Source: Eubacteriales bacterium
Lineage (GTDB): Bacteria; Bacillota; Clostridia; Oscillospirales; CAG-382
Length of the DNA stretch: 59,978 nt
Assembly: GCA_045636665.1 (NCBI GenBank)
Contig: JAZTXY010000014.1
Location: 1 to 59,978 of the forward strand
Reading direction: 5' to 3'
Positions 1 to 59,978 of the stretch are shown here, one piece after another. The translations under genes and the position numbers were made by a program. Below the pieces are notes generated by a model. The model ran no database searches, was not told the DNA's origin, and saw only the letters and a program-made list of their open reading frames with translations. Numbering within the stretch: position 1 is the first letter of the stretch; every line of letters starts with the position of its first letter.

Positions 1-110
1 TCTATTGAATTTTCAAGCAATTCCTTTGCGGCAGACGAAGGGCGCTCGACCACCTCGCCCGCGGCGATAAGGTTGGACGTTTGGGCGTCCAAAATGTTGA
101 TAATTCCCAA
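1..110 (-). CDS. mutL: DNA mismatch repair protein MutL, N-terminal fragment (continues past window start)
   Basis: Reverse translation from TTG at 110 reads (M)[35 protein letters not shown], the canonical MutL ATPase N-terminus. It starts 1 nt after the mutS stop, in mutS-mutL order as in Bacillus. Confidence 0.8.
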
Positions 111-2675
111 TTATTCAAGCTCCTTTTTAAGCTCGTAAAGAAGTGTTATTGCTTCATACGGTGTAAGAGTGTTAATGTCAACCTGTTTTATTTTTTCGAT
201 AACGCGTGCTTCATTAAGCGCTTCGAAGCTTATATTATCGTTTTCGTCCTTTTTCTTAACAACGGGACGCGATTCGTTTTCGGTAAGCGAAGCAAGCACC
301 TGCTTTGCACGGTTAACCACCGTTTCGGGCACACCGGCAAGATGCGCAACCTCGATACCGTAGCTGTCATCCGCCGCACCCTTGATTATCTTGCGGAGGA
401 AAACAACGTCGTTTCCACGTTTTTTGGCGGCGATGTTGTAATTCACAACGCCGTCCGCTTCACCCTCAAGAGCGGTAAGCTCGTGATAGTGGGTTGCAAA
501 AAGGGTTTTTGCGCCTATCCTTTTCGCAGTGTATTCAACAACGGCACGCGCAATGCTCATACCGTCATAGGTGCTTGTACCTCTGCCTATCTCGTCATAG
601 ATGATAAGGCTGTTTTTGGTAGCGTTTTTAAGAATGTCGGCAACCTCGTTCATTTCGAGCATAAAGGTCGAATTGCCGCTTGCGAGATCGTCGGATGCGC
701 CGACACGGGTAAATACTCGGTCGCAAATACCGATTCTTGCTTCGGTCGCAGGGACAAAGCAGCCTGCTTGGGCAAGTATAACGCAAAGCGCGACTTGACG
801 CATATAGGTCGATTTACCTGCCATATTCGGTCCCGTGATAAGAAGCATTCGGTTTGCCGTGCAATCAAGCAGGCAATCGTTGGGAACGAAATAATTTCCG
901 TCAAGGAAGCGCTCGACCACAGGATGTCGGCTGTTTTTGAGAATTATTTTATCGGAGCGGTCTATTTCGGGACAAACGTATCCCTGCTCACGCGCGATTT
1001 CGGCGTTAGAGCAATAAACGTCCAATTCCGCCAAAGCGTTGGCGGCGCTTTTTATTTTATCAAGTGATTCAAGAACGTGCTCACGCAGAGCAACGAAGAT
1101 TTCATATTCAAGTGCGTAAAGGCGATCTCTTGCGCCGATAACACGGCTTTCGGTCTCCTTAAGCTCGGGGGTAACGTAACGCTCGCCGTTTGCGAGGGTT
1201 TGACGGCGGATGTAGGTTTCGGGCACCTGCGAAATAAAGGACTTCGAAACCTCGATATAATAACCGAAAACTCGGTTGTATCCGACCTTTAAGGTCTTGA
1301 TTCCCGTCTTTTCGCGCTCGTATTCTTCGATTTTCGCAATCCACGCCTTGCCGTTTGTAACCATATCGCAAAGCTCGTCAACCGCTTCGTTACAGCCCTG
1401 CTTGATAATTCCGCCCTCCTTAAGCACTGCCGAGGGCTCCTCGGCGATGGTGCGGAATATCGAATCGGCAAGGTCGGTCAACGGATCGATTTCGGAATCG
1501 ATTCGCTTCAACGGGTTGGATTTTGCGGTAGCCAAAAGCTCCTTGACCTGAGGAAACAGCTTAATTGTGCGTTCAAGCGCTTTAAGATCACGCGCGTTTG
1601 CGGTGCCGTAAACAAGTCGGGTCATCAAGCGCTCGATATCGGTAATATCCTTTAATACGGTTCTTAATTCGTCACGCAAAACTCCGTCGCGGTAAAGCTC
1701 GTTTGCCGCTTCAAGACGCGAGCGTATTGCGTTTTCGTTAACGAGCGGTTTTTCGAGCCATCTGCGCAAAAGACGTGCGCCTGCGCTCGTTTTCGTTCTG
1801 TCGACAGCCCAAAGGAGCGAGCCCTTGCGCTGTTTTGCGCGCATCGATTCCGAAATTTCCAAATTTCTTCTCGATGCCGAATCTATTCCCATAAATTCCT
1901 CGCAGGAATAGAAGTTTATCTTTTGAAGATAAGAAAGGTCGATTTTTTGGGTGCGCTTTATGTAGGCAAGCAATCCGCCTGCGGCACGCAAAGCGTAATC
2001 GCTGTTTGTTTCGGGGGATTCGTTGTAAACGCTTTTAATCGTTTCGATTGCCGAGGTAACGGCAAAATCAAAAAGCTCGCCGTTTGTTATAAGCGTGTTG
2101 AATCTTGCGGTGAAAAGTCCGCTTATCGTGCTTGTGAAATCGGTCGGCACTATCAATTCGCTCGGAGAAAATGCCGCCGCCTCGGAAACGATACGGGCAG
2201 GAATATTTTCGCCCAAAATCTCGGTCGCGCTTATTTCGCCCGTTGAAATATCGGCAAAGGCGATACCGCAACCGAAATCGTCGCAAACCGCGGAAGCGAT
2301 ATAGTTATTCTTCTTTTCGTCAAGATAACCGCCCTCGGTCACCGTACCGGGAGTGATGATTCGCACAACGTCACGCTTAACCAAACCCTTTGCGGTTGCA
2401 GGGTCTTCCATTTGCTCACAAATCGCAACACGGTATCCGCGCGAAACAAGTCTGGCAATATATCCGTCAACGGCGTGATGCGGCACACCGCACATAGGCG
2501 CGCGTTCTTCAAGTCCGCAATCTCTGCCGGTAAGGACAAGATCAAGCTCCTTGGATGCAATTTGAGCATCCTCGAAAAACATCTCGTAAAAGTCACCGAG
2601 ACGGCACATAAGTATGCAATCCTGATGGTTTTGCTTGACCTCAAGATATTGTTTCATAAGCGGCGAAAGAGCCAT
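111..2675 (-). CDS. mutS: DNA mismatch repair protein MutS
   Basis: Mismatch-binding N-terminus MALSPLMKQYLEVK..GDFYEMFF and Walker A GPNMAGKST. Start moved from ORF-track 2780 to ATG 2675, which has GGAGG 8 nt upstream. Confidence 0.95.
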   Translation of the reverse strand: MALSPLMKQYLEVKQNHQDCILMCRLGDFYEMFFEDAQIASKELDLVLTGRDCGLEERAPMCGVPHHAVDGYIARLVSRGYRVAICEQMEDPATAKGLVKRDVVRIITPGTVTEGGYLDEKKNNYIASAVCDDFGCGIAFADISTGEISATEILGENIPARIVSEAAAFSPSELIVPTDFTSTISGLFTARFNTLITNGELFDFAVTSAIETIKSVYNESPETNSDYALRAAGGLLAYIKRTQKIDLSYLQKINFYSCEEFMGIDSASRRNLEISESMRAKQRKGSLLWAVDRTKTSAGARLLRRWLEKPLVNENAIRSRLEAANELYRDGVLRDELRTVLKDITDIERLMTRLVYGTANARDLKALERTIKLFPQVKELLATAKSNPLKRIDSEIDPLTDLADSIFRTIAEEPSAVLKEGGIIKQGCNEAVDELCDMVTNGKAWIAKIEEYEREKTGIKTLKVGYNRVFGYYIEVSKSFISQVPETYIRRQTLANGERYVTPELKETESRVIGARDRLYALEYEIFVALREHVLESLDKIKSAANALAELDVYCSNAEIAREQGYVCPEIDRSDKIILKNSRHPVVERFLDGNYFVPNDCLLDCTANRMLLITGPNMAGKSTYMRQVALCVILAQAGCFVPATEARIGICDRVFTRVGASDDLASGNSTFMLEMNEVADILKNATKNSLIIYDEIGRGTSTYDGMSIARAVVEYTAKRIGAKTLFATHYHELTALEGEADGVVNYNIAAKKRGNDVVFLRKIIKGAADDSYGIEVAHLAGVPETVVNRAKQVLASLTENESRPVVKKKDENDNISFEALNEARVIEKIKQVDINTLTPYEAITLLYELKKELE

Positions 2676-2802
2676 GGAAAAATCCTCCGGATTTTTGAAG
2701 TAATAGGTAAGAGGTAAGAGGTAAGGAAGCTTTTCGTTCCGAAAAGCCTCTGTTTCCGTTTTTACAATTTCAAAATGCAAATTTTATAATAAAATAAACA
2801 TA

Positions 2803-2829
2803 TTTTTCGGCGACATGCGCGTCGAAAAA
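2803..2829. other. Hairpin / inverted repeat (10-bp stem incl. one G-T, 7-nt loop)
   Basis: TTTTTCGGCG-acatgcg-CGTCGAAAAA read directly from sequence. Confidence 0.5.
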
Positions 2830-2838
2830 TATACCTTA

Positions 2839-2898
2839 GAGTGCCGAGAGTTCGGACAAGCGAAACGCGCACGAACTCTGCGCGAGCGCACGGCACTC
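2839..2898. other. Y-shaped nested inverted repeats (two contiguous 8-bp helices plus side hairpins)
   Basis: GAGTGCCG (2839-2846) pairs with CGGCACTC (2891-2898). AGAGTTCG (2847-2854) pairs with CGAACTCT (2872-2879). Inner GCG-aaa-CGC and GCG-cgag-CGC hairpins are also present. Confidence 0.5.
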
Positions 2899-2908
2899 AC
2901 AAAATCCG

Positions 2909-2931
2909 CTTGAAAACAGGGTTTTCAAGCG
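2909..2931 (-). terminator. Possible terminator hairpin of the miaB-ricA transcription unit
   Basis: Perfect GCTTGAAAAC-agg-GTTTTCAAGC. On the minus strand it is followed by GGATTTTGTG, so the U-run is not immediate. Confidence 0.35.
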
Positions 2932-2945
2932 AGAGCGAAGCGACC

Positions 2946-3099
2946 TTAATGACAGCCGCCGCAGGTAGTCGCTACGGTTCATTGATTGCAGAGCGAGGCG
3001 AGTTTGCGCGAAAGCAAGCGCCGCTGTAGAAATCTACTGCAAGCGAAGCTTTCGTGTGAAATCGACCGCTATGCGATTAATGACAGCCGCCGCAGGTAG
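2946..3099. repeat. 23-bp perfect direct repeat pair flanking a 108-bp hairpin-rich segment
   Basis: TTAATGACAGCCGCCGCAGGTAG occurs at 2946-2968 and 3077-3099. The second copy is the last 7 codons plus stop of the ricA-like gene (..TCGGCH*). Confidence 0.85.
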
Positions 3100-3472
3100 A
3101 GCAGTCGTGAGTACAATTTGCCTGTTCGGGCTCGATAGTGAAGCGAACTGCGTCGTTGATTGCAGAAACGATTTCGGAAACGCCTGCTTCAGCTTCGCGC
3201 ATTGCCGCAAGAGTAGCGCTTTCGCTGATGTTATCGTAGCATTCGCGAAGTCTTGCAGAGATAGATTCGATAAGCTGAGTATCGCGTTCGGATTCGGGCT
3301 TTCTGCCTTCGGTTTCAAGAAGGGTTGCCTGAACGTTATATTCGTTGATAAGACGGTTGAGCTCTTCGTCTGCGTCGTAAGCAGCCTTTGCTTCGTTGTA
3401 CTTTTTGAGTTCTTCGCTTGCCGCGAGTGCCTCTTTAAGAGTTTCGATTGCTTTGATCATTGCTTCATTCAT
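3077..3472 (-). CDS. ricA: YmcA/YlbF-family (Com_YlbF) regulator, RicA-like, with C-terminal CX3CX2CX2CH motif
   Basis: 131-aa helical protein directly downstream of miaB, matching B. subtilis ymcB(miaB)-ymcA-(cotE)-mutS-mutL order. C-terminus is CTHDCSTCGGCH. Confidence 0.75.
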   Translation of the reverse strand: MNEAMIKAIETLKEALAASEELKKYNEAKAAYDADEELNRLINEYNVQATLLETEGRKPESERDTQLIESISARLRECYDNISESATLAAMREAEAGVSEIVSAINDAVRFTIEPEQANCTHDCSTCGGCH

Positions 3473-3507
3473 GGTTTTTTATTTCCTTTCAAATTTAATT
3501 ACTTAAT

Positions 3508-4896
3508 TTAGTTTTTTACTTTTCCGTTCAGGGCATAAGCGCCTGCGGTTTCGATCACTACGTCGATAAACTGTCCCTCGGGGATGAATTTATCGTAAGT
3601 AACGATCTTGTTTTGAGTGCTTCTTCCGCAAGGGATTCCGTTTTTGTTCAATCCGTCGGAAAGCACGCGCAGAGTACGCCCGATAAATTTATCGTTAAGC
3701 GCCTGTGCAATATCGTTTTCCATATCCGAAAGTGCCTTAAAGCGAGCGTTGGAAACGTCCTTGGGTATCTGTCCCTCCATATTCGCCGCAACCGTACCGG
3801 GACGGGGAGAATAGATGAAGGTGTAAATCATATCGAACCCAACTTTCTTTACAAGCGACATCGTTTCGGCAAAATCCTCATCGGTTTCGGTCGGGAAGCC
3901 GCAGATTATATCGGTCGTAAGCGATATTTCGGGGTTCTTTTCTTTGATTTTAAGCGCCTTTTCCAAATACTGCTCGCGAGTGTATTTTCGGTTCATCAGC
4001 TTAAGCACTCTGCTCGAGCCCGATTGAACGGGAAGGTGAAAATGCTTTGCGACGTTTTTGTTGTTGGCGATAACCTCGATAAGCTTGTCCGAAGCATCCT
4101 TCGGGTGGCTCGTCATAAAGCGCATACGGTATTCACCGTCAAACGACGCGCATTCCTCCAAAAGCTCGGCAAAATCGCATCCGCCGTTATAGGAATTAAC
4201 GTTTTGTCCCAAAAGGGTTATATCCTTATAGCCCTGCTCGACAAGCGACTTTACCTCGGCAACGACGTCTTCCCTTCTGCGCGAGCGCTCGCGTCCTCTT
4301 GCATAGGGCACGACGCAATAGGTACAGAAATTGTTGCATCCGTACATTACGGGAACCCACGCCTTATAAGAATTTTCACGGCGCACGGGCATACCCTCGC
4401 TTATTATACCGAATTCATCGTGCTTCGATTCGGTAATGAACGAAAAACGCTTTTTCGCGGTAAGCGCGTTTTTGATTATTTCGGGTACTCTGTGATGCAT
4501 ATCGGTACCGAAAACAAAATCAACGTAAGGATAGCTTTTATAAATCTGCTCGCGGCGGTGGGATTGCTGCGCCATACATCCGCAAAGCCCGATTTTTATG
4601 CTTCTGTCGCGTTCTTTTCTGCCCTTGAACTGTCCTGCCTCGGAAAGCGCACGGATTTCGGCATGCTCACGGATAGCGCAGGTGTTGATGATTATCATAT
4701 CGGCTTCATCGGGATTGTCGGTCATTTCGTAACCGCACAGCTCCAATGCGCCCGCTATACGCTCGCTGTCGTTTTCGTTTTGCTGACAGCCAAAGGTTAT
4801 AACACACGCCTTTTTTCCCGAAACCTCGGGAACCAACGAACGCGCGATTTCATATTGGCGGTCGATTTCGGTTTGCGGAATAAAAATATTTTCCAT
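3508..4896 (-). CDS. miaB: tRNA-2-methylthio-N6-dimethylallyladenosine synthase MiaB (radical SAM methylthiotransferase)
   Basis: MTTase N-domain ITFGCQQNENDSE and radical-SAM CNNFCTYC, with a TRAM-like C-terminus. ATG at 4896 overlaps the upstream stop (TAATG). Confidence 0.93.
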   Translation of the reverse strand: MENIFIPQTEIDRQYEIARSLVPEVSGKKACVITFGCQQNENDSERIAGALELCGYEMTDNPDEADMIIINTCAIREHAEIRALSEAGQFKGRKERDRSIKIGLCGCMAQQSHRREQIYKSYPYVDFVFGTDMHHRVPEIIKNALTAKKRFSFITESKHDEFGIISEGMPVRRENSYKAWVPVMYGCNNFCTYCVVPYARGRERSRRREDVVAEVKSLVEQGYKDITLLGQNVNSYNGGCDFAELLEECASFDGEYRMRFMTSHPKDASDKLIEVIANNKNVAKHFHLPVQSGSSRVLKLMNRKYTREQYLEKALKIKEKNPEISLTTDIICGFPTETDEDFAETMSLVKKVGFDMIYTFIYSPRPGTVAANMEGQIPKDVSNARFKALSDMENDIAQALNDKFIGRTLRVLSDGLNKNGIPCGRSTQNKIVTYDKFIPEGQFIDVVIETAGAYALNGKVKN

Positions 4897-5657
4897 TAAA
4901 ATGCCGTTCCTACACATATAAATCTTTCAAAAAGTCCCTTGTTGTCGGCAATCTTTTCGATAGTTACCTTGCCTCTCGATGCGGAAGCGTGGATAAATTC
5001 GCCGTCGCCCAAATACATTGCAACGTGGCCCTTGAAGAAGATAAGGTCGCCCTTTTTCGCTTCTTCAAGCGGAATCGAATGGAGAAGCTCAAACTTGCTT
5101 ACGTCGGCATCGCGCCAAATAAGTAAGCCGTTGAAATAATAAGCGTTAAAGCAAAGTCCCGAGCAGTCTACACCGAAAGCGGTTCTTCCGCCCCAACGGT
5201 ACTGAACGCCCAAATATTCCTTTGCGGATGCAACCAAAGCATCGCGAAGCTCTTCTTCGGTTCTTTTTTCGTCCTTAAGCATCGTTACGTGATTTTTGTG
5301 AACGTAATAAATTCTCTTGCTCGGAAGAACGACAAAGCCGTATCTGTCCTCGGCGTTGGAAAATCCAACGTCAACCTTCGAGCCGCGAGGAAGCGCTATC
5401 GGGGGTTGGAAATAGTTTTTACCCTCGAAAAGAAGGTCGGCAAAGGGAACAGTTACACGGTGATTTGCGTCGTGAAGCTTTTCGAAAAGGTTTTGCTTAA
5501 CTATCCAACCGATATAACCGTATTCGGTCTTGACCTTGCAAAAGCTTCCGTTTTCTTCAAGAATTTCGGCTTCTTCGCCGTAAAGCATTTCATCGACCTG
5601 CTCCGACATCAAGTCGGGATCGGAATAAAGCGGTGCGAAAGGAGTGCATACTACCAT
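4896..5657 (-). CDS. NlpC/P60 (C40) peptidase with N-terminal SH3-like domain, YkfC-like gamma-D-Glu-L-diamino-acid endopeptidase
   Basis: Catalytic Cys context GVDCSGL and His context GHVAMYLGDGEFIHA. No signal peptide. Confidence 0.85.
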   Translation of the reverse strand: MVVCTPFAPLYSDPDLMSEQVDEMLYGEEAEILEENGSFCKVKTEYGYIGWIVKQNLFEKLHDANHRVTVPFADLLFEGKNYFQPPIALPRGSKVDVGFSNAEDRYGFVVLPSKRIYYVHKNHVTMLKDEKRTEEELRDALVASAKEYLGVQYRWGGRTAFGVDCSGLCFNAYYFNGLLIWRDADVSKFELLHSIPLEEAKKGDLIFFKGHVAMYLGDGEFIHASASRGKVTIEKIADNKGLFERFICVGTAF

Positions 5658-5735
5658 AATAAACCTCTTAAAAACAATTTTTGTCAGAATATATAATAAT
5701 CAGCGTGAAAAAATATAACAAAAGGAGTGTTGTAT

Positions 5736-6512
5736 TTGAAAATTTTAAAATTACTTGCCGCGATAATTCTTGTGTTTTCTATAACCTCGTCAAGCTCATC
5801 GGCAATAAACGATACCGAAAAAATAAACTGGTTTTTTAAATCCAAGGGAGAAAACCTTCGTCCCGAAATACCGTTATCCGACGTTTTAAAGGACAGCGAT
5901 GCGCTTTATATCGGTCCCGAGGACGATAAGACGGTCTACCTTACCTTCGATGCGGGCTACGGCAACGAAAACGTCGAAAAAACGCTTGACGTGTTGAAGG
6001 CTCGCGGAATAAAGGCGGCTTTTTTCATTCTGCCCGGCATTATTAAAAACAGCGAAAGCCTTGTGAAGCGAATGGCAGAGGACGGACACACCGTTTGCAA
6101 CCACACCACAACTCACGGAGATATGGCAAAGGTTACGGACATTACCGATTTCAAGAACGAGCTTGACGGTGTAGCCAACCTTTACCGCGAAAGGATAGGC
6201 TGTGAAATGGCAGACTATTTCCGTCCGCCCGAGGGCTCTTTTTCCAAAAAGACGCTTGAGTTTTGCAAGACGCTTAAGGTCACACCCGTTTTTTGGTCGT
6301 TTGCTTATGCCGATTGGGACAACGCAAACCAACCGTCACCCGAAAAGGCAAGGGACAAAATACTTTCATCCGTTCACAACGGAGCGGTTATTCTTTTGCA
6401 CCCCACAAGCAAAACAAACGCCGATATACTCGATGACGTCATATCCGAATTGACCGCACGGGGATATTCCTTCGGCACTCTCGATGAGCTTTACGAAAAG
6501 ACGGCAAAATAA
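5736..6512 (+). CDS. pdaA: Polysaccharide deacetylase family sporulation protein, PdaA-like (delta-lactam de-N-acetylase)
   Basis: NodB motifs TFDAGYG and HTVCNHTTTH, plus an N-terminal signal/anchor. TTG 5736 sits 8 nt after GGAG; the ORF-track GTG 5727 lies inside the RBS. Confidence 0.75.
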   Translation: MKILKLLAAIILVFSITSSSSSAINDTEKINWFFKSKGENLRPEIPLSDVLKDSDALYIGPEDDKTVYLTFDAGYGNENVEKTLDVLKARGIKAAFFILPGIIKNSESLVKRMAEDGHTVCNHTTTHGDMAKVTDITDFKNELDGVANLYRERIGCEMADYFRPPEGSFSKKTLEFCKTLKVTPVFWSFAYADWDNANQPSPEKARDKILSSVHNGAVILLHPTSKTNADILDDVISELTARGYSFGTLDELYEKTAK

Positions 6513-6585
6513 AAATCGTTATTCATTGTATTATACCCCAAAAATGACAATAAATCAATAGAAAGCACACATTATTTTGAAAGAA

Positions 6586-6617
6586 AAGACTGTCAAAACG
6601 ATTGTAATGACAGTCTT
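6586..6617. terminator. Bidirectional terminator between convergent pdaA-like and sigK genes
   Basis: AAGACTGTCA-12 nt-TGACAGTCTT, a 10-bp perfect stem flanked by A-run and T-run. Confidence 0.6.
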
Positions 6618-6623
6618 TCTTCT

Positions 6624-7313
6624 CTATTGTCTTTTTGCGTAATCCTTTATCTTTTCAATAGCGCTTTTTTCGATACGCGAAACGTAGGAGCGCGATATAT
6701 TCAACAGCTCGGCAACGTCGCGCTGGGCATAATGTCTGCCGCTTTTGTTAAGCCCGTAACGAAGCATCATTATCTTCCTTTCGCGGTCGGTAAGCACCGT
6801 TTTTATCGCCTTTGATATCTTTTCAAGCTTGATTTTTCGATCGATCGAATCGACGATATCGTCGGGCGCGGCGATTATCTCGAGATAGGTCAAGGGGTTG
6901 CCGTCCTTATCGACGTCAACGGGGTCGTTTATCGAGGTAACCGACGCGTGCTTCTTTTGTGCGCGGAAGTACATAAGTATTTCATTCTGCAGACATTTTC
7001 CCGCATAGGTCGCAAAGCGCGCTCCGTTTTCGACGTTGAAGCTGTCGATTGCCTTTATGAGTCCTATCGTGCCGACCGAGATAAGGTCGTCCTGATCGGG
7101 ATAGGTCATATAATATTTTTTCACGATATGCGCCACGAGCCGAAGATTGTGCTCGATCAATTTGTTTCGCGCTGCCGCATCTCCGCTGTGCGCGCGGACA
7201 AAAAGCGAATACTCCTCCTCCTTTGAAAGGGGCGGCGGAAATGAATGGGTGTCGCTCGTACGGAGCAAAAGGCAAAAGCATTTCGAAACCATATTCAGCA
7301 AAAACGTTAACAA
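6624..7313 (-). CDS. sigK: RNA polymerase sporulation sigma factor SigK (pro-sigma-K), uninterrupted
   Basis: LIEHNLRLVAHIVKK and ISRSYVSRIEK are identical to B. subtilis SigK. Pro-sequence ends ..SFPPPLSKEEE. TTG 7313 is 9 nt after GGAGG. Confidence 0.85.
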   Translation of the reverse strand: MLTFLLNMVSKCFCLLLRTSDTHSFPPPLSKEEEYSLFVRAHSGDAAARNKLIEHNLRLVAHIVKKYYMTYPDQDDLISVGTIGLIKAIDSFNVENGARFATYAGKCLQNEILMYFRAQKKHASVTSINDPVDVDKDGNPLTYLEIIAAPDDIVDSIDRKIKLEKISKAIKTVLTDRERKIMMLRYGLNKSGRHYAQRDVAELLNISRSYVSRIEKSAIEKIKDYAKRQ

Positions 7314-7330
7314 TATTATCACCTCCGAAA

Positions 7331-7357
7331 ATAATATGCGAAAATAAGAAGAAATAT
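7331..7357 (-). promoter_or_regulatory. Sigma-E-type sporulation promoter candidate for sigK
   Basis: Minus strand reads ATATT-14 nt-CATATTAT, resembling the sigma-E consensus (ATATT-14-CATACAnT). Confidence 0.35.
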
Positions 7358-7435
7358 TTCCGAAAAAGGGGTGGAAATGCTAAAGCAAATCTGCTAAAAT
7401 AAAGCATACTTTCATATTTTCGGAGGAAAAATTTT

Positions 7436-9040
7436 ATGGAACGTTGGCACAAGGAAGCGATAGTTTATCAAATATATCCCAAAAGCTTTATGGATACAAA
7501 CGGCGACGGCATCGGCGATATACGCGGTATAATCAACAAGCTCGACTATATTAAGGACCTCGGCGTTAATGCGGTTTGGCTTTCGCCCTGTTATCCCTCG
7601 CCCGGCGATGACAACGGCTATGATATTTCGGATTACCGAGGAATCGCGCCCGAATACGGCACGCTTGACGATTTCAAGGAAATGCTTAACGGTATGCATT
7701 CGCGCGGAATCAAGCTTTTGATGGACCTTGTCGTTAACCATACCTCCGACGAGCACGAATGGTTTGTTGAAAGCCGCAAGAGCCGCGATAATCCTTACCG
7801 CGATTATTATATCTGGCGCGACCCCGTTGACGGTCACGCGCCCAACGAATGGGTTGCCGCCTTCGGCGGAAGCGCTTGGGAATTTGACGAAGCGACGGGA
7901 CAGTATTATCTCCACCTTTTCTCGAAAAAGCAACCCGACCTTAACTGGGAAAACCCGAAGGTGCGCCAAGAGATTGCCGATATGATAAATTATTGGCTCG
8001 ATATGGGCGTCGACGGATTCCGTTGCGACGTTATAAACAACATCTCGAAGGATTTCACACGTCCCTATGCAGGCGGAAACGGACCGAGATTGCACGAATT
8101 TCTGCACGAGCTTCATGTCCGCGCGCTTGAACCGCACAAGGCGCTTACAGTTGGCGAAACTTGGGGTCTTACTCCTGCGCAGGCGCTTGACCTTACGGGC
8201 GAAAAGCGCGGTGAATTAACAATGACCTTCCAATTCGAGCATCTTTTGCTCGGCAGAGTGAACGGCGATAAATTCGACCCCGAGCCCTTAGACAAAAAGG
8301 CATTTGTCGATATTCTTGCGAAATGGGAAATCGGTCTTAAGGACGACAGCTATCCCGTTCTCGTTATGGAAAACCACGACCAGCCGCGCGCACTTTCGCG
8401 CTTCGGCGACCTTAAATTCCCTTATGAAAGCGCAACGATGCTTGCTTCTATGCTTTACGGTATGCGCGGTGTCGGATTTATTTATCAGGGTCAGGAATTG
8501 GGACTTCACGACCCGACCTTTAATTCGATGGACGAATACCGCGACATTGAAACGCTTAACGCCTATAAAGAGCTTAAGGAAAGCGGAAAATTCACCGAAA
8601 GCGAGCTTTTGGCGAAGATGCAATACGGCTCACGCGATTGTGGAAGAACCCCCATTCCTTGGACGGTCGGAGAAAACGGCGGATTTACAAGCGGCACGCC
8701 TTGGATAAAAACGCAGATTGATAAGGGCTTTACGGTCGAGGAGCAGGATAACGACGAAAATTCGGTGCTCAATTTCTACCGCAAAACGTTAAAGCTCCGC
8801 GCAAGCGACGCCTGCCTTAAGGACGGCGAATTCAATCTTTTGCTTAACGAAAACGATACAAGCGTTTACACCCGTACGCTCGGCGATGAAAAAATATTCG
8901 TCGTTTGCCGTTTTGCCGACAGCGAAGCGAAGATGCCCGAATGCATTCCCGACGGCTGCGAAGTGATTTTGAACAACTATAAAGAGGTTTGTGAAGCCTT
9001 AAAGCCCTACCAAGCAATTTGGTTTAAAAAGAAAATATAA
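7436..9040 (+). CDS. GH13 alpha-glucosidase / oligo-1,6-glucosidase family
   Basis: WHKEAIVYQIYPKSF.DTNGDGIGD, DLVVNHTSDEH, GVDGFRCDV and ENHDQPR conserved regions. Confidence 0.9.
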   Translation: MERWHKEAIVYQIYPKSFMDTNGDGIGDIRGIINKLDYIKDLGVNAVWLSPCYPSPGDDNGYDISDYRGIAPEYGTLDDFKEMLNGMHSRGIKLLMDLVVNHTSDEHEWFVESRKSRDNPYRDYYIWRDPVDGHAPNEWVAAFGGSAWEFDEATGQYYLHLFSKKQPDLNWENPKVRQEIADMINYWLDMGVDGFRCDVINNISKDFTRPYAGGNGPRLHEFLHELHVRALEPHKALTVGETWGLTPAQALDLTGEKRGELTMTFQFEHLLLGRVNGDKFDPEPLDKKAFVDILAKWEIGLKDDSYPVLVMENHDQPRALSRFGDLKFPYESATMLASMLYGMRGVGFIYQGQELGLHDPTFNSMDEYRDIETLNAYKELKESGKFTESELLAKMQYGSRDCGRTPIPWTVGENGGFTSGTPWIKTQIDKGFTVEEQDNDENSVLNFYRKTLKLRASDACLKDGEFNLLLNENDTSVYTRTLGDEKIFVVCRFADSEAKMPECIPDGCEVILNNYKEVCEALKPYQAIWFKKKI

Positions 9041-9045
9041 CAAAA

Positions 9046-9080
9046 AAGGAAGGGATGGATTCCCTTCCTTTGATTTTTTT
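9046..9080. terminator. Bidirectional rho-independent terminator
   Basis: AAGGAAGGGA-tggat-TCCCTTCCTT followed by TGATTTTTTT and preceded by an A-run. Confidence 0.7.
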
Positions 9081-9085
9081 CAAAT

Positions 9086-9859
9086 TTATTCGGCAGCTTT
9101 ATTTTTTGCCTTTTTGATTCTTAAAACAAGTATTACAACAAGCACCGCCGCAAAGACAAGGCTTATAAATTGGCTTGTCGACATTCCGAGCAAAGCGCCG
9201 CGTTCTTTATCGCCGCGCAAAAATTCAAGAGAAAAGCGAAGCAGACAGTAAACGAAGCCGTAAGTAAGCACTTGAATGCCCAAGTCGCGCTTTTTCATAT
9301 AAAGCAAAAGCAAAACGAAAAACAGACACAACAAAAGCGAAGCTTCGGCAAGCTGAACGGGGAACAAGGGTACTCCGAGCGGTGTGTTACCAATGTTAAC
9401 GTCATAGGTGCAGGAAAGAGGTCCGTCGTATTCGATACCGTAACAGCAGCCTCCCAAAAAGCAACCGACTCTGCCGATAGAATGTCCCAAAGGAACCACA
9501 GTCGCATAGATTTCGAAAAACTTAAAGGCGTTAAGCTTATAAATCTTGACGTATAAAAACAAGCCGACAATACCGCCGATAAGCCCGCCATAGAAAACAA
9601 AGCCGCCTTGGAACGCCTGCAAAAACGGAAGCTCACCGGAAATTATTTTATCGATGTTTACTATTAAAAACAAAAGCTTTGCTCCGACAACAGCACCGAT
9701 GCCCGCATAAACAGCAGAGCAAACCACGTCGACTTGGGGAATTTCCTTATACCTGCGCGCAAGTAACCAAACGGTCAAAACCGCAAGTCCCATACCCACA
9801 GCAAAGCACACGCCGTACATCGGCACCATTTTGCCGAAAAGTTCAATATAAGGTAACAT
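9086..9859 (-). CDS. lgt: Prolipoprotein diacylglyceryl transferase
   Basis: Multi-TM protein with GRVGCFLGGCCYG motif. ATG 9859 is preceded by GGAGG; the ORF-track extension to 9934 lacks an RBS. Confidence 0.9.
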   Translation of the reverse strand: MLPYIELFGKMVPMYGVCFAVGMGLAVLTVWLLARRYKEIPQVDVVCSAVYAGIGAVVGAKLLFLIVNIDKIISGELPFLQAFQGGFVFYGGLIGGIVGLFLYVKIYKLNAFKFFEIYATVVPLGHSIGRVGCFLGGCCYGIEYDGPLSCTYDVNIGNTPLGVPLFPVQLAEASLLLCLFFVLLLLYMKKRDLGIQVLTYGFVYCLLRFSLEFLRGDKERGALLGMSTSQFISLVFAAVLVVILVLRIKKAKNKAAE

Positions 9860-9951
9860 AGCGCCTCCAAAAGAGCGAAAATACGAGAATGAATAAACGG
9901 TTCGGCATAGCTTGTATGTCGAACCGTTTAACATGCTTAATTAATCAGCGA

Positions 9952-10302
9952 TTATTTGCCGAGAAAAACTCTCAAACCGTTGAGAGCGTCGTTCAAAGCA
10001 TCTTCGAGATCGTCAAGATCGCCAACTGCGTCTTCAATTGCATCTTCAACACAGAGAGTGCAAACGCCGCAAGTGAAGAAGAAGATGGAAGCGAAAACAA
10101 CTGCGATGATGCCGATAACGAGACCTGCGGTACCGATACCTGCAGGTTGACCTGCAGCAACGAGTGCCTTTTTGCCGCTAACGGAAAGAACGAGACCTAC
10201 GATTGCCATAGGAAGTGCGAGGATGGAGAACCAACCGCTCATAAAGCTGAATACGAGACCTACGATACCAAGTGCGAGGCCGGCTGTAGCCTTACCTTTC
10301 AT
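9952..10302 (-). CDS. Small membrane protein (DUF4190-like TM pair, acidic C-terminal helix)
   Basis: 116 aa with Gly-rich TM segments GLALGIVGLVFSF.. and an acidic tail EDAIEDAVGDLDDLEDALNDA. GGAG RBS upstream. Confidence 0.6.
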   Translation of the reverse strand: MKGKATAGLALGIVGLVFSFMSGWFSILALPMAIVGLVLSVSGKKALVAAGQPAGIGTAGLVIGIIAVVFASIFFFTCGVCTLCVEDAIEDAVGDLDDLEDALNDALNGLRVFLGK

Positions 10303-10480
10303 GATAAAAACTCCTTAAAAATTTTTTCAAAATGGTAACATTTTGTTGCCGATGTTTTAACACACAATTGCGTTAAAGTCAAGTGTTTTTTCTTGATTTA
10401 TTCACAATTTGTTCTTTTTTGTTGTGTGTTTAAGACAACATACCGAAGAAAAAGTAATGCTGTTTTGTAATATCGGATTA

Positions 10481-11851
10481 TTAAAGCACGAAATAAGCGC
10501 CCTTTTCGATCATTATGCCGCGAACCTCTTTACCGTCAACGTCGCGGGGGAGAATATTTCTGTCAAGCGCAATTGCCGATGCGATACCTGCGGCTTCACC
10601 CGATGCGCGGCAGGAATGCTGAACACGAAGCGAGCTTTGAGCCAAGAATTCCGCGCCCAAGCAACGGCCCGTAATAAAGAGGTTGTCAAAGCCCTTTACT
10701 ACCAAGGAGCGGTAAGGAATTTCATACCAAGGCTTTCCGTCGTCAACGGGGTCCTTAATCGATTCGCAATGAAGAACCTTGCCGTGGATATCTACGGGGT
10801 AGTTGGATTGGCAGAACATATCGTCGAACTTCACGCGGCGGAGAAGGTCGGAAGCGGAAAGCACGTATTCGGTTTCGATGTTACGGCTTTCGCGGATGCC
10901 AACCATTGCGGCAATATCCGAAATGTAAGCGTTTTCGAAGCCCTTAAGATACTTTTTATAGAACTGAAGCTGACGGAGAATGCGTTGCTTACCTGCGATT
11001 TGAGTTTTGGTAAGATGAATCGGGTCGGTGCCGTCGGTTTCATCAAAAAATTCGGGGTTGTTGAACGCAAGAGTATGCTTGCGGCCGGTAACCATAAAGC
11101 CCTGCCAATACGCCTTATCCTCTTCGGTAAGGTCGCCGTTTGCAATCGCTTCGTCAAACAATTCCGAGAAGGTCCATTTGTCGCCTGCACAGCAAGCAAT
11201 GTAAACACTGCCGTTGTCATAGCTTGCGCCGGAATTCTTGCCGCTCTTTTCGATAAGCTCTTTTACAAACATACCGAGCGCCTCGATATCGACGTTGGAA
11301 ACCATATAACGCAAGGAAATGGGTTGGTTTTTGCCTGTTTCGGGATTACCCTTGGTGTAGCCTGCGCCTGCGCGTACGCAAATATCGCCGTCGCCGGTCG
11401 CATCGATAAACATCTTGCCCTTGATAATGCCAAGGCCGTTTTTGTTTGCAACCACAATCGCTTCAAGCTTGCCGTCGTTAACAACGGTTTCGGCGATAAA
11501 GGTGTGAAGAAGAATCTTAACGCCTGCTTCGTCGCACATGCCCTCAAGAACCGCCTTAAGAACGATAGGGTCGAAGTTTGCGCCGTTTGCGCTTGCCGCG
11601 CCGAGTTCGATCATTTTGTCACGAACGATGTTGGAAATGTACGAGCATTGGGGGTTTTGGGGAATATGGGTATGCATTATCGGAAGTACCAAGCCGTTTG
11701 TTGCAGTGCCTCCGAGCGAGCCGAATTGCTCGACTATCAAAACGTCGCGTCCCATATCAGCCGCCGCTTTTGCGGCAAACGCGCCTGCTGTACCGCCGCC
11801 GCATACGACAACCTCTGCTTCGGCAAATACCGGTAACTTAGTGTAATCCAT
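10481..11851 (-). CDS. FAD-dependent oxidoreductase (FAD_oxidored-type)
   Basis: N-terminal dinucleotide fold VVVCGGGTAGAFAAKAAADMGRDVLIVEQ..LGG. Confidence 0.85.
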   Translation of the reverse strand: MDYTKLPVFAEAEVVVCGGGTAGAFAAKAAADMGRDVLIVEQFGSLGGTATNGLVLPIMHTHIPQNPQCSYISNIVRDKMIELGAASANGANFDPIVLKAVLEGMCDEAGVKILLHTFIAETVVNDGKLEAIVVANKNGLGIIKGKMFIDATGDGDICVRAGAGYTKGNPETGKNQPISLRYMVSNVDIEALGMFVKELIEKSGKNSGASYDNGSVYIACCAGDKWTFSELFDEAIANGDLTEEDKAYWQGFMVTGRKHTLAFNNPEFFDETDGTDPIHLTKTQIAGKQRILRQLQFYKKYLKGFENAYISDIAAMVGIRESRNIETEYVLSASDLLRRVKFDDMFCQSNYPVDIHGKVLHCESIKDPVDDGKPWYEIPYRSLVVKGFDNLFITGRCLGAEFLAQSSLRVQHSCRASGEAAGIASAIALDRNILPRDVDGKEVRGIMIEKGAYFVL

Positions 11852-11877
11852 AATTTTTTCTCCTTTTTACGGAAAAT

Positions 11878-14833
<2,956 letters not shown>

Positions 14834-14837
<4 letters not shown>

Positions 14838-15544
14838 CCGTCAGAAGCGGATGCATCTCCCCATATTGGTATAGCCTCGCCCAAGAATTTGGGTTCGGGC
14901 TTAAAAATCGCATCAAAAGCGTATTTTACCCGCGCAAATATCTCGCGTGTTTCATTTTTTATTCCGCCCGAAGCGCCTGCATCGCTGGCGACGCCCCAAG
15001 CTTCAAGTCCCAACTCCCGTGCAATAAACACGGCGCGCGAAAGGTGAAAATTCTGTGTAACTATAACAACGCGTTTCGCCTTGAAAACCTCTTTTGCTCG
15101 GTAAAAGGTGTCGTATGTGTCGAATCCGGCGTGGTCAGTGAAAATAACGTTGGGCTCTATTCCCCTCTTCGACATATACGACTTCATCGAGCCGACCTCG
15201 TTATATTCGATTCGTGAATGGTCGCCGCTTACAAGTATTCTGTCCGACACGCCCGAACCGTAAAGCGATATTCCGCAATCCAAGCGTTGTCGAAGCACAA
15301 ACGACGGTGTGCCGTCGCGCTTGAGCCCTGCACCGAGCACGATTATACAGTCGATATCCTCAAGCTCGCTCGCTTTTTCGGCATTGATAATATAATCGTC
15401 CGCGGAGTACAACACCGTAAGATTACACACCAAAACCGTAACGACCGACACAAGCATGAGCGAAACGAATAGATTTCGTATCAGCTTTATTATATTTCTT
15501 TTGTTTGTTTTCTTATTTGTTTTGTCTGATTTTTTCACTTTCAT
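14834..15544 (-). CDS. sanA: SanA/YdcF (DUF218) family membrane-anchored protein
   Basis: N-terminal TM followed by IIVLGAGL..DGTPS..L..RL and VSGDH motifs. Confidence 0.8.
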
Positions 15545-16382
15545 AAGTCATTTTCATAAATGCAGCATCGTGGGATTGAGTGCCTGCCGATTCGCAAATG
15601 ATCGTAGGCGCAACGCCGAGCGATACGATTGCCTCGGCAAGCGGCTCGAAATTCGGGCCGTAAACATCGTCCTCAAAGGTAAGATGCTTCTTTTCGCCCA
15701 TTTCGGTAAACATTATTTTCGAAAAGTGGCAATGCAGGTCTTCGGCATAATTGCTTCCCAATTCCGAAGCGATGCGGTCGAAAACCCGTTTGTAATCGTC
15801 GGCGGTATAAAAAACGCCTCTGTCACGCGCGTTAAGGTGACCGAAATCCACAACGGGTGCAAAGCAGGACGAGATCTTACAAAGCTCAATTACCTCGTCA
15901 AGCGTGCCGAGCTGGTTTACCTTGCCCATCGTTTCGATTCCGACGATCGTTTTAAAGTCATTTTCCTGCATCATCAACGCAACGCCCTCGAGCGTTTCGC
16001 GCGCGTAATCCATTGCGGTTTCGCGGCTTATTTTCGCGCAGGAGCCGCAATGCACGACCATCGTTTTTGCGCCGAGCAATGCGCTTACCTCGGCGCTTCT
16101 GCGTATGTATTCGATGCTGTTGTCGCGTTTTTCCTTTTCGGTTGAGGAAAGCGATATGAAATACGGCGTATGAAACGACATCAAAATACCGTGCTCGGTT
16201 GCTTTTCTGCCGATTGCGGCAAAAAGGTCGAAGCTTCCGCTTATGCCGTTGCCTGCTTCGTATTCATAGGCGTCAAGCCCCATCGATTTTACAAAGCCCG
16301 GCGCTTGGAGAGTCGATTTTCCGCCTGCGGCACGAAAGGCATCGCAATTGCCGCCGGGGCCGAATTTTGCGGTCTTGCTCAT
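15513..16382 (-). CDS. Endonuclease IV-family TIM-barrel protein (putative AP endonuclease)
   Basis: Motif series FHTPYFISL / VVHCGS / IETMG / VDFGHLNA / LHCHFS parallels Nfo metal ligands. ATGA overlap with the yqeG stop. Confidence 0.7.
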   Translation of the reverse strand: MSKTAKFGPGGNCDAFRAAGGKSTLQAPGFVKSMGLDAYEYEAGNGISGSFDLFAAIGRKATEHGILMSFHTPYFISLSSTEKEKRDNSIEYIRRSAEVSALLGAKTMVVHCGSCAKISRETAMDYARETLEGVALMMQENDFKTIVGIETMGKVNQLGTLDEVIELCKISSCFAPVVDFGHLNARDRGVFYTADDYKRVFDRIASELGSNYAEDLHCHFSKIMFTEMGEKKHLTFEDDVYGPNFEPLAEAIVSLGVAPTIICESAGTQSHDAAFMKMTYESEKIRQNK

Positions 16383-16936
16383 TCTTTATCCTTCGCTTTC
16401 TTTTTACGGTTGCGTATTTTTTGCATTGCGTTTTTGGGGTTGAGCCAATCGAGCTTGCGCACAAACGGGCGCTCGAAAAAGCGCTTTATGCGGAAGAATT
16501 TGCTTTCGACGGGCTGTATCGGCTTAACCAGCGCAAACCGAATGCCTGCGCGGTGCGCGGCGATACAGTCGGTAAATATTTGATCTCCCACCGCCATAAC
16601 CTCGCCCTTGTCCAAGCCGAAATGAGCAACGCATTTACGCACGCCCTTGGGCGAGGGCTTGCCTGCCTTACAAACGTAAAACAAGCCGAGTCCTTCGTTA
16701 AAGGTCGTAACACGCGCGCCTTGGTTGTTGGAAACAAACGCCATTTTTATTCCCGCTTCCCTTAAAGACGCGAAATATTCATTCATCTTCTCGGTAGGGC
16801 GCTCGATTTCATAAGGCGCTATTGTATTGTCGATATCAAACACAACGCCCTTTACCCCAAGCTCGTTCAATGCTTCGGGGGTTATTGTATAAACGTCGCA
16901 AAACGCCATATCGGGGCGAAAAAAACGAAATGCCAT
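16379..16936 (-). CDS. yqeG: YqeG-family HAD-IIIA phosphatase
   Basis: VVFDIDNT motif I, VSNN motif II and GDQIFTD motif IV. Confidence 0.85.
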   Translation of the reverse strand: MAFRFFRPDMAFCDVYTITPEALNELGVKGVVFDIDNTIAPYEIERPTEKMNEYFASLREAGIKMAFVSNNQGARVTTFNEGLGLFYVCKAGKPSPKGVRKCVAHFGLDKGEVMAVGDQIFTDCIAAHRAGIRFALVKPIQPVESKFFRIKRFFERPFVRKLDWLNPKNAMQKIRNRKKKAKDKE

Positions 16937-16952
16937 AAAAATCTCCGATTGT

Positions 16953-19007
16953 TTATTCTGCTCTTGCGTAAACTATCGAAAACGGAGGTAAGGTTGCTTT
17001 GCCGCTTCCGTTTTTGATTTCGAGCGTACCGCAAGCATCGCCCGAAAGTATATATTTGCCGTCCTCAAGACCGCTTGTGTAATTAACGACCGCTTCGTTT
17101 TCACACGCGTTGACGATAAGCAAAAGCTTTTCGCCGTCGTTTCTTTGCCAATACTCGGAAAATACCGCGGAATGCTCAACGATACCGCCGTATGCTTCCT
17201 TGCATCTTGTTGTGCGGATAATGGGCTGATCGTCATAAAATTCGGGGGATTTAAGCAATCTGCCGTTATAGAAGAACGAACCGATCTTTGCCCTTTCGTG
17301 TACGCACTTTTTATAAAAATGCTTGCTCTTCATTTGCATATAAAGGTCGGGTGCGTTCCAACCGAGCTGTTCGCCGAAGGTGAACGATTGAGCAATATTT
17401 ATGCGCTGTCCCTCATCATCGTCATAGGGCATATAGCGGTAATTACGTCCGAACATCGAAACATATCCCGCGTATACCGCAACGAAAGCAGGTACTTGAC
17501 GGTTGTGAACCCAAAGCCAGGTAAGATAGCCCTGCATACGCTTCATAAAGGGGTCTGCGGTGCATTCGGTCGTGAGCGCGCTTCCCTCGGGACGGATGCG
17601 GTTAACGTGGTCGAGAAGGTTGTTATATCCCTCTACCCACCAGGTTCCGCCGCCTGCGCGGTGCGAGTGCGTTCTGTCCTCGCACATTTTCGGTGCCGCC
17701 GCGGCAATTTGGTCGATATAAACGGCGTTAACGCCAACCTCGTTAAGAAGCTTGCTTACGATTTCGGTAACCTTTTCCTGCCAGCAAGCGGTGGAGGGGC
17801 ACATTATCGAATGGCGAACGTGGGTGCCGTCGGCTTCCTTTGAATTGTAGGTTTCGATAAAGGGAACGCCGTTGCGGTCCTTGGTGCAATTCGGCTTAGC
17901 CTTTTCCGACCACTCGAAATCCTCCATTCCCCTGTCCTTGGTATCCCAAAGACGTCCGTTGATATAGGGCATAACGCGCACGCCGTTTTCCTGCAAGCGC
18001 TTAACACCAGTGTGGAAGGCTTCCTTTGCAGGGAAATAATGGGGATAATCGTTATCATAGGGAATCTTGAACCAGTCGTAAAGGTGGATAGGGCTGTCAT
18101 ATTCCAAATCGGCATTGGCGGCAAGAACGTCGTCGACGTATTGCTCGTCGTCCTTCATTCTGACTATCCACCAATGGTTTTCATGCTTCATCCAATCGGG
18201 GCTGTCTTTTCTGCCATCGTTATCGGTTTCGGGCTTCCAAACCGCGTTTTTAAGGAAAAATTCGCGGTAGATTTGCGCTGCATCATACCAGTTGCCGTCG
18301 AAAATTTCCCAAACACAGCAGCCGCAAAGCTTTTGAGAATTTGCGGGCAAATCGATATCGGTCAAGGGAAGCTTACCGCAGGCGCTGAAGAATTTTTCGT
18401 GCTTTTTCTTTTCAAACCAAATCTTTTTATATGCGGGCGCAGGGTCGTGAAGTCCGTAATAAATACCGCGGTTCCACGCTTTGTTCCAAAACGCCATAAA
18501 CTGCATCGATGCTCCGTAGGACGGATAATCCTGACAGGATTTGCAGTCGTCAAGACCGTTCCAAAGCTCGCCCGGTCCGTTGGGCGACATAAACCAAACG
18601 TCCTTTTTCGCATCAAAGCTTATTGTCGGGTAATCGCAGGAATAAAGACTGTATTCCTTGTTTTCGCTTATAAGGTCGGTAGTCCATTCGATTCGGTTTC
18701 CGACCGTGTGAGCGCAAAGCAAAACGGTGACCGAGGTAAGAACGTCATTACCCGAAAGCACGATAAACGTGTTGCCGTCGACCGTTTGGGAAAGACAGCT
18801 TTTCCAACCCTCGCAGGAGGAAACGGTTATTTGCTCGTCCGAATCCATTGCTCTTGCCGTTAAGGTAAACAACGGACGTTTTTGAGTAAGAAAATTCTTT
18901 TTGATTTTTCTGTCGCGGATAGAATAAAGCGAAACACCGCCCTTTTCAACCGAAAGGGTACAAAGCAATTCGCCTGCTTGGATTCTGATAAGTTCACCGT
19001 TTTTCAT
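16953..19007 (-). CDS. Uncharacterised 684-aa protein, putative glycoside-hydrolase-like TIM barrel (DUF6259-like by recollection)
   Basis: Long clean ORF with no signal peptide. The central region NAVYIDQIAAA..TTECTADPF resembles a (beta/alpha)8 glycosidase. Function not assignable by eye. Confidence 0.6.
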   Translation of the reverse strand: MKNGELIRIQAGELLCTLSVEKGGVSLYSIRDRKIKKNFLTQKRPLFTLTARAMDSDEQITVSSCEGWKSCLSQTVDGNTFIVLSGNDVLTSVTVLLCAHTVGNRIEWTTDLISENKEYSLYSCDYPTISFDAKKDVWFMSPNGPGELWNGLDDCKSCQDYPSYGASMQFMAFWNKAWNRGIYYGLHDPAPAYKKIWFEKKKHEKFFSACGKLPLTDIDLPANSQKLCGCCVWEIFDGNWYDAAQIYREFFLKNAVWKPETDNDGRKDSPDWMKHENHWWIVRMKDDEQYVDDVLAANADLEYDSPIHLYDWFKIPYDNDYPHYFPAKEAFHTGVKRLQENGVRVMPYINGRLWDTKDRGMEDFEWSEKAKPNCTKDRNGVPFIETYNSKEADGTHVRHSIMCPSTACWQEKVTEIVSKLLNEVGVNAVYIDQIAAAAPKMCEDRTHSHRAGGGTWWVEGYNNLLDHVNRIRPEGSALTTECTADPFMKRMQGYLTWLWVHNRQVPAFVAVYAGYVSMFGRNYRYMPYDDDEGQRINIAQSFTFGEQLGWNAPDLYMQMKSKHFYKKCVHERAKIGSFFYNGRLLKSPEFYDDQPIIRTTRCKEAYGGIVEHSAVFSEYWQRNDGEKLLLIVNACENEAVVNYTSGLEDGKYILSGDACGTLEIKNGSGKATLPPFSIVYARAE

Positions 19008-19030
19008 TTCTTTTCTCCCCTGTGCTTTTG

Positions 19031-19705
19031 TTATTTTTTGAGATAATTTGTTTTCGCAAAGGTAAAGGGTATAACCGCTTCGGCAACGTTATCGAGCAAG
19101 ATTCGCTTGCACGCCTTTATCGTTGCGCCGGTCGTATAAATATCGTCAACAAGAAGTATCCTTTTGTATTTTACCGTCATATCGCGGTCTAAACGAAGCT
19201 GATATCTGCCGATAATGTTTTTCCTTCGTTCGTTTGCGCTAAGCTTTTTCTGTTCGCGTCCGCCGACACGCCTTAATGCGTGGATAACGGGGATACCGTA
19301 AAGACGGGAAAGCGCTTTTGCAAATTCCTTTGCTTGGTCATAGCCGTAACGCTTTTCGCGTCTGCGTAAACGCGGCACGTAGGCAACTCCGTCATAGGAG
19401 GACATTTTAAGCCCCGTAGCATCGACCGCCAGCTCGGCAATAAACCGAATTGCCTCCTCGTCGGCATTGTCTTTGATAAAATACATAAAATGCCTTGCGC
19501 GAAAGCCGCTGTAAAAGAACATAAAGCGATGGCTGTCCTCTCCCGCGCAATCGCATTCGTTGGGGCCTTTGTTGCAGGTCTTGCACGGCTTTGTAAGGAT
19601 CGACTGAAAATCAGAAAGACAATGCTTGCAAAGCGGCAAGTCCTGATAACACGCATAATACCTGCACATCATACAGAGTGCCGGTGAATAATTTCTTAAT
19701 TTCAT
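19031..19705 (-). CDS. comFC: ComF family protein (ComFC, phosphoribosyltransferase-like)
   Basis: N-terminal Cys pairs C..C../CKHC/CKTC and PRTase motif ILLVDDIYTTGAT. Confidence 0.85.
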   Translation of the reverse strand: MKLRNYSPALCMMCRYYACYQDLPLCKHCLSDFQSILTKPCKTCNKGPNECDCAGEDSHRFMFFYSGFRARHFMYFIKDNADEEAIRFIAELAVDATGLKMSSYDGVAYVPRLRRREKRYGYDQAKEFAKALSRLYGIPVIHALRRVGGREQKKLSANERRKNIIGRYQLRLDRDMTVKYKRILLVDDIYTTGATIKACKRILLDNVAEAVIPFTFAKTNYLKK

Positions 19706-19707
19706 AA

Positions 19708-21900
19708 TTACACCAAAGGCAAAAGATGCTTCAGCGCAGTATGGCGAATTGGGATTCGGTTGTTCGAAACCATCACGCCCAAGGAACGGCTTGTACCGAC
19801 GATAACCACCATTTCCCTTGCGCGCGTTACCGCCGTGTAAAGCAGGTTTCGCGTCATAAGCGGAAACGGTGCATCGAACGAGGGGATAACGACGATTCGG
19901 TATTCGCTTCCCTGACTTTTATGCGCCGTTACGGCATAGGCGTGCTCCAATTCCTCAAGCTGTGAAAAATCGTATTCGGTAATTCGTCCGTCGAAATCGA
20001 CCGTCATGCTTTCGTTTCTCGTATCTATTTCGCGGATACGGCCCACGTCGCCGTTGAAGATACCGCTTCCCGATTCGGCGCCGCGCTTCCATTCAAGGTC
20101 GTAATCGTTTTTTATCTGCATTACCTTATCGCCCTCGCGGAATATGACCGAGCCGTATTTTTTCTCGGCTTTCTTAGGCGATTTCGGATTAAGCGCGTTT
20201 TGGAACATCGCATTCAGCTCGTAAGTACCCAAAGCGCCCTTGCGTGTGCAGGATATGACCTGAATTTCGTCCAACGGATCGGCATTGTACCTTTCGGGCA
20301 GACGCTTTGCCACGAACGACAGCAAAAGCGACGCAATATTTTCCGCCCCGTTTCGCTCGACGAAAAAGAAATCGTTATCTCTCGAATTCAAAACCGGCAT
20401 TTCGCCTCTGTTTATCGCGTGGGCGTTCATTATTATCAGGCTTTGCTCTGCCTGACGGAATATTTTATCGAGCTTAACGACGTTAAACCGTTCGGAATTG
20501 ATAATATCGTTTAAGCAGTTGCCCGGTCCGACGGGCGGAAGCTGGTCGGGGTCGCCGATGAGTATAAGATAACTGCCGACCTTGACCGCCTTCAACAAGG
20601 CGCTCATAAGATTAGTGTCGACCATCGACATTTCGTCTATGATAATAACCTTTTGGTTTATGGGATTTTCCTCGTCGCGTTGGAAGTGATGATGTCCGTT
20701 GTCCGAAACACTCGCTTCAAGCAGACGGTGAATCGTTTTAGCCTCTCTGCCCGACGATTCAAACATTCTTTGCGCCGCTCTGCCCGTAGGGGCGGCGAGC
20801 ACGCAGGAAAATTTAAGTATATCGCAAATATCAAGTATCGCCTTGATGACCGTCGTTTTACCCGTACCGGGACCGCCGGTGATAACCGTCACTCCGCCCG
20901 TCAGCGCATAAGATATCGCAGTGCGCTGTTCGTCGGCATAGGTGATGCCGTATTTTTGCTCAAGCACCTTGGTTTGCTCGTCGATGCCCTCTAAAACGAA
21001 GGGGAACTTGAAATCGGCAAGCGCGCGGAGCTTTGCGGCGATATATACCTCGGCGGAATAAAGCTCGTGCAGGGCGTAAGCAATATCCTCGCCGATATCG
21101 AATTTTTTTATCTGCTCCTTCATAACAAGACGGCCGACCGCTTCGCGCGTGACGTTTTCCGAAACGCCGAGCACCTTCGATGCGGCATTTAAAAGCTCGT
21201 CCTCGGGAAGGTAGCAATGACCGCCGTTGACAGATGCGACGGTAAGCGTATGCACAACTCCCGCCTCGGCACGGTCGGGACTGTCGTAAGGGATGCCCAA
21301 CGACATCGCAACGCGGTCTGCCTTATCAAACCCGATGCCGCTTATATCGTTGCAAAGGCGGTAGGGTGTCATTTTAATGATATCGATAGCCGCAGACCCA
21401 TACGCTTTGAAAATTTTGACCGAAAGCGCAGGTCCGAAAAATTCGTTGCAGAACATCATAACGTTTCGCATTCCGAATTGCTCGGTATAGCTTTCGTGGA
21501 TGCCGTCGGCGCGCTTCGGTGAAATACCGCGAATATCGCAAAGCCAACGCGGATTGTTTTCGATAACCTCAAGCGAATCCTCGCCGAAACGGGCAACTAT
21601 CCTTTCGGCGGTAACGGGGCCTATCCCCTTTATTGCGCCCGACGCAAGATATTTAAGTATTGCCGCCTGAGTAGTGGGCAGCTTTTTTTCGAAATAGTCA
21701 ACGCGAAATTGACGTCCGAAGGTCGAATGAACCTGCCATTCGCCCTGAACGCGAATGGTTTCACCCTCACCGACGTACGGCATTATGCCGACGAGCGTTA
21801 TCGGATCGCCTCCGCAGTTGATGGTGCAGACGGTGTATCCGTTTTCGCCGTTTGAGTATATTATGTCTTCAACAACGCCGTCAAGATACAGCTCGCCCAA
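19708..21900 (-). CDS. recD2: ATP-dependent RecD2-like DNA helicase
   Basis: Walker A GGPGTGKTT, DEMSMVD, and C-terminal AVTAHKSQGSEY / AVTRA motifs. TTG 21900 follows AAGGTGG. The ORF-track start 21978 would overlap the upstream gene. Confidence 0.9.
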   Translation of the reverse strand: MGELYLDGVVEDIIYSNGENGYTVCTINCGGDPITLVGIMPYVGEGETIRVQGEWQVHSTFGRQFRVDYFEKKLPTTQAAILKYLASGAIKGIGPVTAERIVARFGEDSLEVIENNPRWLCDIRGISPKRADGIHESYTEQFGMRNVMMFCNEFFGPALSVKIFKAYGSAAIDIIKMTPYRLCNDISGIGFDKADRVAMSLGIPYDSPDRAEAGVVHTLTVASVNGGHCYLPEDELLNAASKVLGVSENVTREAVGRLVMKEQIKKFDIGEDIAYALHELYSAEVYIAAKLRALADFKFPFVLEGIDEQTKVLEQKYGITYADEQRTAISYALTGGVTVITGGPGTGKTTVIKAILDICDILKFSCVLAAPTGRAAQRMFESSGREAKTIHRLLEASVSDNGHHHFQRDEENPINQKVIIIDEMSMVDTNLMSALLKAVKVGSYLILIGDPDQLPPVGPGNCLNDIINSERFNVVKLDKIFRQAEQSLIIMNAHAINRGEMPVLNSRDNDFFFVERNGAENIASLLLSFVAKRLPERYNADPLDEIQVISCTRKGALGTYELNAMFQNALNPKSPKKAEKKYGSVIFREGDKVMQIKNDYDLEWKRGAESGSGIFNGDVGRIREIDTRNESMTVDFDGRITEYDFSQLEELEHAYAVTAHKSQGSEYRIVVIPSFDAPFPLMTRNLLYTAVTRAREMVVIVGTSRSLGVMVSNNRIPIRHTALKHLLPLV

Positions 21901-21904
21901 AACA

Positions 21905-22153
21905 CTACCACCTTTTGATGTAAACTTTTCGCACCTCGTCCGCACAAACGCGGCGGATGACCTCCTCCTGCTCGGCATCGGTGCGGCAGATAATCAACAT
22001 ATCCGGCTTTGCGCCGTCAAGAAGCTCCTCATCGAAGCATAGACAGATAAAGCTTGTTTTTTTGGCACGCGATACACGAACAAATTCAAGCACGGCAAGT
22101 ATTACGCCGAGCGATGCCAGCGCCGCAAGTAAAACGTCGTGAAAAATTGCCAT
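21905..22153 (-). CDS. Hypothetical 82-aa protein with N-terminal TM helix
   Basis: ORF with AGGTGA RBS that ends 4 nt before the recD2 start. No recognisable family. Confidence 0.5.
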   Translation of the reverse strand: MAIFHDVLLAALASLGVILAVLEFVRVSRAKKTSFICLCFDEELLDGAKPDMLIICRTDAEQEEVIRRVCADEVRKVYIKRW

Positions 22154-22230
22154 ACCTAATCACCTCTTATTATATTATACGCAAGAATAAATTGCAAGTG
22201 AAAAAGAAAATTTACCCGCCTCGAACACGC

Positions 22231-22270
22231 CAAAAAACAACAAAAACCCGACGTATTTTGCTACGTCGGG
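22231..22270 (-). terminator. Rho-independent terminator after zinc-ribbon gene
   Basis: Minus strand: ACCCGACGTA-gcaaaa-TACGTCGGGT followed by TTTTTGTTGTTTTTTGG. Confidence 0.7.
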
Positions 22271-22294
22271 TCAAAAGCTCAAGAAAGCTCGGTT

Positions 22295-22969
22295 TTATTT
22301 CATTTTATAACCGCATTGATTGCAAAAATTCGCCTGAGCTCTTACGGCGTTTCCGCAAGAAGGACAGCGTTTTATAATCGGTTCGCTTTGCTTGGGAAGC
22401 GTTGCTCTTCCGTTATCTCGGTCGGAAAAGATATCCTCAACGAAGGGGTCTTCAATCGGCTCTGCGGCAGGAACGCTTTCAAGCTTTTCTTCGACAGCTT
22501 CGGTTGTGATTTCTTCAACCACCTCCTCGGCGATTTCCTCGGCGGTTTCTTCAACCGTTTCTTCCGCAACGCTGTCGGAAGCTACCTCATAAACCTTAAC
22601 GTCCTCGTTCTCGCCGTCAAAGCAAGCTTCGGGCTTTTCGGGCTGCGCGGTTACCTCCTTGACAGGCTTTTCGGGTTGAGCGCAGTTGAAATTGTTGTTG
22701 CGAAGAATCGCGAGTATTTCGGCATTGATGCGCGCGTTTTCCTCGCAGGATTTAACAAGCGTGCCGTAACCGTAAAGCATATAGGTCGCAATAAGCGAAA
22801 GCACGAATCCGACAGCGGCGCCGATAACTCCATAGATAATCGGCCACGCCCACTCGAGCATTATGCCGTTGACGATTCCCGCAACGAGAACCAAAAGCGA
22901 CGCGATACACAAAAGCACAAAGAAAGCTATCGCCACACCGCGAATCTTTCTGCCAACGTTTTTAAACAT
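22295..22969 (-). CDS. Membrane protein with acidic repeat linker and C-terminal zinc-ribbon
   Basis: Two N-terminal TM helices, the linker VAEETVEETAEEIAEEVVEEITTEAVEE, and C-terminal CPSCG..FCNQCG. Confidence 0.7.
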   Translation of the reverse strand: MFKNVGRKIRGVAIAFFVLLCIASLLVLVAGIVNGIMLEWAWPIIYGVIGAAVGFVLSLIATYMLYGYGTLVKSCEENARINAEILAILRNNNFNCAQPEKPVKEVTAQPEKPEACFDGENEDVKVYEVASDSVAEETVEETAEEIAEEVVEEITTEAVEEKLESVPAAEPIEDPFVEDIFSDRDNGRATLPKQSEPIIKRCPSCGNAVRAQANFCNQCGYKMK

Positions 22970-22988
22970 AAACCGTCACCTCTAAAAA

Positions 22989-23414
22989 TTACTTGCCGTA
23001 TATGTCGAAAAAGCCCATACTTAACGGAACAAAATAAACGTCTACGTTTCTTAAATGAGTGTTAAGCACGATAAGCTTAAAGCCCTCATAGGTATATTCT
23101 TTGCTTCCGTCGGGATAAGTAACACACTCGATATCGCCGTTTTCATAATCGACCGATGCCGATTCGATAATCTCTTCGATGGTTATTTCGCCCGAATCGA
23201 GCGCCATTTCAAGCAACGTCGGTTCTTCGTCGATTTCAATCATCATAAAACCGCCGACAACGTAAACGACGCGCTCCTCGGTATAGTAAATATAATCGAT
23301 CTTGTCGCTTCCGTCGGGAGTGAAGCTTAAATTGTATTCGTTTCCGCCCGAGCAGGCAGTAAACGAAGCGGTCATAATCAAAACGATTGCAAGGGCAATG
23401 ATTCTTTTAGTCAT
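22989..23414 (-). CDS. Putative lipoprotein (141 aa)
   Basis: MTKRIIALAIVLIMTASFTAC signal peptide with lipobox-like Cys. ATG 23414 overlaps the ftsK stop by 8 nt. The longer ORF-track start lies inside ftsK. Confidence 0.7.
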   Translation of the reverse strand: MTKRIIALAIVLIMTASFTACSGGNEYNLSFTPDGSDKIDYIYYTEERVVYVVGGFMMIEIDEEPTLLEMALDSGEITIEEIIESASVDYENGDIECVTYPDGSKEYTYEGFKLIVLNTHLRNVDVYFVPLSMGFFDIYGK

Positions 23415-25839
23415 TTTCGGACTCCTTTTTCGTTTCGCCGTTAAGCTTAAGCTCGGCAAATTGCTCACGCGTGATAAGGATGTTGCGCTTTTTGGTTGCC
23501 GCATCGAACTCGCCGATATATCCGCGGCGTTCCATTTTGTCGATGATTCTTGCCGCACGCGCATAACCCAAGGAAAGGCGGCGTTGGAGCAACGACGTCG
23601 AAACGGTGCCGCTTTCGATAGCAACCTCGATAGCGTCCATAAACATCGGATCGATCTTGTCGTCGCCGTCGTCCGCTTCTGCGGTGGCAGCGGCTTTTTT
23701 GCCCTTCATGCCGCAAAGCTTCGCTTCCTGCTCGATCTGCTTCATAATAGCATCGTCATATTGCGCCTGCGCGGCTTCTTTAATAAACTGAGTAACTGCG
23801 GCAACCTCGCTCTTGCCGTCGACGAACGCGCCTTGAACGCGTATCGGCTTCATTGCGCCTACGGGGTAGTAAAGCATATCGCCCTTACCGAGCAGCTTTT
23901 CTGCGCCCGTCATATCCAAAATGGTACGCGAGTCGACCGCCGAGGTTGTGGTCAATGCGATTCTCGAGGGAATGTTTGCCTTGATAAGACCGGTGATAAC
24001 GTCAACCGAGGGTCTTTGGGTACCGATAACAAGGTGGATGCCTGCCGCACGCGCCTTTTGAGCAAGACGGCAAACCGAGGTTTCAACGTCATCGGGCGCT
24101 GTCATCATCAAATCGGCAAATTCATCGATAAAGATGACGATTTGAGGCATAAGCTCACGCTCGGGGTCGTTTGCGACCGCGCTGTTATAGCCCATAAGCT
24201 CACGCGCACCGACCTCTTCGAAAAGACGGTAACGCTTTTCCATTTCACTGCAAGCCCAGTTAAGAGTACCTGCCGCATTCTTCGGGTCGTTAATAACCGG
24301 CACGAGAAGATGCGGAATATCCTTATAGTCCGAAAATTCAACGGTTTTCGGGTCGATAAGTATTAATTTTACGTCATTGGGATGGTTGCGGTAAAGCAGA
24401 GAGATAATTAACGAGTTAATGCATACCGATTTACCCTGACCTGTTGCGCCCGCAACCAAAAGGTGGGGCATTTTCGCAATATCAAGGTAAACGGGACTGC
24501 CCGCAACGTCTTCGCCGAGCGAACAGAAAAGTCGGCTCTTGTTGTCGCGGAAGATGGGATTATCGATAAGGCCTCGAAGCTTTACCGTCGAAGTAACTTT
24601 ATTGGGAATTTCAACACCCACCGCCGCTTTTCCGGGGATGTTTTCGATTCTTACCGCAGTTGCGGCAAGGTGAAGCGCGATATCGTCGGAAAGGTTGGAT
24701 ATCGACTTTACTCTGACACCCGTTTCGGGTTGAAGCTCATAACGTGTAACCGTCGGGCCGTAGGTGGAATTTATAACCTTTGCCTTTACGTTGAAGCTCG
24801 CAAGGACCTCTTCCAATTTACGGCTTGTCCTTTCGACCTCGGCACCCGAGGGACCGCCCATTCCGTTGCCCGAATCTGCGGAGAGCAGAGAAATCGGGGG
24901 GAATACGTAGGGTGTATCCTCAATCGGCTCCAAGCAAAGCTCCTCGTCTTCGCCGTCATCGGAATCGTCCGCTCCCTCAATCGTTTCGGGGATGGTTTCG
25001 GGCTCGGTCTTTTCCTCAATCGGTTCGGGCTTGACCTGCTCGGCTATCGGCTCTGACGGGTCGGGCAGAAGCTCGGTATCGGTCGCCGCGTTATATTCGG
25101 AAATAGTTTCGTATTCGCTTTTTTCTTCCACAGCGGGGTCTTCGGGAAGCGCAACGGGAAGCTCGGTTTTTGCTTCCTCAAGCTTCTTCTTACGGCGGGG
25201 AGCGGGAATTTCCAATTCCTCCTCTTCCTCGTCATCCTCACGCGATTCCTTTGCGCGCGCCGCCGCATCGCGGAAGTAATTGAATATCGCCATAACGGTA
25301 TCCTTCGGTGTCGCACCGCAAAGAAGCACGGTGCAGATAAAGATACCCAAAATCGCAAGAACCATCGAAGCGGCAGTGCCGATCGTAACGATGAAAAGCA
25401 TTGCGATAGAACCGCTTATAAGACCTGCGCTTTGAAGCTCGATGCCCTGCGCGTAAAGCTGATTTATCGCAGGCTCTTCGCTTCCTGCAACAAGAATCTG
25501 CACAAAGATCGAAATAAAGACAAATTCAAGCGCATAGATAACGTATTTTACCCTTGCGACGTTGTTCGCGTGGTCGCGTCCCCAAAGAATATCGATAATG
25601 AGAACGAGAAACGGAACAACGTAATACATCGGTCCGAACAAGCCCTTTAAAAAGGTCGCGATAGCGTTGCCGAACCAACCGTTGTTAATGGCGGGGATAA
25701 AGGTGAGGATGATGAAGAAGGCAACAAAGCCGACCACCCAACGTATTATCTCCGTACGCTCGATTTTTATTTGTTTTTGCTTGGAATTGCCGGAATTATT
25801 CGACTTTTTAACGTTTTTTGTTTTTTTCTTATCCGCCAC
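23407..25839 (-). CDS. ftsK: DNA translocase FtsK/SpoIIIE
   Basis: N-terminal TM domain, acidic/Pro-rich linker, motor domain with Walker A GATGQGKS, and a C-terminal gamma winged helix. Confidence 0.93.
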   Translation of the reverse strand: MADKKKTKNVKKSNNSGNSKQKQIKIERTEIIRWVVGFVAFFIILTFIPAINNGWFGNAIATFLKGLFGPMYYVVPFLVLIIDILWGRDHANNVARVKYVIYALEFVFISIFVQILVAGSEEPAINQLYAQGIELQSAGLISGSIAMLFIVTIGTAASMVLAILGIFICTVLLCGATPKDTVMAIFNYFRDAAARAKESREDDEEEEELEIPAPRRKKKLEEAKTELPVALPEDPAVEEKSEYETISEYNAATDTELLPDPSEPIAEQVKPEPIEEKTEPETIPETIEGADDSDDGEDEELCLEPIEDTPYVFPPISLLSADSGNGMGGPSGAEVERTSRKLEEVLASFNVKAKVINSTYGPTVTRYELQPETGVRVKSISNLSDDIALHLAATAVRIENIPGKAAVGVEIPNKVTSTVKLRGLIDNPIFRDNKSRLFCSLGEDVAGSPVYLDIAKMPHLLVAGATGQGKSVCINSLIISLLYRNHPNDVKLILIDPKTVEFSDYKDIPHLLVPVINDPKNAAGTLNWACSEMEKRYRLFEEVGARELMGYNSAVANDPERELMPQIVIFIDEFADLMMTAPDDVETSVCRLAQKARAAGIHLVIGTQRPSVDVITGLIKANIPSRIALTTTSAVDSRTILDMTGAEKLLGKGDMLYYPVGAMKPIRVQGAFVDGKSEVAAVTQFIKEAAQAQYDDAIMKQIEQEAKLCGMKGKKAAATAEADDGDDKIDPMFMDAIEVAIESGTVSTSLLQRRLSLGYARAARIIDKMERRGYIGEFDAATKKRNILITREQFAELKLNGETKKESEND

Positions 25840-25866
25840 GGCAGGCTCCTTTTAACTTTACGTCGT

Positions 25867-26703
25867 TTATAAAGCGATGTCCGCAACGATTGCGGCAACG
25901 CCGATTATTACACAATATACCGAAAATACGGCAAACCCTTTGTTTTTGGAAATATACTGAAGCAGCTTGATTGCAAAGAATCCAACCACCGCCGCAACTA
26001 TCGCACCGACAATAACGGGAGCGAGCATATTTTCCGCCATGCCCTCGGAAAAAAGGTCGGGCAATTCGGTAACGCAGGCACCCAAGATTGCAGGGATTGA
26101 CATCAAAAACGAAAATCTAACCGCTTCCTCGCGTGAGAATCCGAAAATTCTGCCGCCCGTAATCGTCGAGCCCGAACGGGAAATGCCGGGCATTATGCCG
26201 AGCAATGCCTGAACCGCACCAACGCCCAAGGGTCTTAAATATCCGCCGTTTTCCGCCTTTAATTCGGTTTGCTTCAAGCGGTCGCTGACAAAAAGCATCG
26301 TTCCGTTGATTATAAGCAAAATGCCGATCATCCAAGAAACGGCGCTGATTTCCTCAACCGTTTCGTCAAGCCCCAAAAGCTTTATCGGAACAAGCGGAAG
26401 GGTTGCGACGCAAAGCATTAAAAACAGCTTTTCGCCAGAATCGAGCCCTTGCTTGAGCTTTCCTGTAAAAAGCTTTTTAACAAGCGAGAAAAAGCCCTTG
26501 ATAAGCGCGAAAACATCCTTTCGGAAGACCACGCAGACCGAAAGAAGCGTTGCGAGATGAAGCGCAATGTTGAAGGCAAAGCCGTTTTCGGTTTCGGTGC
26601 CGAAAAAGTTTTGCGCCAACGCAAGGTGCCCCGAACTGGATATTGGTAAAAATTCGGCAACGCCTTGAATTATTCCGTATACGACAGCTTCAAGTATGCT
26701 CAC
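25867..26703 (-). CDS. uppP: Undecaprenyl-diphosphate phosphatase
   Basis: BacA motifs EFLPISSSGHL and PGISRSGSTI, with 8 TM segments. Confidence 0.92.
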   Translation of the reverse strand: MSILEAVVYGIIQGVAEFLPISSSGHLALAQNFFGTETENGFAFNIALHLATLLSVCVVFRKDVFALIKGFFSLVKKLFTGKLKQGLDSGEKLFLMLCVATLPLVPIKLLGLDETVEEISAVSWMIGILLIINGTMLFVSDRLKQTELKAENGGYLRPLGVGAVQALLGIMPGISRSGSTITGGRIFGFSREEAVRFSFLMSIPAILGACVTELPDLFSEGMAENMLAPVIVGAIVAAVVGFFAIKLLQYISKNKGFAVFSVYCVIIGVAAIVADIAL

Positions 26704-26833
26704 TGCAACAATTCCCCTCGGTGTAGTTTAATTTATGCATATTCTTTATTATAACGATATATTCTTTGGTTGTCAAGTTAATTGTCGCCCCGTGCTCACG
26801 CATCGGCGCGCGAAAGCGCACGAAAACATTCGA

Positions 26834-26862
26834 TTGACAAACCGATTCTTTTGGTGTATAAT
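26834..26862 (+). promoter_or_regulatory. Sigma-A promoter TTGACA-17-TATAAT
   Basis: Exact consensus hexamers at 26834-26839 and 26857-26862, about 40 nt upstream of the 26903 start. Confidence 0.5.
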
Positions 26863-26902
26863 CGACTGTAACTGATTTGAATTAAATTAAGGAGATGAGC
26901 TT

Positions 26903-27871
26903 TTGTCCTCTGCTTTTAAAAACTTTTTCATCACCTTCGCAATATGCCTTTTGGTGTTTGCCTTCGTCGGATTCACGTTCGTTTACGATTGGCTTTTGGA
27001 CGTGCTTAATTTCAGCGATCTCGGAGAAACCTCTGAAACCGTATCTACCGACGTTTCGGGAACACCGGACAATGAACAGTCCGAGGTAATAATTCCCGAT
27101 ACGAGCGTCGATGAAAGCGGTGACGTTTTCACTGCGTTCATTATGTGCGTTGACTCCAACGGTAAAATGCTTAACGGCGTATTTGTCGATGCAAACGGCA
27201 AGAGCAAGCAATTTATTTACTGCCCTCTTTCCGCAAACCTCAAAACCACCAACGAAATCGGCGTTTCGGTGCCTCTTTACGACCTTTTCACCGCAATGTC
27301 GCCCGAAACGGTGGCTCAGTGCGTCACAACGCTTACAGGTATTCAAACCGATTACTGTCTGCGCTTCGACCGCGAGGGTCTTAAAACGATAGTCCGCGCT
27401 ATCCCCGGCGCTTACGTTGAATTGAACGAGATTATCACCGTCAAAAACCCTATTTACAACAGCTACGTTCCCGAAGAAGGAGCTCCTTACCCCGAGGATT
27501 ATTATATCACCATTCAAAACAACGAAGACGGCAAGGTGCTTTTGAACGATCTTGTGGGAAACCGCACTGCGCTTGAATGGCTTTTGGAATACAATCCCAA
27601 CTTTGACGGCGCAGAATATAACGCGCTTTACACAAGAATCGCAAAAACGATAATCCGTCAATTCCTTACCCAAGAAAATGCGATGAAGAGCACCGAAATG
27701 ATGGCTGCGGTTATCAACAGCTGCGAAACCAATATGACGCTCGACGACGCAACGGGACATCTTGACACCATCTTTTCTTATAACTCCTTCAAGCGTCACG
27801 AGGTAAATTATCCCTCCAACTGGGAATCGGCAGTTATCCGACTTCGCGAGCTTGACGGCACGTTTAATTAA
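26903..27871 (+). CDS. Membrane-anchored extracytoplasmic protein, distantly LCP (LytR-CpsA-Psr)-like
   Basis: TTG start 8 nt after AAGGAG, with an N-terminal TM helix. The core FIMCVDSNGK..TGIQTDYCLRFDREGLKTIV loosely follows the LCP pattern but lacks obvious conserved Arg residues. Confidence 0.55.
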   Translation: MSSAFKNFFITFAICLLVFAFVGFTFVYDWLLDVLNFSDLGETSETVSTDVSGTPDNEQSEVIIPDTSVDESGDVFTAFIMCVDSNGKMLNGVFVDANGKSKQFIYCPLSANLKTTNEIGVSVPLYDLFTAMSPETVAQCVTTLTGIQTDYCLRFDREGLKTIVRAIPGAYVELNEIITVKNPIYNSYVPEEGAPYPEDYYITIQNNEDGKVLLNDLVGNRTALEWLLEYNPNFDGAEYNALYTRIAKTIIRQFLTQENAMKSTEMMAAVINSCETNMTLDDATGHLDTIFSYNSFKRHEVNYPSNWESAVIRLRELDGTFN

Positions 27872-27888
27872 ACAAAAGGAGTTTCGGT

Positions 27889-29178
27889 ATGAGCAAAGAA
27901 TATTCTCCTGCCACAAAATGCATACATTCGGGATACCATCCCGAAAACGGTGAGCCGTTGGCTTTGCCGATATATCAAAGCACGACCTATTCCTATTCCT
28001 CTCCCACCGATATCGGCAAGCTTTTCGACCTTACCGCAGACGGTCATATGTATTCGCGCATATCCAACCCCACCGTTGCATACGTTGAAGAAAAGATTGC
28101 CGACCTCGAAGGCGGTATCGCCGCGCTTGGCACAAGCTCGGGACAGGCGGCAAGCTTCCTTGCCATTGCAAATATCGCATCGGCGGGCGACCATATTTTG
28201 GTCTCCTCGAAGATTTACGGCGGTACGACAAACCTTTTCAGCGTAACGCTTAAGCGCTTCGGTATCGATTGCACCTTTTTCGATCAGGATATTTCCGACG
28301 ACGAAATAGAAGCGCTTATCCAACCCAACACAAAGCTTATTTTCGGCGAAACGATTGCAAACCCCGCGCTTTCGGTTTTCGATATTGAAAGAATAGCAAA
28401 CGTAGCGCATAAGGCGGGCATTCCCCTTATCGTTGACAACACCTTTGCAACCGGTGTTCTTTGCAGACCTATCGATTTCGGTGCCGATATCGTTGTGCTT
28501 TCCACCACGAAGTATATGGAAGGACACGCGGTACAGCTTGGCGGCTGTGTTGTCGACAGCGGCAATTTCGATTGGACTCAAAACGACAAATTCCAAGGTC
28601 TTTGCACTCCCGATGAATCCTATCACGGAATCGTTTATACCGAATCCTTCGGCAAGCTTGCCTATATAACGAAGATGCGCGTTCAGCTTATGCGCGATTT
28701 CGGCGTTTACCCCACCGCACAGGCTGCGTTTCTTCTCGACCTCGGTCTGCAAACGCTCGACGTGCGCCTTGAACGTCACTGCAAAAACGCGTATGCGGTT
28801 GCAAAATACATTGAAGAAAGCGGTTATGCCGAATACGTTAATTACGCAGGGCTTGAAAGCAACAAATACAACGGACTTGCGAAGAAATATCTTCCCAAGG
28901 GCTGCTGCGGCGTAGTTTCGTTCTGCATAAAGGGCGGACGCGAAAAGGCGGAAAAGTTTATGAACTCGCTTTCGCTTTTCGTAAACGCGGTTCACGTTGC
29001 GACCGTTCATTCCTGCGTGCTTCATCCCGCAAGCTCGACTCACCGTCAGTTGAGCGACGAAATGCTTGTTAAAGCAGGCATTGATGCAGGTCTTATCCGC
29101 ATTTCGGTCGGTATTGAAAATATCGAGGATATACTTGATGACCTTAAACAGGCGTTCGAATGCGCGTTTGGCGAATAA
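27889..29178 (+). CDS. metY: O-acetylhomoserine aminocarboxypropyltransferase / sulfhydrylase (PLP-dependent)
   Basis: YSRISNPT, SSGQAA and PLP-lysine context STTKYMEGH. Typical 429-aa length. Confidence 0.9.
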   Translation: MSKEYSPATKCIHSGYHPENGEPLALPIYQSTTYSYSSPTDIGKLFDLTADGHMYSRISNPTVAYVEEKIADLEGGIAALGTSSGQAASFLAIANIASAGDHILVSSKIYGGTTNLFSVTLKRFGIDCTFFDQDISDDEIEALIQPNTKLIFGETIANPALSVFDIERIANVAHKAGIPLIVDNTFATGVLCRPIDFGADIVVLSTTKYMEGHAVQLGGCVVDSGNFDWTQNDKFQGLCTPDESYHGIVYTESFGKLAYITKMRVQLMRDFGVYPTAQAAFLLDLGLQTLDVRLERHCKNAYAVAKYIEESGYAEYVNYAGLESNKYNGLAKKYLPKGCCGVVSFCIKGGREKAEKFMNSLSLFVNAVHVATVHSCVLHPASSTHRQLSDEMLVKAGIDAGLIRISVGIENIEDILDDLKQAFECAFGE

Positions 29179-29226
29179 GCGGTAAATTTTGTCTGAAACT
29201 TTTTGTTTAAAAGTGTCGAATAGATA

Positions 29227-29255
29227 TTGAAATTCGCAATTAATTGTGATATAAA
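29227..29255 (+). promoter_or_regulatory. Sigma-A promoter TTGAAA-17-TATAAA for ferredoxin gene
   Basis: Hexamers at 29227-29232 and 29250-29255 with a 17-nt spacer. Confidence 0.4.
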
Positions 29256-29284
29256 GTAAGTAATAAATACGGAGGTGTTACATT

Positions 29285-29458
29285 ATGGCATATTCTATCA
29301 TTAACGATGTTTGCATCGGTTGCGGTACCTGCGAAGCAGAATGCCCCGTAAGCGCTATCTCTGTTGGCGACGACGGCAAGTACGTTATCGACGCTGATCT
29401 CTGCCTCGACTGCGGCGCATGCGCAGGCGTATGTCCCGTTGATGCTCCCCAAGCGTAA
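29285..29458 (+). CDS. fdx: 2x[4Fe-4S] ferredoxin (57 aa; below ORF-track cutoff)
   Basis: Own translation: MAYSIINDVCIGCGTCEAECPVSAISVGDDGKYVIDADLCLDCGACAGVCPVDAPQA. It carries two CxxCxxCxxxCP motifs, with GGAGGTG RBS upstream. Confidence 0.88.
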   Translation: MAYSIINDVCIGCGTCEAECPVSAISVGDDGKYVIDADLCLDCGACAGVCPVDAPQA

Positions 29459-29484
29459 GAGCAAAAATTAAGGGCTGAAACCCG

Positions 29485-29527
29485 ATAATGCGTTCATAGG
29501 TCACCCCTATGGGCGCATTATTGTTTT
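29485..29527 (+). terminator. Rho-independent terminator of ferredoxin gene
   Basis: 16-bp stem ATAATGCGTTCATAGG / CCTATGGGCGCATTAT (two G-T pairs) followed by TGTTTT. Confidence 0.7.
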
Positions 29528-29593
29528 CGTCCGCCAAAATTTAAGAATTATTTACCGTTTCGACAAAATCAAAACGGTATTTGTGATACTATA

Positions 29594-30325
29594 ATGAGTG
29601 AACTACATACAAACAAGATCAACGCATCAATCATACTGAACGAGCCCGACGGCGGTATCCGTTTCGGTACCGACGCGCTTTTGCTTGCCGATTTCGCATC
29701 GGGAATGAAAAAGGGGCTTTGCCTTGATCTGGGCACCGGTTCGGGCGTTATTCCCTTGCTTTTGCTTGCAACCGGCAGTAAATCCGATTTTGTCGGTCTT
29801 GAGCTTCAGGAAAAATATGCAAATGTTGCCGCCGAAAACGCAAGAAACAACAATTTCGGTCAGCGCTTGAAGGTGATTTGCGGAAACGCTTCGAATCACC
29901 GAGAGCTTTTTGAAAGCGGAAGCTTCGAAAGCGTTATCACCAATCCACCCTATATGCGAAACGATTGCGGCGCGGCGAACGAAGCCGAATCATTAAACAT
30001 AGCAAGGCGAGAGGTTATGGGCGGCGTCGATAATTTTCTTAAAGCGGCGGCTTGGTGCCTTAAAAGCGGCGGAAGCTTTTTTGCGGTATACCGTCCCGAC
30101 AGATTGGTAAATCTGCTTTGCGAAATGCGTAATAACAAAATCGAGCCGAAGCGGCTTCGCGCGGTTGTCCCCTCCGTCGGCAAACGGCCGTCACTGATAC
30201 TCGTCGAGGGCAGAAAAGACGGCAAAGAGGGTCTTGTTTACGAAAACGACCTTATAATTTACGCCGATGAGGCTCATTCGGTACAAACCGAGGAAATGCA
30301 GAAAATATATAAAAAATTCGATTAA
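29594..30325 (+). CDS. SAM-dependent methyltransferase, tRNA1(Val) (adenine37-N6)-methyltransferase (YfiC/TrmN6)-like
   Basis: SAM motif LDLGTGSGV and N6-adenine motif NPPY. No obvious SD upstream of the ATG. Confidence 0.8.
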   Translation: MSELHTNKINASIILNEPDGGIRFGTDALLLADFASGMKKGLCLDLGTGSGVIPLLLLATGSKSDFVGLELQEKYANVAAENARNNNFGQRLKVICGNASNHRELFESGSFESVITNPPYMRNDCGAANEAESLNIARREVMGGVDNFLKAAAWCLKSGGSFFAVYRPDRLVNLLCEMRNNKIEPKRLRAVVPSVGKRPSLILVEGRKDGKEGLVYENDLIIYADEAHSVQTEEMQKIYKKFD

Positions 30326-30340
30326 AGAAAGAAATCATAA

Positions 30341-33300
30341 ATGATTAAAAGAGCGCTTGCTACGGTTTTGATAATTCTTACCGTACTGCCTGCCGTTGTT
30401 TTGGCAGGGAGCGTTCTTTTTGCGCCCTATAACGGCCTTGAAGCGTTTGACGACAGCTGGGAAAACTCGATAAACGCCGCTTTGGGCAACGGAGCCGAAA
30501 CAGGCAAAGCCGTTTCACCTCTCCCCGACGGCGAAAGATATATCGTAAAATTCAAGGACAACGTTTCGTTACTGTCGATTGAAAATGCGCTTGAAGCAAC
30601 CGAATACCGTCAGCTTGCCGAAAGCGAGCAAAGACTGTTTGTGATAAGCGACAGCGAAAGCAAATTCATTAAAGAAAACAGCGATATTATCGAATACCAC
30701 GAAACAGACCTTATGCGTGAGGCTTTGGCGCTTACCAACGACGCGGTAACACTGCCCACCTTTGAAACGACCGGAATTTACGAGGCTTGGGATACCGTAA
30801 AGGCGAGAAACGATATTATCGTCGCGGTATTGGATACCGGTATCGACCGCACTCACGAGGATTTGGTCGATGCAAGCATTCTCCCCGGATATGACGCGGT
30901 AACGAAAACGGCAGGTGTTTACGACGACGCCGTCGGTCACGGCACGGGTGTTATCGGTCTTATCGCCGCAACGGCAGATAACGGAATCGGTATCGCAGGC
31001 GCGGCTCACGGCGTTACGATTTTGCCGATAAAGGTTTCGGCAAGCAGTACGACCATTTATTCATCGGATTTGGTTTCGGCAATACGGTTTGCCGCAAATT
31101 CGGGCGCAAAGGTAATTAATATGTCCGTCGGCGGACTTTCCTATTCCTATGCCGAGCAGGAGGCGGTAAATTATGCCGTTTCAAAGGGATGTATTCTCGT
31201 TTCCGCTTCGGGCAACGGCGGTTTGCTTCCCTATGCCGACAAAAAAAGCTATCCCGCATCCTACGAGGGCGTTATTTCGGTCGCATCCTGCGATGCCTTC
31301 GGTGAAAGAAGCTCTTTTTCGCAGTATAACGATATGGTCGACATCGCCGCGCCCGGCGAAGCGGTGATGATGCCGATTGTCGAAAACGGCGTTTCGGCTT
31401 ACCGCACCGATTCGGGCACGAGCTTTTCCTGCGCGATAGTAAGCGCAATTGCGGCGCTTGCGGTTTCCGCCTGCGACGAGGATGTGCGCTTTGACAGCGA
31501 TGAATTTTTGTCGCTTATAATGAATACCTGCAACAAAATACGCACCGACGAGCTCGGCTTTGGCATTATCAACGCAAAGCCCATTATCGAATCGGCAAAT
31601 TTGCCGATAATCACCGGCGCGATTGACGGAAACGTTTATAACGAAAGCATTAAGGTCGGCTTTAACCGCGGAAGCGCATTGCTTGACGGCGAAGAATTTG
31701 AAGACGGCGATGCCATTATCGCAAACGGCGAGCACGAGCTTAAAATAACCGACGGCGATTACGAAAAAATTATTCGCTTCCGTTTGGAATACGAGCCGTT
31801 TTCCTATGAATTCAAGGAATTTTCGGACTATGCCTATTTTGTGTTCAACCGCGGAACCGCGTTGCTCGACGGCTTCCCTTATTCGTCGGGTGAAAAGATA
31901 ACCGCATCGGGCAGACACGAATTCGTTATTACCGACGGCACCGAAACGTTCACAAAAATTATTGATATTCAATACGCTCTGCCCTCGGTATACGGAGTTG
32001 AAGACGGCGGAATTTATAATAACCCAATAGAAATTTGCGTTGTCGGCGACGGCAAAGCAATGCTTGACGGCAAGCGCTTTTACAACAAGACCTGCGTTGC
32101 CGAAAGCGGTGTACATACACTTTCGGTCGAAAGCGGAACCGGCACTGTCAAAAAGGAATATACCTTTGAAATCAATTTCCCGTTTGCGGAATTTACCCAA
32201 ACCGATTATGCCGAATCGACTGCGGCAATCGACGAAGAAAACGGTTATGCCTGCATTTACGGCGATTCGCTTGTGGGTGTGAGGATTTACGGCTTAAACG
32301 ACCTTTCGCAATATCTGCATTTTCTGCCGATAGGCCGTGTTTATGCCCACAAATTCACCGAAACCGAGCTGGTTTTGGCAGGTGACGAGGGCATTACCGT
32401 AATTTCACGCGCGAATGCATTGAATCCCGAATCAGCGGTTATCAACAACGTTTATTTCGAAGGCATCGAGCTTTATACGTTTGCCGACGAAACGGTTTAC
32501 TGCTTCGGCGATAAAAACATTTATCTTTTGGACTCTGCTTTTTCCGAGCTTACACATATTGCAAACGTCGGATTTTCTTGCACAAACGCAATTTATTCCG
32601 ACGGATTGATTTGTCTTACGTCCGACCAAAACGACCGTACAGTTTATGTTTTCAACACCGAAAACAATTCGCTTTCAAGTTTTTCGATTGATTTTTCGCT
32701 TGAGCTTCAGCCGATTTATTTCGAGCACGGATACCTTGCAATCGGCAACCGTTTGATCAACGTGCTTCGCAAAGCCGTCGTGCTTGAATTTTGCTCCTAC
32801 AAGGCGATTGATATTGAAGACGGGCTTCTGTTTTGCGAAAATGCAATAATCGATATTGCTTCGGGCAGAGAATTGGGAAGATTCCCCTTCCCCGTTTCGG
32901 ATATTGTTTTGGGGGCTGACGGCATTTATCTTTTCGGTGTCGAGCCGATAGCGGCGAAAATTTCAAGTCTTGCCGAGGACGTTTTTGCCTACGGTGCGGC
33001 AAAGCCGACCGACCTTGCGTTTTCACAGCCCGAAAATTCAAACGAATTCAGACAAACCCTGTTTATCGACGGAAGCTTCAATGCGCTTTCGACAGTGGCG
33101 GGTCAAACCGACGTTTTCGCGATATTCAAGGATAAATACGCAATATATTCCCTTGCGCTTGACGGACTTGCCGAAAAAGCTCCCGTAAAATTGCGCTTTG
33201 AACCCGAAAAGCTCTTCCTTTCGGGCGGTTATCTTGCCGTTTCCTTTAAAAACGCACCTTTCGTTTATGTCGCTCATGAAACCGACGTTTCATCGGGCAA

Positions 33301-35773
33301 TTATATCGAGCTTCCCTCGAAATGCGATTCGGCTTGTACCGTAAACGGAACGCTTTACGCAGTTTCGGGAGGCAGATTGCTTTACTGCAACGCCGACGGA
33401 AGCGAAAAAGCCGCGCTGTCGGTACGCGCACGCGCCGTTGCGACCGACGGAATGCGCGTCTACGTTTTAAACGGCACCACGCTTTCGGCGTATGACGAAA
33501 ATTTTGTTCGATTGACGGAAATAAGAACCAACGACGGCGAGCTTTTCGTTGCAAACGGCGTTATTGTCGGAAACGTGCTTTACGACAACACGCTCTTTGC
33601 CGAATACGCAACGGTTGCCAATCCGATCGATTACGTTTATAATAACGTTTATTTCTCGGGCAACGGCATTTACGATATTCTCACCTCACGCTTTATCGGA
33701 AAATTCGGTGTAGAATCGACCGATGCGGCTTGCGCGGCTCAAAACGGAAGCATTATTGCCTTTGGCGGCAGTATTGTAACGGTTTCAAAATATGCCGATT
33801 CGCACGATATTTCGGTTCCTCCCGTTATCGAAGGCATTGCCCACGGCGAAATTTACAACGGCAGCGCAACCGTTACCTTTACGGAGGGTGTCGGTCATAT
33901 CGACGGCAAGGTTATTGAATCGGGAACGGTTATAACCCAAGCAGGCGCACATAACTTTGTGCTTACGCTTCCCTTCGGTCAAAGCGTTTCTTTCGGATTT
34001 ACAATCGAAGCGAATATCGAAAGCATTGAATTTCTCGTTCCCAACCGCACTATGTCGGTCGGTGAAACAATAACCCTGCGCGTGCGCTTCCTTCCCGACG
34101 GCGCAAGCTCGGTTCCCGTTACCTACTCCTGCGATTCCGACGGATTGAGCTTTGGAGATATGGGCGAGGTCACTGCGCTTCGCACGGGTGTTTACACCGT
34201 AACGGCTACCGTTGTTACCGATTACAAAACCTTCAAGGCGGAAAACACCATAACGGTGCGCGACGACCTTATAACCTTTAAGCCCGACAGCGGAATGATC
34301 GTCGACCGCGACAATCTTATCCTTTACGGCATCAAGCCCGGAAGCACGGCAAAGGACGTTTTGGCACTTCTTTCGGTAAAAAAAGAAGCGCGCTTCCTCA
34401 ACACAAGCAAGCGCGAGGTCAAGGGCGTCGTTGCAACGGGACATACGTTGGCGCTTTACGGCGACGACGGTGAAATTACCGACCGCCTTACTGTTGTAAT
34501 CCGCGGCGATACCGACGGCGACGGATTTATTACCGCATACGATATGCTCACGCTTGAGCGTATGCTTAAAAACTATCAATACGATTCCGTTTATCTGCAA
34601 GCAGGCGATATAAACGGCAACGGCGTGCTTGCCGATAACGATTTCCGCGAGTTGCGAAACGTTGTTCTCCGCCGTACCGAGGATGTGCTCGGCACACCCG
34701 ACAAAAACCTTTTCGGCTCGATCGACGTGCAAACGCTTTCGCACATCGCAAGCGGTGAAATTATCGACGTGGTGCTTTGTCTTAACGGCTCAAAGCACGC
34801 GCGAAGCATCGACGGCGTTATTGAATACAGCGACGGCCTTGAATTTATCGAAAGCGTCACAACGGGTTGGGACGTGAATTGCCGTGATATCGGCGATAAC
34901 AAGCTTGGACTTTTTGCCTACGACCACAAAGGCGAAGAATGCAACAAAGCCTTCTTCGTGATAATTTCACTTCGATTCCGAGTAACCGCAAAAGCGGGCG
35001 AAACGCTTAAGCTTTCCGCAAAAACGCTTACGGCATCGTTTGAAAGCGGCGCAAAGCAAATCACGTTCAACGACAACGAGTTTAAGGTGAGCGAAAGCAA
35101 GGTCGGCGATTTCAGAATCGACGTTCTCAACGCAAAATCCTTTGAATTTGACCCCGAGGTTTACGAATACGACGGAATAACAGTTCCCTACAACGCGGCT
35201 GTTGCCGATATTGCGATAACGCGCGATGAAAACAGCGTTATTTCGGTTTCGGGCTCGTCGATACCCAACGACGGCAAGGCAACGATAACCGTAAGCCGTG
35301 TTACCGAAAGCGGAGAAACCAAGGTTTATACCCTTAACGTACGCCGCGAAAGCGAACCGCGCTTCGATTCGAACTGTATGCTCGATTCGCTTGAAATAGA
35401 GGGCTTTAAGCTTATCCCGACGTTCGACCCCAAGGTTACCGAATACAGCATTTCGGTGCCCTTCGGAACCGAAAAGATAAGCATTCACTGTAAGGCGCAA
35501 AGCCCGACCGCGCAGGTGATTATCGGCGATACAACGCTTTATTCCGAAACAAACACGATAACAGTGACCGTTATCTCGCCCGACGGCGAATCGCTCGTCT
35601 ATACGATAAACGCAACGGTATTGCCAAAGGTCGAGGAATCGTCCGAGCCGCTTATCGAACCGCAGGCTCAGCAAAACGATATACCCTGGGGCATTATTGC
35701 CCTATCGGCAATGGCAGGTATTTCGGTTTTGGTTGCAATTTGGCTTATCGCAAGACGCAAAAAGGTTAAATAA
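30341..35773 (+). CDS. 1810-aa cell-surface S8 (subtilisin-like) serine peptidase with repeat modules, Big_2, dockerin-like, cohesin-like and cadherin-like domains and a C-terminal TM anchor
   Basis: Signal peptide at aa 1-23. Catalytic triad D165 (LDTGID, 30833), H200 (HGTGV, 30938) and S361 (SGTSFS, 31421). Dockerin-like loops GDTDGDGFITAYD / GDINGNGVLADND at 34505-34672. Cadherin-like DSLEIEGFKLIPTFDPKVTEYSI. TM helix WGIIALSAMAGISVLVAIWLIA followed by RRKK. Confidence 0.9.
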   Translation: MIKRALATVLIILTVLPAVVLAGSVLFAPYNGLEAFDDSWENSINAALGNGAETGKAVSPLPDGERYIVKFKDNVSLLSIENALEATEYRQLAESEQRLFVISDSESKFIKENSDIIEYHETDLMREALALTNDAVTLPTFETTGIYEAWDTVKARNDIIVAVLDTGIDRTHEDLVDASILPGYDAVTKTAGVYDDAVGHGTGVIGLIAATADNGIGIAGAAHGVTILPIKVSASSTTIYSSDLVSAIRFAANSGAKVINMSVGGLSYSYAEQEAVNYAVSKGCILVSASGNGGLLPYADKKSYPASYEGVISVASCDAFGERSSFSQYNDMVDIAAPGEAVMMPIVENGVSAYRTDSGTSFSCAIVSAIAALAVSACDEDVRFDSDEFLSLIMNTCNKIRTDELGFGIINAKPIIESANLPIITGAIDGNVYNESIKVGFNRGSALLDGEEFEDGDAIIANGEHELKITDGDYEKIIRFRLEYEPFSYEFKEFSDYAYFVFNRGTALLDGFPYSSGEKITASGRHEFVITDGTETFTKIIDIQYALPSVYGVEDGGIYNNPIEICVVGDGKAMLDGKRFYNKTCVAESGVHTLSVESGTGTVKKEYTFEINFPFAEFTQTDYAESTAAIDEENGYACIYGDSLVGVRIYGLNDLSQYLHFLPIGRVYAHKFTETELVLAGDEGITVISRANALNPESAVINNVYFEGIELYTFADETVYCFGDKNIYLLDSAFSELTHIANVGFSCTNAIYSDGLICLTSDQNDRTVYVFNTENNSLSSFSIDFSLELQPIYFEHGYLAIGNRLINVLRKAVVLEFCSYKAIDIEDGLLFCENAIIDIASGRELGRFPFPVSDIVLGADGIYLFGVEPIAAKISSLAEDVFAYGAAKPTDLAFSQPENSNEFRQTLFIDGSFNALSTVAGQTDVFAIFKDKYAIYSLALDGLAEKAPVKLRFEPEKLFLSGGYLAVSFKNAPFVYVAHETDVSSGNYIELPSKCDSACTVNGTLYAVSGGRLLYCNADGSEKAALSVRARAVATDGMRVYVLNGTTLSAYDENFVRLTEIRTNDGELFVANGVIVGNVLYDNTLFAEYATVANPIDYVYNNVYFSGNGIYDILTSRFIGKFGVESTDAACAAQNGSIIAFGGSIVTVSKYADSHDISVPPVIEGIAHGEIYNGSATVTFTEGVGHIDGKVIESGTVITQAGAHNFVLTLPFGQSVSFGFTIEANIESIEFLVPNRTMSVGETITLRVRFLPDGASSVPVTYSCDSDGLSFGDMGEVTALRTGVYTVTATVVTDYKTFKAENTITVRDDLITFKPDSGMIVDRDNLILYGIKPGSTAKDVLALLSVKKEARFLNTSKREVKGVVATGHTLALYGDDGEITDRLTVVIRGDTDGDGFITAYDMLTLERMLKNYQYDSVYLQAGDINGNGVLADNDFRELRNVVLRRTEDVLGTPDKNLFGSIDVQTLSHIASGEIIDVVLCLNGSKHARSIDGVIEYSDGLEFIESVTTGWDVNCRDIGDNKLGLFAYDHKGEECNKAFFVIISLRFRVTAKAGETLKLSAKTLTASFESGAKQITFNDNEFKVSESKVGDFRIDVLNAKSFEFDPEVYEYDGITVPYNAAVADIAITRDENSVISVSGSSIPNDGKATITVSRVTESGETKVYTLNVRRESEPRFDSNCMLDSLEIEGFKLIPTFDPKVTEYSISVPFGTEKISIHCKAQSPTAQVIIGDTTLYSETNTITVTVISPDGESLVYTINATVLPKVEESSEPLIEPQAQQNDIPWGIIALSAMAGISVLVAIWLIARRKKVK

Positions 35774-35774
35774 A

Positions 35775-35816
35775 AAATGAAACCCGACGAATTTTTAAAC
35801 TCGTCGGGTTCTTTTT
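35775..35816. terminator. Bidirectional terminator between convergent protease and ricT genes
   Basis: AACCCGACGA-10 nt-TCGTCGGGTT followed by CTTTTT, with an A-run upstream. Confidence 0.7.
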
Positions 35817-35817
35817 C

Positions 35818-37116
35818 TTATTTATCTTCCAAATGCTTCAAATCTTCGCTGACGTCTTCCTTGACCTTAATCATACCGACCGCCTTCAATTCGCTCTTGC
35901 CGAAGACCTTAATCGATTGGTCGCTGTTCATTTTGACCTTGATTCTGCCGGTAAGAAAGCTGCTTTCAACGATAACGCCTCTGCCCTTGGGGGTTTCAAC
36001 GATAGTGTCCACCTTCGGGAAGGTTGCATATTCTCTTTCATAGGTATCGTGCTCAAAGCGTAAGCAGCACATAAGCCTTCCGCAGGCGCCGCTTATCTTC
36101 GAGGAGGAAAGCGAAAGGTTTTGGTCCTTCGCCATCTTTATCGAAACCTGTGTGAAATCGGGCAGGAAGGTGTTACAGCAGAAGGGTCTTCCGCAGCTTC
36201 CCAAGCCGCCGAAAAGCTTTGCTTCGTCACGTACGCCGATTTGACGCAATTCGATTCTCGTACGGAAAACACCTGCAAGGTCCTTAACCAATTCACGGAA
36301 GTCAACTCTGCCGTCTGCAGTAAAATAGAAGCAGAGCTTTGCGTTGTCGTGCGTGTATTCAACGTCAACAAGCTGCATATCAAGTCCGTTTTTGGCAACC
36401 TTTTCGTGCCAAATCGGTTTTGCGCTTTCTTCAAGCTTGCGGTTTTCGGCATTGCGAAGGTCATCCTCCTTCGTTGCCTTGCGAAGCACCGGCTTTAAGG
36501 GGAAAACCACCTCGGATTCGCCGACCTTTTTGTTGCCCAAGGCAACCTCGCCGTATTCAACGCCGCGTACGGTTTCGACAATTGCGTGCTCGCCCTTTTC
36601 AAAGGTAATATCGTTGGGCGAGAAATAATATATCTTACTGCCGTTGCGGAATTTAATGCCGACGACCTCGATATTCTTTTCTTCCTCGGGCTCGGTAGGT
36701 GTTATCGGTTCTTCATCGTAATCGAACAGATATTTACGTTCGGGCTCGGGCTCGGGAACAAAGCCGCTTTCAAGCTTTTCTTCCTGCGGCGCTGCCTTTT
36801 TTCTGTCGTTATGTCTTTGACGGTCGTTGCGGTTATGACGCTGACGGCCCTGCTCGTTTTGTTCCTTTTGTTCCTTTTTGGGCGCTTCCGATATTTCCTC
36901 GGGCTTTGAAGCCTCGGTGTTTTCGGTAACGGCTGCTTCTGCCGATTCGGGCTTTACCTTCGGCTTGTTGCCAAAGCTTTTGCCGTGTCTGCCGCGACGG
37001 TGATTGTTGCGGCGGTTATGAAAATTTCCACCCTCGTGCTTACCGTTGCTCTTTTCACGCTTTTCGTGCTTTTCGTTGTTATTTACGTTGTTATTTCCGT
37101 TATTTTCCATATCCAT
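35818..37116 (-). CDS. ricT: PSP1-domain protein (YaaT/RicT-like, stage 0 sporulation family) with long basic N-terminal extension
   Basis: PSP1 core VVGIKFRNGSKIYYF..ETVRGVEYGEV and Cys cluster CGRPFCC..GACGRLMCCL. holB-yaaT synteny as in B. subtilis. First ~130 aa are an N/R/H/K-rich low-complexity region. Confidence 0.85.
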   Translation of the reverse strand: MDMENNGNNNVNNNEKHEKREKSNGKHEGGNFHNRRNNHRRGRHGKSFGNKPKVKPESAEAAVTENTEASKPEEISEAPKKEQKEQNEQGRQRHNRNDRQRHNDRKKAAPQEEKLESGFVPEPEPERKYLFDYDEEPITPTEPEEEKNIEVVGIKFRNGSKIYYFSPNDITFEKGEHAIVETVRGVEYGEVALGNKKVGESEVVFPLKPVLRKATKEDDLRNAENRKLEESAKPIWHEKVAKNGLDMQLVDVEYTHDNAKLCFYFTADGRVDFRELVKDLAGVFRTRIELRQIGVRDEAKLFGGLGSCGRPFCCNTFLPDFTQVSIKMAKDQNLSLSSSKISGACGRLMCCLRFEHDTYEREYATFPKVDTIVETPKGRGVIVESSFLTGRIKVKMNSDQSIKVFGKSELKAVGMIKVKEDVSEDLKHLEDK

Positions 37117-37134
37117 TACTCCGTTTTTTCTTTT

Positions 37135-38112
37135 TTACCGCGCGGCTTTTATCAAATCGGTCGCAAGCTTCGTTGCGGTCGCAGTCACGTTGCCGTTGCC
37201 GTCAAGCGCAACCACGCAAGCCGTTGCCGTTTCGCCGATTTGCGACAACGCGCGCTTTGATGCGTTTTTGACGATATCGGCAAGCTCCCTCTTCCTCGGC
37301 ACAAGCGCGTCCTCAACCCCGTATCTTGCCTTTTCGCATTCGTTTGCAATCGAAATAAGCTCGATAACGATAGCGCGAAGCTGGTCGCGTTTGTATTTTG
37401 GAAGAACAAGCGCGGTCAAAAGCTCGTAATTTTTCTTTTCAAGTGTATATAAAAGCAGATTTTCCGCTTTTTCGCGAATATTTGTGTTTTCCTTTGAAAG
37501 GTATTTTTCGGCGGCGCCGTAATTACCGCAAGCCCGTTTTACAGCCGCATCGATATCCGCGCCGTTTGCCGAGGGGTAATTTTCGTTCAGCTTGTCCAAA
37601 AGCTCAAAATCTCTTAATCCGTCAAGATGGATTCTTTGTCCGCGCGAAAGCACCGTCGGCAAAAGCGACGAGCGGCTTTCGGTCAGCAAAAATATCGCAA
37701 CGGTGGCGGGCGGCTCCTCGAAAAGCTTCAAAAGCGCGTTTTGCGCTTCCTCGCGAAGCTTGTTTGCGTTGCAGATAATAAAAACCTGCTTTTCGGATTC
37801 GTTCGGCTTAAGCGATGCGCGTGCTATTAATCGACGCACGTCATCGATGCTTGCCGTTTTTTCCCTGCCGATAACGTAAATATCGGGATGGTTGCTCGAG
37901 CGCGCCATTTTACAGCTTTTGCAATAGCCGCAGGGCTTATTTTTTTCGGTGCAAAGCATTGCGCGTGCCGCTTCAAGCGCAAAATCGGTCTTGCCTACGC
38001 CGTCGGTGCCGTCAACGATATAAGCGTGCGAGCAAACGCCGCCTCTTGCTTTTTCAAAAAACAGGCGCAATTCGTCGCTGTTATACATCAAGAGCACCTC
38101 CCGTTCAAACAA
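37135..38112 (-). CDS. holB: DNA polymerase III subunit delta' (HolB)
   Basis: AAA+ clamp-loader N-terminus SHAYIVDGTDGVGKT, Zn module CGYCKSC, and SRGQ (SRC-like) motif. Alternative ATG at 38088. Confidence 0.85.
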   Translation of the reverse strand: MFEREVLLMYNSDELRLFFEKARGGVCSHAYIVDGTDGVGKTDFALEAARAMLCTEKNKPCGYCKSCKMARSSNHPDIYVIGREKTASIDDVRRLIARASLKPNESEKQVFIICNANKLREEAQNALLKLFEEPPATVAIFLLTESRSSLLPTVLSRGQRIHLDGLRDFELLDKLNENYPSANGADIDAAVKRACGNYGAAEKYLSKENTNIREKAENLLLYTLEKKNYELLTALVLPKYKRDQLRAIVIELISIANECEKARYGVEDALVPRKRELADIVKNASKRALSQIGETATACVVALDGNGNVTATATKLATDLIKAAR

Positions 38113-38181
38113 AATTATTTGACCTCATTATTATAATAACACAAAAATTTGTAATTGAAAAGGGATTTAGCAAAAAATAAT

Positions 38182-38210
38182 TTGACAAAACGCAAAAAAA
38201 GATATAAACT
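38182..38210 (+). promoter_or_regulatory. Candidate promoter TTGACA-17-TAAACT
   Basis: Exact -35 and a weaker -10, about 40 nt upstream of the pantothenate kinase start. Confidence 0.3.
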
Positions 38211-38250
38211 GAATTGATAAATAATCGTTTTTTGTTTGGGAGGAAGAGAT

Positions 38251-39081
38251 ATGAGCATTATCGTCGGCATTGACGTTGGCGGAAGCACAACAAAGATCGT
38301 CGGATTCGACGGAAATAAGCTTTTGGCGCCAATACTTGTAAAGGCAACCGATCCGATCGCTTCGATTTACGGCGGCTTCGGAAAATTTACAAGCGATAAC
38401 AAAATATCGCTTCAAGATATTGAAAAGGTTATGATCACGGGTGTAGGTGCGGCGTTTATCGGCAATAACATTTACGGCATCGAAACCGTTCATATTAACG
38501 AATTTACCGCAAACGGCAAGGGCGGACTTTATTTAAGCGGCATTGACGAGGCGGTAATCGTAAGCATGGGCACCGGCACGGCATACGTTTATGCAAACGG
38601 CAAAACCAAGGAGTATACTCACTTGGGCGGTACGGGTGTCGGCGGCGGCACGTTGGTAGGACTTGCCGATAAGCTTATCGGCGTACACTCGGTGCAAAAC
38701 GTGGCAAGCCTTGCGCTTGAGGGTAACCTTGAAAATATCGACCTTCGCATTTGCGACATTACCGACGCGGCAATAAGCCCTGCGCTTAAGGACAACACGA
38801 CCGCATCGAACTTCGGTAAGATAAGCGACCTTGCCTCGCGCGAGGATATTGCGCTCGGACTTTTGAATATGGTCTACGAAACGATTGCGATGATGGCTAT
38901 CTTTTCGGCGCGCACCAAAAACATCCGCGACATTATTCTTATCGGTCACCTTGCGGTGCTTCCTCAATCGAGAGAAATCTTCGACAAGCTTAAAAATATG
39001 TTCAACGTAAATATAATCATTCCCGAAAACGCCGCCTACGGAACTGTTATCGGCGCGGCGCTTGAGGGCTTGGGCAACTGA
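38251..39081 (+). CDS. coaW: Type II pantothenate kinase (fumble/CoaW family)
   Basis: ASKHA-fold motifs IGIDVGGSTTKIV, VSMGTGTA and GGTGVGGGTLVGL. ATG 38251 follows GGGAGGAAG. Confidence 0.75.
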   Translation: MSIIVGIDVGGSTTKIVGFDGNKLLAPILVKATDPIASIYGGFGKFTSDNKISLQDIEKVMITGVGAAFIGNNIYGIETVHINEFTANGKGGLYLSGIDEAVIVSMGTGTAYVYANGKTKEYTHLGGTGVGGGTLVGLADKLIGVHSVQNVASLALEGNLENIDLRICDITDAAISPALKDNTTASNFGKISDLASREDIALGLLNMVYETIAMMAIFSARTKNIRDIILIGHLAVLPQSREIFDKLKNMFNVNIIIPENAAYGTVIGAALEGLGN

Positions 39082-39095
39082 CGGAAGGACGAAAA

Positions 39096-39485
39096 ATGGC
39101 TGAAAACAACAGATGGAACAAAAAAATATTCGCAATGCTGCTTAATGAAGCAAAGGGCGTTCGCTCGTGGCGTCAATTTGCCGCAGATTGCGATATAAGC
39201 TATGTACAAATGCGTAAGCTTGCACTCTGCACGCAGGAAAATCCGCCCCGTCCGAAGCTTATTCGCAAGGTCGCTTCGCACGCATTCGGCGAGATCGACC
39301 TTGCAGACTTTATGTTTGCGGCAGGTATTCACACCGGCGATTCGTTCACCTTCCGTGAAAACGCAGCCTTGAACGAAACACCGCTTGACAAATACCGTTC
39401 ACTTCCCCCGAAGGCGCGCAAGACTATCGATAAATTCATCGAATTTCTTGCTTCCGAGGTGGAAAAGGGCAATTCCTTCGATTAA
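39096..39485 (+). CDS. Hypothetical HTH (XRE-like) domain protein
   Basis: 129 aa. The segment SWRQFAADCDISYVQMRKLA resembles an HTH_3 motif. It starts 14 nt after the coaW stop with GGAAGGA RBS. Confidence 0.6.
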   Translation: MAENNRWNKKIFAMLLNEAKGVRSWRQFAADCDISYVQMRKLALCTQENPPRPKLIRKVASHAFGEIDLADFMFAAGIHTGDSFTFRENAALNETPLDKYRSLPPKARKTIDKFIEFLASEVEKGNSFD

Positions 39486-39781
39486 AAGAAAATCAAAAAC
39501 GCAAGTATCAAGACGAACATATCGTTATCGCCGTCGGAATCGAGAAGCAAAAGTATTCCTATTGCGATGAGTATTAAATCGTCAAGCTTCATATCGCGCA
39601 GGAAATCAAGCTTTAATCCCTTTTTCTTTTCGCGTATCGGCTCGATTTTTTCGTTCGGCGGCTCTGCCTCGCGTTCCTTTTCATATTCCGATTCCGCTCG
39701 CTCGCGCGATGCGTTATATTCCCTCTCGTAGTTATAAAGCTGACCCTCGCTTTTTATTCCGCCGAAATCGCGGTTGTACAT
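39482..39781 (-). CDS. Hypothetical 99-aa protein, charged N-terminal half plus C-terminal TM hairpin
   Basis: ORF last in a three-gene minus-strand string. Its stop shares the tetranucleotide TTAA with the stop of the convergent 39096-39485 gene. Confidence 0.55.
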   Translation of the reverse strand: MYNRDFGGIKSEGQLYNYEREYNASRERAESEYEKEREAEPPNEKIEPIREKKKGLKLDFLRDMKLDDLILIAIGILLLLDSDGDNDMFVLILAFLIFF

Positions 39782-39791
39782 AAAAACCGCC

Positions 39792-40112
39792 TCACTTTCT
39801 GAAGTTTTTCATTACCGAAGCAAGCGTCAACGCCTGCGCCAAAGCGTCTACACGGTCGCGGCGGTCTTCCCTTATCAACGGCTTTAAGGAAACGAGCAGA
39901 GCAAGACGCGGATCGCTGTTTTGAATGCTCGGAAAAGGGAGATTCAATTTATCCAAGCCGGAAAAAGCGTTCAAAGGCGCTGTGCCTTGAGCCTCCTCCG
40001 TCGGCTTTTCCTTTCCCATACCCGAAGCTATCGCCGTTATTTTTGCCATTGCCTCGGGGTCGGACAAAACGGCTTTCAGCTTTTCGGAGAAATCATCGTC
40101 CAACGTCAACAC
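39792..40112 (-). CDS. Hypothetical 106-aa protein
   Basis: ORF overlapping the upstream gene by 20 nt. No recognisable family. Confidence 0.55.
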   Translation of the reverse strand: MLTLDDDFSEKLKAVLSDPEAMAKITAIASGMGKEKPTEEAQGTAPLNAFSGLDKLNLPFPSIQNSDPRLALLVSLKPLIREDRRDRVDALAQALTLASVMKNFRK

Positions 40113-40356
40113 CTCGATCCTTCAGCATTTTTATGATTTCTTCGCTTTTTTCCTTTCCTGCCGCATCTATCAGCTGCTGTGCCTCGTCCTGAGTTATCGA
40201 GGCGATGCGCCTTTTTAGCATATCGGGGTTTGAAAGCATTACCTCGGTTTTAAGCTTGCTTGCACCTGCGGCAGAAGCGATACTGCGCGCAAGCGACAAA
40301 AAGCTTTCGTTATCCATCGACAGTATTTTTTCAAGCTGTTTGCGATCGATTTCCAT
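40093..40356 (-). CDS. Hypothetical 87-aa helical protein
   Basis: ORF with GGAGGAT RBS 8 nt upstream; first gene of the string. Confidence 0.55.
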   Translation of the reverse strand: MEIDRKQLEKILSMDNESFLSLARSIASAAGASKLKTEVMLSNPDMLKRRIASITQDEAQQLIDAAGKEKSEEIIKMLKDRGVDVGR

Positions 40357-40411
40357 ATAAAAAATCCTCCGTTATGTAAATAAAAATCGTTTTTGAAAGG
40401 AGTCGTTTGAA

Positions 40412-40927
40412 TTGTATTTGTGCAAGCCCGAAAGAAACGTTGCGCAAACGAGATTGCTGCTTATCACCTGCGTTATCGTTACTCTTTCGATTTTCATTGC
40501 TTCAACCGTCGTCCCCGCATACAATGCCGTGGTGGAATTTTGCGGATATGTTTCGCTTATGGCATCTATTTTGCTCGTCTACCGCTTTTCGATGACCGAA
40601 TTTGAATATTCGGTGTCCGATTGCGATTTTACGGTTACCAAAATCGTCGGCAACAAGCGTACTCCGATGTGCTGTGTTGCGCTTGAAACGGCAATCGACG
40701 TTTTGGAAAAAAGCGATTACGACAAGCTTCCGAGAAACGAAAAGGCGATAACCAAGTATTCGATGAACCAAAATATGTTCGCAAAAAGCTATGTTTTCCT
40801 TTGCGAATTCAACGAAAAGCGTGCAATGATCGAGTTTGAACCCAATATTCAGTTCGTAATGATATTAAAAAATGCCATAAAAGATGCAAAACATCAAAGT
40901 GAAAATGGCGAAAGCAACGATATTTAA
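40412..40927 (+). CDS. Hypothetical membrane protein (two N-terminal TM helices, soluble C-domain)
   Basis: TTG start 9 nt after AAAGGAG. 171 aa, family not recognised with confidence. Confidence 0.6.
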   Translation: MYLCKPERNVAQTRLLLITCVIVTLSIFIASTVVPAYNAVVEFCGYVSLMASILLVYRFSMTEFEYSVSDCDFTVTKIVGNKRTPMCCVALETAIDVLEKSDYDKLPRNEKAITKYSMNQNMFAKSYVFLCEFNEKRAMIEFEPNIQFVMILKNAIKDAKHQSENGESNDI

Positions 40928-40956
40928 TATCATTGTATGCAAAAACGCGCAAAGGA

Positions 40957-40984
40957 TTGCATTTTCCGAAAAAAATGATATAAT
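40957..40984 (+). promoter_or_regulatory. Extended -10 promoter TTGCAT-16-TGaTATAAT
   Basis: Hexamers at 40957-40962 and 40979-40984 with TG at 40976-40977, about 35 nt upstream of 41020. Confidence 0.45.
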
Positions 40985-41019
40985 ATGTTTTTGTCAAATA
41001 AACATCCAGAGGTTTTATT

Positions 41020-42462
41020 ATGTATGACGTAACTATCATCGGCGGCGGCGTTTGCGGTGCTGCCGTAGCGATGTATCTTTCTAAATATGACCTTAAGTGC
41101 TGTCTTCTCGAAAAGGAGAACGATATTGCAATGAGCACAACCCGTGCAAACAGCGGTATCGTGCACGCGGGCTATGACCCCGAACCCGACACACTTATGG
41201 CGCGTCTTAACGTACGCGGCTGTGAGCTTATCGAGGAAATTTGCGAAAAGCTCAACATCCCTTACAAAAAATGCGGCTCGATGGTTATTTCCTTCGACTC
41301 CAAGGATGAAGCGCATCTTCAAAAGCTTTACGAGCGCGGCATCGCAAACGGTGTCCGCGGTATGGAGCTTATTAACAAGGAAGCACTTCTTGAACGCGAG
41401 CCCAACCTTTCAAACGACGTTACCGGCGCGTTGTACGCATCCTCGGCGGCTATCGTCAACCCTTGGCGTCTTTGCTTGGGTATGGCTGAAACCGCGGCTA
41501 AAAACGGCGTTGAATTTTATCTTGACAGCGAGGTTACCGCAATCGAAAAGGTCAACGGCGCATTCAAGGTGACCGCAGGAGACAAGGTTTACGAAACCCG
41601 ATTCATCATCAACGCCGCAGGACTTTTTGCCGACAGAATCGCTGCCTTGGCGGGTGCTCAGGATTTTGAAATTTTCGCGTCCAAGGGACAGTATTTCCTT
41701 CTTGACAAAACCTCTTACGGACTTGTAAACACAGTCGTTTTCCAATGCCCCACCGAAAAGGGCAAGGGCGTGCTTATTTCCCCCTCCGCAGACGGAAATA
41801 TCATTGTCGGCCCCAATGCCGAATCGAATAACGAGCGTGATGACGTTTCCACCACCCGTGAGGGCTTGGGTTTCGTTGCGCAGGAAGCGGCAAAAACAAG
41901 CAAGCTTGTTGACTACCGTGAAAATATCCGTTCCTTCTCGGGCTTGCGCGCAAACTCCGATAAAAACGACTTTATCATCGGCGAATCGGCACTTTGCCGT
42001 CACTTTATAAACGTTGCGGGTATTAAATCCCCCGGTCTTTCGTCTTCGCCCGCTATCGGTGAATACGTTATCGAAATTCTTGAGGATTGCGGACTTATTA
42101 TGACCGAAAAGGCAGAATGGTCCTATCCCGATGCTCATATCTGCTTTGCAGAGCTCAGTAACGAGGAAAAGGCGGAAATCTGCAAGCGCAACCCCAAATA
42201 CGGCAACATTATCTGCCGTTGCAACGTGGTTACCGAGGGTGAAATCCTCGATGCGCTCGATACCTCTTACATCAAGCCCCGCACACTCGACGGCATCAAG
42301 CGCCGTACGGGCACTGGCATGGGCAGATGTCAAGGCGGATTTTGCGGTGTCAGAGTTCACGAAATACTTTGCAAATATTACGGTCTTGATGCCAAGGAGG
42401 TCCTTTGGGACAGAAACGGCTCTAATATAGTAGCAGGAAAGGTCGGTGAAAATAATGACTAA
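41020..42462 (+). CDS. FAD-dependent oxidoreductase, GlpA-like glycerol-3-phosphate dehydrogenase family with BFD-like [2Fe-2S] C-terminal domain
   Basis: YDVTIIGGGVCGAAVA dinucleotide fold and C-terminal Cys motif CRCNVVTEGE..GTGMGRCQGGFC. Confidence 0.88.
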   Translation: MYDVTIIGGGVCGAAVAMYLSKYDLKCCLLEKENDIAMSTTRANSGIVHAGYDPEPDTLMARLNVRGCELIEEICEKLNIPYKKCGSMVISFDSKDEAHLQKLYERGIANGVRGMELINKEALLEREPNLSNDVTGALYASSAAIVNPWRLCLGMAETAAKNGVEFYLDSEVTAIEKVNGAFKVTAGDKVYETRFIINAAGLFADRIAALAGAQDFEIFASKGQYFLLDKTSYGLVNTVVFQCPTEKGKGVLISPSADGNIIVGPNAESNNERDDVSTTREGLGFVAQEAAKTSKLVDYRENIRSFSGLRANSDKNDFIIGESALCRHFINVAGIKSPGLSSSPAIGEYVIEILEDCGLIMTEKAEWSYPDAHICFAELSNEEKAEICKRNPKYGNIICRCNVVTEGEILDALDTSYIKPRTLDGIKRRTGTGMGRCQGGFCGVRVHEILCKYYGLDAKEVLWDRNGSNIVAGKVGENND

Positions 42463-43723
42463 GCACGATATAGTTATTATCGGCGCAGGCCCTGCAGGTC
42501 TTGCTGCCGCAGTTGCCGCTTATGAAGCGGGCGTTACCGATATTTTGTTGCTCGAGCGTGACTGTGAAGCAGGCGGTATTCTTAACCAATGTATCCACAA
42601 CGGCTTTGGCCTTCACCGCTTCGGCGAGGAGCTTAGCGGCCCCGAATATGCAGGCAAATATATCGATATGCTCAAGAACACAAGTGTCAAGCTTCAGCTC
42701 GGCACGACCGTTCTTAACATCGAAAACAAAATCGTTTCGGCGGTTTCGGAAGCAAACGGCTTTGAACAGTTCGAGGCAAAGGCAATAATCCTTGCAATGG
42801 GCTGCAGAGAGCGTAACCGCGGTCCTATCTCGGTTCCCGGCGACAGAGGCAAGGGCGTGTTCACCGCAGGCGCGGCACAGCGCTACCTCAATATCGAGGG
42901 TTACCTTGTCGGCAAGAAGATTGTTATTCTCGGCAGTGGCGATATCGGACTTATTATGGCAAGAAGAATGACGCTTGAAGGCGCAAAGGTTCTTGCGGTT
43001 TCCGAAATTATGCCCTTCACCAACGGTCTTTCGAGAAACGTCGCGCAATGTCTTGAGGATTTCGACATTCCGCTTTATCTCTCGCACACCGTAACCAAGG
43101 TTATCGGCAAAAACTCGCTTGAGGGCATTGAAATCTCCCAAGTTGATGAAAATATGAAGCCCATCCCCGGCACCGAAAAATATTTCGAATGCGATACTCT
43201 CCTCCTGTCTGTTGGTCTTGTTCCCGAAAACGAGCTTACCCGTCAGGCAGGCATCGAGCTTGACGCGCGTACAAGAGGCGCTTCGGTAGGCGAGGATATG
43301 CAAACCTCCGAGGAAGGCGTTTTCGCTTGCGGTAACGTGCTTCACGTACACGACCTTGTCGACTACGTTTCGGCAGAAAGCGAACGCGCGGGCAAGAGCG
43401 CGGCTAAATACGTGCTCGGCACCGCAGTGACCGAAAGCGACGCGCTTAACGTAAACGTCGGACTTAACGTCGGATATACCGTACCTCAAAGAATCAACCG
43501 CGAAAACGTCGAAAAGGGCGTTGACATCTTCTTCCGCGTACGCAAGAAGATTCGTGTCGGAGAAATCCGTGTTGAATCCAACGGCGAAAAGATCGCATCC
43601 TTCAAGCGCGAATTTTTGGCGCCTGCCGAAATGGAAAAGATCACGGTTCCCAAGGTTCTGCTTGACAAGGCAAACGGCAGTATTACGGTATCTGCGATCG
43701 AAATTGAGGAGGAAGCGAAATGA
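42455..43723 (+). CDS. NAD(P)/FAD-dependent pyridine nucleotide-disulfide-type oxidoreductase
   Basis: Two Rossmann motifs, IVIIGAGPAGLAAA and IVILGSGDIGL. ATG overlaps the upstream stop region by 8 nt. Confidence 0.88.
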   Translation: MTKHDIVIIGAGPAGLAAAVAAYEAGVTDILLLERDCEAGGILNQCIHNGFGLHRFGEELSGPEYAGKYIDMLKNTSVKLQLGTTVLNIENKIVSAVSEANGFEQFEAKAIILAMGCRERNRGPISVPGDRGKGVFTAGAAQRYLNIEGYLVGKKIVILGSGDIGLIMARRMTLEGAKVLAVSEIMPFTNGLSRNVAQCLEDFDIPLYLSHTVTKVIGKNSLEGIEISQVDENMKPIPGTEKYFECDTLLLSVGLVPENELTRQAGIELDARTRGASVGEDMQTSEEGVFACGNVLHVHDLVDYVSAESERAGKSAAKYVLGTAVTESDALNVNVGLNVGYTVPQRINRENVEKGVDIFFRVRKKIRVGEIRVESNGEKIASFKREFLAPAEMEKITVPKVLLDKANGSITVSAIEIEEEAK

Positions 43724-44061
43724 AAGAAATGATCTGCATCGTCTGTCCGCGCGGATGCCATTTGACGATAGACGAAAACACCTTGGAGGCTCAGGGTAAC
43801 ACCTGTCCCAGAGGCGAAGAATACGCAAAGAACGAAATCGTTTCCCCGATGCGCACCATTACCGGCTCGGTCGGTATTTCGGGCGGTATTCACTCCCGTT
43901 TGGCGGTACGCACCAACCGCGCAGTCCCCAAAAGCAAGATGTTTGAAATTATGGCTGTGCTTCACGCTTGTAAGGTTCAATCCCCCATCAAGCGCGGCGA
44001 CGTTATTATTGAAAACGTTTGCGGTACGGGCGCGAACGTTATCGCATCGCGCGATATGTAA
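43720..44061 (+). CDS. DUF1667 domain-containing protein
   Basis: CIVCPRGC..GNTCPRGEEY Cys pairs and 113-aa size. ATGA overlap with the upstream gene. This is the usual third member of the trio. Confidence 0.85.
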   Translation: MKEMICIVCPRGCHLTIDENTLEAQGNTCPRGEEYAKNEIVSPMRTITGSVGISGGIHSRLAVRTNRAVPKSKMFEIMAVLHACKVQSPIKRGDVIIENVCGTGANVIASRDM

Positions 44062-44066
44062 ATTAT

Positions 44067-44100
44067 AAAAAGCGAGAACTTCGGTTTTCGCTTTTTTGTT
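44067..44100 (+). terminator. Rho-independent terminator
   Basis: AAAAGCGAGAAC-ttcg-GTTTTCGCTTTT followed by TTGTTTTG. Confidence 0.7.
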
Positions 44101-44113
44101 TTGTAAAATTCTG

Positions 44114-44142
44114 TTGATATGTGGCGAATTGTGTGGTATAAT
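44114..44142 (+). promoter_or_regulatory. Extended -10 promoter TTGATA-17-TGgTATAAT of the cotH operon
   Basis: Hexamers at 44114-44119 and 44137-44142. Confidence 0.5.
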
Positions 44143-44231
44143 TTATTCTGTATAATAATATGTAGTATTTTGGAATAATATTTTGTGACAAAATGCGTAT
44201 GTATACGTCTTTTGTAACGGGGTGTATAGAA

Positions 44232-47200
44232 ATGTCAAACAGAACAATTTCGACAAGAACGAAAAAAGAAATAATGATTGCAATATTGCTCACCGCGTGC
44301 TTATTGCTTGGCTTCGTCGTGATGCTCGTCGTCGAGGATAACGTCGGCACGCCGATTTTTTATGACGGCGAAATGAAAAACATAAACGTTGTTATTAACG
44401 AAATATGCTCGACAAACAAATCGATAATCGCAACCGATAACGGCGAATATCCCGATTATATCGAGCTTTACAATAAAGGCGAAACCTTTAATCTTGCCGA
44501 TTTCGGCTTGGCAAACGATACGCAAAACAGCAAGGCTTACAGCTTTGGGGATTACATTTTTGAATCGGGCAGTTATCTTATCGTTTATCTTGACGGTTCA
44601 AACGTGCCCTTCCGCCTTAATTCAAACGGCGGTGAATACGTTGCGCTCGTTTCGTGGGACGGTACGGTTATCGACAGCACGACAACGGTCAAAACACCGG
44701 GCGACAACGTAATGCTTCGTACCAACGAGGGCTTTGAGGTTTCCGACCTTGCATCGCCCGGTTATCCCAACACCGAGGAGGGTGTCCGTTTGTTCCGCGC
44801 AGGCGTTATGGACGGAAGTATGTCCTTGGCGATAAACGAAATCTTTACCGCAAACGATTCGGTATTGCCCGATTTCGAGGGTGATTATTGCGATATTATC
44901 GAAATCAAAAACATTTCCTCGGCAATCGTTTCCACAAAGGGATATTATATTTCCGACACGCAAACCGACAGAATGCGTTGTGCATTGCCCGAAAAGGAGC
45001 TTGCCCCCGGCGAAATAATGCTCGTTTTTGCATCGGGCAAGGAAAAAATTACCGAAAGCGGCGAATTTCACGCCGATTTCAAGATTTCCGTCGATGAAGA
45101 AATTTTCATTTCACACGGCTCGAAATATACAAAGCAGCCTGCAACGAAATGCGAAAGCAATAAATCGATTTCTCGCGTTAACGGCGAAAACGGAATCGAA
45201 TATACCGAAATGTACGCAACACCCGGATATGAAAACAACGAAAACGGACGTGAAGCGCTTGATAATTCGCGCATCAATTCCGAATATCCGTTGGTAATCA
45301 GCGAGCTTTTGCTCTCGCAGGACGGCGTACCTTACGGCGGAAAGCTTCGTGACGTTATCGAAATTTGCAATATTTCCTCGCAAACGGTTTCGACAAGCGG
45401 ATGGTTTGTGAGCGATTCGCAAGACGACCCTTATAAATACGACCTGCCCGACCGCGACCTTGCGCCGAATGAATGTATGCTTATTTACGCAGAAAACGGC
45501 AGTGGCGAAAACGTTTGCGGCTTTGCGCTTTCCTCGGGCGAGGCGGTTTATTTGACAGGCCCCGACTTTAAGCGAAGCGAATACGTTTCCTGCGCGGCGG
45601 CAGGCAGAGGATTTTCGCGCAGCTATACCGTTGAAAACGGCGAAGCGGTTTACGTTGATGCCGAAATAAGCATCGGCTTTGCAAACGGCGAAAACGGTAT
45701 TAAGGCTTATGCAACGGCGGTTCGACCTGCCGATATCGAAATCAGCGAGGTCGTATCCTCCAACACGAAATTCCTTGCAGGACCTTATAAGACCTATCAC
45801 GATTTTGTCGAGCTTTATAACCGCACCGACAAAGAAATCGACCTTACGGGCTATTACCTTTCCGACGATACCGAGCAGGTAAGAAAGGGCAGTCTTGACG
45901 GCGTAAAGATTCCTGCAAACGGTTACGTTTGCATTATCCTCTCGACCGACGGAATCAACACACCCAAGGGTCATCACGTTGTCAGCTTCGGCATCAACGC
46001 ATCGGGCGAAACGCTCGTGCTTGCAAAGGGCGATACGGTGTTGGACGTTGCGGTCATCCCCTCGCTCGGTCAAAACACTTCGTTTGGCAGAGCAAACGGC
46101 GAAGACGGATTTTCGATCCTTGCATCACCCACACCCAACGATATAAATACCTCACGCGCTACCGAAACCACCTCGACTCCCTCGTCTTCCCTTCCGCAGG
46201 GCGTTTATTCCGAAGGAATCACGGTTGAGCTTCAAGGCGACGGCGCTATTTATTACACGCTCGACTGCTCCGAGCCGACTGCCGATTCGGTCAGATACAC
46301 CTCGCCGATAAAAATCAATTCGACGACGGTTATCCGTTGCATCGCTATTGAAGACGGCAAAAAGCCGAGCAAATTCAGCAACTTTACCTTTATCGTCAAC
46401 GAAAAGGACACGCTTGAAGCGGTTTCGATAGTTACCACACCGGAAAATCTTTGGGACTATTACAGCGGAATTTACGAAACAGGCCCGAAGGCAAGCTCGG
46501 TTTTCCCTTACGAGGGCGCAAACTATTACAACCGTTGGGAGCGCGAAGCGACCGTTTCCTTTTTCGATAAAAACGGAAGCGGATTTGACGAATACTGCGG
46601 CATTCGCATTTTCGGCGGTCTTTCACGCGCGTTGCCCAAAAAATCCTTTGCGCTTTTCTTCCGTCAGGCATACGGAAACGGCGAGCTTGATTATCAGCTT
46701 TTCGAGGATGAGGAGCTTTCGCAATACGAAGGCTTTGTTTTGCGAAACGGCGGTCAGGATTTTAAATACTCGACAATGAAGGACGCGATGGTCACCTCGA
46801 TGGCGCACGATCTTCTCGGCATCGACGTTCAAAACTGCCGTCCCGTTGTTTTATACCTCAACGGCGAATATTGGGGACTTTATTTCATCCGTGAAAAGCT
46901 TAACGAGCATTACGTTGCAGGTCATTACAACGTATCGGCAAGCGAAGCAACCGTTACCGTTGCAAACGGTAAAACAAGCCCCGAATATACCGAGCTTGTC
47001 AACTTTGCGCACTCTCACGACCTTAGAAATCAAGAGCATTACGACTATATGAAGTCGCAGGTGGATATCGAAAACTATATCGATTATATAGTCGCCGAAA
47101 TGATAATTTGCAACACCGACAACGGCAACATCCGATTTTTCACCTATGAGGGAGGAAAATGGCGTTGGATAATGTACGACGTCGACCAATCCTTCCGTAC

Positions 47201-47579
47201 CGCCTCGTATAACACCGTTTCGGAGCATTTGAACCCCGCAGGCACGGGCAGTGCGAATATGTTTTCGACAAGACTTATCAACGCTCTGCTTAAAAACCCC
47301 GAATTCAAAGAAAAATTCCTTCGTGAAACGGCATATCAGTTAAATAACGTATGGACCGTTGAAAACGTCAATGCCTACGTCGATACCTTCCGCGATATGA
47401 TTATCAACGATATCGGCAAGGATTGTATCCGTTGGGAAAGAAAATACGAAACCTGGGAAACCTCGGTTGACAATATGCGCTCCTTTATAGCCGCGCGTGA
47501 AAAATACGTCGTTACGCATATTCAGTCGTATTTCAATCTTTCCGATGATTATATGCTCGAACTCGGTTTTGAAATATAA
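44232..47579 (+). CDS. cotH: CotH kinase-family protein with N-terminal TM anchor, four lamin-tail-like (LTD) modules and a chitobiase/hexosaminidase-C-like module
   Basis: TM segment IMIAILLTACLLLGFVVMLVV. LTD starts VINEICS..DYIELYN, INEIFT..DIIEIKN, ISELLL..DVIEICN and ISEVVS..DFVELYN. CotH core FGGLSRALPKKSF..LRNGGQD..YLNGEYWGLYFIREK. ATG 44232 follows GGGGTG. Confidence 0.88.
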   Translation: MSNRTISTRTKKEIMIAILLTACLLLGFVVMLVVEDNVGTPIFYDGEMKNINVVINEICSTNKSIIATDNGEYPDYIELYNKGETFNLADFGLANDTQNSKAYSFGDYIFESGSYLIVYLDGSNVPFRLNSNGGEYVALVSWDGTVIDSTTTVKTPGDNVMLRTNEGFEVSDLASPGYPNTEEGVRLFRAGVMDGSMSLAINEIFTANDSVLPDFEGDYCDIIEIKNISSAIVSTKGYYISDTQTDRMRCALPEKELAPGEIMLVFASGKEKITESGEFHADFKISVDEEIFISHGSKYTKQPATKCESNKSISRVNGENGIEYTEMYATPGYENNENGREALDNSRINSEYPLVISELLLSQDGVPYGGKLRDVIEICNISSQTVSTSGWFVSDSQDDPYKYDLPDRDLAPNECMLIYAENGSGENVCGFALSSGEAVYLTGPDFKRSEYVSCAAAGRGFSRSYTVENGEAVYVDAEISIGFANGENGIKAYATAVRPADIEISEVVSSNTKFLAGPYKTYHDFVELYNRTDKEIDLTGYYLSDDTEQVRKGSLDGVKIPANGYVCIILSTDGINTPKGHHVVSFGINASGETLVLAKGDTVLDVAVIPSLGQNTSFGRANGEDGFSILASPTPNDINTSRATETTSTPSSSLPQGVYSEGITVELQGDGAIYYTLDCSEPTADSVRYTSPIKINSTTVIRCIAIEDGKKPSKFSNFTFIVNEKDTLEAVSIVTTPENLWDYYSGIYETGPKASSVFPYEGANYYNRWEREATVSFFDKNGSGFDEYCGIRIFGGLSRALPKKSFALFFRQAYGNGELDYQLFEDEELSQYEGFVLRNGGQDFKYSTMKDAMVTSMAHDLLGIDVQNCRPVVLYLNGEYWGLYFIREKLNEHYVAGHYNVSASEATVTVANGKTSPEYTELVNFAHSHDLRNQEHYDYMKSQVDIENYIDYIVAEMIICNTDNGNIRFFTYEGGKWRWIMYDVDQSFRTASYNTVSEHLNPAGTGSANMFSTRLINALLKNPEFKEKFLRETAYQLNNVWTVENVNAYVDTFRDMIINDIGKDCIRWERKYETWETSVDNMRSFIAAREKYVVTHIQSYFNLSDDYMLELGFEI

Positions 47580-47596
47580 CGGGGAGGAAGATAAGA

Positions 47597-48265
47597 ATGG
47601 CTGAACGCAGAGAAGAAAAATATCTTATCAACTACTCGGAATATTCGATTATTTCAAACCGCATAAAGGCGCTTTTACAGCCCGATAAAAACGGCAAGGA
47701 CGGAAAATATTCGATATGCTCGATGTATTTCGACGATGCCTTTGACACGGCGCTTGCCGAAAAGGAAGACGGCAATGCGGTTCACGTTAAGTTCCGTATC
47801 CGCACCTATGACGGAAACGGCGATTTTATCCGTCTTGAACGAAAGACCAAGCGCGGCATCGTTACCGAAAAGCATTCGGCAAGGATAACAAAGGAAGAGC
47901 TTGAAAAAATTCTTTCGGGCGCACCGATTGATGAAGGAAGCGATTGCTTCGGGCTTGTTGCGGAAATGCGCGCAAAGGCATTTAAGCCTGCGGTTTCGGT
48001 CAGATACGACCGCGAGGCATATTATATGCCGTCACTCGGAGTGCGAGTTACCTTTGATATCAACGTCGATTCGCTTCCGCCCGATACCGACACGCTTTTC
48101 GGAAACACAAAACGCGCCTTACCCGCAGTTGACCGCGGACAGATTATTATGGAAATTAAATATTCCGAACGCTGTCCTTCGCTTATCCGCAAGGCGTGTG
48201 CGACAAACAGCGCACAGCTTTCGGTTTCAAAATACGCACTTTGCAGAAATGCACCGATGATATAA
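47597..48265 (+). CDS. VTC-domain (polyphosphate-polymerase-like, CYTH tunnel fold) protein
   Basis: REEKYLI, SMYFDD, KFRIRTY, LERKTK and EIKY strand motifs typical of the VTC domain. Starts 17 nt after cotH. Confidence 0.85.
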   Translation: MAERREEKYLINYSEYSIISNRIKALLQPDKNGKDGKYSICSMYFDDAFDTALAEKEDGNAVHVKFRIRTYDGNGDFIRLERKTKRGIVTEKHSARITKEELEKILSGAPIDEGSDCFGLVAEMRAKAFKPAVSVRYDREAYYMPSLGVRVTFDINVDSLPPDTDTLFGNTKRALPAVDRGQIIMEIKYSERCPSLIRKACATNSAQLSVSKYALCRNAPMI

Positions 48266-48284
48266 CATTTAAAGGAGAAACAAA

Positions 48285-48950
48285 ATGAGTATTTTAGACG
48301 CAATAAAAAAGAGTGTTTTGGAGGGCTTTTCTTCCGAAATAACCATTGCCGACATTATTATTTCGCTTATCGTAGCGTTTCTTTCCGGCCTTTTCATTCT
48401 GCTTATCTACCGCCTCACCCTTCGCGGCGTTTCGAGAAACAGAACGTTTGAGGTTACCCTTCTTCTCGTTACCCCCATTTCGGCAATGATAGTTCTTACC
48501 ATTACCTCAAACCTCGCGCTCTCGCTCGGTATGGTCGGTGCTCTTTCGATAATCCGCTTCCGTACCGCAATCAAGGATGCAAGCGACACAGCATTTATGT
48601 TCTGGTCGGTTGCGGCAGGTATCACCGCAGGCGCGCATTTCTACAAGATTACGATAATCGGCTGTCTTTTCATCGGTCTTGCGGCTTTCGCAGTAATCAA
48701 GCTCACCTCGACCGGCTCGCGACCCTATCTTCTCGTTGTACGCGCAAACAGCGACAAGGCGATCGATTACACAGCGCGTCTTCTTAACGAGAACAACATA
48801 AAGAACCGTCTTTCGTCGCTTGTTGACAACGGCGATTACAGCGAGGTCATTTATGAAATCGCACTTCGCGGCAACCACCAAAAGCTTACGGGTGCGCTCA
48901 AAAACCTACCCGACGTTATAAGCGTTTCGCTTGTTGACTGCAGAAATTAA
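48285..48950 (+). CDS. DUF4956 domain-containing membrane protein
   Basis: Four TM helices and the motif GALSIIRFRTAIKDASDTAFMFW. Starts 19 nt after the VTC gene. Confidence 0.85.
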   Translation: MSILDAIKKSVLEGFSSEITIADIIISLIVAFLSGLFILLIYRLTLRGVSRNRTFEVTLLLVTPISAMIVLTITSNLALSLGMVGALSIIRFRTAIKDASDTAFMFWSVAAGITAGAHFYKITIIGCLFIGLAAFAVIKLTSTGSRPYLLVVRANSDKAIDYTARLLNENNIKNRLSSLVDNGDYSEVIYEIALRGNHQKLTGALKNLPDVISVSLVDCRN

Positions 48951-48964
48951 GAAAGAAATTAAGA

Positions 48965-48988
48965 AAGAGGAGCCGTTTGGCTCCTCTT
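48965..48988. terminator. Bidirectional terminator
   Basis: AAGAGGAGCC-gttt-GGCTCCTCTT, a perfect 10-bp stem between convergent genes. Confidence 0.7.
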
Positions 48989-48993
48989 TATCA

Positions 48994-49194
48994 TTATTTT
49001 TCATCTGTCAGTCCGACAAGATAATCGATGCTGGTTTTATAAAGCTTGGCGAGCTTTATCATAACGTCCAAAGGAACAGCTCGCTCTCCGCGCTCATATT
49101 TCGAATACAAAGATTGATCGCACATAAGATATTTTGCAACAAAGCTTTGCGTATAATCATTGTCCTCTCGCATATCGCGTATACGTAATTTCAT
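48994..49194 (-). CDS. XRE-family helix-turn-helix transcriptional regulator (66 aa)
   Basis: MKLRIRDMREDNDYTQSFVAKYL..SKYERGER.VPLD..IKLAKLY..SIDYLVGL is a typical HTH_3 domain. ATG 49194 is 6 nt after AGGTG. Confidence 0.8.
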   Translation of the reverse strand: MKLRIRDMREDNDYTQSFVAKYLMCDQSLYSKYERGERAVPLDVMIKLAKLYKTSIDYLVGLTDEK

Positions 49195-49236
49195 CATAAT
49201 CACCTACTTCAATATACATCAAAACCTTTTTCCCTA

Positions 49237-49265
49237 TTGACAAATAGGACTATTTGTCCTATATT
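49237..49265 (+). promoter_or_regulatory. Promoter TTGACA-17-TATATT with embedded palindromic operator
   Basis: Perfect inverted repeat GACAAATAG-ga-CTATTTGTC (49239-49258) fills the spacer and overlaps the -35. A second palindrome CCTATT-gaca-AATAGG lies at 49233-49248. Confidence 0.55.
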
Positions 49266-49287
49266 AGGTCTTGGGAGGTGCATTTTA

Positions 49288-49428
49288 ATGCCCGATTATA
49301 AGAAAATGTATTTTGCGCTTTTTAATGAATTAACTGACGCTATCGAAAGACTTAAAGAGGCGCAAAAGCGTTGCGAGGAGCTTTATATTTTTTATGAAGG
49401 CGACGATGAGGACGAAAAAGCAGATTAA
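49288..49428 (+). CDS. Hypothetical 46-aa helical peptide with acidic tail
   Basis: MPDYKKMYFALFNELTDAIERLKEAQKRCEELYIFYEGDDEDEKAD. ATG is 7 nt after GGGAGGTG. The ORF-track start 49237 coincides with the -35 box. Confidence 0.5.
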   Translation: MPDYKKMYFALFNELTDAIERLKEAQKRCEELYIFYEGDDEDEKAD

Positions 49429-49435
49429 CGGCAAG

Positions 49436-50530
49436 TCAATCTGCTTGTTTCTTTTTCGTTTCCAAAACACGCATTAAAACGATTGCGCCCAACGGGAAAA
49501 CGAAAAGCCCCAAAAGTCCCAACAATTTAAGCCCGATATACATCGATGCAAGTGCGGCAATCGGCGGAAGTCCGATAAATTTACCGACGATTTTCGGCTC
49601 GACGACCTGACGGATGATGGTTATCAAAACGTAGGTTACCAAAATTCCTGCGCCCAAGCCGTAATTACCCATAATCAAAAGAACGATTCCCCACGGGATA
49701 AGCACCGTACCCGTACCGAGCACGGGCAGAAAATCGACAAGCGCGATGACGAGCGCAAGGATAAAGGAATAATCGACTCCCAAAACGACAAACGCAAGCA
49801 AAAGCTCGCCAAACGTGATAAAGAAAAGCAGACCGTAAGCGCGAACGTATTTCCCAACAGTGTTTGCCAAAACGTCACGCGTGTTTTTTAGGGTAGGGCG
49901 AAACCGTTCGGGGAAAAGCGAAAGGAAGAAGCTGTTTATTTTAACTCTGTCGATGGCAAAATAATAGGTTGCGATTATAACGACCGCCGTTGTAAAAAGC
50001 GCATTCGGCAAAAATGCAACCGCCGAGCCCATAATCGAAACTATTCCGCCCGTTATATTTTCGCCGAAGCCGACAAGCATTCCCCAAAGCTCCTCGTCGA
50101 GGTTGCTTCGCATCGCCCAAAGCTTATCGCGAAGGTCAACAAAGGGTATCATATCGCAAATCTTGTCGATGGTTTCGTGGGCATAGCCGTCATCGGTGCG
50201 GATAAGCGCAACCGTTTCTTTAATATTGTCGGCGAGGTCGGTTATTTCCAAAACTACCTGTCTGCCGATTGCGTAAATCAAGCCCACCATCGATGCCGTC
50301 GCCAAAAAGACCACGAATAAAACGCAAAACTTTTTCGGGAACTTTTTGTGCGTTTCGGAATATTTAACTATCGGGCGGAAGCACTCGGCAAAAACATAGG
50401 CGATGATAAACGGCAAAATCGCCGTCCACAAAAAGTTGAAAACAATATATATCGCGGCGATTGCCACCGCGGCGTACATTGTTATGACAGCAAAGCGCTT
50501 GTAGGGCTCGTTCGGAAGCAAAAACACCAC
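49436..50530 (-). CDS. ytvI: AI-2E family transporter / sporulation integral membrane protein YtvI-like
   Basis: About 8 TM helices and typical AI-2E length. GTG start 50530; alternative ATG at 50479. Confidence 0.75.
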   Translation of the reverse strand: MVFLLPNEPYKRFAVITMYAAVAIAAIYIVFNFLWTAILPFIIAYVFAECFRPIVKYSETHKKFPKKFCVLFVVFLATASMVGLIYAIGRQVVLEITDLADNIKETVALIRTDDGYAHETIDKICDMIPFVDLRDKLWAMRSNLDEELWGMLVGFGENITGGIVSIMGSAVAFLPNALFTTAVVIIATYYFAIDRVKINSFFLSLFPERFRPTLKNTRDVLANTVGKYVRAYGLLFFITFGELLLAFVVLGVDYSFILALVIALVDFLPVLGTGTVLIPWGIVLLIMGNYGLGAGILVTYVLITIIRQVVEPKIVGKFIGLPPIAALASMYIGLKLLGLLGLFVFPLGAIVLMRVLETKKKQAD

Positions 50531-50623
50531 TCCAAAAATACAGTTTTCAATATTATATGGAAAATGACATAAAATAAATCCCGAAAAAGCTTAATTATTT
50601 CGCAAAACAATTAAATTTTTGTG

Positions 50624-50652
50624 TTGACATTGTCGATTTGCTGTGATATAAT
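50624..50652 (+). promoter_or_regulatory. Sigma-A promoter TTGACA-17-TATAAT for tRNA-Ser
   Basis: Exact consensus hexamers at 50624-50629 and 50647-50652, 35 nt upstream of the tRNA. Confidence 0.55.
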
Positions 50653-50686
50653 AATCAAGCGCAATTGAGCGCGAAGTTAATAATAC

Positions 50687-50777
50687 GGAGAAGTCGCTTA
50701 GCTGGTCGAGGGCGCACGACTGGAAATCGTGTAACGGATAAAACCGTTCGAGAGTTCGAATCTCTCCTTCTCCGCCA
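50687..50777 (+). tRNA. tRNA-Ser (anticodon GGA), CCA encoded
   Basis: Cloverleaf folded by hand. Acceptor GGAGAAG/CTTCTCC, anticodon stem CACGA/TCGTG with loop CTGGAAA, long variable arm AACGG/CCGTT, T-arm GAGAG-TTCGAAT-CTCTC, then G-CCA. Confidence 0.9.
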
Positions 50778-50780
50778 AAC

Positions 50781-50812
50781 AAAAACCACCCAATCGGGTG
50801 GTTTTTTGTTTG
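50781..50812 (+). terminator. Rho-independent terminator after tRNA-Ser
   Basis: AAAAACCACCC-aatc-GGGTGGTTTTT followed by TGTTT. Confidence 0.7.
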
Positions 50813-50935
50813 GCTTTTGAAGAGATTCGAAGGGCGAGGCAAAACGTGTCGGGGACACGTTTTGACCGCCACAGCGGAGTGGACGGTGTTCGTGAGCAGA
50901 ATGGAATTCTGCGGAAGAACGCAACGGACACGGAG

Positions 50936-50948
50936 GAATCTCTCCTTC
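50936..50948 (+). repeat. 13-nt duplicate of the tRNA-Ser T-arm/acceptor 3' segment
   Basis: GAATCTCTCCTTC at 50758-50770 (inside the tRNA) recurs exactly at 50936-50948. AACGGA of the variable arm also recurs, at 50923. Confidence 0.8.
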
Positions 50949-50965
50949 GACGTTTTTGCATTGCA

Positions 50966-50994
50966 TTGACAAGACAGCTAAACTGCGATATAAT
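50966..50994 (+). promoter_or_regulatory. Sigma-A promoter TTGACA-17-TATAAT
   Basis: Exact consensus hexamers at 50966-50971 and 50989-50994, about 30 nt upstream of 51025. Confidence 0.55.
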
Positions 50995-51024
50995 AAAATC
51001 ATAAATCCCAAAGGAGGCAGAAAA

Positions 51025-51501
51025 ATGACGATTGAACAGGCGATATATTTCAAGGTTTTACTTTCAAACGGATATACGGAAGAAGTGCTTCAATACGTAA
51101 ATACCTCCCTCGATGCTCAAAGCACGTTAAGTGATGTTGTTTTGGAGCTTGCCTATGCAGGAAACGACAGAGAAAAGCTTATCTCGATATTGAGCGAATA
51201 TCTTATCGAAGTAAAAAAAGACGAAATCGACTTCGACGGCAAGCTGATCGATATGTTTTTGGCGTTTTTTCGCAGAAAATACAGAGAAGAAAATATGCCG
51301 CTCGACGAGCTTGTAACAGTTATGCACAGCTGTGCGATGTGCTATTCCAATCTTTATCCTGTGTTTGACAACTCGCTTTGGTATACAATGTATATATTAG
51401 ATGAATGCTATGAGTTTGGCGAAAGGACGCATTTCTTACAAATGCTTAATGACTTTTTAGATTATAAAAAACCGATGCGCTTTTCTGATTTTTGTTCTTG
51501 A
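51025..51501 (+). CDS. Hypothetical 158-aa protein
   Basis: ATG is 7 nt after AAAGGAGG. The ORF-track start 50956 would run through the promoter. No family recognised. Confidence 0.6.
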   Translation: MTIEQAIYFKVLLSNGYTEEVLQYVNTSLDAQSTLSDVVLELAYAGNDREKLISILSEYLIEVKKDEIDFDGKLIDMFLAFFRRKYREENMPLDELVTVMHSCAMCYSNLYPVFDNSLWYTMYILDECYEFGERTHFLQMLNDFLDYKKPMRFSDFCS

Positions 51502-51511
51502 GGTGACGACG

Positions 51512-52504
51512 ATGAACACAGACCGACTCCAAACGCTTTTACAAAAAGGACTTGACGAGGGCGCATATTCCTGCTATGCGGCGGCTGTGGGATGTAAAGA
51601 CGAAATTTTCTTTAAAGCCGTCGGCGGAAAAAGCGCGATTTTTCCGCAGGAAAAGGAAATGACCGAGGATACCCTTTTCGATATGGCTTCGCTTTCAAAG
51701 CTTATCGGCACGACTATGGCGGCTTTGAAAATGATCGATCTTGGCAAAATTTCGCTTAACAACAAAATGAGCGACTTTTTCGATGATTGCCACGGCAAGG
51801 AAGACACCACGATTTTTCAGTTGATGACGCACACCTCGGGAATAAAGGCGCATTTCCCTCTTTGGCTTCGCGGTATCACGCCGAGCGATGCGGCGGAGGA
51901 GATTCTGCGCGAGCCGTTTGGGTACACGCCCGAAAGCGATGCCGTTTATACCTGCATGGGGTATATTCTGCTTGGCAGGATTCTTGAAAAAATCGAAGGT
52001 CAACCGCTTGACAGTATTGTGCAAAAATACGTTTTCGATCCGTTGGGGATGGAAAACAGCTTTTACAATCCGCCGAGCGATAGAATTTGCGCCGCGACCG
52101 AGAAAAGCGCCGTCACGGGCGAGATAATTTGCGGCAGCGTACACGACGAAAATGCCGATTTTTTGAACGGAATTTCGGGCAACGCGGGAATTTTTTGCAG
52201 TCTTGACGATTGTATTACCTTTGCCAAAATGATTTCAAACGGCGCGAAAGGTTACCTTTCGGACGAGATTTTCAAAGCGGCTACAACAAATTACACCCCG
52301 CAGTTTGAGGAAAACCGCGGACTCGGATTTAATATTGTCGGCAACCGTTACGGACATACCGGCTTTACGGGTACCGCGATATACGTCGGCAGAGATAGCG
52401 GAATTTACGCTATATTGCTCACAAACCGAGTTCACCCGACAAGAAACAACGGCAAGCTTTTCCCAATAAGGAACGAATGGCATAAAGAGATTTTCGGTGA
52501 ATGA
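51512..52504 (+). CDS. Beta-lactamase-fold serine hydrolase (AmiE/YbbE-like candidate MurNAc-L-Ala amidase)
   Basis: SxxK motif ASLSKL and a class C/PBP4*-like pattern. Adjacent to NamZ, as amiE is near ybbC in B. subtilis. ATG 51512 is 6 nt after GAGGTG. Confidence 0.8.
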   Translation: MNTDRLQTLLQKGLDEGAYSCYAAAVGCKDEIFFKAVGGKSAIFPQEKEMTEDTLFDMASLSKLIGTTMAALKMIDLGKISLNNKMSDFFDDCHGKEDTTIFQLMTHTSGIKAHFPLWLRGITPSDAAEEILREPFGYTPESDAVYTCMGYILLGRILEKIEGQPLDSIVQKYVFDPLGMENSFYNPPSDRICAATEKSAVTGEIICGSVHDENADFLNGISGNAGIFCSLDDCITFAKMISNGAKGYLSDEIFKAATTNYTPQFEENRGLGFNIVGNRYGHTGFTGTAIYVGRDSGIYAILLTNRVHPTRNNGKLFPIRNEWHKEIFGE

Positions 52505-52505
52505 T

Positions 52506-53654
52506 ATGAAAAAAGCCATAGTTTTAAACGGCATCGACCGTATTGACGAATATTTTGAATTGCTCGACGGGCTTAAAATCGGTCTTATAACCAACCCGAC
52601 GGGCAGAAACAAGGATTTTAAGGAAACAGCGGATATTCTTGCCGAAAAAGGACTTCTTTGCTGTCTTTTCTCGCCCGAGCACGGTGTTCGCGGCGGTGCG
52701 ACGGCAGGCGCGCATATTTCCGACTGCATCGACGAAAAAACGGGTGTGCCGAGCTACAGCCTTTACGGCGCATCACTTCACATCCGCGACGAGGTTTTAA
52801 AGGGGCTTGATGCCGTTGCATTTGACATTCAGGACGTCGGCGCAAGGTTTTACACCTATATTTATACACTTTCCTATGCAATGGAGGATTGCGCCAAGGC
52901 GGGAAAGCGCTTTATCGTTTTCGACCGAATCAATCCCGTCGGCGGTGTTTGTCCGCAGGGCAGTGTGCTTGACAGAAAATTTTCGTCGTTTGTGGGCAGA
53001 TATTCGACCGCAACGCGCCATAATCTTACCGTCGGCGAATTTGCGCGTTTTATTAACGAAACCGAAGGAATCGGCTGTGACCTTACGGTGATACCCGTAA
53101 AGGGCTGGACACGCGACTTGTTTTTCGATGAAACCGACCTTGTGTTTATTCCGCCGTCGCCGAATATTCCGACGGTTGAATGCTGTTTTGCCTATCTTGC
53201 GACCTGCCTTTTCGAGGGCACGAATATTTCGGAGGGGCGCGGTACGGCAAAGCCGTTCGAGTTTATAGGCGCGCCTTGGCTCGATCACGAAGCCGTTGCC
53301 GAAAAAATGAACGCCAATAATCTTCAAGGCGTTAAATTCCGCCCCTGCTTTTTCACTCCGTCCGCTTCAAAGCACGCAAATACCGAATGCAAGGGTATTC
53401 AACTGCATATAACCGACCGAAAAAGCTTTAACCCCTTTGAATCGGGCTTGCGTTTGCTTGATTTGATACGCAACACCCACAAGGAATTTGAATTTATTGC
53501 GCCATATTCGCAAAATTCGCATTATTTTATCGACCTGCTTTTGGGCAGCGACGAATTGCGTAAAGACGGCTTTGACATTGATAACTTTTTAAAAGAGCAA
53601 AACGAAAAGTTAAGTGAATACCAAGAAAAAATCGAAAAATTTTACTTGTATTAA
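52506..53654 (+). CDS. namZ: DUF1343 family exo-beta-N-acetylmuramidase (NamZ/YbbC-like)
   Basis: IGLITNPTG, LFSPEHG, FDIQDVGARFYTYI and SEGRGT motifs typical of DUF1343. Confidence 0.8.
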   Translation: MKKAIVLNGIDRIDEYFELLDGLKIGLITNPTGRNKDFKETADILAEKGLLCCLFSPEHGVRGGATAGAHISDCIDEKTGVPSYSLYGASLHIRDEVLKGLDAVAFDIQDVGARFYTYIYTLSYAMEDCAKAGKRFIVFDRINPVGGVCPQGSVLDRKFSSFVGRYSTATRHNLTVGEFARFINETEGIGCDLTVIPVKGWTRDLFFDETDLVFIPPSPNIPTVECCFAYLATCLFEGTNISEGRGTAKPFEFIGAPWLDHEAVAEKMNANNLQGVKFRPCFFTPSASKHANTECKGIQLHITDRKSFNPFESGLRLLDLIRNTHKEFEFIAPYSQNSHYFIDLLLGSDELRKDGFDIDNFLKEQNEKLSEYQEKIEKFYLY

Positions 53655-53656
53655 AG

Positions 53657-53688
53657 AAAATACGGGAGAAATTCTCCCGTATTTTTTC
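53657..53688 (+). terminator. Rho-independent terminator
   Basis: AAATACGGGAG-aaatt-CTCCCGTATTT followed by TTTT. Confidence 0.75.
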
Positions 53689-53854
53689 AGCTTACAGACC
53701 GAGAGAAATGAGGCTGTTTTTGTATGGGGTCCCCGAAAACGATTGCGTTTTTGGGGTGTTTAAAAGCGAGCGTAGGCTTACAAAGGTAAGGTAGTCGAGC
53801 TTTTCGTTAAAACCCTTGAAAATACAATAAAAATTAAAATTCCTAATAAAAATC

Positions 53855-53893
53855 AAGAGTTCTTCCGACGTAAACGAAAGAACTCTTTTTTGT
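53855..53893. terminator. Bidirectional terminator-like hairpin
   Basis: AAGAGTTCTT-13 nt-AAGAACTCTT followed by TTTTTG. T-rich on the minus-strand side as well. Confidence 0.5.
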
Positions 53894-53941
53894 TGTTTTT
53901 TATTTCAAGGGTGTTAACAGACCATTTGTCCGCGGTCTGCT

Positions 53942-55747
53942 TTAATTGAATTGTGAATTGTAAAGCGTACTATAAAATCCGCCCTTTTTGAGCAATTCCT
54001 CGTGATTGCCGATTTCGGTGATTTTGCCGTCCTGAAGCACGATTATCTTGTCGGCATTTTGAATCGTCGAAAGTCGGTGCGCGATGATAAAGCAGGTGCG
54101 TCCCTTCATCAATTCGGTCATCGCCTCTTGAATCTTTATCTCGGTACGCGAGTCGACGTTCGAGGTCGCCTCGTCAAGAATAAGCATTTGCGAATCGGCA
54201 ATCATCGCACGCGCGATGGTGATAAGCTGACGCTGTCCCTTTGAAATATTAACGCCGTCATCGGTAAGAACGGTGTCATAGCCGTCGGGCAGGCTTTCGA
54301 TGAAGCTGTCTATCCTTGCGGCGCGCGCGGCGGCTTTTACCTCGTCAAGCGTTGCGCCCTCGCGTCCGTAGGCGATATTTTCAAATATCGTACCGCAAAA
54401 CAGCCAAGTGTCCTGAAGCACCATTGTGTATGCTTTTCTCAACGAATCACGCGTGATTTCGCGCTCGTCGATGCCGTCGACGGTTATCCTGCCGCCGTTT
54501 ACGTCGTAAAAACGCATAAGCAGACTGATTATCGTCGTTTTGCCTGCGCCCGTCGGGCCGACTATCGCAACGGTTTTACCCTGAAGCGCATCGAACGAGA
54601 TGCCGTGAAGAATTTCTTTTTCGGGGGTATAGCCGAATTTAACGTCTGTAAATTCAACGTCACCCTTTGCTCTTTCAAGCGTGATTGCGTTTTCGGAATC
54701 GGCAGGCTCGGGTTGTTCGTCGAGAATCGCAAAAACACGGTCGGCGGCAGAAAATGCCGATTGGAATTCCGAAATGATGTTTGCAAATTCGTTTATCGGG
54801 CCGGCAAACTTGCGCGAATACTGAACAAACTGCGCCACACCGCTTAATGAGATGAAAAACAGCGATCCAACCGCCGCAACTCCGCTTTGCGAATACATAT
54901 AAAGTATTCCGCCGAACATCGTAACTAACGATATCGAAATGTTGTTGATAAAGTTAACCGACGGGCCCATTGCCGCGCCGTAATAATCCGCCTCGTAATA
55001 GGCATCCATCGAATCGGTGTTGCGCTTGTTGAAGCGTGCGCCTATTTCGTTTTCGCGCTCGTAAGCGCGGATTGTACCGCAGCCCGAAAGCATTTCCTCG
55101 GCATAGCCGTTCAACTCGCCGAGCTTTTTCGAGCGTTTTCTGAAAAGCGGACGCACACGCTTTGCGCGGTAGCGCGTAAAGAGAATCGATGCAGGCACAG
55201 TGATAAGAAATACGGCAATCAACGGCTTCGAGATATTCCACATAAACCAAAGCGAGCCGATGACGGTGTAAAGACTCGTCATAACCTGAACCAAATCGTG
55301 CGAGAGAGTTGAGTTTATCGTGTCGATGTCATAGGAAATGTGGCTTATAATGTCGCCTGTCGGGTGGGTATCGAAATAACCGACGGGCAGTGACGTAAGC
55401 TTTTCGAAAAGCTGTTTTCGCATTGTATATACTATTTTTTGGCTCAGCTTTATCATAATGACCGCCAAAAGATAGGATATTACCGCAGAGATGACGTAAC
55501 AGCCGAGCATATAAAGCACGTTTTCGGCAACCGCTTCCTTATCGACACCGCCCTCGGCAACGATTGCATCGATGGCAAGTCCCGAAAATTTAGGGCCCAA
55601 AAGCGAAAGCAGATTTGCGCAGAAGGTCATCAGCACCGCAGGTATGAAGATGTACCAATACTTTAAAACGTATCCGCAAAGACGTAAAAGGATGCCCTTG
55701 GTGTTTCTTTCCTGCTTGGTTTCGTTAGGCTTATTCAACGAAAGCAC
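53942..55747 (-). CDS. ABC transporter ATP-binding/permease fusion (type I exporter half-transporter)
   Basis: Six-TM domain, Walker A GPTGAGKTT, signature-like SKGQRQ and Walker B ILDEATS. Confidence 0.9.
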   Translation of the reverse strand: MLSLNKPNETKQERNTKGILLRLCGYVLKYWYIFIPAVLMTFCANLLSLLGPKFSGLAIDAIVAEGGVDKEAVAENVLYMLGCYVISAVISYLLAVIMIKLSQKIVYTMRKQLFEKLTSLPVGYFDTHPTGDIISHISYDIDTINSTLSHDLVQVMTSLYTVIGSLWFMWNISKPLIAVFLITVPASILFTRYRAKRVRPLFRKRSKKLGELNGYAEEMLSGCGTIRAYERENEIGARFNKRNTDSMDAYYEADYYGAAMGPSVNFINNISISLVTMFGGILYMYSQSGVAAVGSLFFISLSGVAQFVQYSRKFAGPINEFANIISEFQSAFSAADRVFAILDEQPEPADSENAITLERAKGDVEFTDVKFGYTPEKEILHGISFDALQGKTVAIVGPTGAGKTTIISLLMRFYDVNGGRITVDGIDEREITRDSLRKAYTMVLQDTWLFCGTIFENIAYGREGATLDEVKAAARAARIDSFIESLPDGYDTVLTDDGVNISKGQRQLITIARAMIADSQMLILDEATSNVDSRTEIKIQEAMTELMKGRTCFIIAHRLSTIQNADKIIVLQDGKITEIGNHEELLKKGGFYSTLYNSQFN

Positions 55748-57452
55748 CTCCCATCTGGGATTCGCTTATTTCGCGGTATTCCTCGCAGCCCTCAAGCAAG
55801 TCGCTGTGGTTGCCCATACCGATAATTTCGCCCTCGTCAAGCACGATGATAATATCGCAGTCCTTAACCGAGCTTACGCGCTGTGCGACAGTAATAACCG
55901 TTGTGTCGCCAAGGTTTTCGGCAAGCGCCGCCCTTAACGCGGCATCGGTTTTATAGTCGAGCGCCGACGATGAATCGTCGAGTATCAAAATTTCGGGCTT
56001 TGACGCAAGCGCGCGTGAAATAAGTATTCTTTGCTTCTGACCGCCCGAAATATTGCTTCCGTGCGGTGTGAGAAGGTGGTTGTAACCGTCGGCAAAATCG
56101 GTGATAAAGCCGTCGGCTTGCGCTGTTTTGGCGGCGAGAATTATCGATTCGTCATCGATTTCCCTGCCAAAGCGGATGTTTTCTGCCACAGTATCGGCAT
56201 AAAGGAAGTCCTGTTGCATTGCCGAGCCGAACATTGCGTAAAAACGCGATTTTTCGATTGTTTTTATATTTTCTCCGTTGATAAAAATCGAGCCTTGACT
56301 GCAATCGTAAAATCTGAGCAGTAATTTTATCAAGGTCGTTTTGCCCGAGCCGGTCGCGCCGATTATACCGAGCCGACCGCCGCGCGGCAGTGAAAACGAA
56401 ATGCTTTTAAGGTTATTCTTTACGCCCTTGTAGGAGAAGGAAACGTCATCGAATACGATATGATTGCCGTCAGCCTTATCGGGAAATTCGGTCTTGCCGT
56501 AGACCTTAATATCCTCATCGGCATCGAAAACCTCGGTTATGCGCCGTGCCGATGCCGCGCATTTTGTGTACATAACGAACATTCGCGTTACCGACATCAT
56601 CGCCATTGAAATAAGCGTGAAATACTGCATAAACGCAACTATCGTTTCGGGGTCGGACAAGCCCGAATCGACTCTGCCGCTTGCAAGCGCGATAACGGCA
56701 ACCGAGCCGACGTTCATCAACACCGTCATTATCGGGTTGACGCTGCCCATAACGATTCCCGCGCGTGTTTCGTCCTTGATAAGCGAGGAATTGACCGCAT
56801 CGTAACGGCGGTGCTCGTAATCGGTCTTTGAAAGCGCCTTGATAACGCGGATGCCTTGGGCATCCTCACGCACGACGCGAATCATACCGTCGACAGATTT
56901 TTGCACCTTGGTGTGAAGCGGCACGCCCTTTTTCGATATGAAATAAACGGTAACGAAAATAAAGGGAAGCACCGCAATCATCGCGAGCGCAAGATAGGCG
57001 TCCATAAAAAGTGTTATGCCGATGCCGCCGATGAGCATAATGGGCGCGCGAACACCCAAGCGTTGCATCATATTCACGAAATGGTGAACGTTATATGTAT
57101 CGGTCGTGATGCGCGATTCAAGCGACGGTATTGTAAAATTATCGGTTTGGGAAGCCGAAAGACGGAGTGTTTTGATAAACAGATCCTTTCGCATATTTTC
57201 GGCGAAATTGCGCGAAACACGCGCCGCCATTCGGTTTGCAACTATATTGCAAACGCAAGCGGCAACGGCGCAAAGAAGCATCGCTCCGCCCCACAAAAGA
57301 ATATCGCGCACAGATTTTGTGATGACGTTTTTAAGGATATGCGTGAGGATATAGGGTATCAAAAGCTCGACGACGGTGCCTGCGATTTTAATCACCAAGC
57401 CGACGGTCATACGGCGATAAAACCCACGAAGATATTTAAAAACTATTTTCAT
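55731..57452 (-). CDS. ABC transporter ATP-binding/permease fusion (partner half-transporter)
   Basis: Six-TM domain, Walker A GATGSGKTT, signature SGGQKQR and Walker B ILDDSSS. Overlaps the downstream partner by 17 nt. Confidence 0.9.
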   Translation of the reverse strand: MKIVFKYLRGFYRRMTVGLVIKIAGTVVELLIPYILTHILKNVITKSVRDILLWGGAMLLCAVAACVCNIVANRMAARVSRNFAENMRKDLFIKTLRLSASQTDNFTIPSLESRITTDTYNVHHFVNMMQRLGVRAPIMLIGGIGITLFMDAYLALAMIAVLPFIFVTVYFISKKGVPLHTKVQKSVDGMIRVVREDAQGIRVIKALSKTDYEHRRYDAVNSSLIKDETRAGIVMGSVNPIMTVLMNVGSVAVIALASGRVDSGLSDPETIVAFMQYFTLISMAMMSVTRMFVMYTKCAASARRITEVFDADEDIKVYGKTEFPDKADGNHIVFDDVSFSYKGVKNNLKSISFSLPRGGRLGIIGATGSGKTTLIKLLLRFYDCSQGSIFINGENIKTIEKSRFYAMFGSAMQQDFLYADTVAENIRFGREIDDESIILAAKTAQADGFITDFADGYNHLLTPHGSNISGGQKQRILISRALASKPEILILDDSSSALDYKTDAALRAALAENLGDTTVITVAQRVSSVKDCDIIIVLDEGEIIGMGNHSDLLEGCEEYREISESQMGGAFVE

Positions 57453-57874
57453 TTTACGTCCTCGATCTCAATGGCTTTGTTTAACATTTTGTCAAGTATT
57501 TCGTGGAAAAGCTTCAATTCATCCTCATCAATGCCCTCGGCAAGCTGAGAATTCCAATCTATTGTAATGTCTTTAACCTCTGGCAGAATATCGAGCATTT
57601 TTTGAGTTGGGAAAACAAGCGTTTCGCGCTTGTCCGATTCGCTTGCTCGCCGTTCGACGTATCCTTCAAGCTCTAAGTGTGCAAGATGACGCGTGACGTT
57701 TGATTTGTTGATGCAAAGGTATTGCACAAGCTTTTCCTGAGGAAGTCCGGGGTTTTTGCATATCGCAAGAACGTAGCTGTGATAGACTCCCGCAAGTCCG
57801 ACAGTCGATTTTTCGGTACGGTAATTCGCCTCGCACCGACTGATTATGTTCATTTTGCGCATTATAGTTGCCAT
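57449..57874 (-). CDS. MarR-family transcriptional regulator
   Basis: Winged-HTH region ICKNPGLPQEKLVQYLCINKSNVTRHLAHLELEGYVER. ATG 57874 is 6 nt after GAGG. ATGA overlap with the ABC gene. Confidence 0.85.
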   Translation of the reverse strand: MATIMRKMNIISRCEANYRTEKSTVGLAGVYHSYVLAICKNPGLPQEKLVQYLCINKSNVTRHLAHLELEGYVERRASESDKRETLVFPTQKMLDILPEVKDITIDWNSQLAEGIDEDELKLFHEILDKMLNKAIEIEDVK

Positions 57875-57892
57875 TTTAAACCTCGCAAAAAT

Positions 57893-57953
57893 TAGTTGCA
57901 TTTAAAACCGTTTCGTTTGCAACTATCTTAACATAAAAAATTTTGCTTGTCAA
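57893..57953 (-). promoter_or_regulatory. Promoter TTGACA-17-TAAGAT (minus strand) plus inverted-repeat operator
   Basis: -35 at 57948-57953 and -10 at 57925-57930. TAGTTGCA (57893-57900) and TGCAACTA (57918-57925), spaced 17 nt, abut the -10. Confidence 0.5.
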
Positions 57954-57974
57954 CAAAGTCATCGTGTAAACTTA

Positions 57975-58003
57975 TTGACAAACAAAAAAAGATGTGATAT
58001 ATT
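57975..58003 (+). promoter_or_regulatory. Sigma-A promoter TTGACA-17-TATATT for tRNA-Glu
   Basis: Hexamers at 57975-57980 and 57998-58003, 20 nt upstream of the tRNA. Confidence 0.55.
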
Positions 58004-58023
58004 AGTGTAGCAATCAGAAATAC

Positions 58024-58098
58024 GGCCTGTTAGTCAAGTGGTCAAGACGTCGCCCTCTCACGGCGAAGGCAGGGGTTCGACTCCCCTACGGGTCACCA
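58024..58098 (+). tRNA. tRNA-Glu (anticodon CTC), CCA encoded
   Basis: Hand-folded. Acceptor GGCCTGT/ACGGGTC (two G-T pairs), D-stem GTC/GAC, anticodon stem TCGCC/GGCGA with loop CTCTCAC, T-arm AGGGG-TTCGACT-CCCCT, then A-CCA. 75 nt. Confidence 0.85.
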
Positions 58099-58102
58099 GA
58101 AA

Positions 58103-58142
58103 AGAAACACCTTTTGTCCGATAGACAAAAGGTGTTTCTTTT
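58103..58142 (+). terminator. Strong terminator hairpin after tRNA-Glu
   Basis: 16-bp perfect stem AGAAACACCTTTTGTC-cgata-GACAAAAGGTGTTTCT followed by TTT. Confidence 0.7.
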
Positions 58143-58147
58143 CAACT

Positions 58148-58314
58148 AAGTGTGCCTTGCGGCACGATAAGCACACCTTCGGTGCGTGAAGCGATGCTTT
58201 GCATCGTGAAGTGCCTGCGGGCGTGAGTGGCACACTTGACTTCACTTTGTGCGCAAGCACAATACTTCACAGCGGCATTGCCGCTGCTTCACTTGGGCGA
58301 AGCCCAAACTTCAC
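58148..58314 (+). repeat. Array of eight distinct short hairpins separated by invariant GTGAAG (x3, one variant) and CTTCAC (x4) linkers
   Basis: Hairpins at 58152-65, 58171-87, 58192-206, 58212-23, 58226-36, 58247-62, 58271-85 and 58293-307. Linkers at 58186, 58206, 58223 and 58240, 58265, 58287, 58309. No ORF. Confidence 0.8.
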
Positions 58315-58320
58315 AAAAGA

Positions 58321-58349
58321 TTGAAATGCTCCGCAGTTTATGGTATAAT
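58321..58349 (+). promoter_or_regulatory. Extended -10 promoter TTGAAA-17-TGgTATAAT
   Basis: Hexamers at 58321-58326 and 58344-58349, 22 nt upstream of the four-helix-bundle gene start. Confidence 0.5.
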
Positions 58350-58371
58350 TTAATAAATCGGAGGTGATGTT

Positions 58372-58725
58372 ATGTCTGAAAGCAAGTTAAGAACACAATC
58401 GATGGATTTTGCAGTATCCGTCATCAATCTCGTTAAACAGTTGAAAGAAAAGCGAGAATCGATTATTTCCAACCAAATCGGTAGAAGCGGCACATCCATT
58501 GGTGCTAATATTTGTGAGGCGCAATACGCTCATGGAAAAGCTGATTTCATCGCCAAACTCCAAATTGCTCTTAAAGAAGCAAATGAAACAGGATATTGGT
58601 TAGAACTGCTATTCAAAACAAAATACATATCCGAGGAAGAATATAAAATTCTTGATTCTGCTTGTACAAGTATCCGTGTTATGCTTATCTCTTCTATCAA
58701 CACCGCAAAGGAGAACGCAAAATGA
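58372..58725 (+). CDS. Four-helix-bundle protein (23S rRNA intervening-sequence protein / Avd-like family)
   Basis: 117 aa. ..FAVSVINLVKQL....I.NQI.RSGTSIGANI.EAQ......DF..KL.IALKEA.ET.YWLELL matches the family pattern. GGAGGTG RBS upstream. Confidence 0.85.
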   Translation: MSESKLRTQSMDFAVSVINLVKQLKEKRESIISNQIGRSGTSIGANICEAQYAHGKADFIAKLQIALKEANETGYWLELLFKTKYISEEEYKILDSACTSIRVMLISSINTAKENAK

Positions 58726-58848
58726 TTAGGCTATGTTCCGGATATGGAAGGTGCCTCAAAATTTTCTCTTGAACATACGTTACGTAGCTGTGATGAGGAT
58801 CACAGTCCTTATGCAGGGTTTGTTTTTTTGTTGTCGAAAAGACTTTCC

Positions 58849-58955
58849 TTGACAGAAAGAGATTCTTTGTGTATACTGCCTTTAGAATCCAAATCGGTAC
58901 TGCGTAACGGCAAGAGCAGCCTATTAACGTTCAGCCGTTTTTGGATTCTTTTTTT
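58849..58955 (+). ncRNA. Candidate small RNA: promoter TTGACA-17-TATACT followed by a 10-bp closed stem and T6
   Basis: AGAATCCAAA (58884-93) pairs with TTTGGATTCT (58940-49), then TTTTTT. No RBS or start codon inside. Transcription not demonstrated. Confidence 0.3.
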
Positions 58956-58996
58956 CATACCCAAGCGATAATCAAAAGCATCCGCTTACGAAAGTA

Positions 58997-59028
58997 TAAA
59001 AAAACAGACGGTTGCCCGTCTGTTTTGT
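58997..59028. terminator. Bidirectional terminator
   Basis: AAAAAAA-ACAGACGG-ttgc-CCGTCTGT-TTTG, 10 nt from the stop of the minus-strand gene at 59038. Confidence 0.7.
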
Positions 59029-59037
59029 TATTTGATA

Positions 59038-59757
59038 TTAAAGACCTTTTGCTCTTAACTTTCTGTCCTTGTTATCTTGGATCTTACCGTAAACGCCGAA
59101 GCCGATATACATACCGATGATGCTTGCGGGGCCGACGGTGGTGAAGTAGTTGAGCGAAAGCATTGTGGAAACATAGTCAAGAAGCATAACAACACAGTGG
59201 AGAAGGATTGCGAAAAGAACGCCCATTGCGATTTTTGCGATCTTCGAGCTTGTGTTTTCATGATTTTCCCAAGTGGAAATCATAAGGTTGCCTGCGAAAC
59301 CGAGGATAACCGCGCCGAGAACCAACGAATAGATGCCGAAGGTCATTGCGTATTCTTCATCAGTGAAGGCTTGAGAAAGCTTGATTACAAATTCGCGGTC
59401 CATCAAGGTTTTGAATTCGCCGGTTTTGGGGTCAGCCGCGCCGTAAGGAATCATATCGAGAATGAACATAGGTGCAACGAGCAACACGATGAAAAGCAAC
59501 GCGAGGAGAACGCGCGCACGGCCGCCGAGCTTTGCAGCTCTTTTCTTCGAGATTTTGAAAATAACAGAAGGGATGCCGAGCACTACTGCTACGACGATCG
59601 CGCCCAAAGTAAACAAAGCAGAAATTCCAAAAAGCTTTGCGATTTCAATCGCAGATTCGGTATTTAAAATTGCAAATATTACGATAAATGCAATAACTAC
59701 TGCCGAAATTAAGATAAGTTTTGCGTTTTTACGCAATACCGACAATACTTTAGACAT
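59038..59757 (-). CDS. Hypothetical polytopic membrane protein (239 aa)
   Basis: About 6 TM helices, with AAGGAG RBS upstream of ATG 59757. Family not recognised. Confidence 0.7.
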   Translation of the reverse strand: MSKVLSVLRKNAKLILISAVVIAFIVIFAILNTESAIEIAKLFGISALFTLGAIVVAVVLGIPSVIFKISKKRAAKLGGRARVLLALLFIVLLVAPMFILDMIPYGAADPKTGEFKTLMDREFVIKLSQAFTDEEYAMTFGIYSLVLGAVILGFAGNLMISTWENHENTSSKIAKIAMGVLFAILLHCVVMLLDYVSTMLSLNYFTTVGPASIIGMYIGFGVYGKIQDNKDRKLRAKGL

Positions 59758-59800
59758 GATCTAAAACACTCCTTGCATGATTATGGAATTAGTTAATATT

Positions 59801-59829
59801 AATATATCACAGTATTTCGTCAATGTCAA
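59801..59829 (-). promoter_or_regulatory. Sigma-A promoter TTGACA-17-TATATT (minus strand)
   Basis: -35 at 59824-59829 and -10 at 59801-59806, about 45 nt upstream of the 59757 start. Confidence 0.5.
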
Positions 59830-59855
59830 GTTTTTTTAACAATAACAACAGAAAT

Positions 59856-59884
59856 GCCCGTAGGTTTCTACCCACGGGCTTTTC
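59856..59884. terminator. Terminator hairpin (likely for the partial minus-strand gene at window end)
   Basis: GCCCGTAGG-tttcta-CCCACGGGC (one mismatch), with T-rich flanks on both strands. Confidence 0.5.
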
Positions 59885-59930
59885 TGCTGCTTTTTCAACT
59901 ATCAAAAGGAGAAGTTTGATAATTTTTTAA

Positions 59931-59978
59931 TTAGAATTGTTCGCGCTTTTTCTTAATATGAGTCGCAAACGTTACCAC
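59931..59978 (-). CDS. C-terminal fragment of an unidentified protein (continues beyond window end)
   Basis: Reverse translation reads ..VVTFATHIKKKREQF* with TAA at 59931-59933. Too short to identify. Confidence 0.35.
   Translation of the reverse strand: MVTFATHIKKKREQF

Follow-up and report, generated by a model that had tools for sequence, protein, structure and literature searches.

A set of genes comprising cotH, a gene with a polyphosphate-polymerase domain and DUF4956 (together with DUF4832) was described as accessory to the pel operons of Gram-positive bacteria (Whitfield et al. 2020, PMC7112168). According to a later preprint, the same three families are encoded by SIR_1592-1594 in the pel operon of Streptococcus intermedius (bioRxiv 10.1101/2024.04.20.589940), and between them the two sources place the trio directly adjoining the pel operons of streptococci, clostridia and bifidobacteria. 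The preprint also reports that single deletions of each S. intermedius homologue had hardly any effect in the conditions chosen: the mutants still made Pel and aggregated, with a small drop in the DUF4956 mutant. Its authors proposed that polyphosphate (polyP) remains cytoplasmic, regarded MgtC as a regulator rather than a transporter, and did not find the trio outside pel operons. The cassette is thus already in print (2020, 2024) as a pel-operon accessory set, with no function assigned there. The preliminary description of the locus studied here held that the function of the trio had not been established; a literature search for a paper defining it found none, but the trio itself had been published.

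The individual proteins resemble parts of other systems. The yeast VTC complex (Vtc4/Vtc3 or Vtc2/Vtc1; PDB 3G3Q, 7YTJ, 8I6V) has in Vtc4 the catalytic tunnel domain that is also found in gene 2 of our locus. The spore-coat CotH of Bacillus (PDB 5JD9/5JDA) is a protein of approximately 360–365 aa with a kinase-like fold, whose site of action, the mother cell, contains ATP. In MgtC/SapB proteins, a membrane domain of five helices precedes an ACT-like domain in the cytoplasm, an arrangement that is also modeled for DUF4956. Our reading of the locus, to which we give a probability of roughly 45%, is that a polyP synthase and a membrane conduit work together and supply a CotH enzyme outside the cytoplasm.

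Structure and distribution of the operon

In the window (the whole stretch of 59,978 nucleotides that was analyzed), which belongs to the genome of a gut Clostridia member, three plus-strand genes lie between a promoter-like site and a terminator hairpin, and a ribosome-binding site precedes every one of them. The features are as follows:

44114..44142, + strand: promoter-like site (TTGATA, 17-nt spacer, TG-extended TATAAT; 11/12 matches)
44232..47579, + strand: gene 1, membrane-anchored CotH-family protein, 1115 aa from the ATG at 44232
44271..44333, + strand: N-terminal signal-anchor helix of gene 1, residues 27–47 (1128-aa numbering)
44382..44687, + strand: lamin-tail domain (LTD) 1, residues 64–165 (Pfam E 5.3e-9)
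44823..45059, + strand: LTD 2, residues 211–289 (weak, E 5.4e-5; under the Pfam cut-off if scanned alone)
45288..45554, + strand: LTD 3, residues 366–454 (E 1.1e-7)
45726..46040, + strand: LTD 4, residues 512–616 (E 8.2e-13)
46194..46373, + strand: CHB_HEX_C_1 / Fn3_assoc beta-sandwich module, residues 668–727 (E 2.2e-18)
46602..47510, + strand: CotH kinase-fold domain, residues 804–1106 (Pfam E 7.5e-48)
47597..48265, + strand: gene 2, soluble Vtc4-type triphosphate-tunnel (VTC) protein, 222 aa (Pfam VTC E 1.9e-28)
48285..48950, + strand: gene 3, DUF4956 membrane protein, 221 aa (Pfam DUF4956 E 1.5e-12)
48964..48989, + strand: intrinsic-terminator-like hairpin, 11 bp (6 GC) with a T-rich tail

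The preliminary observation of a CotH-VTC-DUF4956 operon is confirmed, including a near-consensus promoter and a terminator around exactly three genes; its interpretation as a VTC-like or surface-modification module is partly supported. The promoter-like site was the joint best among 12 such sites in a 7-kb scan, in which shuffled sequences averaged 9.2 sites. A second terminator (44067–44096) ends the preceding operon. The open reading frames (44193–47579, 47597–48265 and 48285–48950) are separated by the gaps of 17 and 19 nt given earlier, and GGAGG and AGGAG motifs of the Shine-Dalgarno type precede genes 2 and 3, respectively. The first ATG of the gene 1 frame, at 44193, would give 1128 aa and has no Shine-Dalgarno motif ahead of it, whereas a Shine-Dalgarno-like GGGGTG motif lies 8 nt upstream of the ATG at 44232; the resulting 1115 aa, the length originally assigned, fits homologues of 1111–1117 aa in many loci.

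The cassette of VTC, DUF4956 and CotH is widespread. Among 401 genomes of the phylum, VTC was matched in 68, DUF4956 in 68 and both in 67, counts that are drawn from related genomes and hence are not independent. DUF4956 lay within 2 kb of VTC on the same strand for 76 of 81 VTC matches, and the pair was present in 79/79 related loci. Of the 68 genomes with VTC, 46 had CotH no more than 5 kb from it, so the co-conservation of the trio holds; 13 of the 68 gave no CotH match, and CotH is therefore dispensable for the core pair. Across 14 named control genomes, matches to VTC and to DUF4956 coincided, both families being present in B. thetaiotaomicron, C. glutamicum and M. acetivorans only. In one genome the two are fused into one protein of 489 aa (DUF4956-VTC), with an LTD protein encoded after it. 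Two DUF4956 genes carried by plasmids of diderms (Hymenobacter and Sinorhizobium) had no VTC on the same plasmid, the plasmids being the only replicons searched. One diderm DUF4956 gene is directly followed by a TolC-family gene.

The locus shares its three families with the pel accessory set: the CotH is exported, the VTC-like protein is cytoplasmic and has catalytic residues, and the third protein has MgtC-like TM and ACT domains. It differs in being a free-standing operon in the order CotH-VTC-DUF4956, with a CotH that is about twice as long and carries four LTD modules. The trio could be an accessory that modifies the glycans of exopolysaccharide systems (Pel and others), left over here after separation from its glycan genes, in which CotH would be a sugar or matrix-protein kinase and VTC/DUF4956 would provide phosphate or an anionic polymer for the matrix. 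The published contiguity with pel operons argues for this, as do PelG within approximately 6 kb of VTC in 7 of 68 VTC genomes, plasmid copies of the set among glycosyltransferase genes in Planococcus and Pseudobutyrivibrio, and a set adjoining a chitin-synthase-like gene in NELoc-2 of C. perfringens. We consider it unlikely, because the operon here is insulated by terminators, its neighbors comprise a glycerol-3-phosphate-dehydrogenase-like operon and an AI-2E transporter but no glycosyltransferase, the window holds no pel genes, and PelG was not found in this assembly (80% complete). Strong-score PelG was likewise not found in 59 of the 68 VTC genomes, and, where CotH lies next to VTC (46 genomes), at least 37 had no strong PelG match, contrary to the pel-only statement in the 2024 preprint. 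This alternative overlaps our proposal of a polyP synthase and conduit and is not exclusive of it.

The VTC-domain protein

Gene 2 had been called a soluble VTC-domain protein, which agrees with its Pfam match and its complete lack of hydrophobic segments. Across 34 VTC proteins of 20–76% identity, the invariant residues were R4, E6, K8, D30, Y44, D46, K65, R67, R69, Y71, E81, K83, K85, K92, Y137, R139, R150, D154, E186, K188, S211, K212 and Y213, and a profile built from these proteins matched yeast Vtc4 with E 5.6e-19. Residues of gene 2 and Vtc4 were paired by hand on the printed alignment, with offsets from full-length 8i6v_E. The pairs were K8/K200, R67/R264, R69/R266, K83/K281, Y137/Y359, R139/R361, E186/E426, S211/S457 and K212/K458. 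According to a published preprint, these nine Vtc4 residues are the Mn2+ and triphosphate ligands, mutation of the eight triphosphate ligands lowered polyP, and K458 is Ile or Leu in the inactive Vtc2 and Vtc3 (bioRxiv 10.1101/2023.01.27.525886). The tunnel residues of Vtc4 are thus kept in gene 2 (9/9).

An AlphaFold2 model of gene 2 (pLDDT 92.9) had Vtc4 structures as its best Foldseek matches (E 2.9e-13, TM 0.76–0.79); other tunnel enzymes gave E 4e-8 or worse and TM 0.44–0.59. The tunnel-enzyme superfamily also takes in triphosphatases as well as adenylate cyclases of class IV, both of which ranked lower in the fold search. At the position of Thr198 in Vtc4 the bacterial VTC proteins carry a Glu (residue 6), reminiscent of the acidic first-strand motif in hydrolytic tunnel enzymes. 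Gene 2 might accordingly encode a triphosphatase, an ATP or polyP hydrolase, or a cyclase that signals to or energizes DUF4956. We regard this as very unlikely, given the intact ligand set, which includes the sole residue separating active Vtc4 from Vtc2/Vtc3 (K458), and the lead of the Vtc4 structures by five orders of magnitude in E and about 0.2 in TM-score.

The genus contains little else that could make polyP: VTC was matched in 17 of its 19 genomes, PPK1 in 0, Ppx-GppA in 0 and PPK2 in 1, the last being a weak match in a contaminated assembly. With no PPK1 and no convincing PPK2 matched in the genus, the VTC protein is its only recognizable polyP synthase.

The DUF4956 protein and its partner

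The assignment of gene 3 to DUF4956 stands, but the four TM segments originally counted do not; the AlphaFold2 model has five TM helices, followed by a beta-alpha-beta-beta-alpha-beta domain (residues 146–218) that is ACT-like, as in MgtC. The invariant residues are N76, G85, S88 and an RFR motif (R91-F92-R93), and in the model the basic loops and the RFR motif lie on the same side as the C-terminal domain. In the natural fusion, the C-terminal DUF4956 domain is linked to the VTC domain, which uses ATP. Linkage, this fusion and the modeled topology support a cytoplasmic location for the ACT-like domain and RFR motif.

MgtC is the closest relative known for DUF4956, which scores far below the family cut-offs for MgtC/SapB (NCBIfam E 8.2e-7 over residues 75–215, 28.8 bits against a cut-off of 214; Pfam MgtC on relatives, E 0.026–0.96), and differs from that family in its own signature and its own obligate partner, VTC. 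The top Foldseek match was the MgtC C-domain 2lqj (E 1.7e-3; VIA Z 9.9). No match to a Vtc1-type pore was found in sequence, or in a fold comparison that covered the C-terminal part of the model, and a search of this assembly for DUF202 (Vtc1-type) gave no match.

ACT domains are mostly ligand sensors. This and the MgtC likeness would suit a membrane-tethered, purely cytoplasmic polyP synthase, with DUF4956 as an MgtC-like anchor or regulator sensing a metabolite and CotH performing a separate, merely co-regulated task. A housekeeping synthase would be of use in a genus lacking PPK1 and PPK2, the 13 VTC genomes without CotH also fit, and the S. intermedius authors favor a cytoplasmic product (bioRxiv 10.1101/2024.04.20.589940). 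We nonetheless find this reading somewhat unlikely. A soluble polymerase requires no membrane partner, and the isolated central domain of Vtc4 synthesizes polyP alone according to the VTC cryo-EM preprint; yet the pairing with DUF4956 is near-obligate and once fused. Ppx-GppA, which could tap a store, was found in none of 31 relatives (0/31), although this absence is lineage-wide and includes relatives without VTC. The proximity of CotH, almost always exported, is hard to explain by co-regulation alone, and the TolC-family gene behind one diderm DUF4956 gene also argues against a purely cytoplasmic role.

The CotH protein and the proposed pathway

Pfam recovers in gene 1 the four lamin-tail-like modules and the hexosaminidase-C-like module named in the preliminary description. 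The anchor helix, with a basic stretch ahead and an acidic stretch behind, is the sole hydrophobic segment and is N-terminal; such a segment was present in 78 of the 84 CotH ORFs that are linked to VTC and no shorter than 450 aa. The CotH domain is predicted to be extracytoplasmic. It keeps the fold family of the Bacillus protein (profile E 7.5e-51) and both essential aspartates: the invariant D976 and D996 align with D228 and D251 of B. subtilis CotH, which are required for catalysis. Gene 1 differs from the Bacillus form in its length, anchor, predicted location, LTD and CHB_HEX_C modules, and post-Asp motif: the canonical HNY is GNI[RK]F in this clade, so the donor site may differ from that of canonical CotH. 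Sporulation-specific expression, suggested by the CotH name, is not supported, since gene 1, in contrast to the spore-coat form of approximately 365 aa, is anchored and has a predicted location outside the cell. With pI values of 4.05–4.8, the LTD modules and the ectodomain as a whole are acidic, so electrostatic binding of polyP is not expected.

We propose that the operon is a bacterial counterpart of the eukaryotic VTC polyP synthase-translocase, with different membrane parts and with an extracytoplasmic user of the product. As in yeast, the catalytic domain is coupled obligatorily to a component in the membrane; gene 2, however, lacks SPX and the fused 3-TM Vtc1-type (DUF202) domain, and its partner is the five-helix MgtC-like protein with an ACT-like domain. 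In a well-supported first step, judged from conserved residues and the model, the VTC protein would be a cytoplasmic, Mn2+-dependent Vtc4-type tunnel enzyme polymerizing the phosphate of ATP. Linkage, the one fusion and topology suggest that it acts at the cytoplasmic face of DUF4956. For the channel role of DUF4956 and the link between polyP and an exported kinase, the evidence consists of gene linkage, the one natural fusion and topology. By analogy with the yeast Vtc1/3/4 pore, DUF4956, probably as an oligomer, would thread the growing chain across the cytoplasmic membrane, so that the product would exit the cell rather than enter a vacuole. Outside, where there is no ATP pool, the CotH domain on its stalk of four LTD modules would use or process the exported polyP; it may, for example, take polyP as phosphoryl donor and phosphorylate a wall protein or glycan.

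Organization and context of the cassette

The preliminary description of this DNA had placed a consensus promoter and a terminator around exactly three genes with gaps of 17 and 19 nt between them. A consensus scan (for the promoter and terminators) and open reading frame (ORF) calls bore this out, giving the following features:

44067 to 44096: terminator closing the upstream operon
44114 to 44142, plus strand: promoter-like site, TTGATA-17 nt-TATAAT with a TG extension, score 11/12
44193 to 47579, plus strand: ORF 1, CotH protein
47597 to 48265, plus strand: ORF 2, VTC protein
48285 to 48950, plus strand: ORF 3, DUF4956 protein
48964 to 48989: terminator hairpin of 11 bp with a T-rich tail

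The promoter score was the joint best among 12 promoter-like sites in a 7-kb scan, for which shuffled sequences averaged 9.2 sites. Ribosome binding motifs were found upstream of the VTC start (GGAGG) and the DUF4956 start (AGGAG). For the CotH gene, the first ATG (44193) had no such motif; the ATG at 44232 had GGGGTG 8 nt upstream and gives the 1115-aa product originally described, a length that fits the homologues, which are mostly 1111–1117 aa.

The flanking genes are unrelated to the cassette, being a DAO/Pyr_redox_2/DUF1667 set upstream and an AI-2E transporter gene on the opposite strand downstream. The upstream set of three genes (41020 to 44061, plus strand; the first DAO/BFD-like), the terminator of which lies 18 nt upstream of the cassette promoter, is one that we take to resemble the anaerobic glycerol-3-phosphate-dehydrogenase-like operons of Firmicutes. 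The window's assembly (1.8 Mb, 139 contigs) is 80% complete, and the close relatives on public record are metagenome-assembled gut genomes of Clostridia/Oscillospiraceae type, many of which come from ruminants. Among public datasets, no RNA dataset was listed for the operon, and the DNA datasets listed all had small word shares. We conclude that the cassette is real and was correctly described except for the number of helices in the DUF4956 protein.

The gene set itself is not new. Our literature search found no publication that assigns a function to the trio, as the preliminary description had supposed; the genes, however, are already in print. Whitfield et al. (2020, PMC7112168), in the accessible text, report accessory genes contiguous with Gram-positive pel operons, namely cotH, DUF4956, DUF4832, and a gene for a poly-phosphate polymerase. 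The accessible text of an S. intermedius preprint of 2024 describes the same three proteins, including an MgtC-like transmembrane protein with an ACT domain (10.1101/2024.04.20.589940). That contiguity suggests a reading in which the trio is a glycan-modification accessory of exopolysaccharide systems such as Pel, a reading that overlaps with the synthesis, conduction, and use of polyphosphate (polyP) proposed below and that we regard as quite improbable. As far as the same study is accessible, single deletions in S. intermedius left Pel and aggregation in place, apart from a slight drop in the DUF4956 mutant. The pel accessory cassette is contiguous with pelDEADAFG, whereas the window's trio has unrelated flanks, and a search of the 80%-complete assembly gave no PelG. 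A strong PelG match turned up in 14 of the 401 phylum genomes, 9 of them VTC-bearing; strong PelG was thus missing from 59 of the 68 genomes with VTC and from at least 37 of the 46 in which CotH neighbors VTC. These counts disagree with the accessible part of the S. intermedius study, whose authors state that they did not find the trio other than in pel operons (10.1101/2024.04.20.589940). The copy described here is a clean, self-contained, pel-independent example.

The trio also occurs in other company. According to the accessible text of PMC2879425, genes for CotH, for VTC-domain proteins, and for membrane proteins with a tubulin/FtsZ annotation are listed next to one another in the NELoc-2 locus of C. 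perfringens. RefSeq-annotated plasmids of two Gram-positive species, of Planococcus and Pseudobutyrivibrio, carry the trio with glycosyltransferase, acyltransferase, and HEAT-repeat genes around it, the same gene company as in NELoc-2.

The VTC protein and polyphosphate genes of the genus

Pfam VTC (PF09359) matched residues 4–215 of the second protein with an E-value of 1.9e-28 (100 bits; cut-off 23), and no hydrophobic or transmembrane segment was found. Because phmmer searches of PDB sequences with the single VTC and CotH sequences found chance antibody matches or nothing, profiles were needed for these comparisons. A profile of 34 VTC proteins, with 20–76% identity to the window's protein, matched yeast Vtc4 with an E-value of 5.6e-19. 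Residues were paired by hand on the alignment as printed, with numbering offsets taken from 8i6v_E, the full-length chain.

Residues of the VTC protein and their counterparts in yeast Vtc4
K8: K200
R67: R264
R69: R266
K83: K281
Y137: Y359
R139: R361
E186: E426
S211: S457
K212: K458

For the last three pairs the mapping depends on another HMMER stretch, which taken by itself is weak but is collinear. All nine residues were invariant in the 34 bacterial sequences. In the accessible text of a cryo-EM preprint on VTC, E426 is the Mn2+ chelator, the remaining eight are triphosphate-holding residues required for polyP in cells, and K458 is the single position that differs in the inactive Vtc2 and Vtc3, where it is Ile or Leu (10.1101/2023.01.27.525886). 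From the pairings and this ligand list we conclude that all nine Vtc4 ligands are present in the product of 47597–48265, including K212 at the K458 position; conservation of the tunnel residues was one of the points on which the preliminary description had proposed a check. Two differences separate the bacterial family from Vtc4, a Glu at the T198 position and a Lys at the H283 position.

An AlphaFold2 model of the protein (pLDDT 92.9, pTM 0.88) agreed with the soluble tunnel-fold protein proposed earlier. With this model, Foldseek placed Vtc4 crystal structures first (3g3r, E 2.9e-13; TM 0.76–0.79), followed by other triphosphate tunnel enzymes with E-values of 4e-8 or worse and TM of 0.44–0.59. 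The predicted fold is a closed beta-barrel triphosphate tunnel closest to Vtc4. The lower matches would suit a tunnel enzyme that is not a polymerase; beside the complete ligand set and the order of the structural matches, that reading appears very unlikely. The similarity to the eukaryotic VTC complex does not extend to its other domains. That complex has an N-terminal SPX domain, whereas Pfam gave no SPX match in any of the three proteins; it also has Vtc1-type three-helix (DUF202) pore domains, whereas the partner of the soluble VTC protein here is DUF4956. The assembly, 80% complete, gave no DUF202 (PF02656) match.

Bacterial polyP is attributed to PPK1 and PPK2. Neither these enzymes nor Ppx-GppA were found in the window's 80%-complete assembly. 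In a set of 19 genomes of the genus, five of them 96–98% complete, VTC was present in 17, PPK1 in 0, PPK2 in 1 (E 1.6e-5, in an assembly with 7% contamination), and Ppx-GppA in 0. Ppx-GppA was likewise found in 0 of 31 relatives searched; since these included relatives without VTC, the absence is lineage-wide. The VTC protein thus appears to be the only recognizable polyP synthase in the genus. Many genomes of the genus carried two or three VTC-domain genes, in two score classes by Pfam (E about 1e-40, and about 1e-28 to 1e-32); the window's assembly has the lower-scoring class alone, for which its incompleteness may be the reason. In the accessible part of a 2026 preprint on the B. cereus group, extracellular polyP is independent of PPK1 and PPK2, its source is called unknown, and VTC4 homologues are reported as absent from that group (PMC13484657).

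The DUF4956 protein and its linkage to VTC

Pfam DUF4956 (PF16316) matched the third protein with an E-value of 1.5e-12 (48 bits; cut-off 30.6). The model, built from 36 sequences (pLDDT 81), had a short N-terminal helix, five membrane helices (residues 21–45, 53–73, 77–92, 99–116, and 120–141) instead of the four described previously, and a C-terminal beta-alpha-beta-beta-alpha-beta domain (146–218). The matches of this model in fold searches were ACT-like domain matches, so that its likeness to MgtC and ACT proteins covers the C-terminal domain: VIA Z-scores were 10–11 against ACT domains and 9.9 and 9.4 against MgtC C-domains, with 2lqj, the MgtC C-domain of Z-score 9.9, as the top Foldseek match (E 1.7e-3). 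As in MgtC/SapB proteins, an ACT-like C-terminal domain follows membrane helices; unlike them, the window's protein scored below the family-model cut-offs. NCBIfam MgtC/SapB gave 28.8 bits against a cut-off of 214, and Pfam MgtC gave E-values of 0.026–0.96 in three relatives and no reported match for the window's protein. We therefore consider the protein MgtC-like in architecture and a non-member by score.

Invariant positions in the family were I38, Y42, N76, G85, S88, R91, F92, R93, and G112. In the model, R91-F92-R93 and the basic loops lie on the same side as the C-terminal domain, a side that we take to be cytoplasmic. The best 150 DUF4956 proteins from a larger set, as given by a representative search, were mostly about 220–230 aa, and an ESM Atlas look-up had only DUF4956 clusters among its matches.

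Co-occurrence of the three families, a test proposed in the preliminary description, was clear for the VTC–DUF4956 pair. DUF4956 adjoined VTC in all 79 loci fetched with the VTC profile. CotH was found in 73 of these on a first pass and in one more on a later pass, and 3 of the remaining 5 loci were cut by contig ends. In the even draw of 401 genomes of the phylum, which was searched for all three families, VTC and DUF4956 were each present in 68 and occurred together in 67; the unpaired cases were a weak partial VTC match and a weak DUF4956 match (E 9e-4). DUF4956 lay within 2 kb on the same strand for 76 of 81 VTC matches, the other 5 being mostly partial or at contig ends. CotH had matches in 62 genomes, 55 of them among the 68 with VTC, and lay within 5 kb of VTC in 46 of those 68; in 13 of the 68, no CotH match was found. 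Seven genomes had CotH without VTC, four of them with open frames of about 360–370 aa, the size of the spore-coat form. Because the genomes are related, these counts are descriptive and not a test. In a panel of 14 named control genomes, VTC and DUF4956 matched the same three, those of B. thetaiotaomicron, C. glutamicum, and M. acetivorans, so that the range extends to Bacteroidota, Actinomycetota, and Archaea; CotH matched these three and B. subtilis.

In one genome (G394) the two proteins are fused in a single chain of 489 aa (1661–3130, minus strand, of locus L104), with DUF4956 at residues 35–139 and VTC at 254–476. A CWB2 cell-wall-binding protein precedes the fusion, and a stand-alone LTD protein of 210 aa (1044–1676, minus strand) follows it; LTD modules thus accompany the pair even without CotH. 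A search for longer VTC/DUF4956 forms yielded one fungal SPX-DUF202-VTC protein only, in a length range beginning at 505 aa, above that of the fusion. From the locus, genome-count, and fusion data we conclude that the VTC–DUF4956 pair is the core of the cassette and that CotH and LTD modules are frequent additions.

DUF4956 also occurs on two plasmid records with no VTC, the S. meliloti pSymA and a Hymenobacter volaticus plasmid. In the latter (9010–11093, plus strand, of locus L108), DUF4956 is directly followed by a TolC-family outer-membrane gene and then by a T9SS-sorted protein; ahead of it lie two hypothetical genes and a TMEM260-like O-mannosyltransferase gene. These copies, from a search of plasmid records, are a mild caution against calling the pair obligate outside the phylum. 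The best-supported reading of the pair is a cytoplasmic Vtc4-type polymerase docked on an MgtC-like membrane protein, as suggested by the catalytic residue set, fold, linkage, fusion, and predicted topology.

The CotH protein and a possible use of exported polyphosphate

The CotH protein had been described as membrane-anchored and extracytoplasmic, with four LTD modules and a hexosaminidase-C-like module, and the Pfam and topology results agree. Pfam CotH (PF08757) matched residues 804–1106 (E 7.5e-48; 164 bits, cut-off 23.8), and the other Pfam modules were:

residues 64–165, 211–289, 366–454, and 512–616: LTD modules
residues 668–727: CHB_HEX_C_1

A single hydrophobic segment lies near the N-terminus, flanked by basic residues on its N-terminal side and by acidic ones on its C-terminal side; from this signal anchor with a positive-inside pattern, the CotH domain is predicted to lie outside the membrane. 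Of 84 CotH ORFs linked to VTC and 450 aa or longer, 78 had an N-terminal hydrophobic 17-mer, some with lipobox-like sequences; the other 6 are truncated or have doubtful starts. Spore-coat CotH differs in being located in the mother cell with ATP as donor, and a sporulation role for the window's protein was rejected on the basis of its topology.

A profile of 20 CotH domains matched B. cereus CotH (5jd9) with an E-value of 7.5e-51. Only three columns were invariant, G895, D976, and D996; the alignment places both aspartates at motifs of 5jd9, NFDG and WDYD. According to the accessible text of PMC7821199, mutation of D228 or D251 of B. subtilis CotH gives a catalytically inactive protein; D976 and D996 would correspond to these, the offset between the B. 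subtilis and B. cereus proteins being deduced from an equal 23-residue spacing. The HNY after the first catalytic Asp reads GNI[RK]F in the window's clade.

The window's assembly has a second CotH gene, on contig 50 (1862–2872, minus strand; 1072–2727, minus strand, of locus L083), encoding 551 aa with a C-terminal type I dockerin. From the dockerin this protein would also be extracellular, presumably displayed on a cellulosome-like scaffold. A metallo-beta-lactamase-fold gene follows it. Another large dockerin-bearing surface protein is encoded in the window at 30341–35773 (plus strand), with 1810 aa, a subtilase S8 domain, and a cadherin-like beta-sandwich.

Our best explanation of the trio is a chain in which the VTC protein would make polyP in the cytoplasm, DUF4956 would conduct it across the membrane, and the exported CotH domain would use it. 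This chain has in our estimate a probability of about 0.45. Four observations argue for export. The lone Vtc4 domain polymerizes without a membrane partner, according to the accessible text of 10.1101/2023.01.27.525886, yet the VTC–DUF4956 pairing is near-obligate; the CotH partner is nearly always extracellular, in surroundings without ATP; one diderm DUF4956 copy adjoins a TolC gene; and searches of the lineage gave no exopolyphosphatase of the Ppx-GppA type.

Against export stand the almost absent phenotype of the published deletions and the view of MgtC as a regulator, both in the accessible part of the S. intermedius study, the authors of which suggest that polyP remains cytoplasmic (10.1101/2024.04.20.589940). 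The lack of a CotH match in 13 of the 68 VTC genomes also counts against it, as do the predicted acidic LTD modules (pI 4.05–4.81; whole CotH ectodomain, 4.5); polyP binding by LTD charge was rejected on account of this acidity. We consider a rival reading, a purely cytoplasmic polyP synthase, unlikely. Returning to synthesis, conduction, and use, a specific form of that chain is rather doubtful, namely that VTC and DUF4956 are a machine that synthesizes polyP at the cytoplasmic membrane's inner face and threads it outside, and that exported CotH proteins are polyP-dependent kinases or transferases.

The relevance of the cassette is to bacterial synthesis or export of polyP by enzymes other than PPK. 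As a three-gene unit with its own promoter and terminator, it is convenient to clone and assay. It is also large in extent, DUF4956 alone comprising 8,982 clusters at 50% identity with E-values up to 1e-3 (6,411 up to 1e-10). If VTC–DUF4956 threads polyP, bacteria without PPK1 and PPK2 would gain a route to envelope or extracellular polyP; if CotH is polyP-dependent, this would solve how a kinase works where there is no ATP. Use of polyP by exported CotH enzymes would be a new energy supply for chemistry outside the cytoplasm, and would bear on the streptococcal pel biofilm loci and on C. perfringens NELoc-2, which carry the same genes.

Follow-up and report, generated by a model that had tools for sequence, protein, structure and literature searches.

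A complete but divergent Gut-1 element as the first feature of a small exchangeable cassette behind a clostridial tRNA-Glu gene

Gut-1 and other described systems

The Gut-1 motif (RF01706) was published as a motif found in human gut sequences, with nothing further on its context, and was judged not to be cis-regulatory (Weinberg et al., 2010; PMC2864571). It has been in Rfam since 2010, with the type sRNA, as a gut-only motif without organism, context or function, and its model and description comprise three 5′ hairpins only. A search of the literature on Gut-1, PF05635, TIGR02436 and stand-alone Avd proteins brought up no work on what the motif does or on how it is linked to PF05635 genes. 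We describe here a hairpin ladder in a Eubacteriales genome, within a stretch of 59,978 nt (the window), which lies between a tRNA-Glu gene with its terminator and a gene for an Avd-like four-helix-bundle protein. Like Gut-1, it consists of tandem short hairpins split by a GUGAA-type word, its stems covary, and it is of gut Clostridia-type origin. It differs in that the Gut-1 word is GUGAAAU as against GTGAAG here, the first linker of the window copy is degenerate, and the full element is about twice the size of the model. The published description does not extend to a 3′ array with the complementary word, to a long-range helix (P1), to the directly adjoining terminator or to the links with tRNA and PF05635 genes.

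The name of PF05635 and its link to rRNA intervening sequences are on record (Pfam; PMC10053308), and Avd, the only characterised relative of the four-helix-bundle protein, has been described as a homologue of PF05635 proteins (PMC10053308). In the 23S rRNA intervening sequences the same protein family is found next to or inside a strongly structured element within a stable-RNA unit; here the unit stands behind a tRNA (or methyltransferase) gene and its terminator, whereas the rRNA intervening sequences interrupt an rRNA helix. By analogy, a parallel between the ladder cassette and these sequences may be drawn.

The core sites R″ and R′ of integron attC are RYYYAAC and GTTRRRY, in a single folded stem with extrahelical bases. 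The ladder is like attC in being an imperfect palindrome at a cassette boundary, with variable sequence but a kept fold and short complementary boxes; it precedes its gene, however, whereas attC follows its own, and identity with attC was rejected because the words are GTGAAG and CTTCAC without a GTTRRRY/RYYYAAC core and there are multiple side hairpins. REP and BIME sequences are likewise extragenic and beside terminators, with palindromic units in both orientations, short conserved linkers and arrays that expand and contract, but REP units share one sequence and number tens to hundreds per genome, whereas in the ladder every hairpin is different and a 6–7 nt word is constant. Since the hairpins of an array all differ and no outer terminal inverted repeat with a target duplication could be defined, the ladder does not qualify as a REP, BIME or MITE repeat by its units or its ends. 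The type III toxin–antitoxin systems (ToxI/toxN) also have a terminator and a short array of repeats ahead of a gene for a small protein, with an RNA that potentially binds an oligomeric protein. ToxI repeats, though, are identical direct repeats placed before the terminator, while here the spacers all differ and the arrays are inverted, the protein is PF05635 rather than ToxN/AbiQ, and the cargo proteins had no match among the defence-system models of PADLOC; this assignment was also rejected. So was a diversity-generating retroelement, which would have a reverse transcriptase and a template/variable repeat pair beside its Avd gene: the gene tables of loci L241 and L243–L248 list no reverse transcriptase, and none came up when L141, L202 and L203 were mapped for ORFs and scanned with Pfam.

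Anatomy of the ladder and its place in Gut-1

The flanks of the ladder are as first described. The tRNA-Glu gene (anticodon CUC, 58024–58098, + strand; found by ARAGORN, 65.5 bits with the Rfam tRNA model) is followed by hp0 (58099–58143), a perfect 20 bp hairpin with arms at 58099–58118 and 58124–58143 and with an A-run and a T-run. By inspection hp0 is of the bidirectional intrinsic terminator type, and it directly abuts the ladder; a terminator scan of 58099–58314 reported no terminator-like site, hp0 included. Only hp0 has a U-run, so that the ladder hairpins are not terminators, and the idea of an array of intrinsic terminators was dropped because these hairpins precede the linker word and not T-runs. 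Of 77 full ladders nearly all adjoin a hairpin in this way, 29 of them with the hp0 core TTTGTC-loop-GACAAA, which is common to ladders behind other tRNAs; the other tRNA terminator of the window (50779–50812) has a different sequence and no ladder. To the right lie a promoter-like site (58321–58349, + strand; TTGAAA-17-TATAAT preceded by TG, 11/12 matches) and the cargo gene (58372–58725, + strand), which encodes the 117-aa Avd-like four-helix-bundle protein (PF05635, TIGR02436). This protein matches PDB entry 2RLD, which has five chains, with an E-value of 2e-32. The next gene, on the opposite strand, encodes a 239-aa membrane protein. Exact-sequence look-ups of the four-helix-bundle and MarR proteins of the window returned no record.

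The ladder itself extends from 58144 to 58316 (all features + strand) and has seven conserved short hairpins, with GTGAAG linkers in its 5′ half and CTTCAC linkers in its 3′ half. It begins with the start motif AACTAAGT (58144–58151), which serves as a degenerate first linker (L0); nearly every GTGAAG-type ladder has kept it at its 5′ edge, and it forms the left limit of the variable cassette. X, the 5′ strand of P1 (TAAGTGTGCC, 58147–58156), overlaps the 5′ arm of hairpin 1 (GTGCC-ttgc-GGCAC, 58152–58165), and an additional degenerate linker, L1 (GATAAG, 58166–58171), which the preliminary description did not list, recurs as an identical variant in L167, L176 and L193. Hairpin 2 (CACACC-ttc-GGTGCG, 58172–58186, with an A58173.C58185 mismatch), linker L2 (GTGAAG, 58186–58191), hairpin 3 (CGATGC-ttt-GCATCG, 58192–58206) and linker L3 (GTGAAG, 58206–58211) lead to a 3 bp central hairpin (GCC-tgcg-GGC, 58213–58222), the counterpart of the conserved GCCTGCGGC-type centre of the Gut-1 seed loci, and then to the linker-like GTGAGT (58223–58228), which was confirmed. 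X′, the 3′ strand of P1 (GGCACACTTG, 58229–58238), is the partner of 58147–58156, with a T58147.G58238 wobble. In the 3′ half (58240–58314) four CTTCAC linkers separate the hairpins TTGTGC-gcaa-GCACAA (58247–58262), AGCGGC-att-GCCGCT (58271–58285) and TTGGGC-gaa-GCCCAA (58293–58307).

The claim of constant linkers holds exactly, with GTGAAG at 58186 and 58206 and CTTCAC at 58240, 58265, 58287 and 58309. The word occurs 32 times in the window in one or other orientation against 19.1 expected; six copies stand inside 129 nt where the rate in the rest of the window predicts about 0.06 (Poisson estimate, P ~4e-11). Eight hairpins had been proposed. Six are firmly supported and recur in relatives, and the pair that had been called weak is likewise kept in position; AGTG-gca-CACT (58226–58236) is not conserved, its segment being the 3′ strand of the long-range helix, and the conserved count is thus seven hairpins plus the terminator hairpin. 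The window holds one such array. Word-plus-hairpin arrays at 30908–30976 and 34987–35055, both inside an 1810-aa ORF, were set aside as chance. Dispersed copies, which the preliminary description had listed as evidence against its reading, do occur to some extent in other genomes, with two copies within 8 kb in several loci and at least five loci in one 2010 metagenome.

The preliminary description could assign the ladder to no RNA family, and had itself named an Rfam match as evidence against novelty. Such a match was obtained with the Rfam covariance model, and by this and its homologues the ladder belongs to Gut-1. The 5′ half is matched at 58143–58217 on the + strand (42.1 bits, E-value 1.4e-6) and the 3′ half at 58234–58316 on the − strand (27.9 bits); the gathering score is 50 bits, and the window copy lies below this threshold, at which no match is reported. 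Homologous ladders exceed it, namely L052 (77.5 bits), L111 (70.1), L120 (62.6) and L141 (52.0 and 51.0). A leave-one-out profile of 28 foreign ladders, which comes from other genomes only and includes the L141 copies that pass the cut-off, matches 58144–58315 with an E-value of 3.4e-36. Hairpins 1–3 and their words (GATAAG, GTGAAG, GTGAAG) align to Gut-1 model positions 1–77, and the Gut-1 seed loci, when taken with their flanks, have the same layout of terminator, ladder and dyad. Judged from these matches, the segment is a complete though divergent member of the family. It seems not to have been described for Gut-1 that the model represents only half of a dyad element, in the other half of which the linker word always returns as its reverse complement, that the element directly abuts a terminator hairpin, usually behind a tRNA gene, or that a variable cassette begins with it.

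The Rfam type, the 2010 judgement on cis-regulation and the matching of the model to opposite strands in the two halves would all suit a free-standing sRNA transcribed from a promoter of its own, or a convergent pair of Gut-1 RNAs on opposite strands. The ladder, however, starts 0–3 nt past the T-run of the terminator, so that there is no room for an sRNA promoter, and no − strand promoter was found to its right in the window. A coding gene begins 15–22 nt after the ladder in many loci, and the scan reported no terminator at the ladder centre or 3′ end. We consider an sRNA of either kind highly improbable.

Folding, covariation and strand

Both strands of the ladder fold better than shuffled sequences (z −3.85 for + and −3.22 for −, 0 of 200 shuffles being as good). 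Selection on structure, as had been suggested, is borne out by the alignment, in which changes in the stems are compensated and the linkers do not vary: 19 pairs are changed on both sides (0 of 500 shuffles), and 91–93 % of alignment cells are paired compared with 30–43 % in slid controls. Hairpin 1 is 98 % paired with 2 pairs changed on both sides; hairpin 2 (helix 3 of the alignment) has such changes at all 4 pairs and hairpin 3 at 4 pairs, and the 3′-half hairpins (helices 9–11) are 94–97 % paired with 8 pairs changed on both sides. The hairpins are all different within an array, yet each is positionally conserved across genera with compensatory change.

When the ladder is folded by computation, the minimum-energy structure is the one that had been proposed, with linkers nested into stacked four-way junctions, and the same holds for 28 of 29 relatives. 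The word of one half remains the reverse complement of the word of the other even where loci differ in the word itself, six word pairs having been seen. An attempt to fix the word-pairing register from covariation of flanking bases gave an ambiguous result because the flanks are set by the neighbouring stems. Arrays with the 3′ word alone exist (L158, L139, L151 and others), and two-word pairing therefore cannot be the whole story.

The complementarity of AAGTGTGCC (58148–58156) to GGCACACTT (58229–58237), mentioned in passing in the preliminary description, is 100 % and is the best-supported long-range helix of the element. P1 is 10 bp long in the window (58147–58156 with 58229–58238) and 10–13 bp in nearly all of 29 loci, where it covaries as TGTGCC/GGCACA, TTTGCC/GGCAAA, TTCGCC/GGCGAA and TGTTCC/GGAACA. 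Its pairs over these loci are 270 Watson–Crick, 9 G.T and 1 A.C, and the helix is 95.4 % paired. P1 and the ladder fold are mutually exclusive; hairpin 1 and P1 also compete for the GTGCC strand. Of the two long-range arrangements P1 alone has base-level covariation, and the word pairing of the ladder fold is backed only by word-level covariation between families.

The two kinds of helix differ with respect to strand. Over 27 distinct P1 helices G.T pairs outnumber A.C pairs by 10 to 2, a G.U bias that marks the + strand for P1 only. The local hairpins comprise 101 perfect stems, 6 with G.T and 6 with A.C; a structured RNA does not usually lack G.U enrichment in this way, and DNA palindromes would account for it just as well. 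In style the halves are true inverted copies of each other, with loops rich in pyrimidines on the 5′ side and in purines on the 3′ side. We note separately that the loop types are UNCG- or GNRA-like; such loops are favourable whichever strand is read and so do not discriminate RNA from DNA.

Perfect Watson–Crick stems on both strands, together with a location that is always intergenic and right behind terminators, arrays that expand and contract and the existence of half arrays, are what one would expect of a selfish or structural extragenic palindrome array of the REP/BIME kind, spreading by duplication without a specific partner and having at most generic effects such as terminator backup, stabilisation of the upstream RNA 3′ end or absorption of supercoiling. 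The position-specific conservation of mutually different hairpins speaks against such an array, as do the maintenance of P1 over 70–80 nt, the strong and oriented link to one gene family, the single copy in 60 kb and the fact that the ladder hairpins are not terminators, and we think this origin quite unlikely.

Words are spaced by 15–23 nt in the 5′ half and 18–29 nt in the 3′ half over the 29 loci, and the evenly phased DNA iterons of the preliminary description are weakened by this variation. Inverted word arrays about a dyad, with the −35 box 6–10 nt past the last linker in the window and in many relatives, could still form an operator or iteron array in duplex DNA, at which a protein, perhaps the four-helix-bundle protein, binds GTGAAG both ways and controls the cargo promoter. 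The 15–29 nt spacing without helical phasing is hard to reconcile with this, duplex binding would not need spacers selected as palindromes, and in 17 of 55 loci the start codon is at most 22 nt past the last linker with no promoter between; such an operator is very unlikely. Other roles for the word were rejected. As a three-frame barrier of TGA stop codons it fails because spacings divisible by 3 are common and only 2 of 29 loci have 5′ words in every frame, and as a mimic of the tRNA-Glu codon or anticodon because ladders stand beside tRNAs not only for Glu but also for Leu, Cys, Arg, Gly, Trp and Ser.

The cassette and its possible function

The ladder is the first feature of a small exchangeable cassette behind the tRNA terminator. 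The tRNA-Glu gene is a conserved left anchor, found also in L241 and L243, and homology with close relatives runs on through the terminator; that with L243 stops at 58145 and resumes at 59016, so that the variable cassette occupies 58146–59015, with a terminator hairpin at either end. Other combinations take its place behind this tRNA-Glu gene in close relatives: L243 and L244 have a TGATAT/ATATCA ladder with a P-loop gene, and L241 a ATATCATC/GATGATAT ladder with a different PF05635 gene. The cargo is most often an Avd-like four-helix-bundle (PF05635) gene: 55 of 74 close relatives of the protein have an upstream ladder in the same orientation, and 9 of 12 four-helix-bundle ORFs in 896 kb of pattern-selected loci are immediately downstream of a ladder, although about two thirds of ladders in an unbiased sample are not followed by such a gene. 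Orientation with respect to the downstream gene is fixed (55/55 upstream ladders and all 29 canonical genome loci). The carriers are Oscillospiraceae, Acutalibacteraceae, Christensenellales-type and other gut and rumen Clostridia genomes.

The main rival reading, possible but doubtful, is that the ladder is a DNA recombination or mobility site, a cis-acting end or attachment site of a mobile cassette, whose hairpins would form in single-stranded DNA and whose word a recombinase or transposase would read in both orientations. Integron attC sites, the subterminal repeats at transposon ends and REP/RAYT systems would be comparable. The variable region begins exactly with the ladder, different combinations of word and cargo occupy one tRNA-Glu site in close relatives, and homologous ladder-plus-gene modules stand behind different tRNAs (Glu, Arg, Gly, Trp, Cys and Leu). 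Several 8 kb loci hold two ladders, among them L203 with the order ladder–gene–ladder–gene, and one 2010 metagenome has five or more ladder loci with different flanks. Rearranged forms are found as well, with tandem unit duplications in L261 and L290, internal deletions in L255 and L162, and in L025 a left half only, broken at the dyad centre. The hairpins are strand-neutral perfect palindromes in units inverted about the centre, and the 3′ arm of hairpin 1 is identical to the start of X′, an inner duplication such as a target duplication would be. On the other side, no recombinase or transposase was found in the annotated neighbourhoods, where the sole nuclease-like gene encodes an HTH+T5orf172 protein in L141, no integrase was seen in the annotated flanks of about ten loci, and an outer inverted repeat with target duplication is lacking. 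The strictly fixed orientation to the flanking genes and the strand-specific G.U bias of P1 also count against a DNA site. Phage and plasmid collections contained no BLAST match to the ladder. In a separate scan of viral sequences with GTGAAAT x3 the true ladders (5 of 120 loci) were all beside RNA genes at contig ends, the rest being mostly tandem repeats. Ordinary homologous recombination in the conserved flanks could explain cassette replacement too.

The explanation that we prefer, to which we would give a probability of about one half, is that the full Gut-1 element works as a + strand RNA, as a leader or boundary module of the cassette transcript. In L296 the tRNA promoter is the only promoter-like site, and the ladder must there be part of the cargo transcript; in many relatives this promoter would be the sole possible source of transcription. 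Transcription that escapes hp0 would run through an element with the order hp0, 5′ array with the constant word, small central hairpin, X′ and 3′ array with the reverse-complement word. Local hairpins and P1 could form as the RNA emerges, and once the 3′ array has been made the favoured fold would pair the words of both halves into stacked junctions, so that the element would act as a switch between two folds. The compact fold might separate the cargo mRNA from the upstream stable-RNA transcript and set the stability or translation of the cargo, and the repeated words are candidate binding sites for an oligomeric four-helix-bundle protein. The window copy has a strong-looking terminator on one side and the cargo's own promoter on the other, and little + strand RNA may therefore be made here.

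A further reading, unlikely in our estimation, treats the ladder and the Avd-like gene together as a selfish cassette of a so far unrecognised kind that rides on stable-RNA units, behind tRNAs here or, in the classical intervening sequences, inside 23S rRNA helices. It would insert at or beside hairpins, and transcripts started at the tRNA or rRNA promoter would read through into it; its ladder RNA, in which each half has four to five copies of the word, would wrap the pentameric protein, and the ribonucleoprotein would control processing or spread of the cassette. The full dyad would then be a half-array nested in the X/X′ hairpin loop of another, L158 being the uninterrupted form.

Were the element only a generic palindrome array, the value of these observations would be limited to a better annotation of RF01706. 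As it stands, the locus and its relatives give Gut-1 carrier lineages, a full anatomy, a recurrent partner gene and a fixed address, directly behind terminators and mostly those of tRNA operons, and the locus flags a small cassette hot spot. The partner gene represents a large and almost unstudied stand-alone branch of the Avd/PF05635 family, for which the only other address known to us is in 23S rRNA intervening sequences. For both of these orphans there is now a testable hypothesis, that they may form the RNA leader, or a ribonucleoprotein, of a cassette that hitchhikes on stable RNA.

Identity of the ladder

The tRNA-Glu(CUC) gene of the window (58024–58098) is followed directly by hp0 (58099–58143), a perfect 20 bp terminator-type hairpin with an A-run and a T-run, and then by the ladder (58144–58316), whose 5′ hairpins are joined by the word GTGAAG and whose 3′ hairpins are joined by its reverse complement, CTTCAC (word′). 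The ladder observation stands. The linkers lie where the preliminary description placed them (GTGAAG at 58186 and 58206, GTGAGT at 58223, CTTCAC at 58240, 58265, 58287 and 58309), together with an extra degenerate linker, GATAAG, at 58166, and in folding the ladder beats all 200 shuffles on both strands (z −3.85 and −3.22). Six of the 32 matches to the linker word in the window are these linkers, crowded into a stretch of 129 nt. Two other short word-plus-hairpin arrays, at 30908–30976 and 34987–35055, were rejected as ladders and attributed to chance; both are inside a very long ORF of 1810 aa (30341–35773); near the same neighbourhood, the locus of a relative has a 2607-aa adhesin-like gene (DUF7601, FctA).

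With curated Rfam cut-offs only tRNAs pass in the window, and Gut-1 (RF01706) does not. A permissive scan nevertheless matches Gut-1 at 58143–58217 on the + strand (42.1 bits, E=1.4e-6; cut-off 50) and again at 58234–58316 on the − strand (27.9 bits); the preliminary description had been unable to assign the ladder to an RNA family. The cut-off is passed by two GTGAAG-type copies, both in locus L141, and by three GTGAAAT-type copies at the edges of viral contigs (L052, L111 and L120). A profile built from 28 foreign copies matches the whole length of the ladder (58144–58315, E=3.4e-36) and nothing else in the window. Membership by homology is therefore secure, though the window copy is itself sub-threshold.

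The original description of Gut-1, in 2010, drew on human-gut metagenomes; its sole comment was that the motif was absent from sequenced organisms, and it rated Gut-1 a likely RNA that is not cis-regulatory (PMC2864571). The alignment of the 2010 authors extends into the flanks and reveals parts of the element outside the 77-nt Rfam model. In the seed loci, three hairpins linked by GUGAUAU or GUGAAAU precede a small hairpin at the centre (UGCCUGCGGCA); then come a segment complementary to the extreme start of the element and three or four further hairpins, with the reverse complement of the word (AUAUCAC or AUUUCAC) between them. In several seed loci the element begins directly behind a terminator, in one behind a tRNA. 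A dyad ladder is thus what a complete Gut-1 normally looks like, and the window carries one with the words GTGAAG/CTTCAC. This descriptive part of our account is firm: in the ladder we have a divergent Gut-1 of full length, which scores below the RF01706 threshold but belongs to that family, a kind already known.

Shared anatomy and competing folds

A pattern scan of species-representative genomes found true GTGAAG/CTTCAC ladders at 30 or more loci, every one in a metagenome-assembled genome of gut or rumen Clostridia (Faecousia, Acutalibacteraceae, Oscillospiraceae, Christensenella, Scatosoma and ‘Clostridia bacterium’). From these, 29 canonical copies (the window and 28 foreign) were extracted, and every copy has the same order: hp0, the start motif AACTAAGT, three hairpins each followed by the word, the central hairpin, a strand X′, and then word′ alternating with three further hairpins and closing the element. 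Strand X′ (58229–58238 in the window) pairs with X (58147–58156, TAAGTGTGCC) in a long-range helix, P1, of 10–13 bp, which is present and covarying in nearly all of the 29 loci (for example TTTGCC/GGCAAA, TTCGCC/GGCGAA, TGTTCC/GGAACA and TGCGCC/GGCGCG). The eighth hairpin originally proposed, AGTG-gca-CACT, has no conservation in relatives, and its segment is X′. Compensation in the stems, which the preliminary description had suggested looking for in homologues, is present; when 11 close relatives are aligned, the hairpins and P1 are 93 % paired, with 19 pairs changed on both sides, a result equalled by 0 of 500 shuffles, while slid controls are about 30–40 % paired. The seven remaining hairpins were recovered independently by RNAalifold.

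Within the GTGAAG family the words are invariant, so base-level covariation is uninformative about their pairing. Across families word and word′ co-vary, the pairs being GTGAAG/CTTCAC in the window, ATGAAG/CTTCAT in L288, L326 and others, GTGAAAT/ATTTCAC in L052, L111 and L120, GUGAUAU/AUAUCAC in the 2010 seeds, TGATAT/ATATCA in L243 and ATATCATC/GATGATAT in L241. The nested linker pairing into stacked junctions that had been proposed for the window is the ground state predicted by thermodynamic folding in 28 of the 29 copies. The word-paired ladder and P1 are mutually exclusive, and forcing P1 generally gives a less stable predicted fold.

Pyrimidines predominate in the loops of the 5′ half and purines in those of the 3′ half, which makes the halves inverted copies of a single kind of unit, a word plus a hairpin, and explains why the Rfam matches lie on opposite strands. 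Arrays with the 3′ word only also occur, and in L158 a simple hairpin of X and X′ precedes a 3′ array and a four-helix-bundle gene. Unit duplications and internal deletions are seen as well. The array of L290 (upstream of 2501) has expanded to nine CTTCAC units whose hairpins are nearly identical, and in L261 (upstream of 2501) the complete terminator–ladder–promoter unit is duplicated in tandem, the junction lying between the −35 and −10 boxes. Two viral-contig edges, L025 (9817–9861) and L052 (− strand, 3692–3736 in reverse-complement coordinates), have in common an upstream RNA gene end, the terminator and a left GTGAAAT half-ladder; in L025 the 3′ end region of a sugar-kinase-like coding sequence takes the place of the right half, exactly from the dyad centre, and this junction may reflect either recombination there or a chimeric assembly.

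The partner gene and the variable cassette

Behind the window ladder are a strong promoter-like site (58321–58349) and a 117-aa ORF (58372–58725) encoding a four-helix-bundle protein, which matches PF05635/TIGR02436 and has the five-chain structure 2RLD as its nearest solved relative (E=2e-32). In 896 kb of pattern-selected genome loci, chosen without regard to proteins, a ladder directly precedes nine of the 12 PF05635-like ORFs, and in one case the ladder comes directly after such a gene. Conversely, a ladder is upstream in 55 of the 74 close protein relatives that have enough upstream sequence. About two thirds of ladders are followed by other cargo, namely a P-loop kinase-like protein, small unknown proteins or membrane proteins. 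The PF05635 family includes Avd, the accessory protein of diversity-generating retroelements (DGRs), and ORFs within intervening sequences of 23S rRNA (PMC10053308). No reverse transcriptase was found in any neighbourhood examined, and the locus is thus not a DGR. The possible parallel with the rRNA intervening sequences is suggestive, a structured element and a PF05635 gene lying inside a stable-RNA transcription unit in both cases. The only nuclease-like gene seen beside a ladder encodes a 299-aa HTH and T5orf172 (GIY-YIG-like) protein, right behind the ladder-associated four-helix-bundle gene of L141 (1061–1960).

Close relatives, located through a neighbouring MarR gene (87 % identity), have the same tRNA-Glu with differing content behind it: L243 and L244 have a TGATAT/ATATCA ladder and a 162-aa P-loop protein without the four-helix-bundle gene, and L241 has its own ladder, a different PF05635 gene and two additional small genes. 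By BLAST, homology between the window and L243 stops at 58145, within the opening bases of the ladder, making the ladder the first feature of an 870 bp variable cassette. It resumes at 59016, inside a bidirectional terminator hairpin (59001–59026, AAAACAGACGG-ttgc-CCGTCTGTTTT) between the cassette and a convergent gene for a 239-aa membrane protein, and homology with L241 resumes at 58999, so that both cassette borders are terminator hairpins. Inside the cassette, downstream of the four-helix-bundle gene, is another strong promoter-like site (58849–58877; TTGACA, 17 nt, TATACT), and the ~75 nt after it form a single long hairpin (AGAAUCCAAA...UUUGGAUUCU, −24.4 kcal/mol) with a U-run at the end; the stretch 58849–58957 is a possible small RNA.

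Near-identical ladder-plus-gene modules stand behind tRNAs for Arg (L164, L167), Gly (L226), Trp (L193), Cys (L215, L159, L176) and Leu (L144), and many share the hp0 core TTTGTC-loop-GACAAA, indicating that hp0 travels with the ladder. In L141, L162, L202, L204, L218 and L229 the ladder is preceded by a 459–521-aa gene ending in ...FPRTGHVESVVCLT(H/R)..N*, which, from its C-terminal FPRTxHVE motif alone, we take to be 23S rRNA (uracil-)methyltransferase-like. Both arms of hp0 are formed here by the last codons of this gene, and the TAA of AACTAAGT serves as its stop codon; the second ladder of L141, far from the gene, is preceded by another copy of the hairpin that also has the coding-like arm. 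Several 8 kb loci have two ladders, L203 reading ladder, four-helix-bundle gene, ladder, gene. In the ~60 nt before hp0, L025/L052, L111, L249 and L253 have a tRNA-like 3′ end (GGTTCGAGTCCAAC...AGGGGGAGCCA), with no ARAGORN call and no Rfam match even at E up to 0.01, which may belong to an unannotated stable RNA gene. Descriptively, it is firm that terminator and Gut-1 ladder together make up the module that bounds a small exchangeable cassette at its 5′ end.

Strand, transcription and possible function

The local stems are without strand bias (101 perfect, six with G.T and six with A.C) and would be compatible both with DNA palindromes and with very short RNA stems intolerant of weak pairs. 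A DNA-level recombination or mobility site of the cassette, the main rival explanation, accounts for these perfect palindromes, as it does for the inverted units, the half arrays and the turnover of cassettes. We consider it less likely than the RNA leader favoured below; no candidate enzyme was seen in the neighbourhoods examined, and it leaves two features unexplained. The first is P1, whose mismatches are G.T ten times and A.C twice over 27 distinct helices (nine versus one in a separate count), an excess that favours pairing in a single-stranded molecule of the + strand. The second is orientation, which is fixed in all 55 ladders detected upstream of four-helix-bundle relatives, with the GTGAAG-type array, the complementary array and the gene in that order. 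The start codon is at most 22 nt past the last word in 17 of these 55 loci. In L296 the tRNA promoter is the only promoter-like site within 800 nt, and the ladder must therefore belong there to a tRNA–ladder–gene transcript; the window gene has its own predicted promoter after the ladder, which may thus be transcribed only by read-through of hp0.

The explanation that we favour as a whole, at roughly even odds, is that the ladder acts as an RNA leader of the cassette. Transcription getting past hp0 would give a highly structured leader in which the hairpins and P1 could form first, the word-paired ladder being the stable end state; this structure would separate the cargo mRNA and stabilize or tune it, and the repeated words may be presented to an oligomeric Avd-like protein. 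Such a leader and a DNA-level site are not mutually exclusive, while a generic palindrome array, a duplex operator array or free-standing sRNAs fit the observations less well. Neither the extended anatomy nor the genomic address or the partner gene appears to have been described in the literature searched, and all three open the function of this long-known orphan motif to testing.
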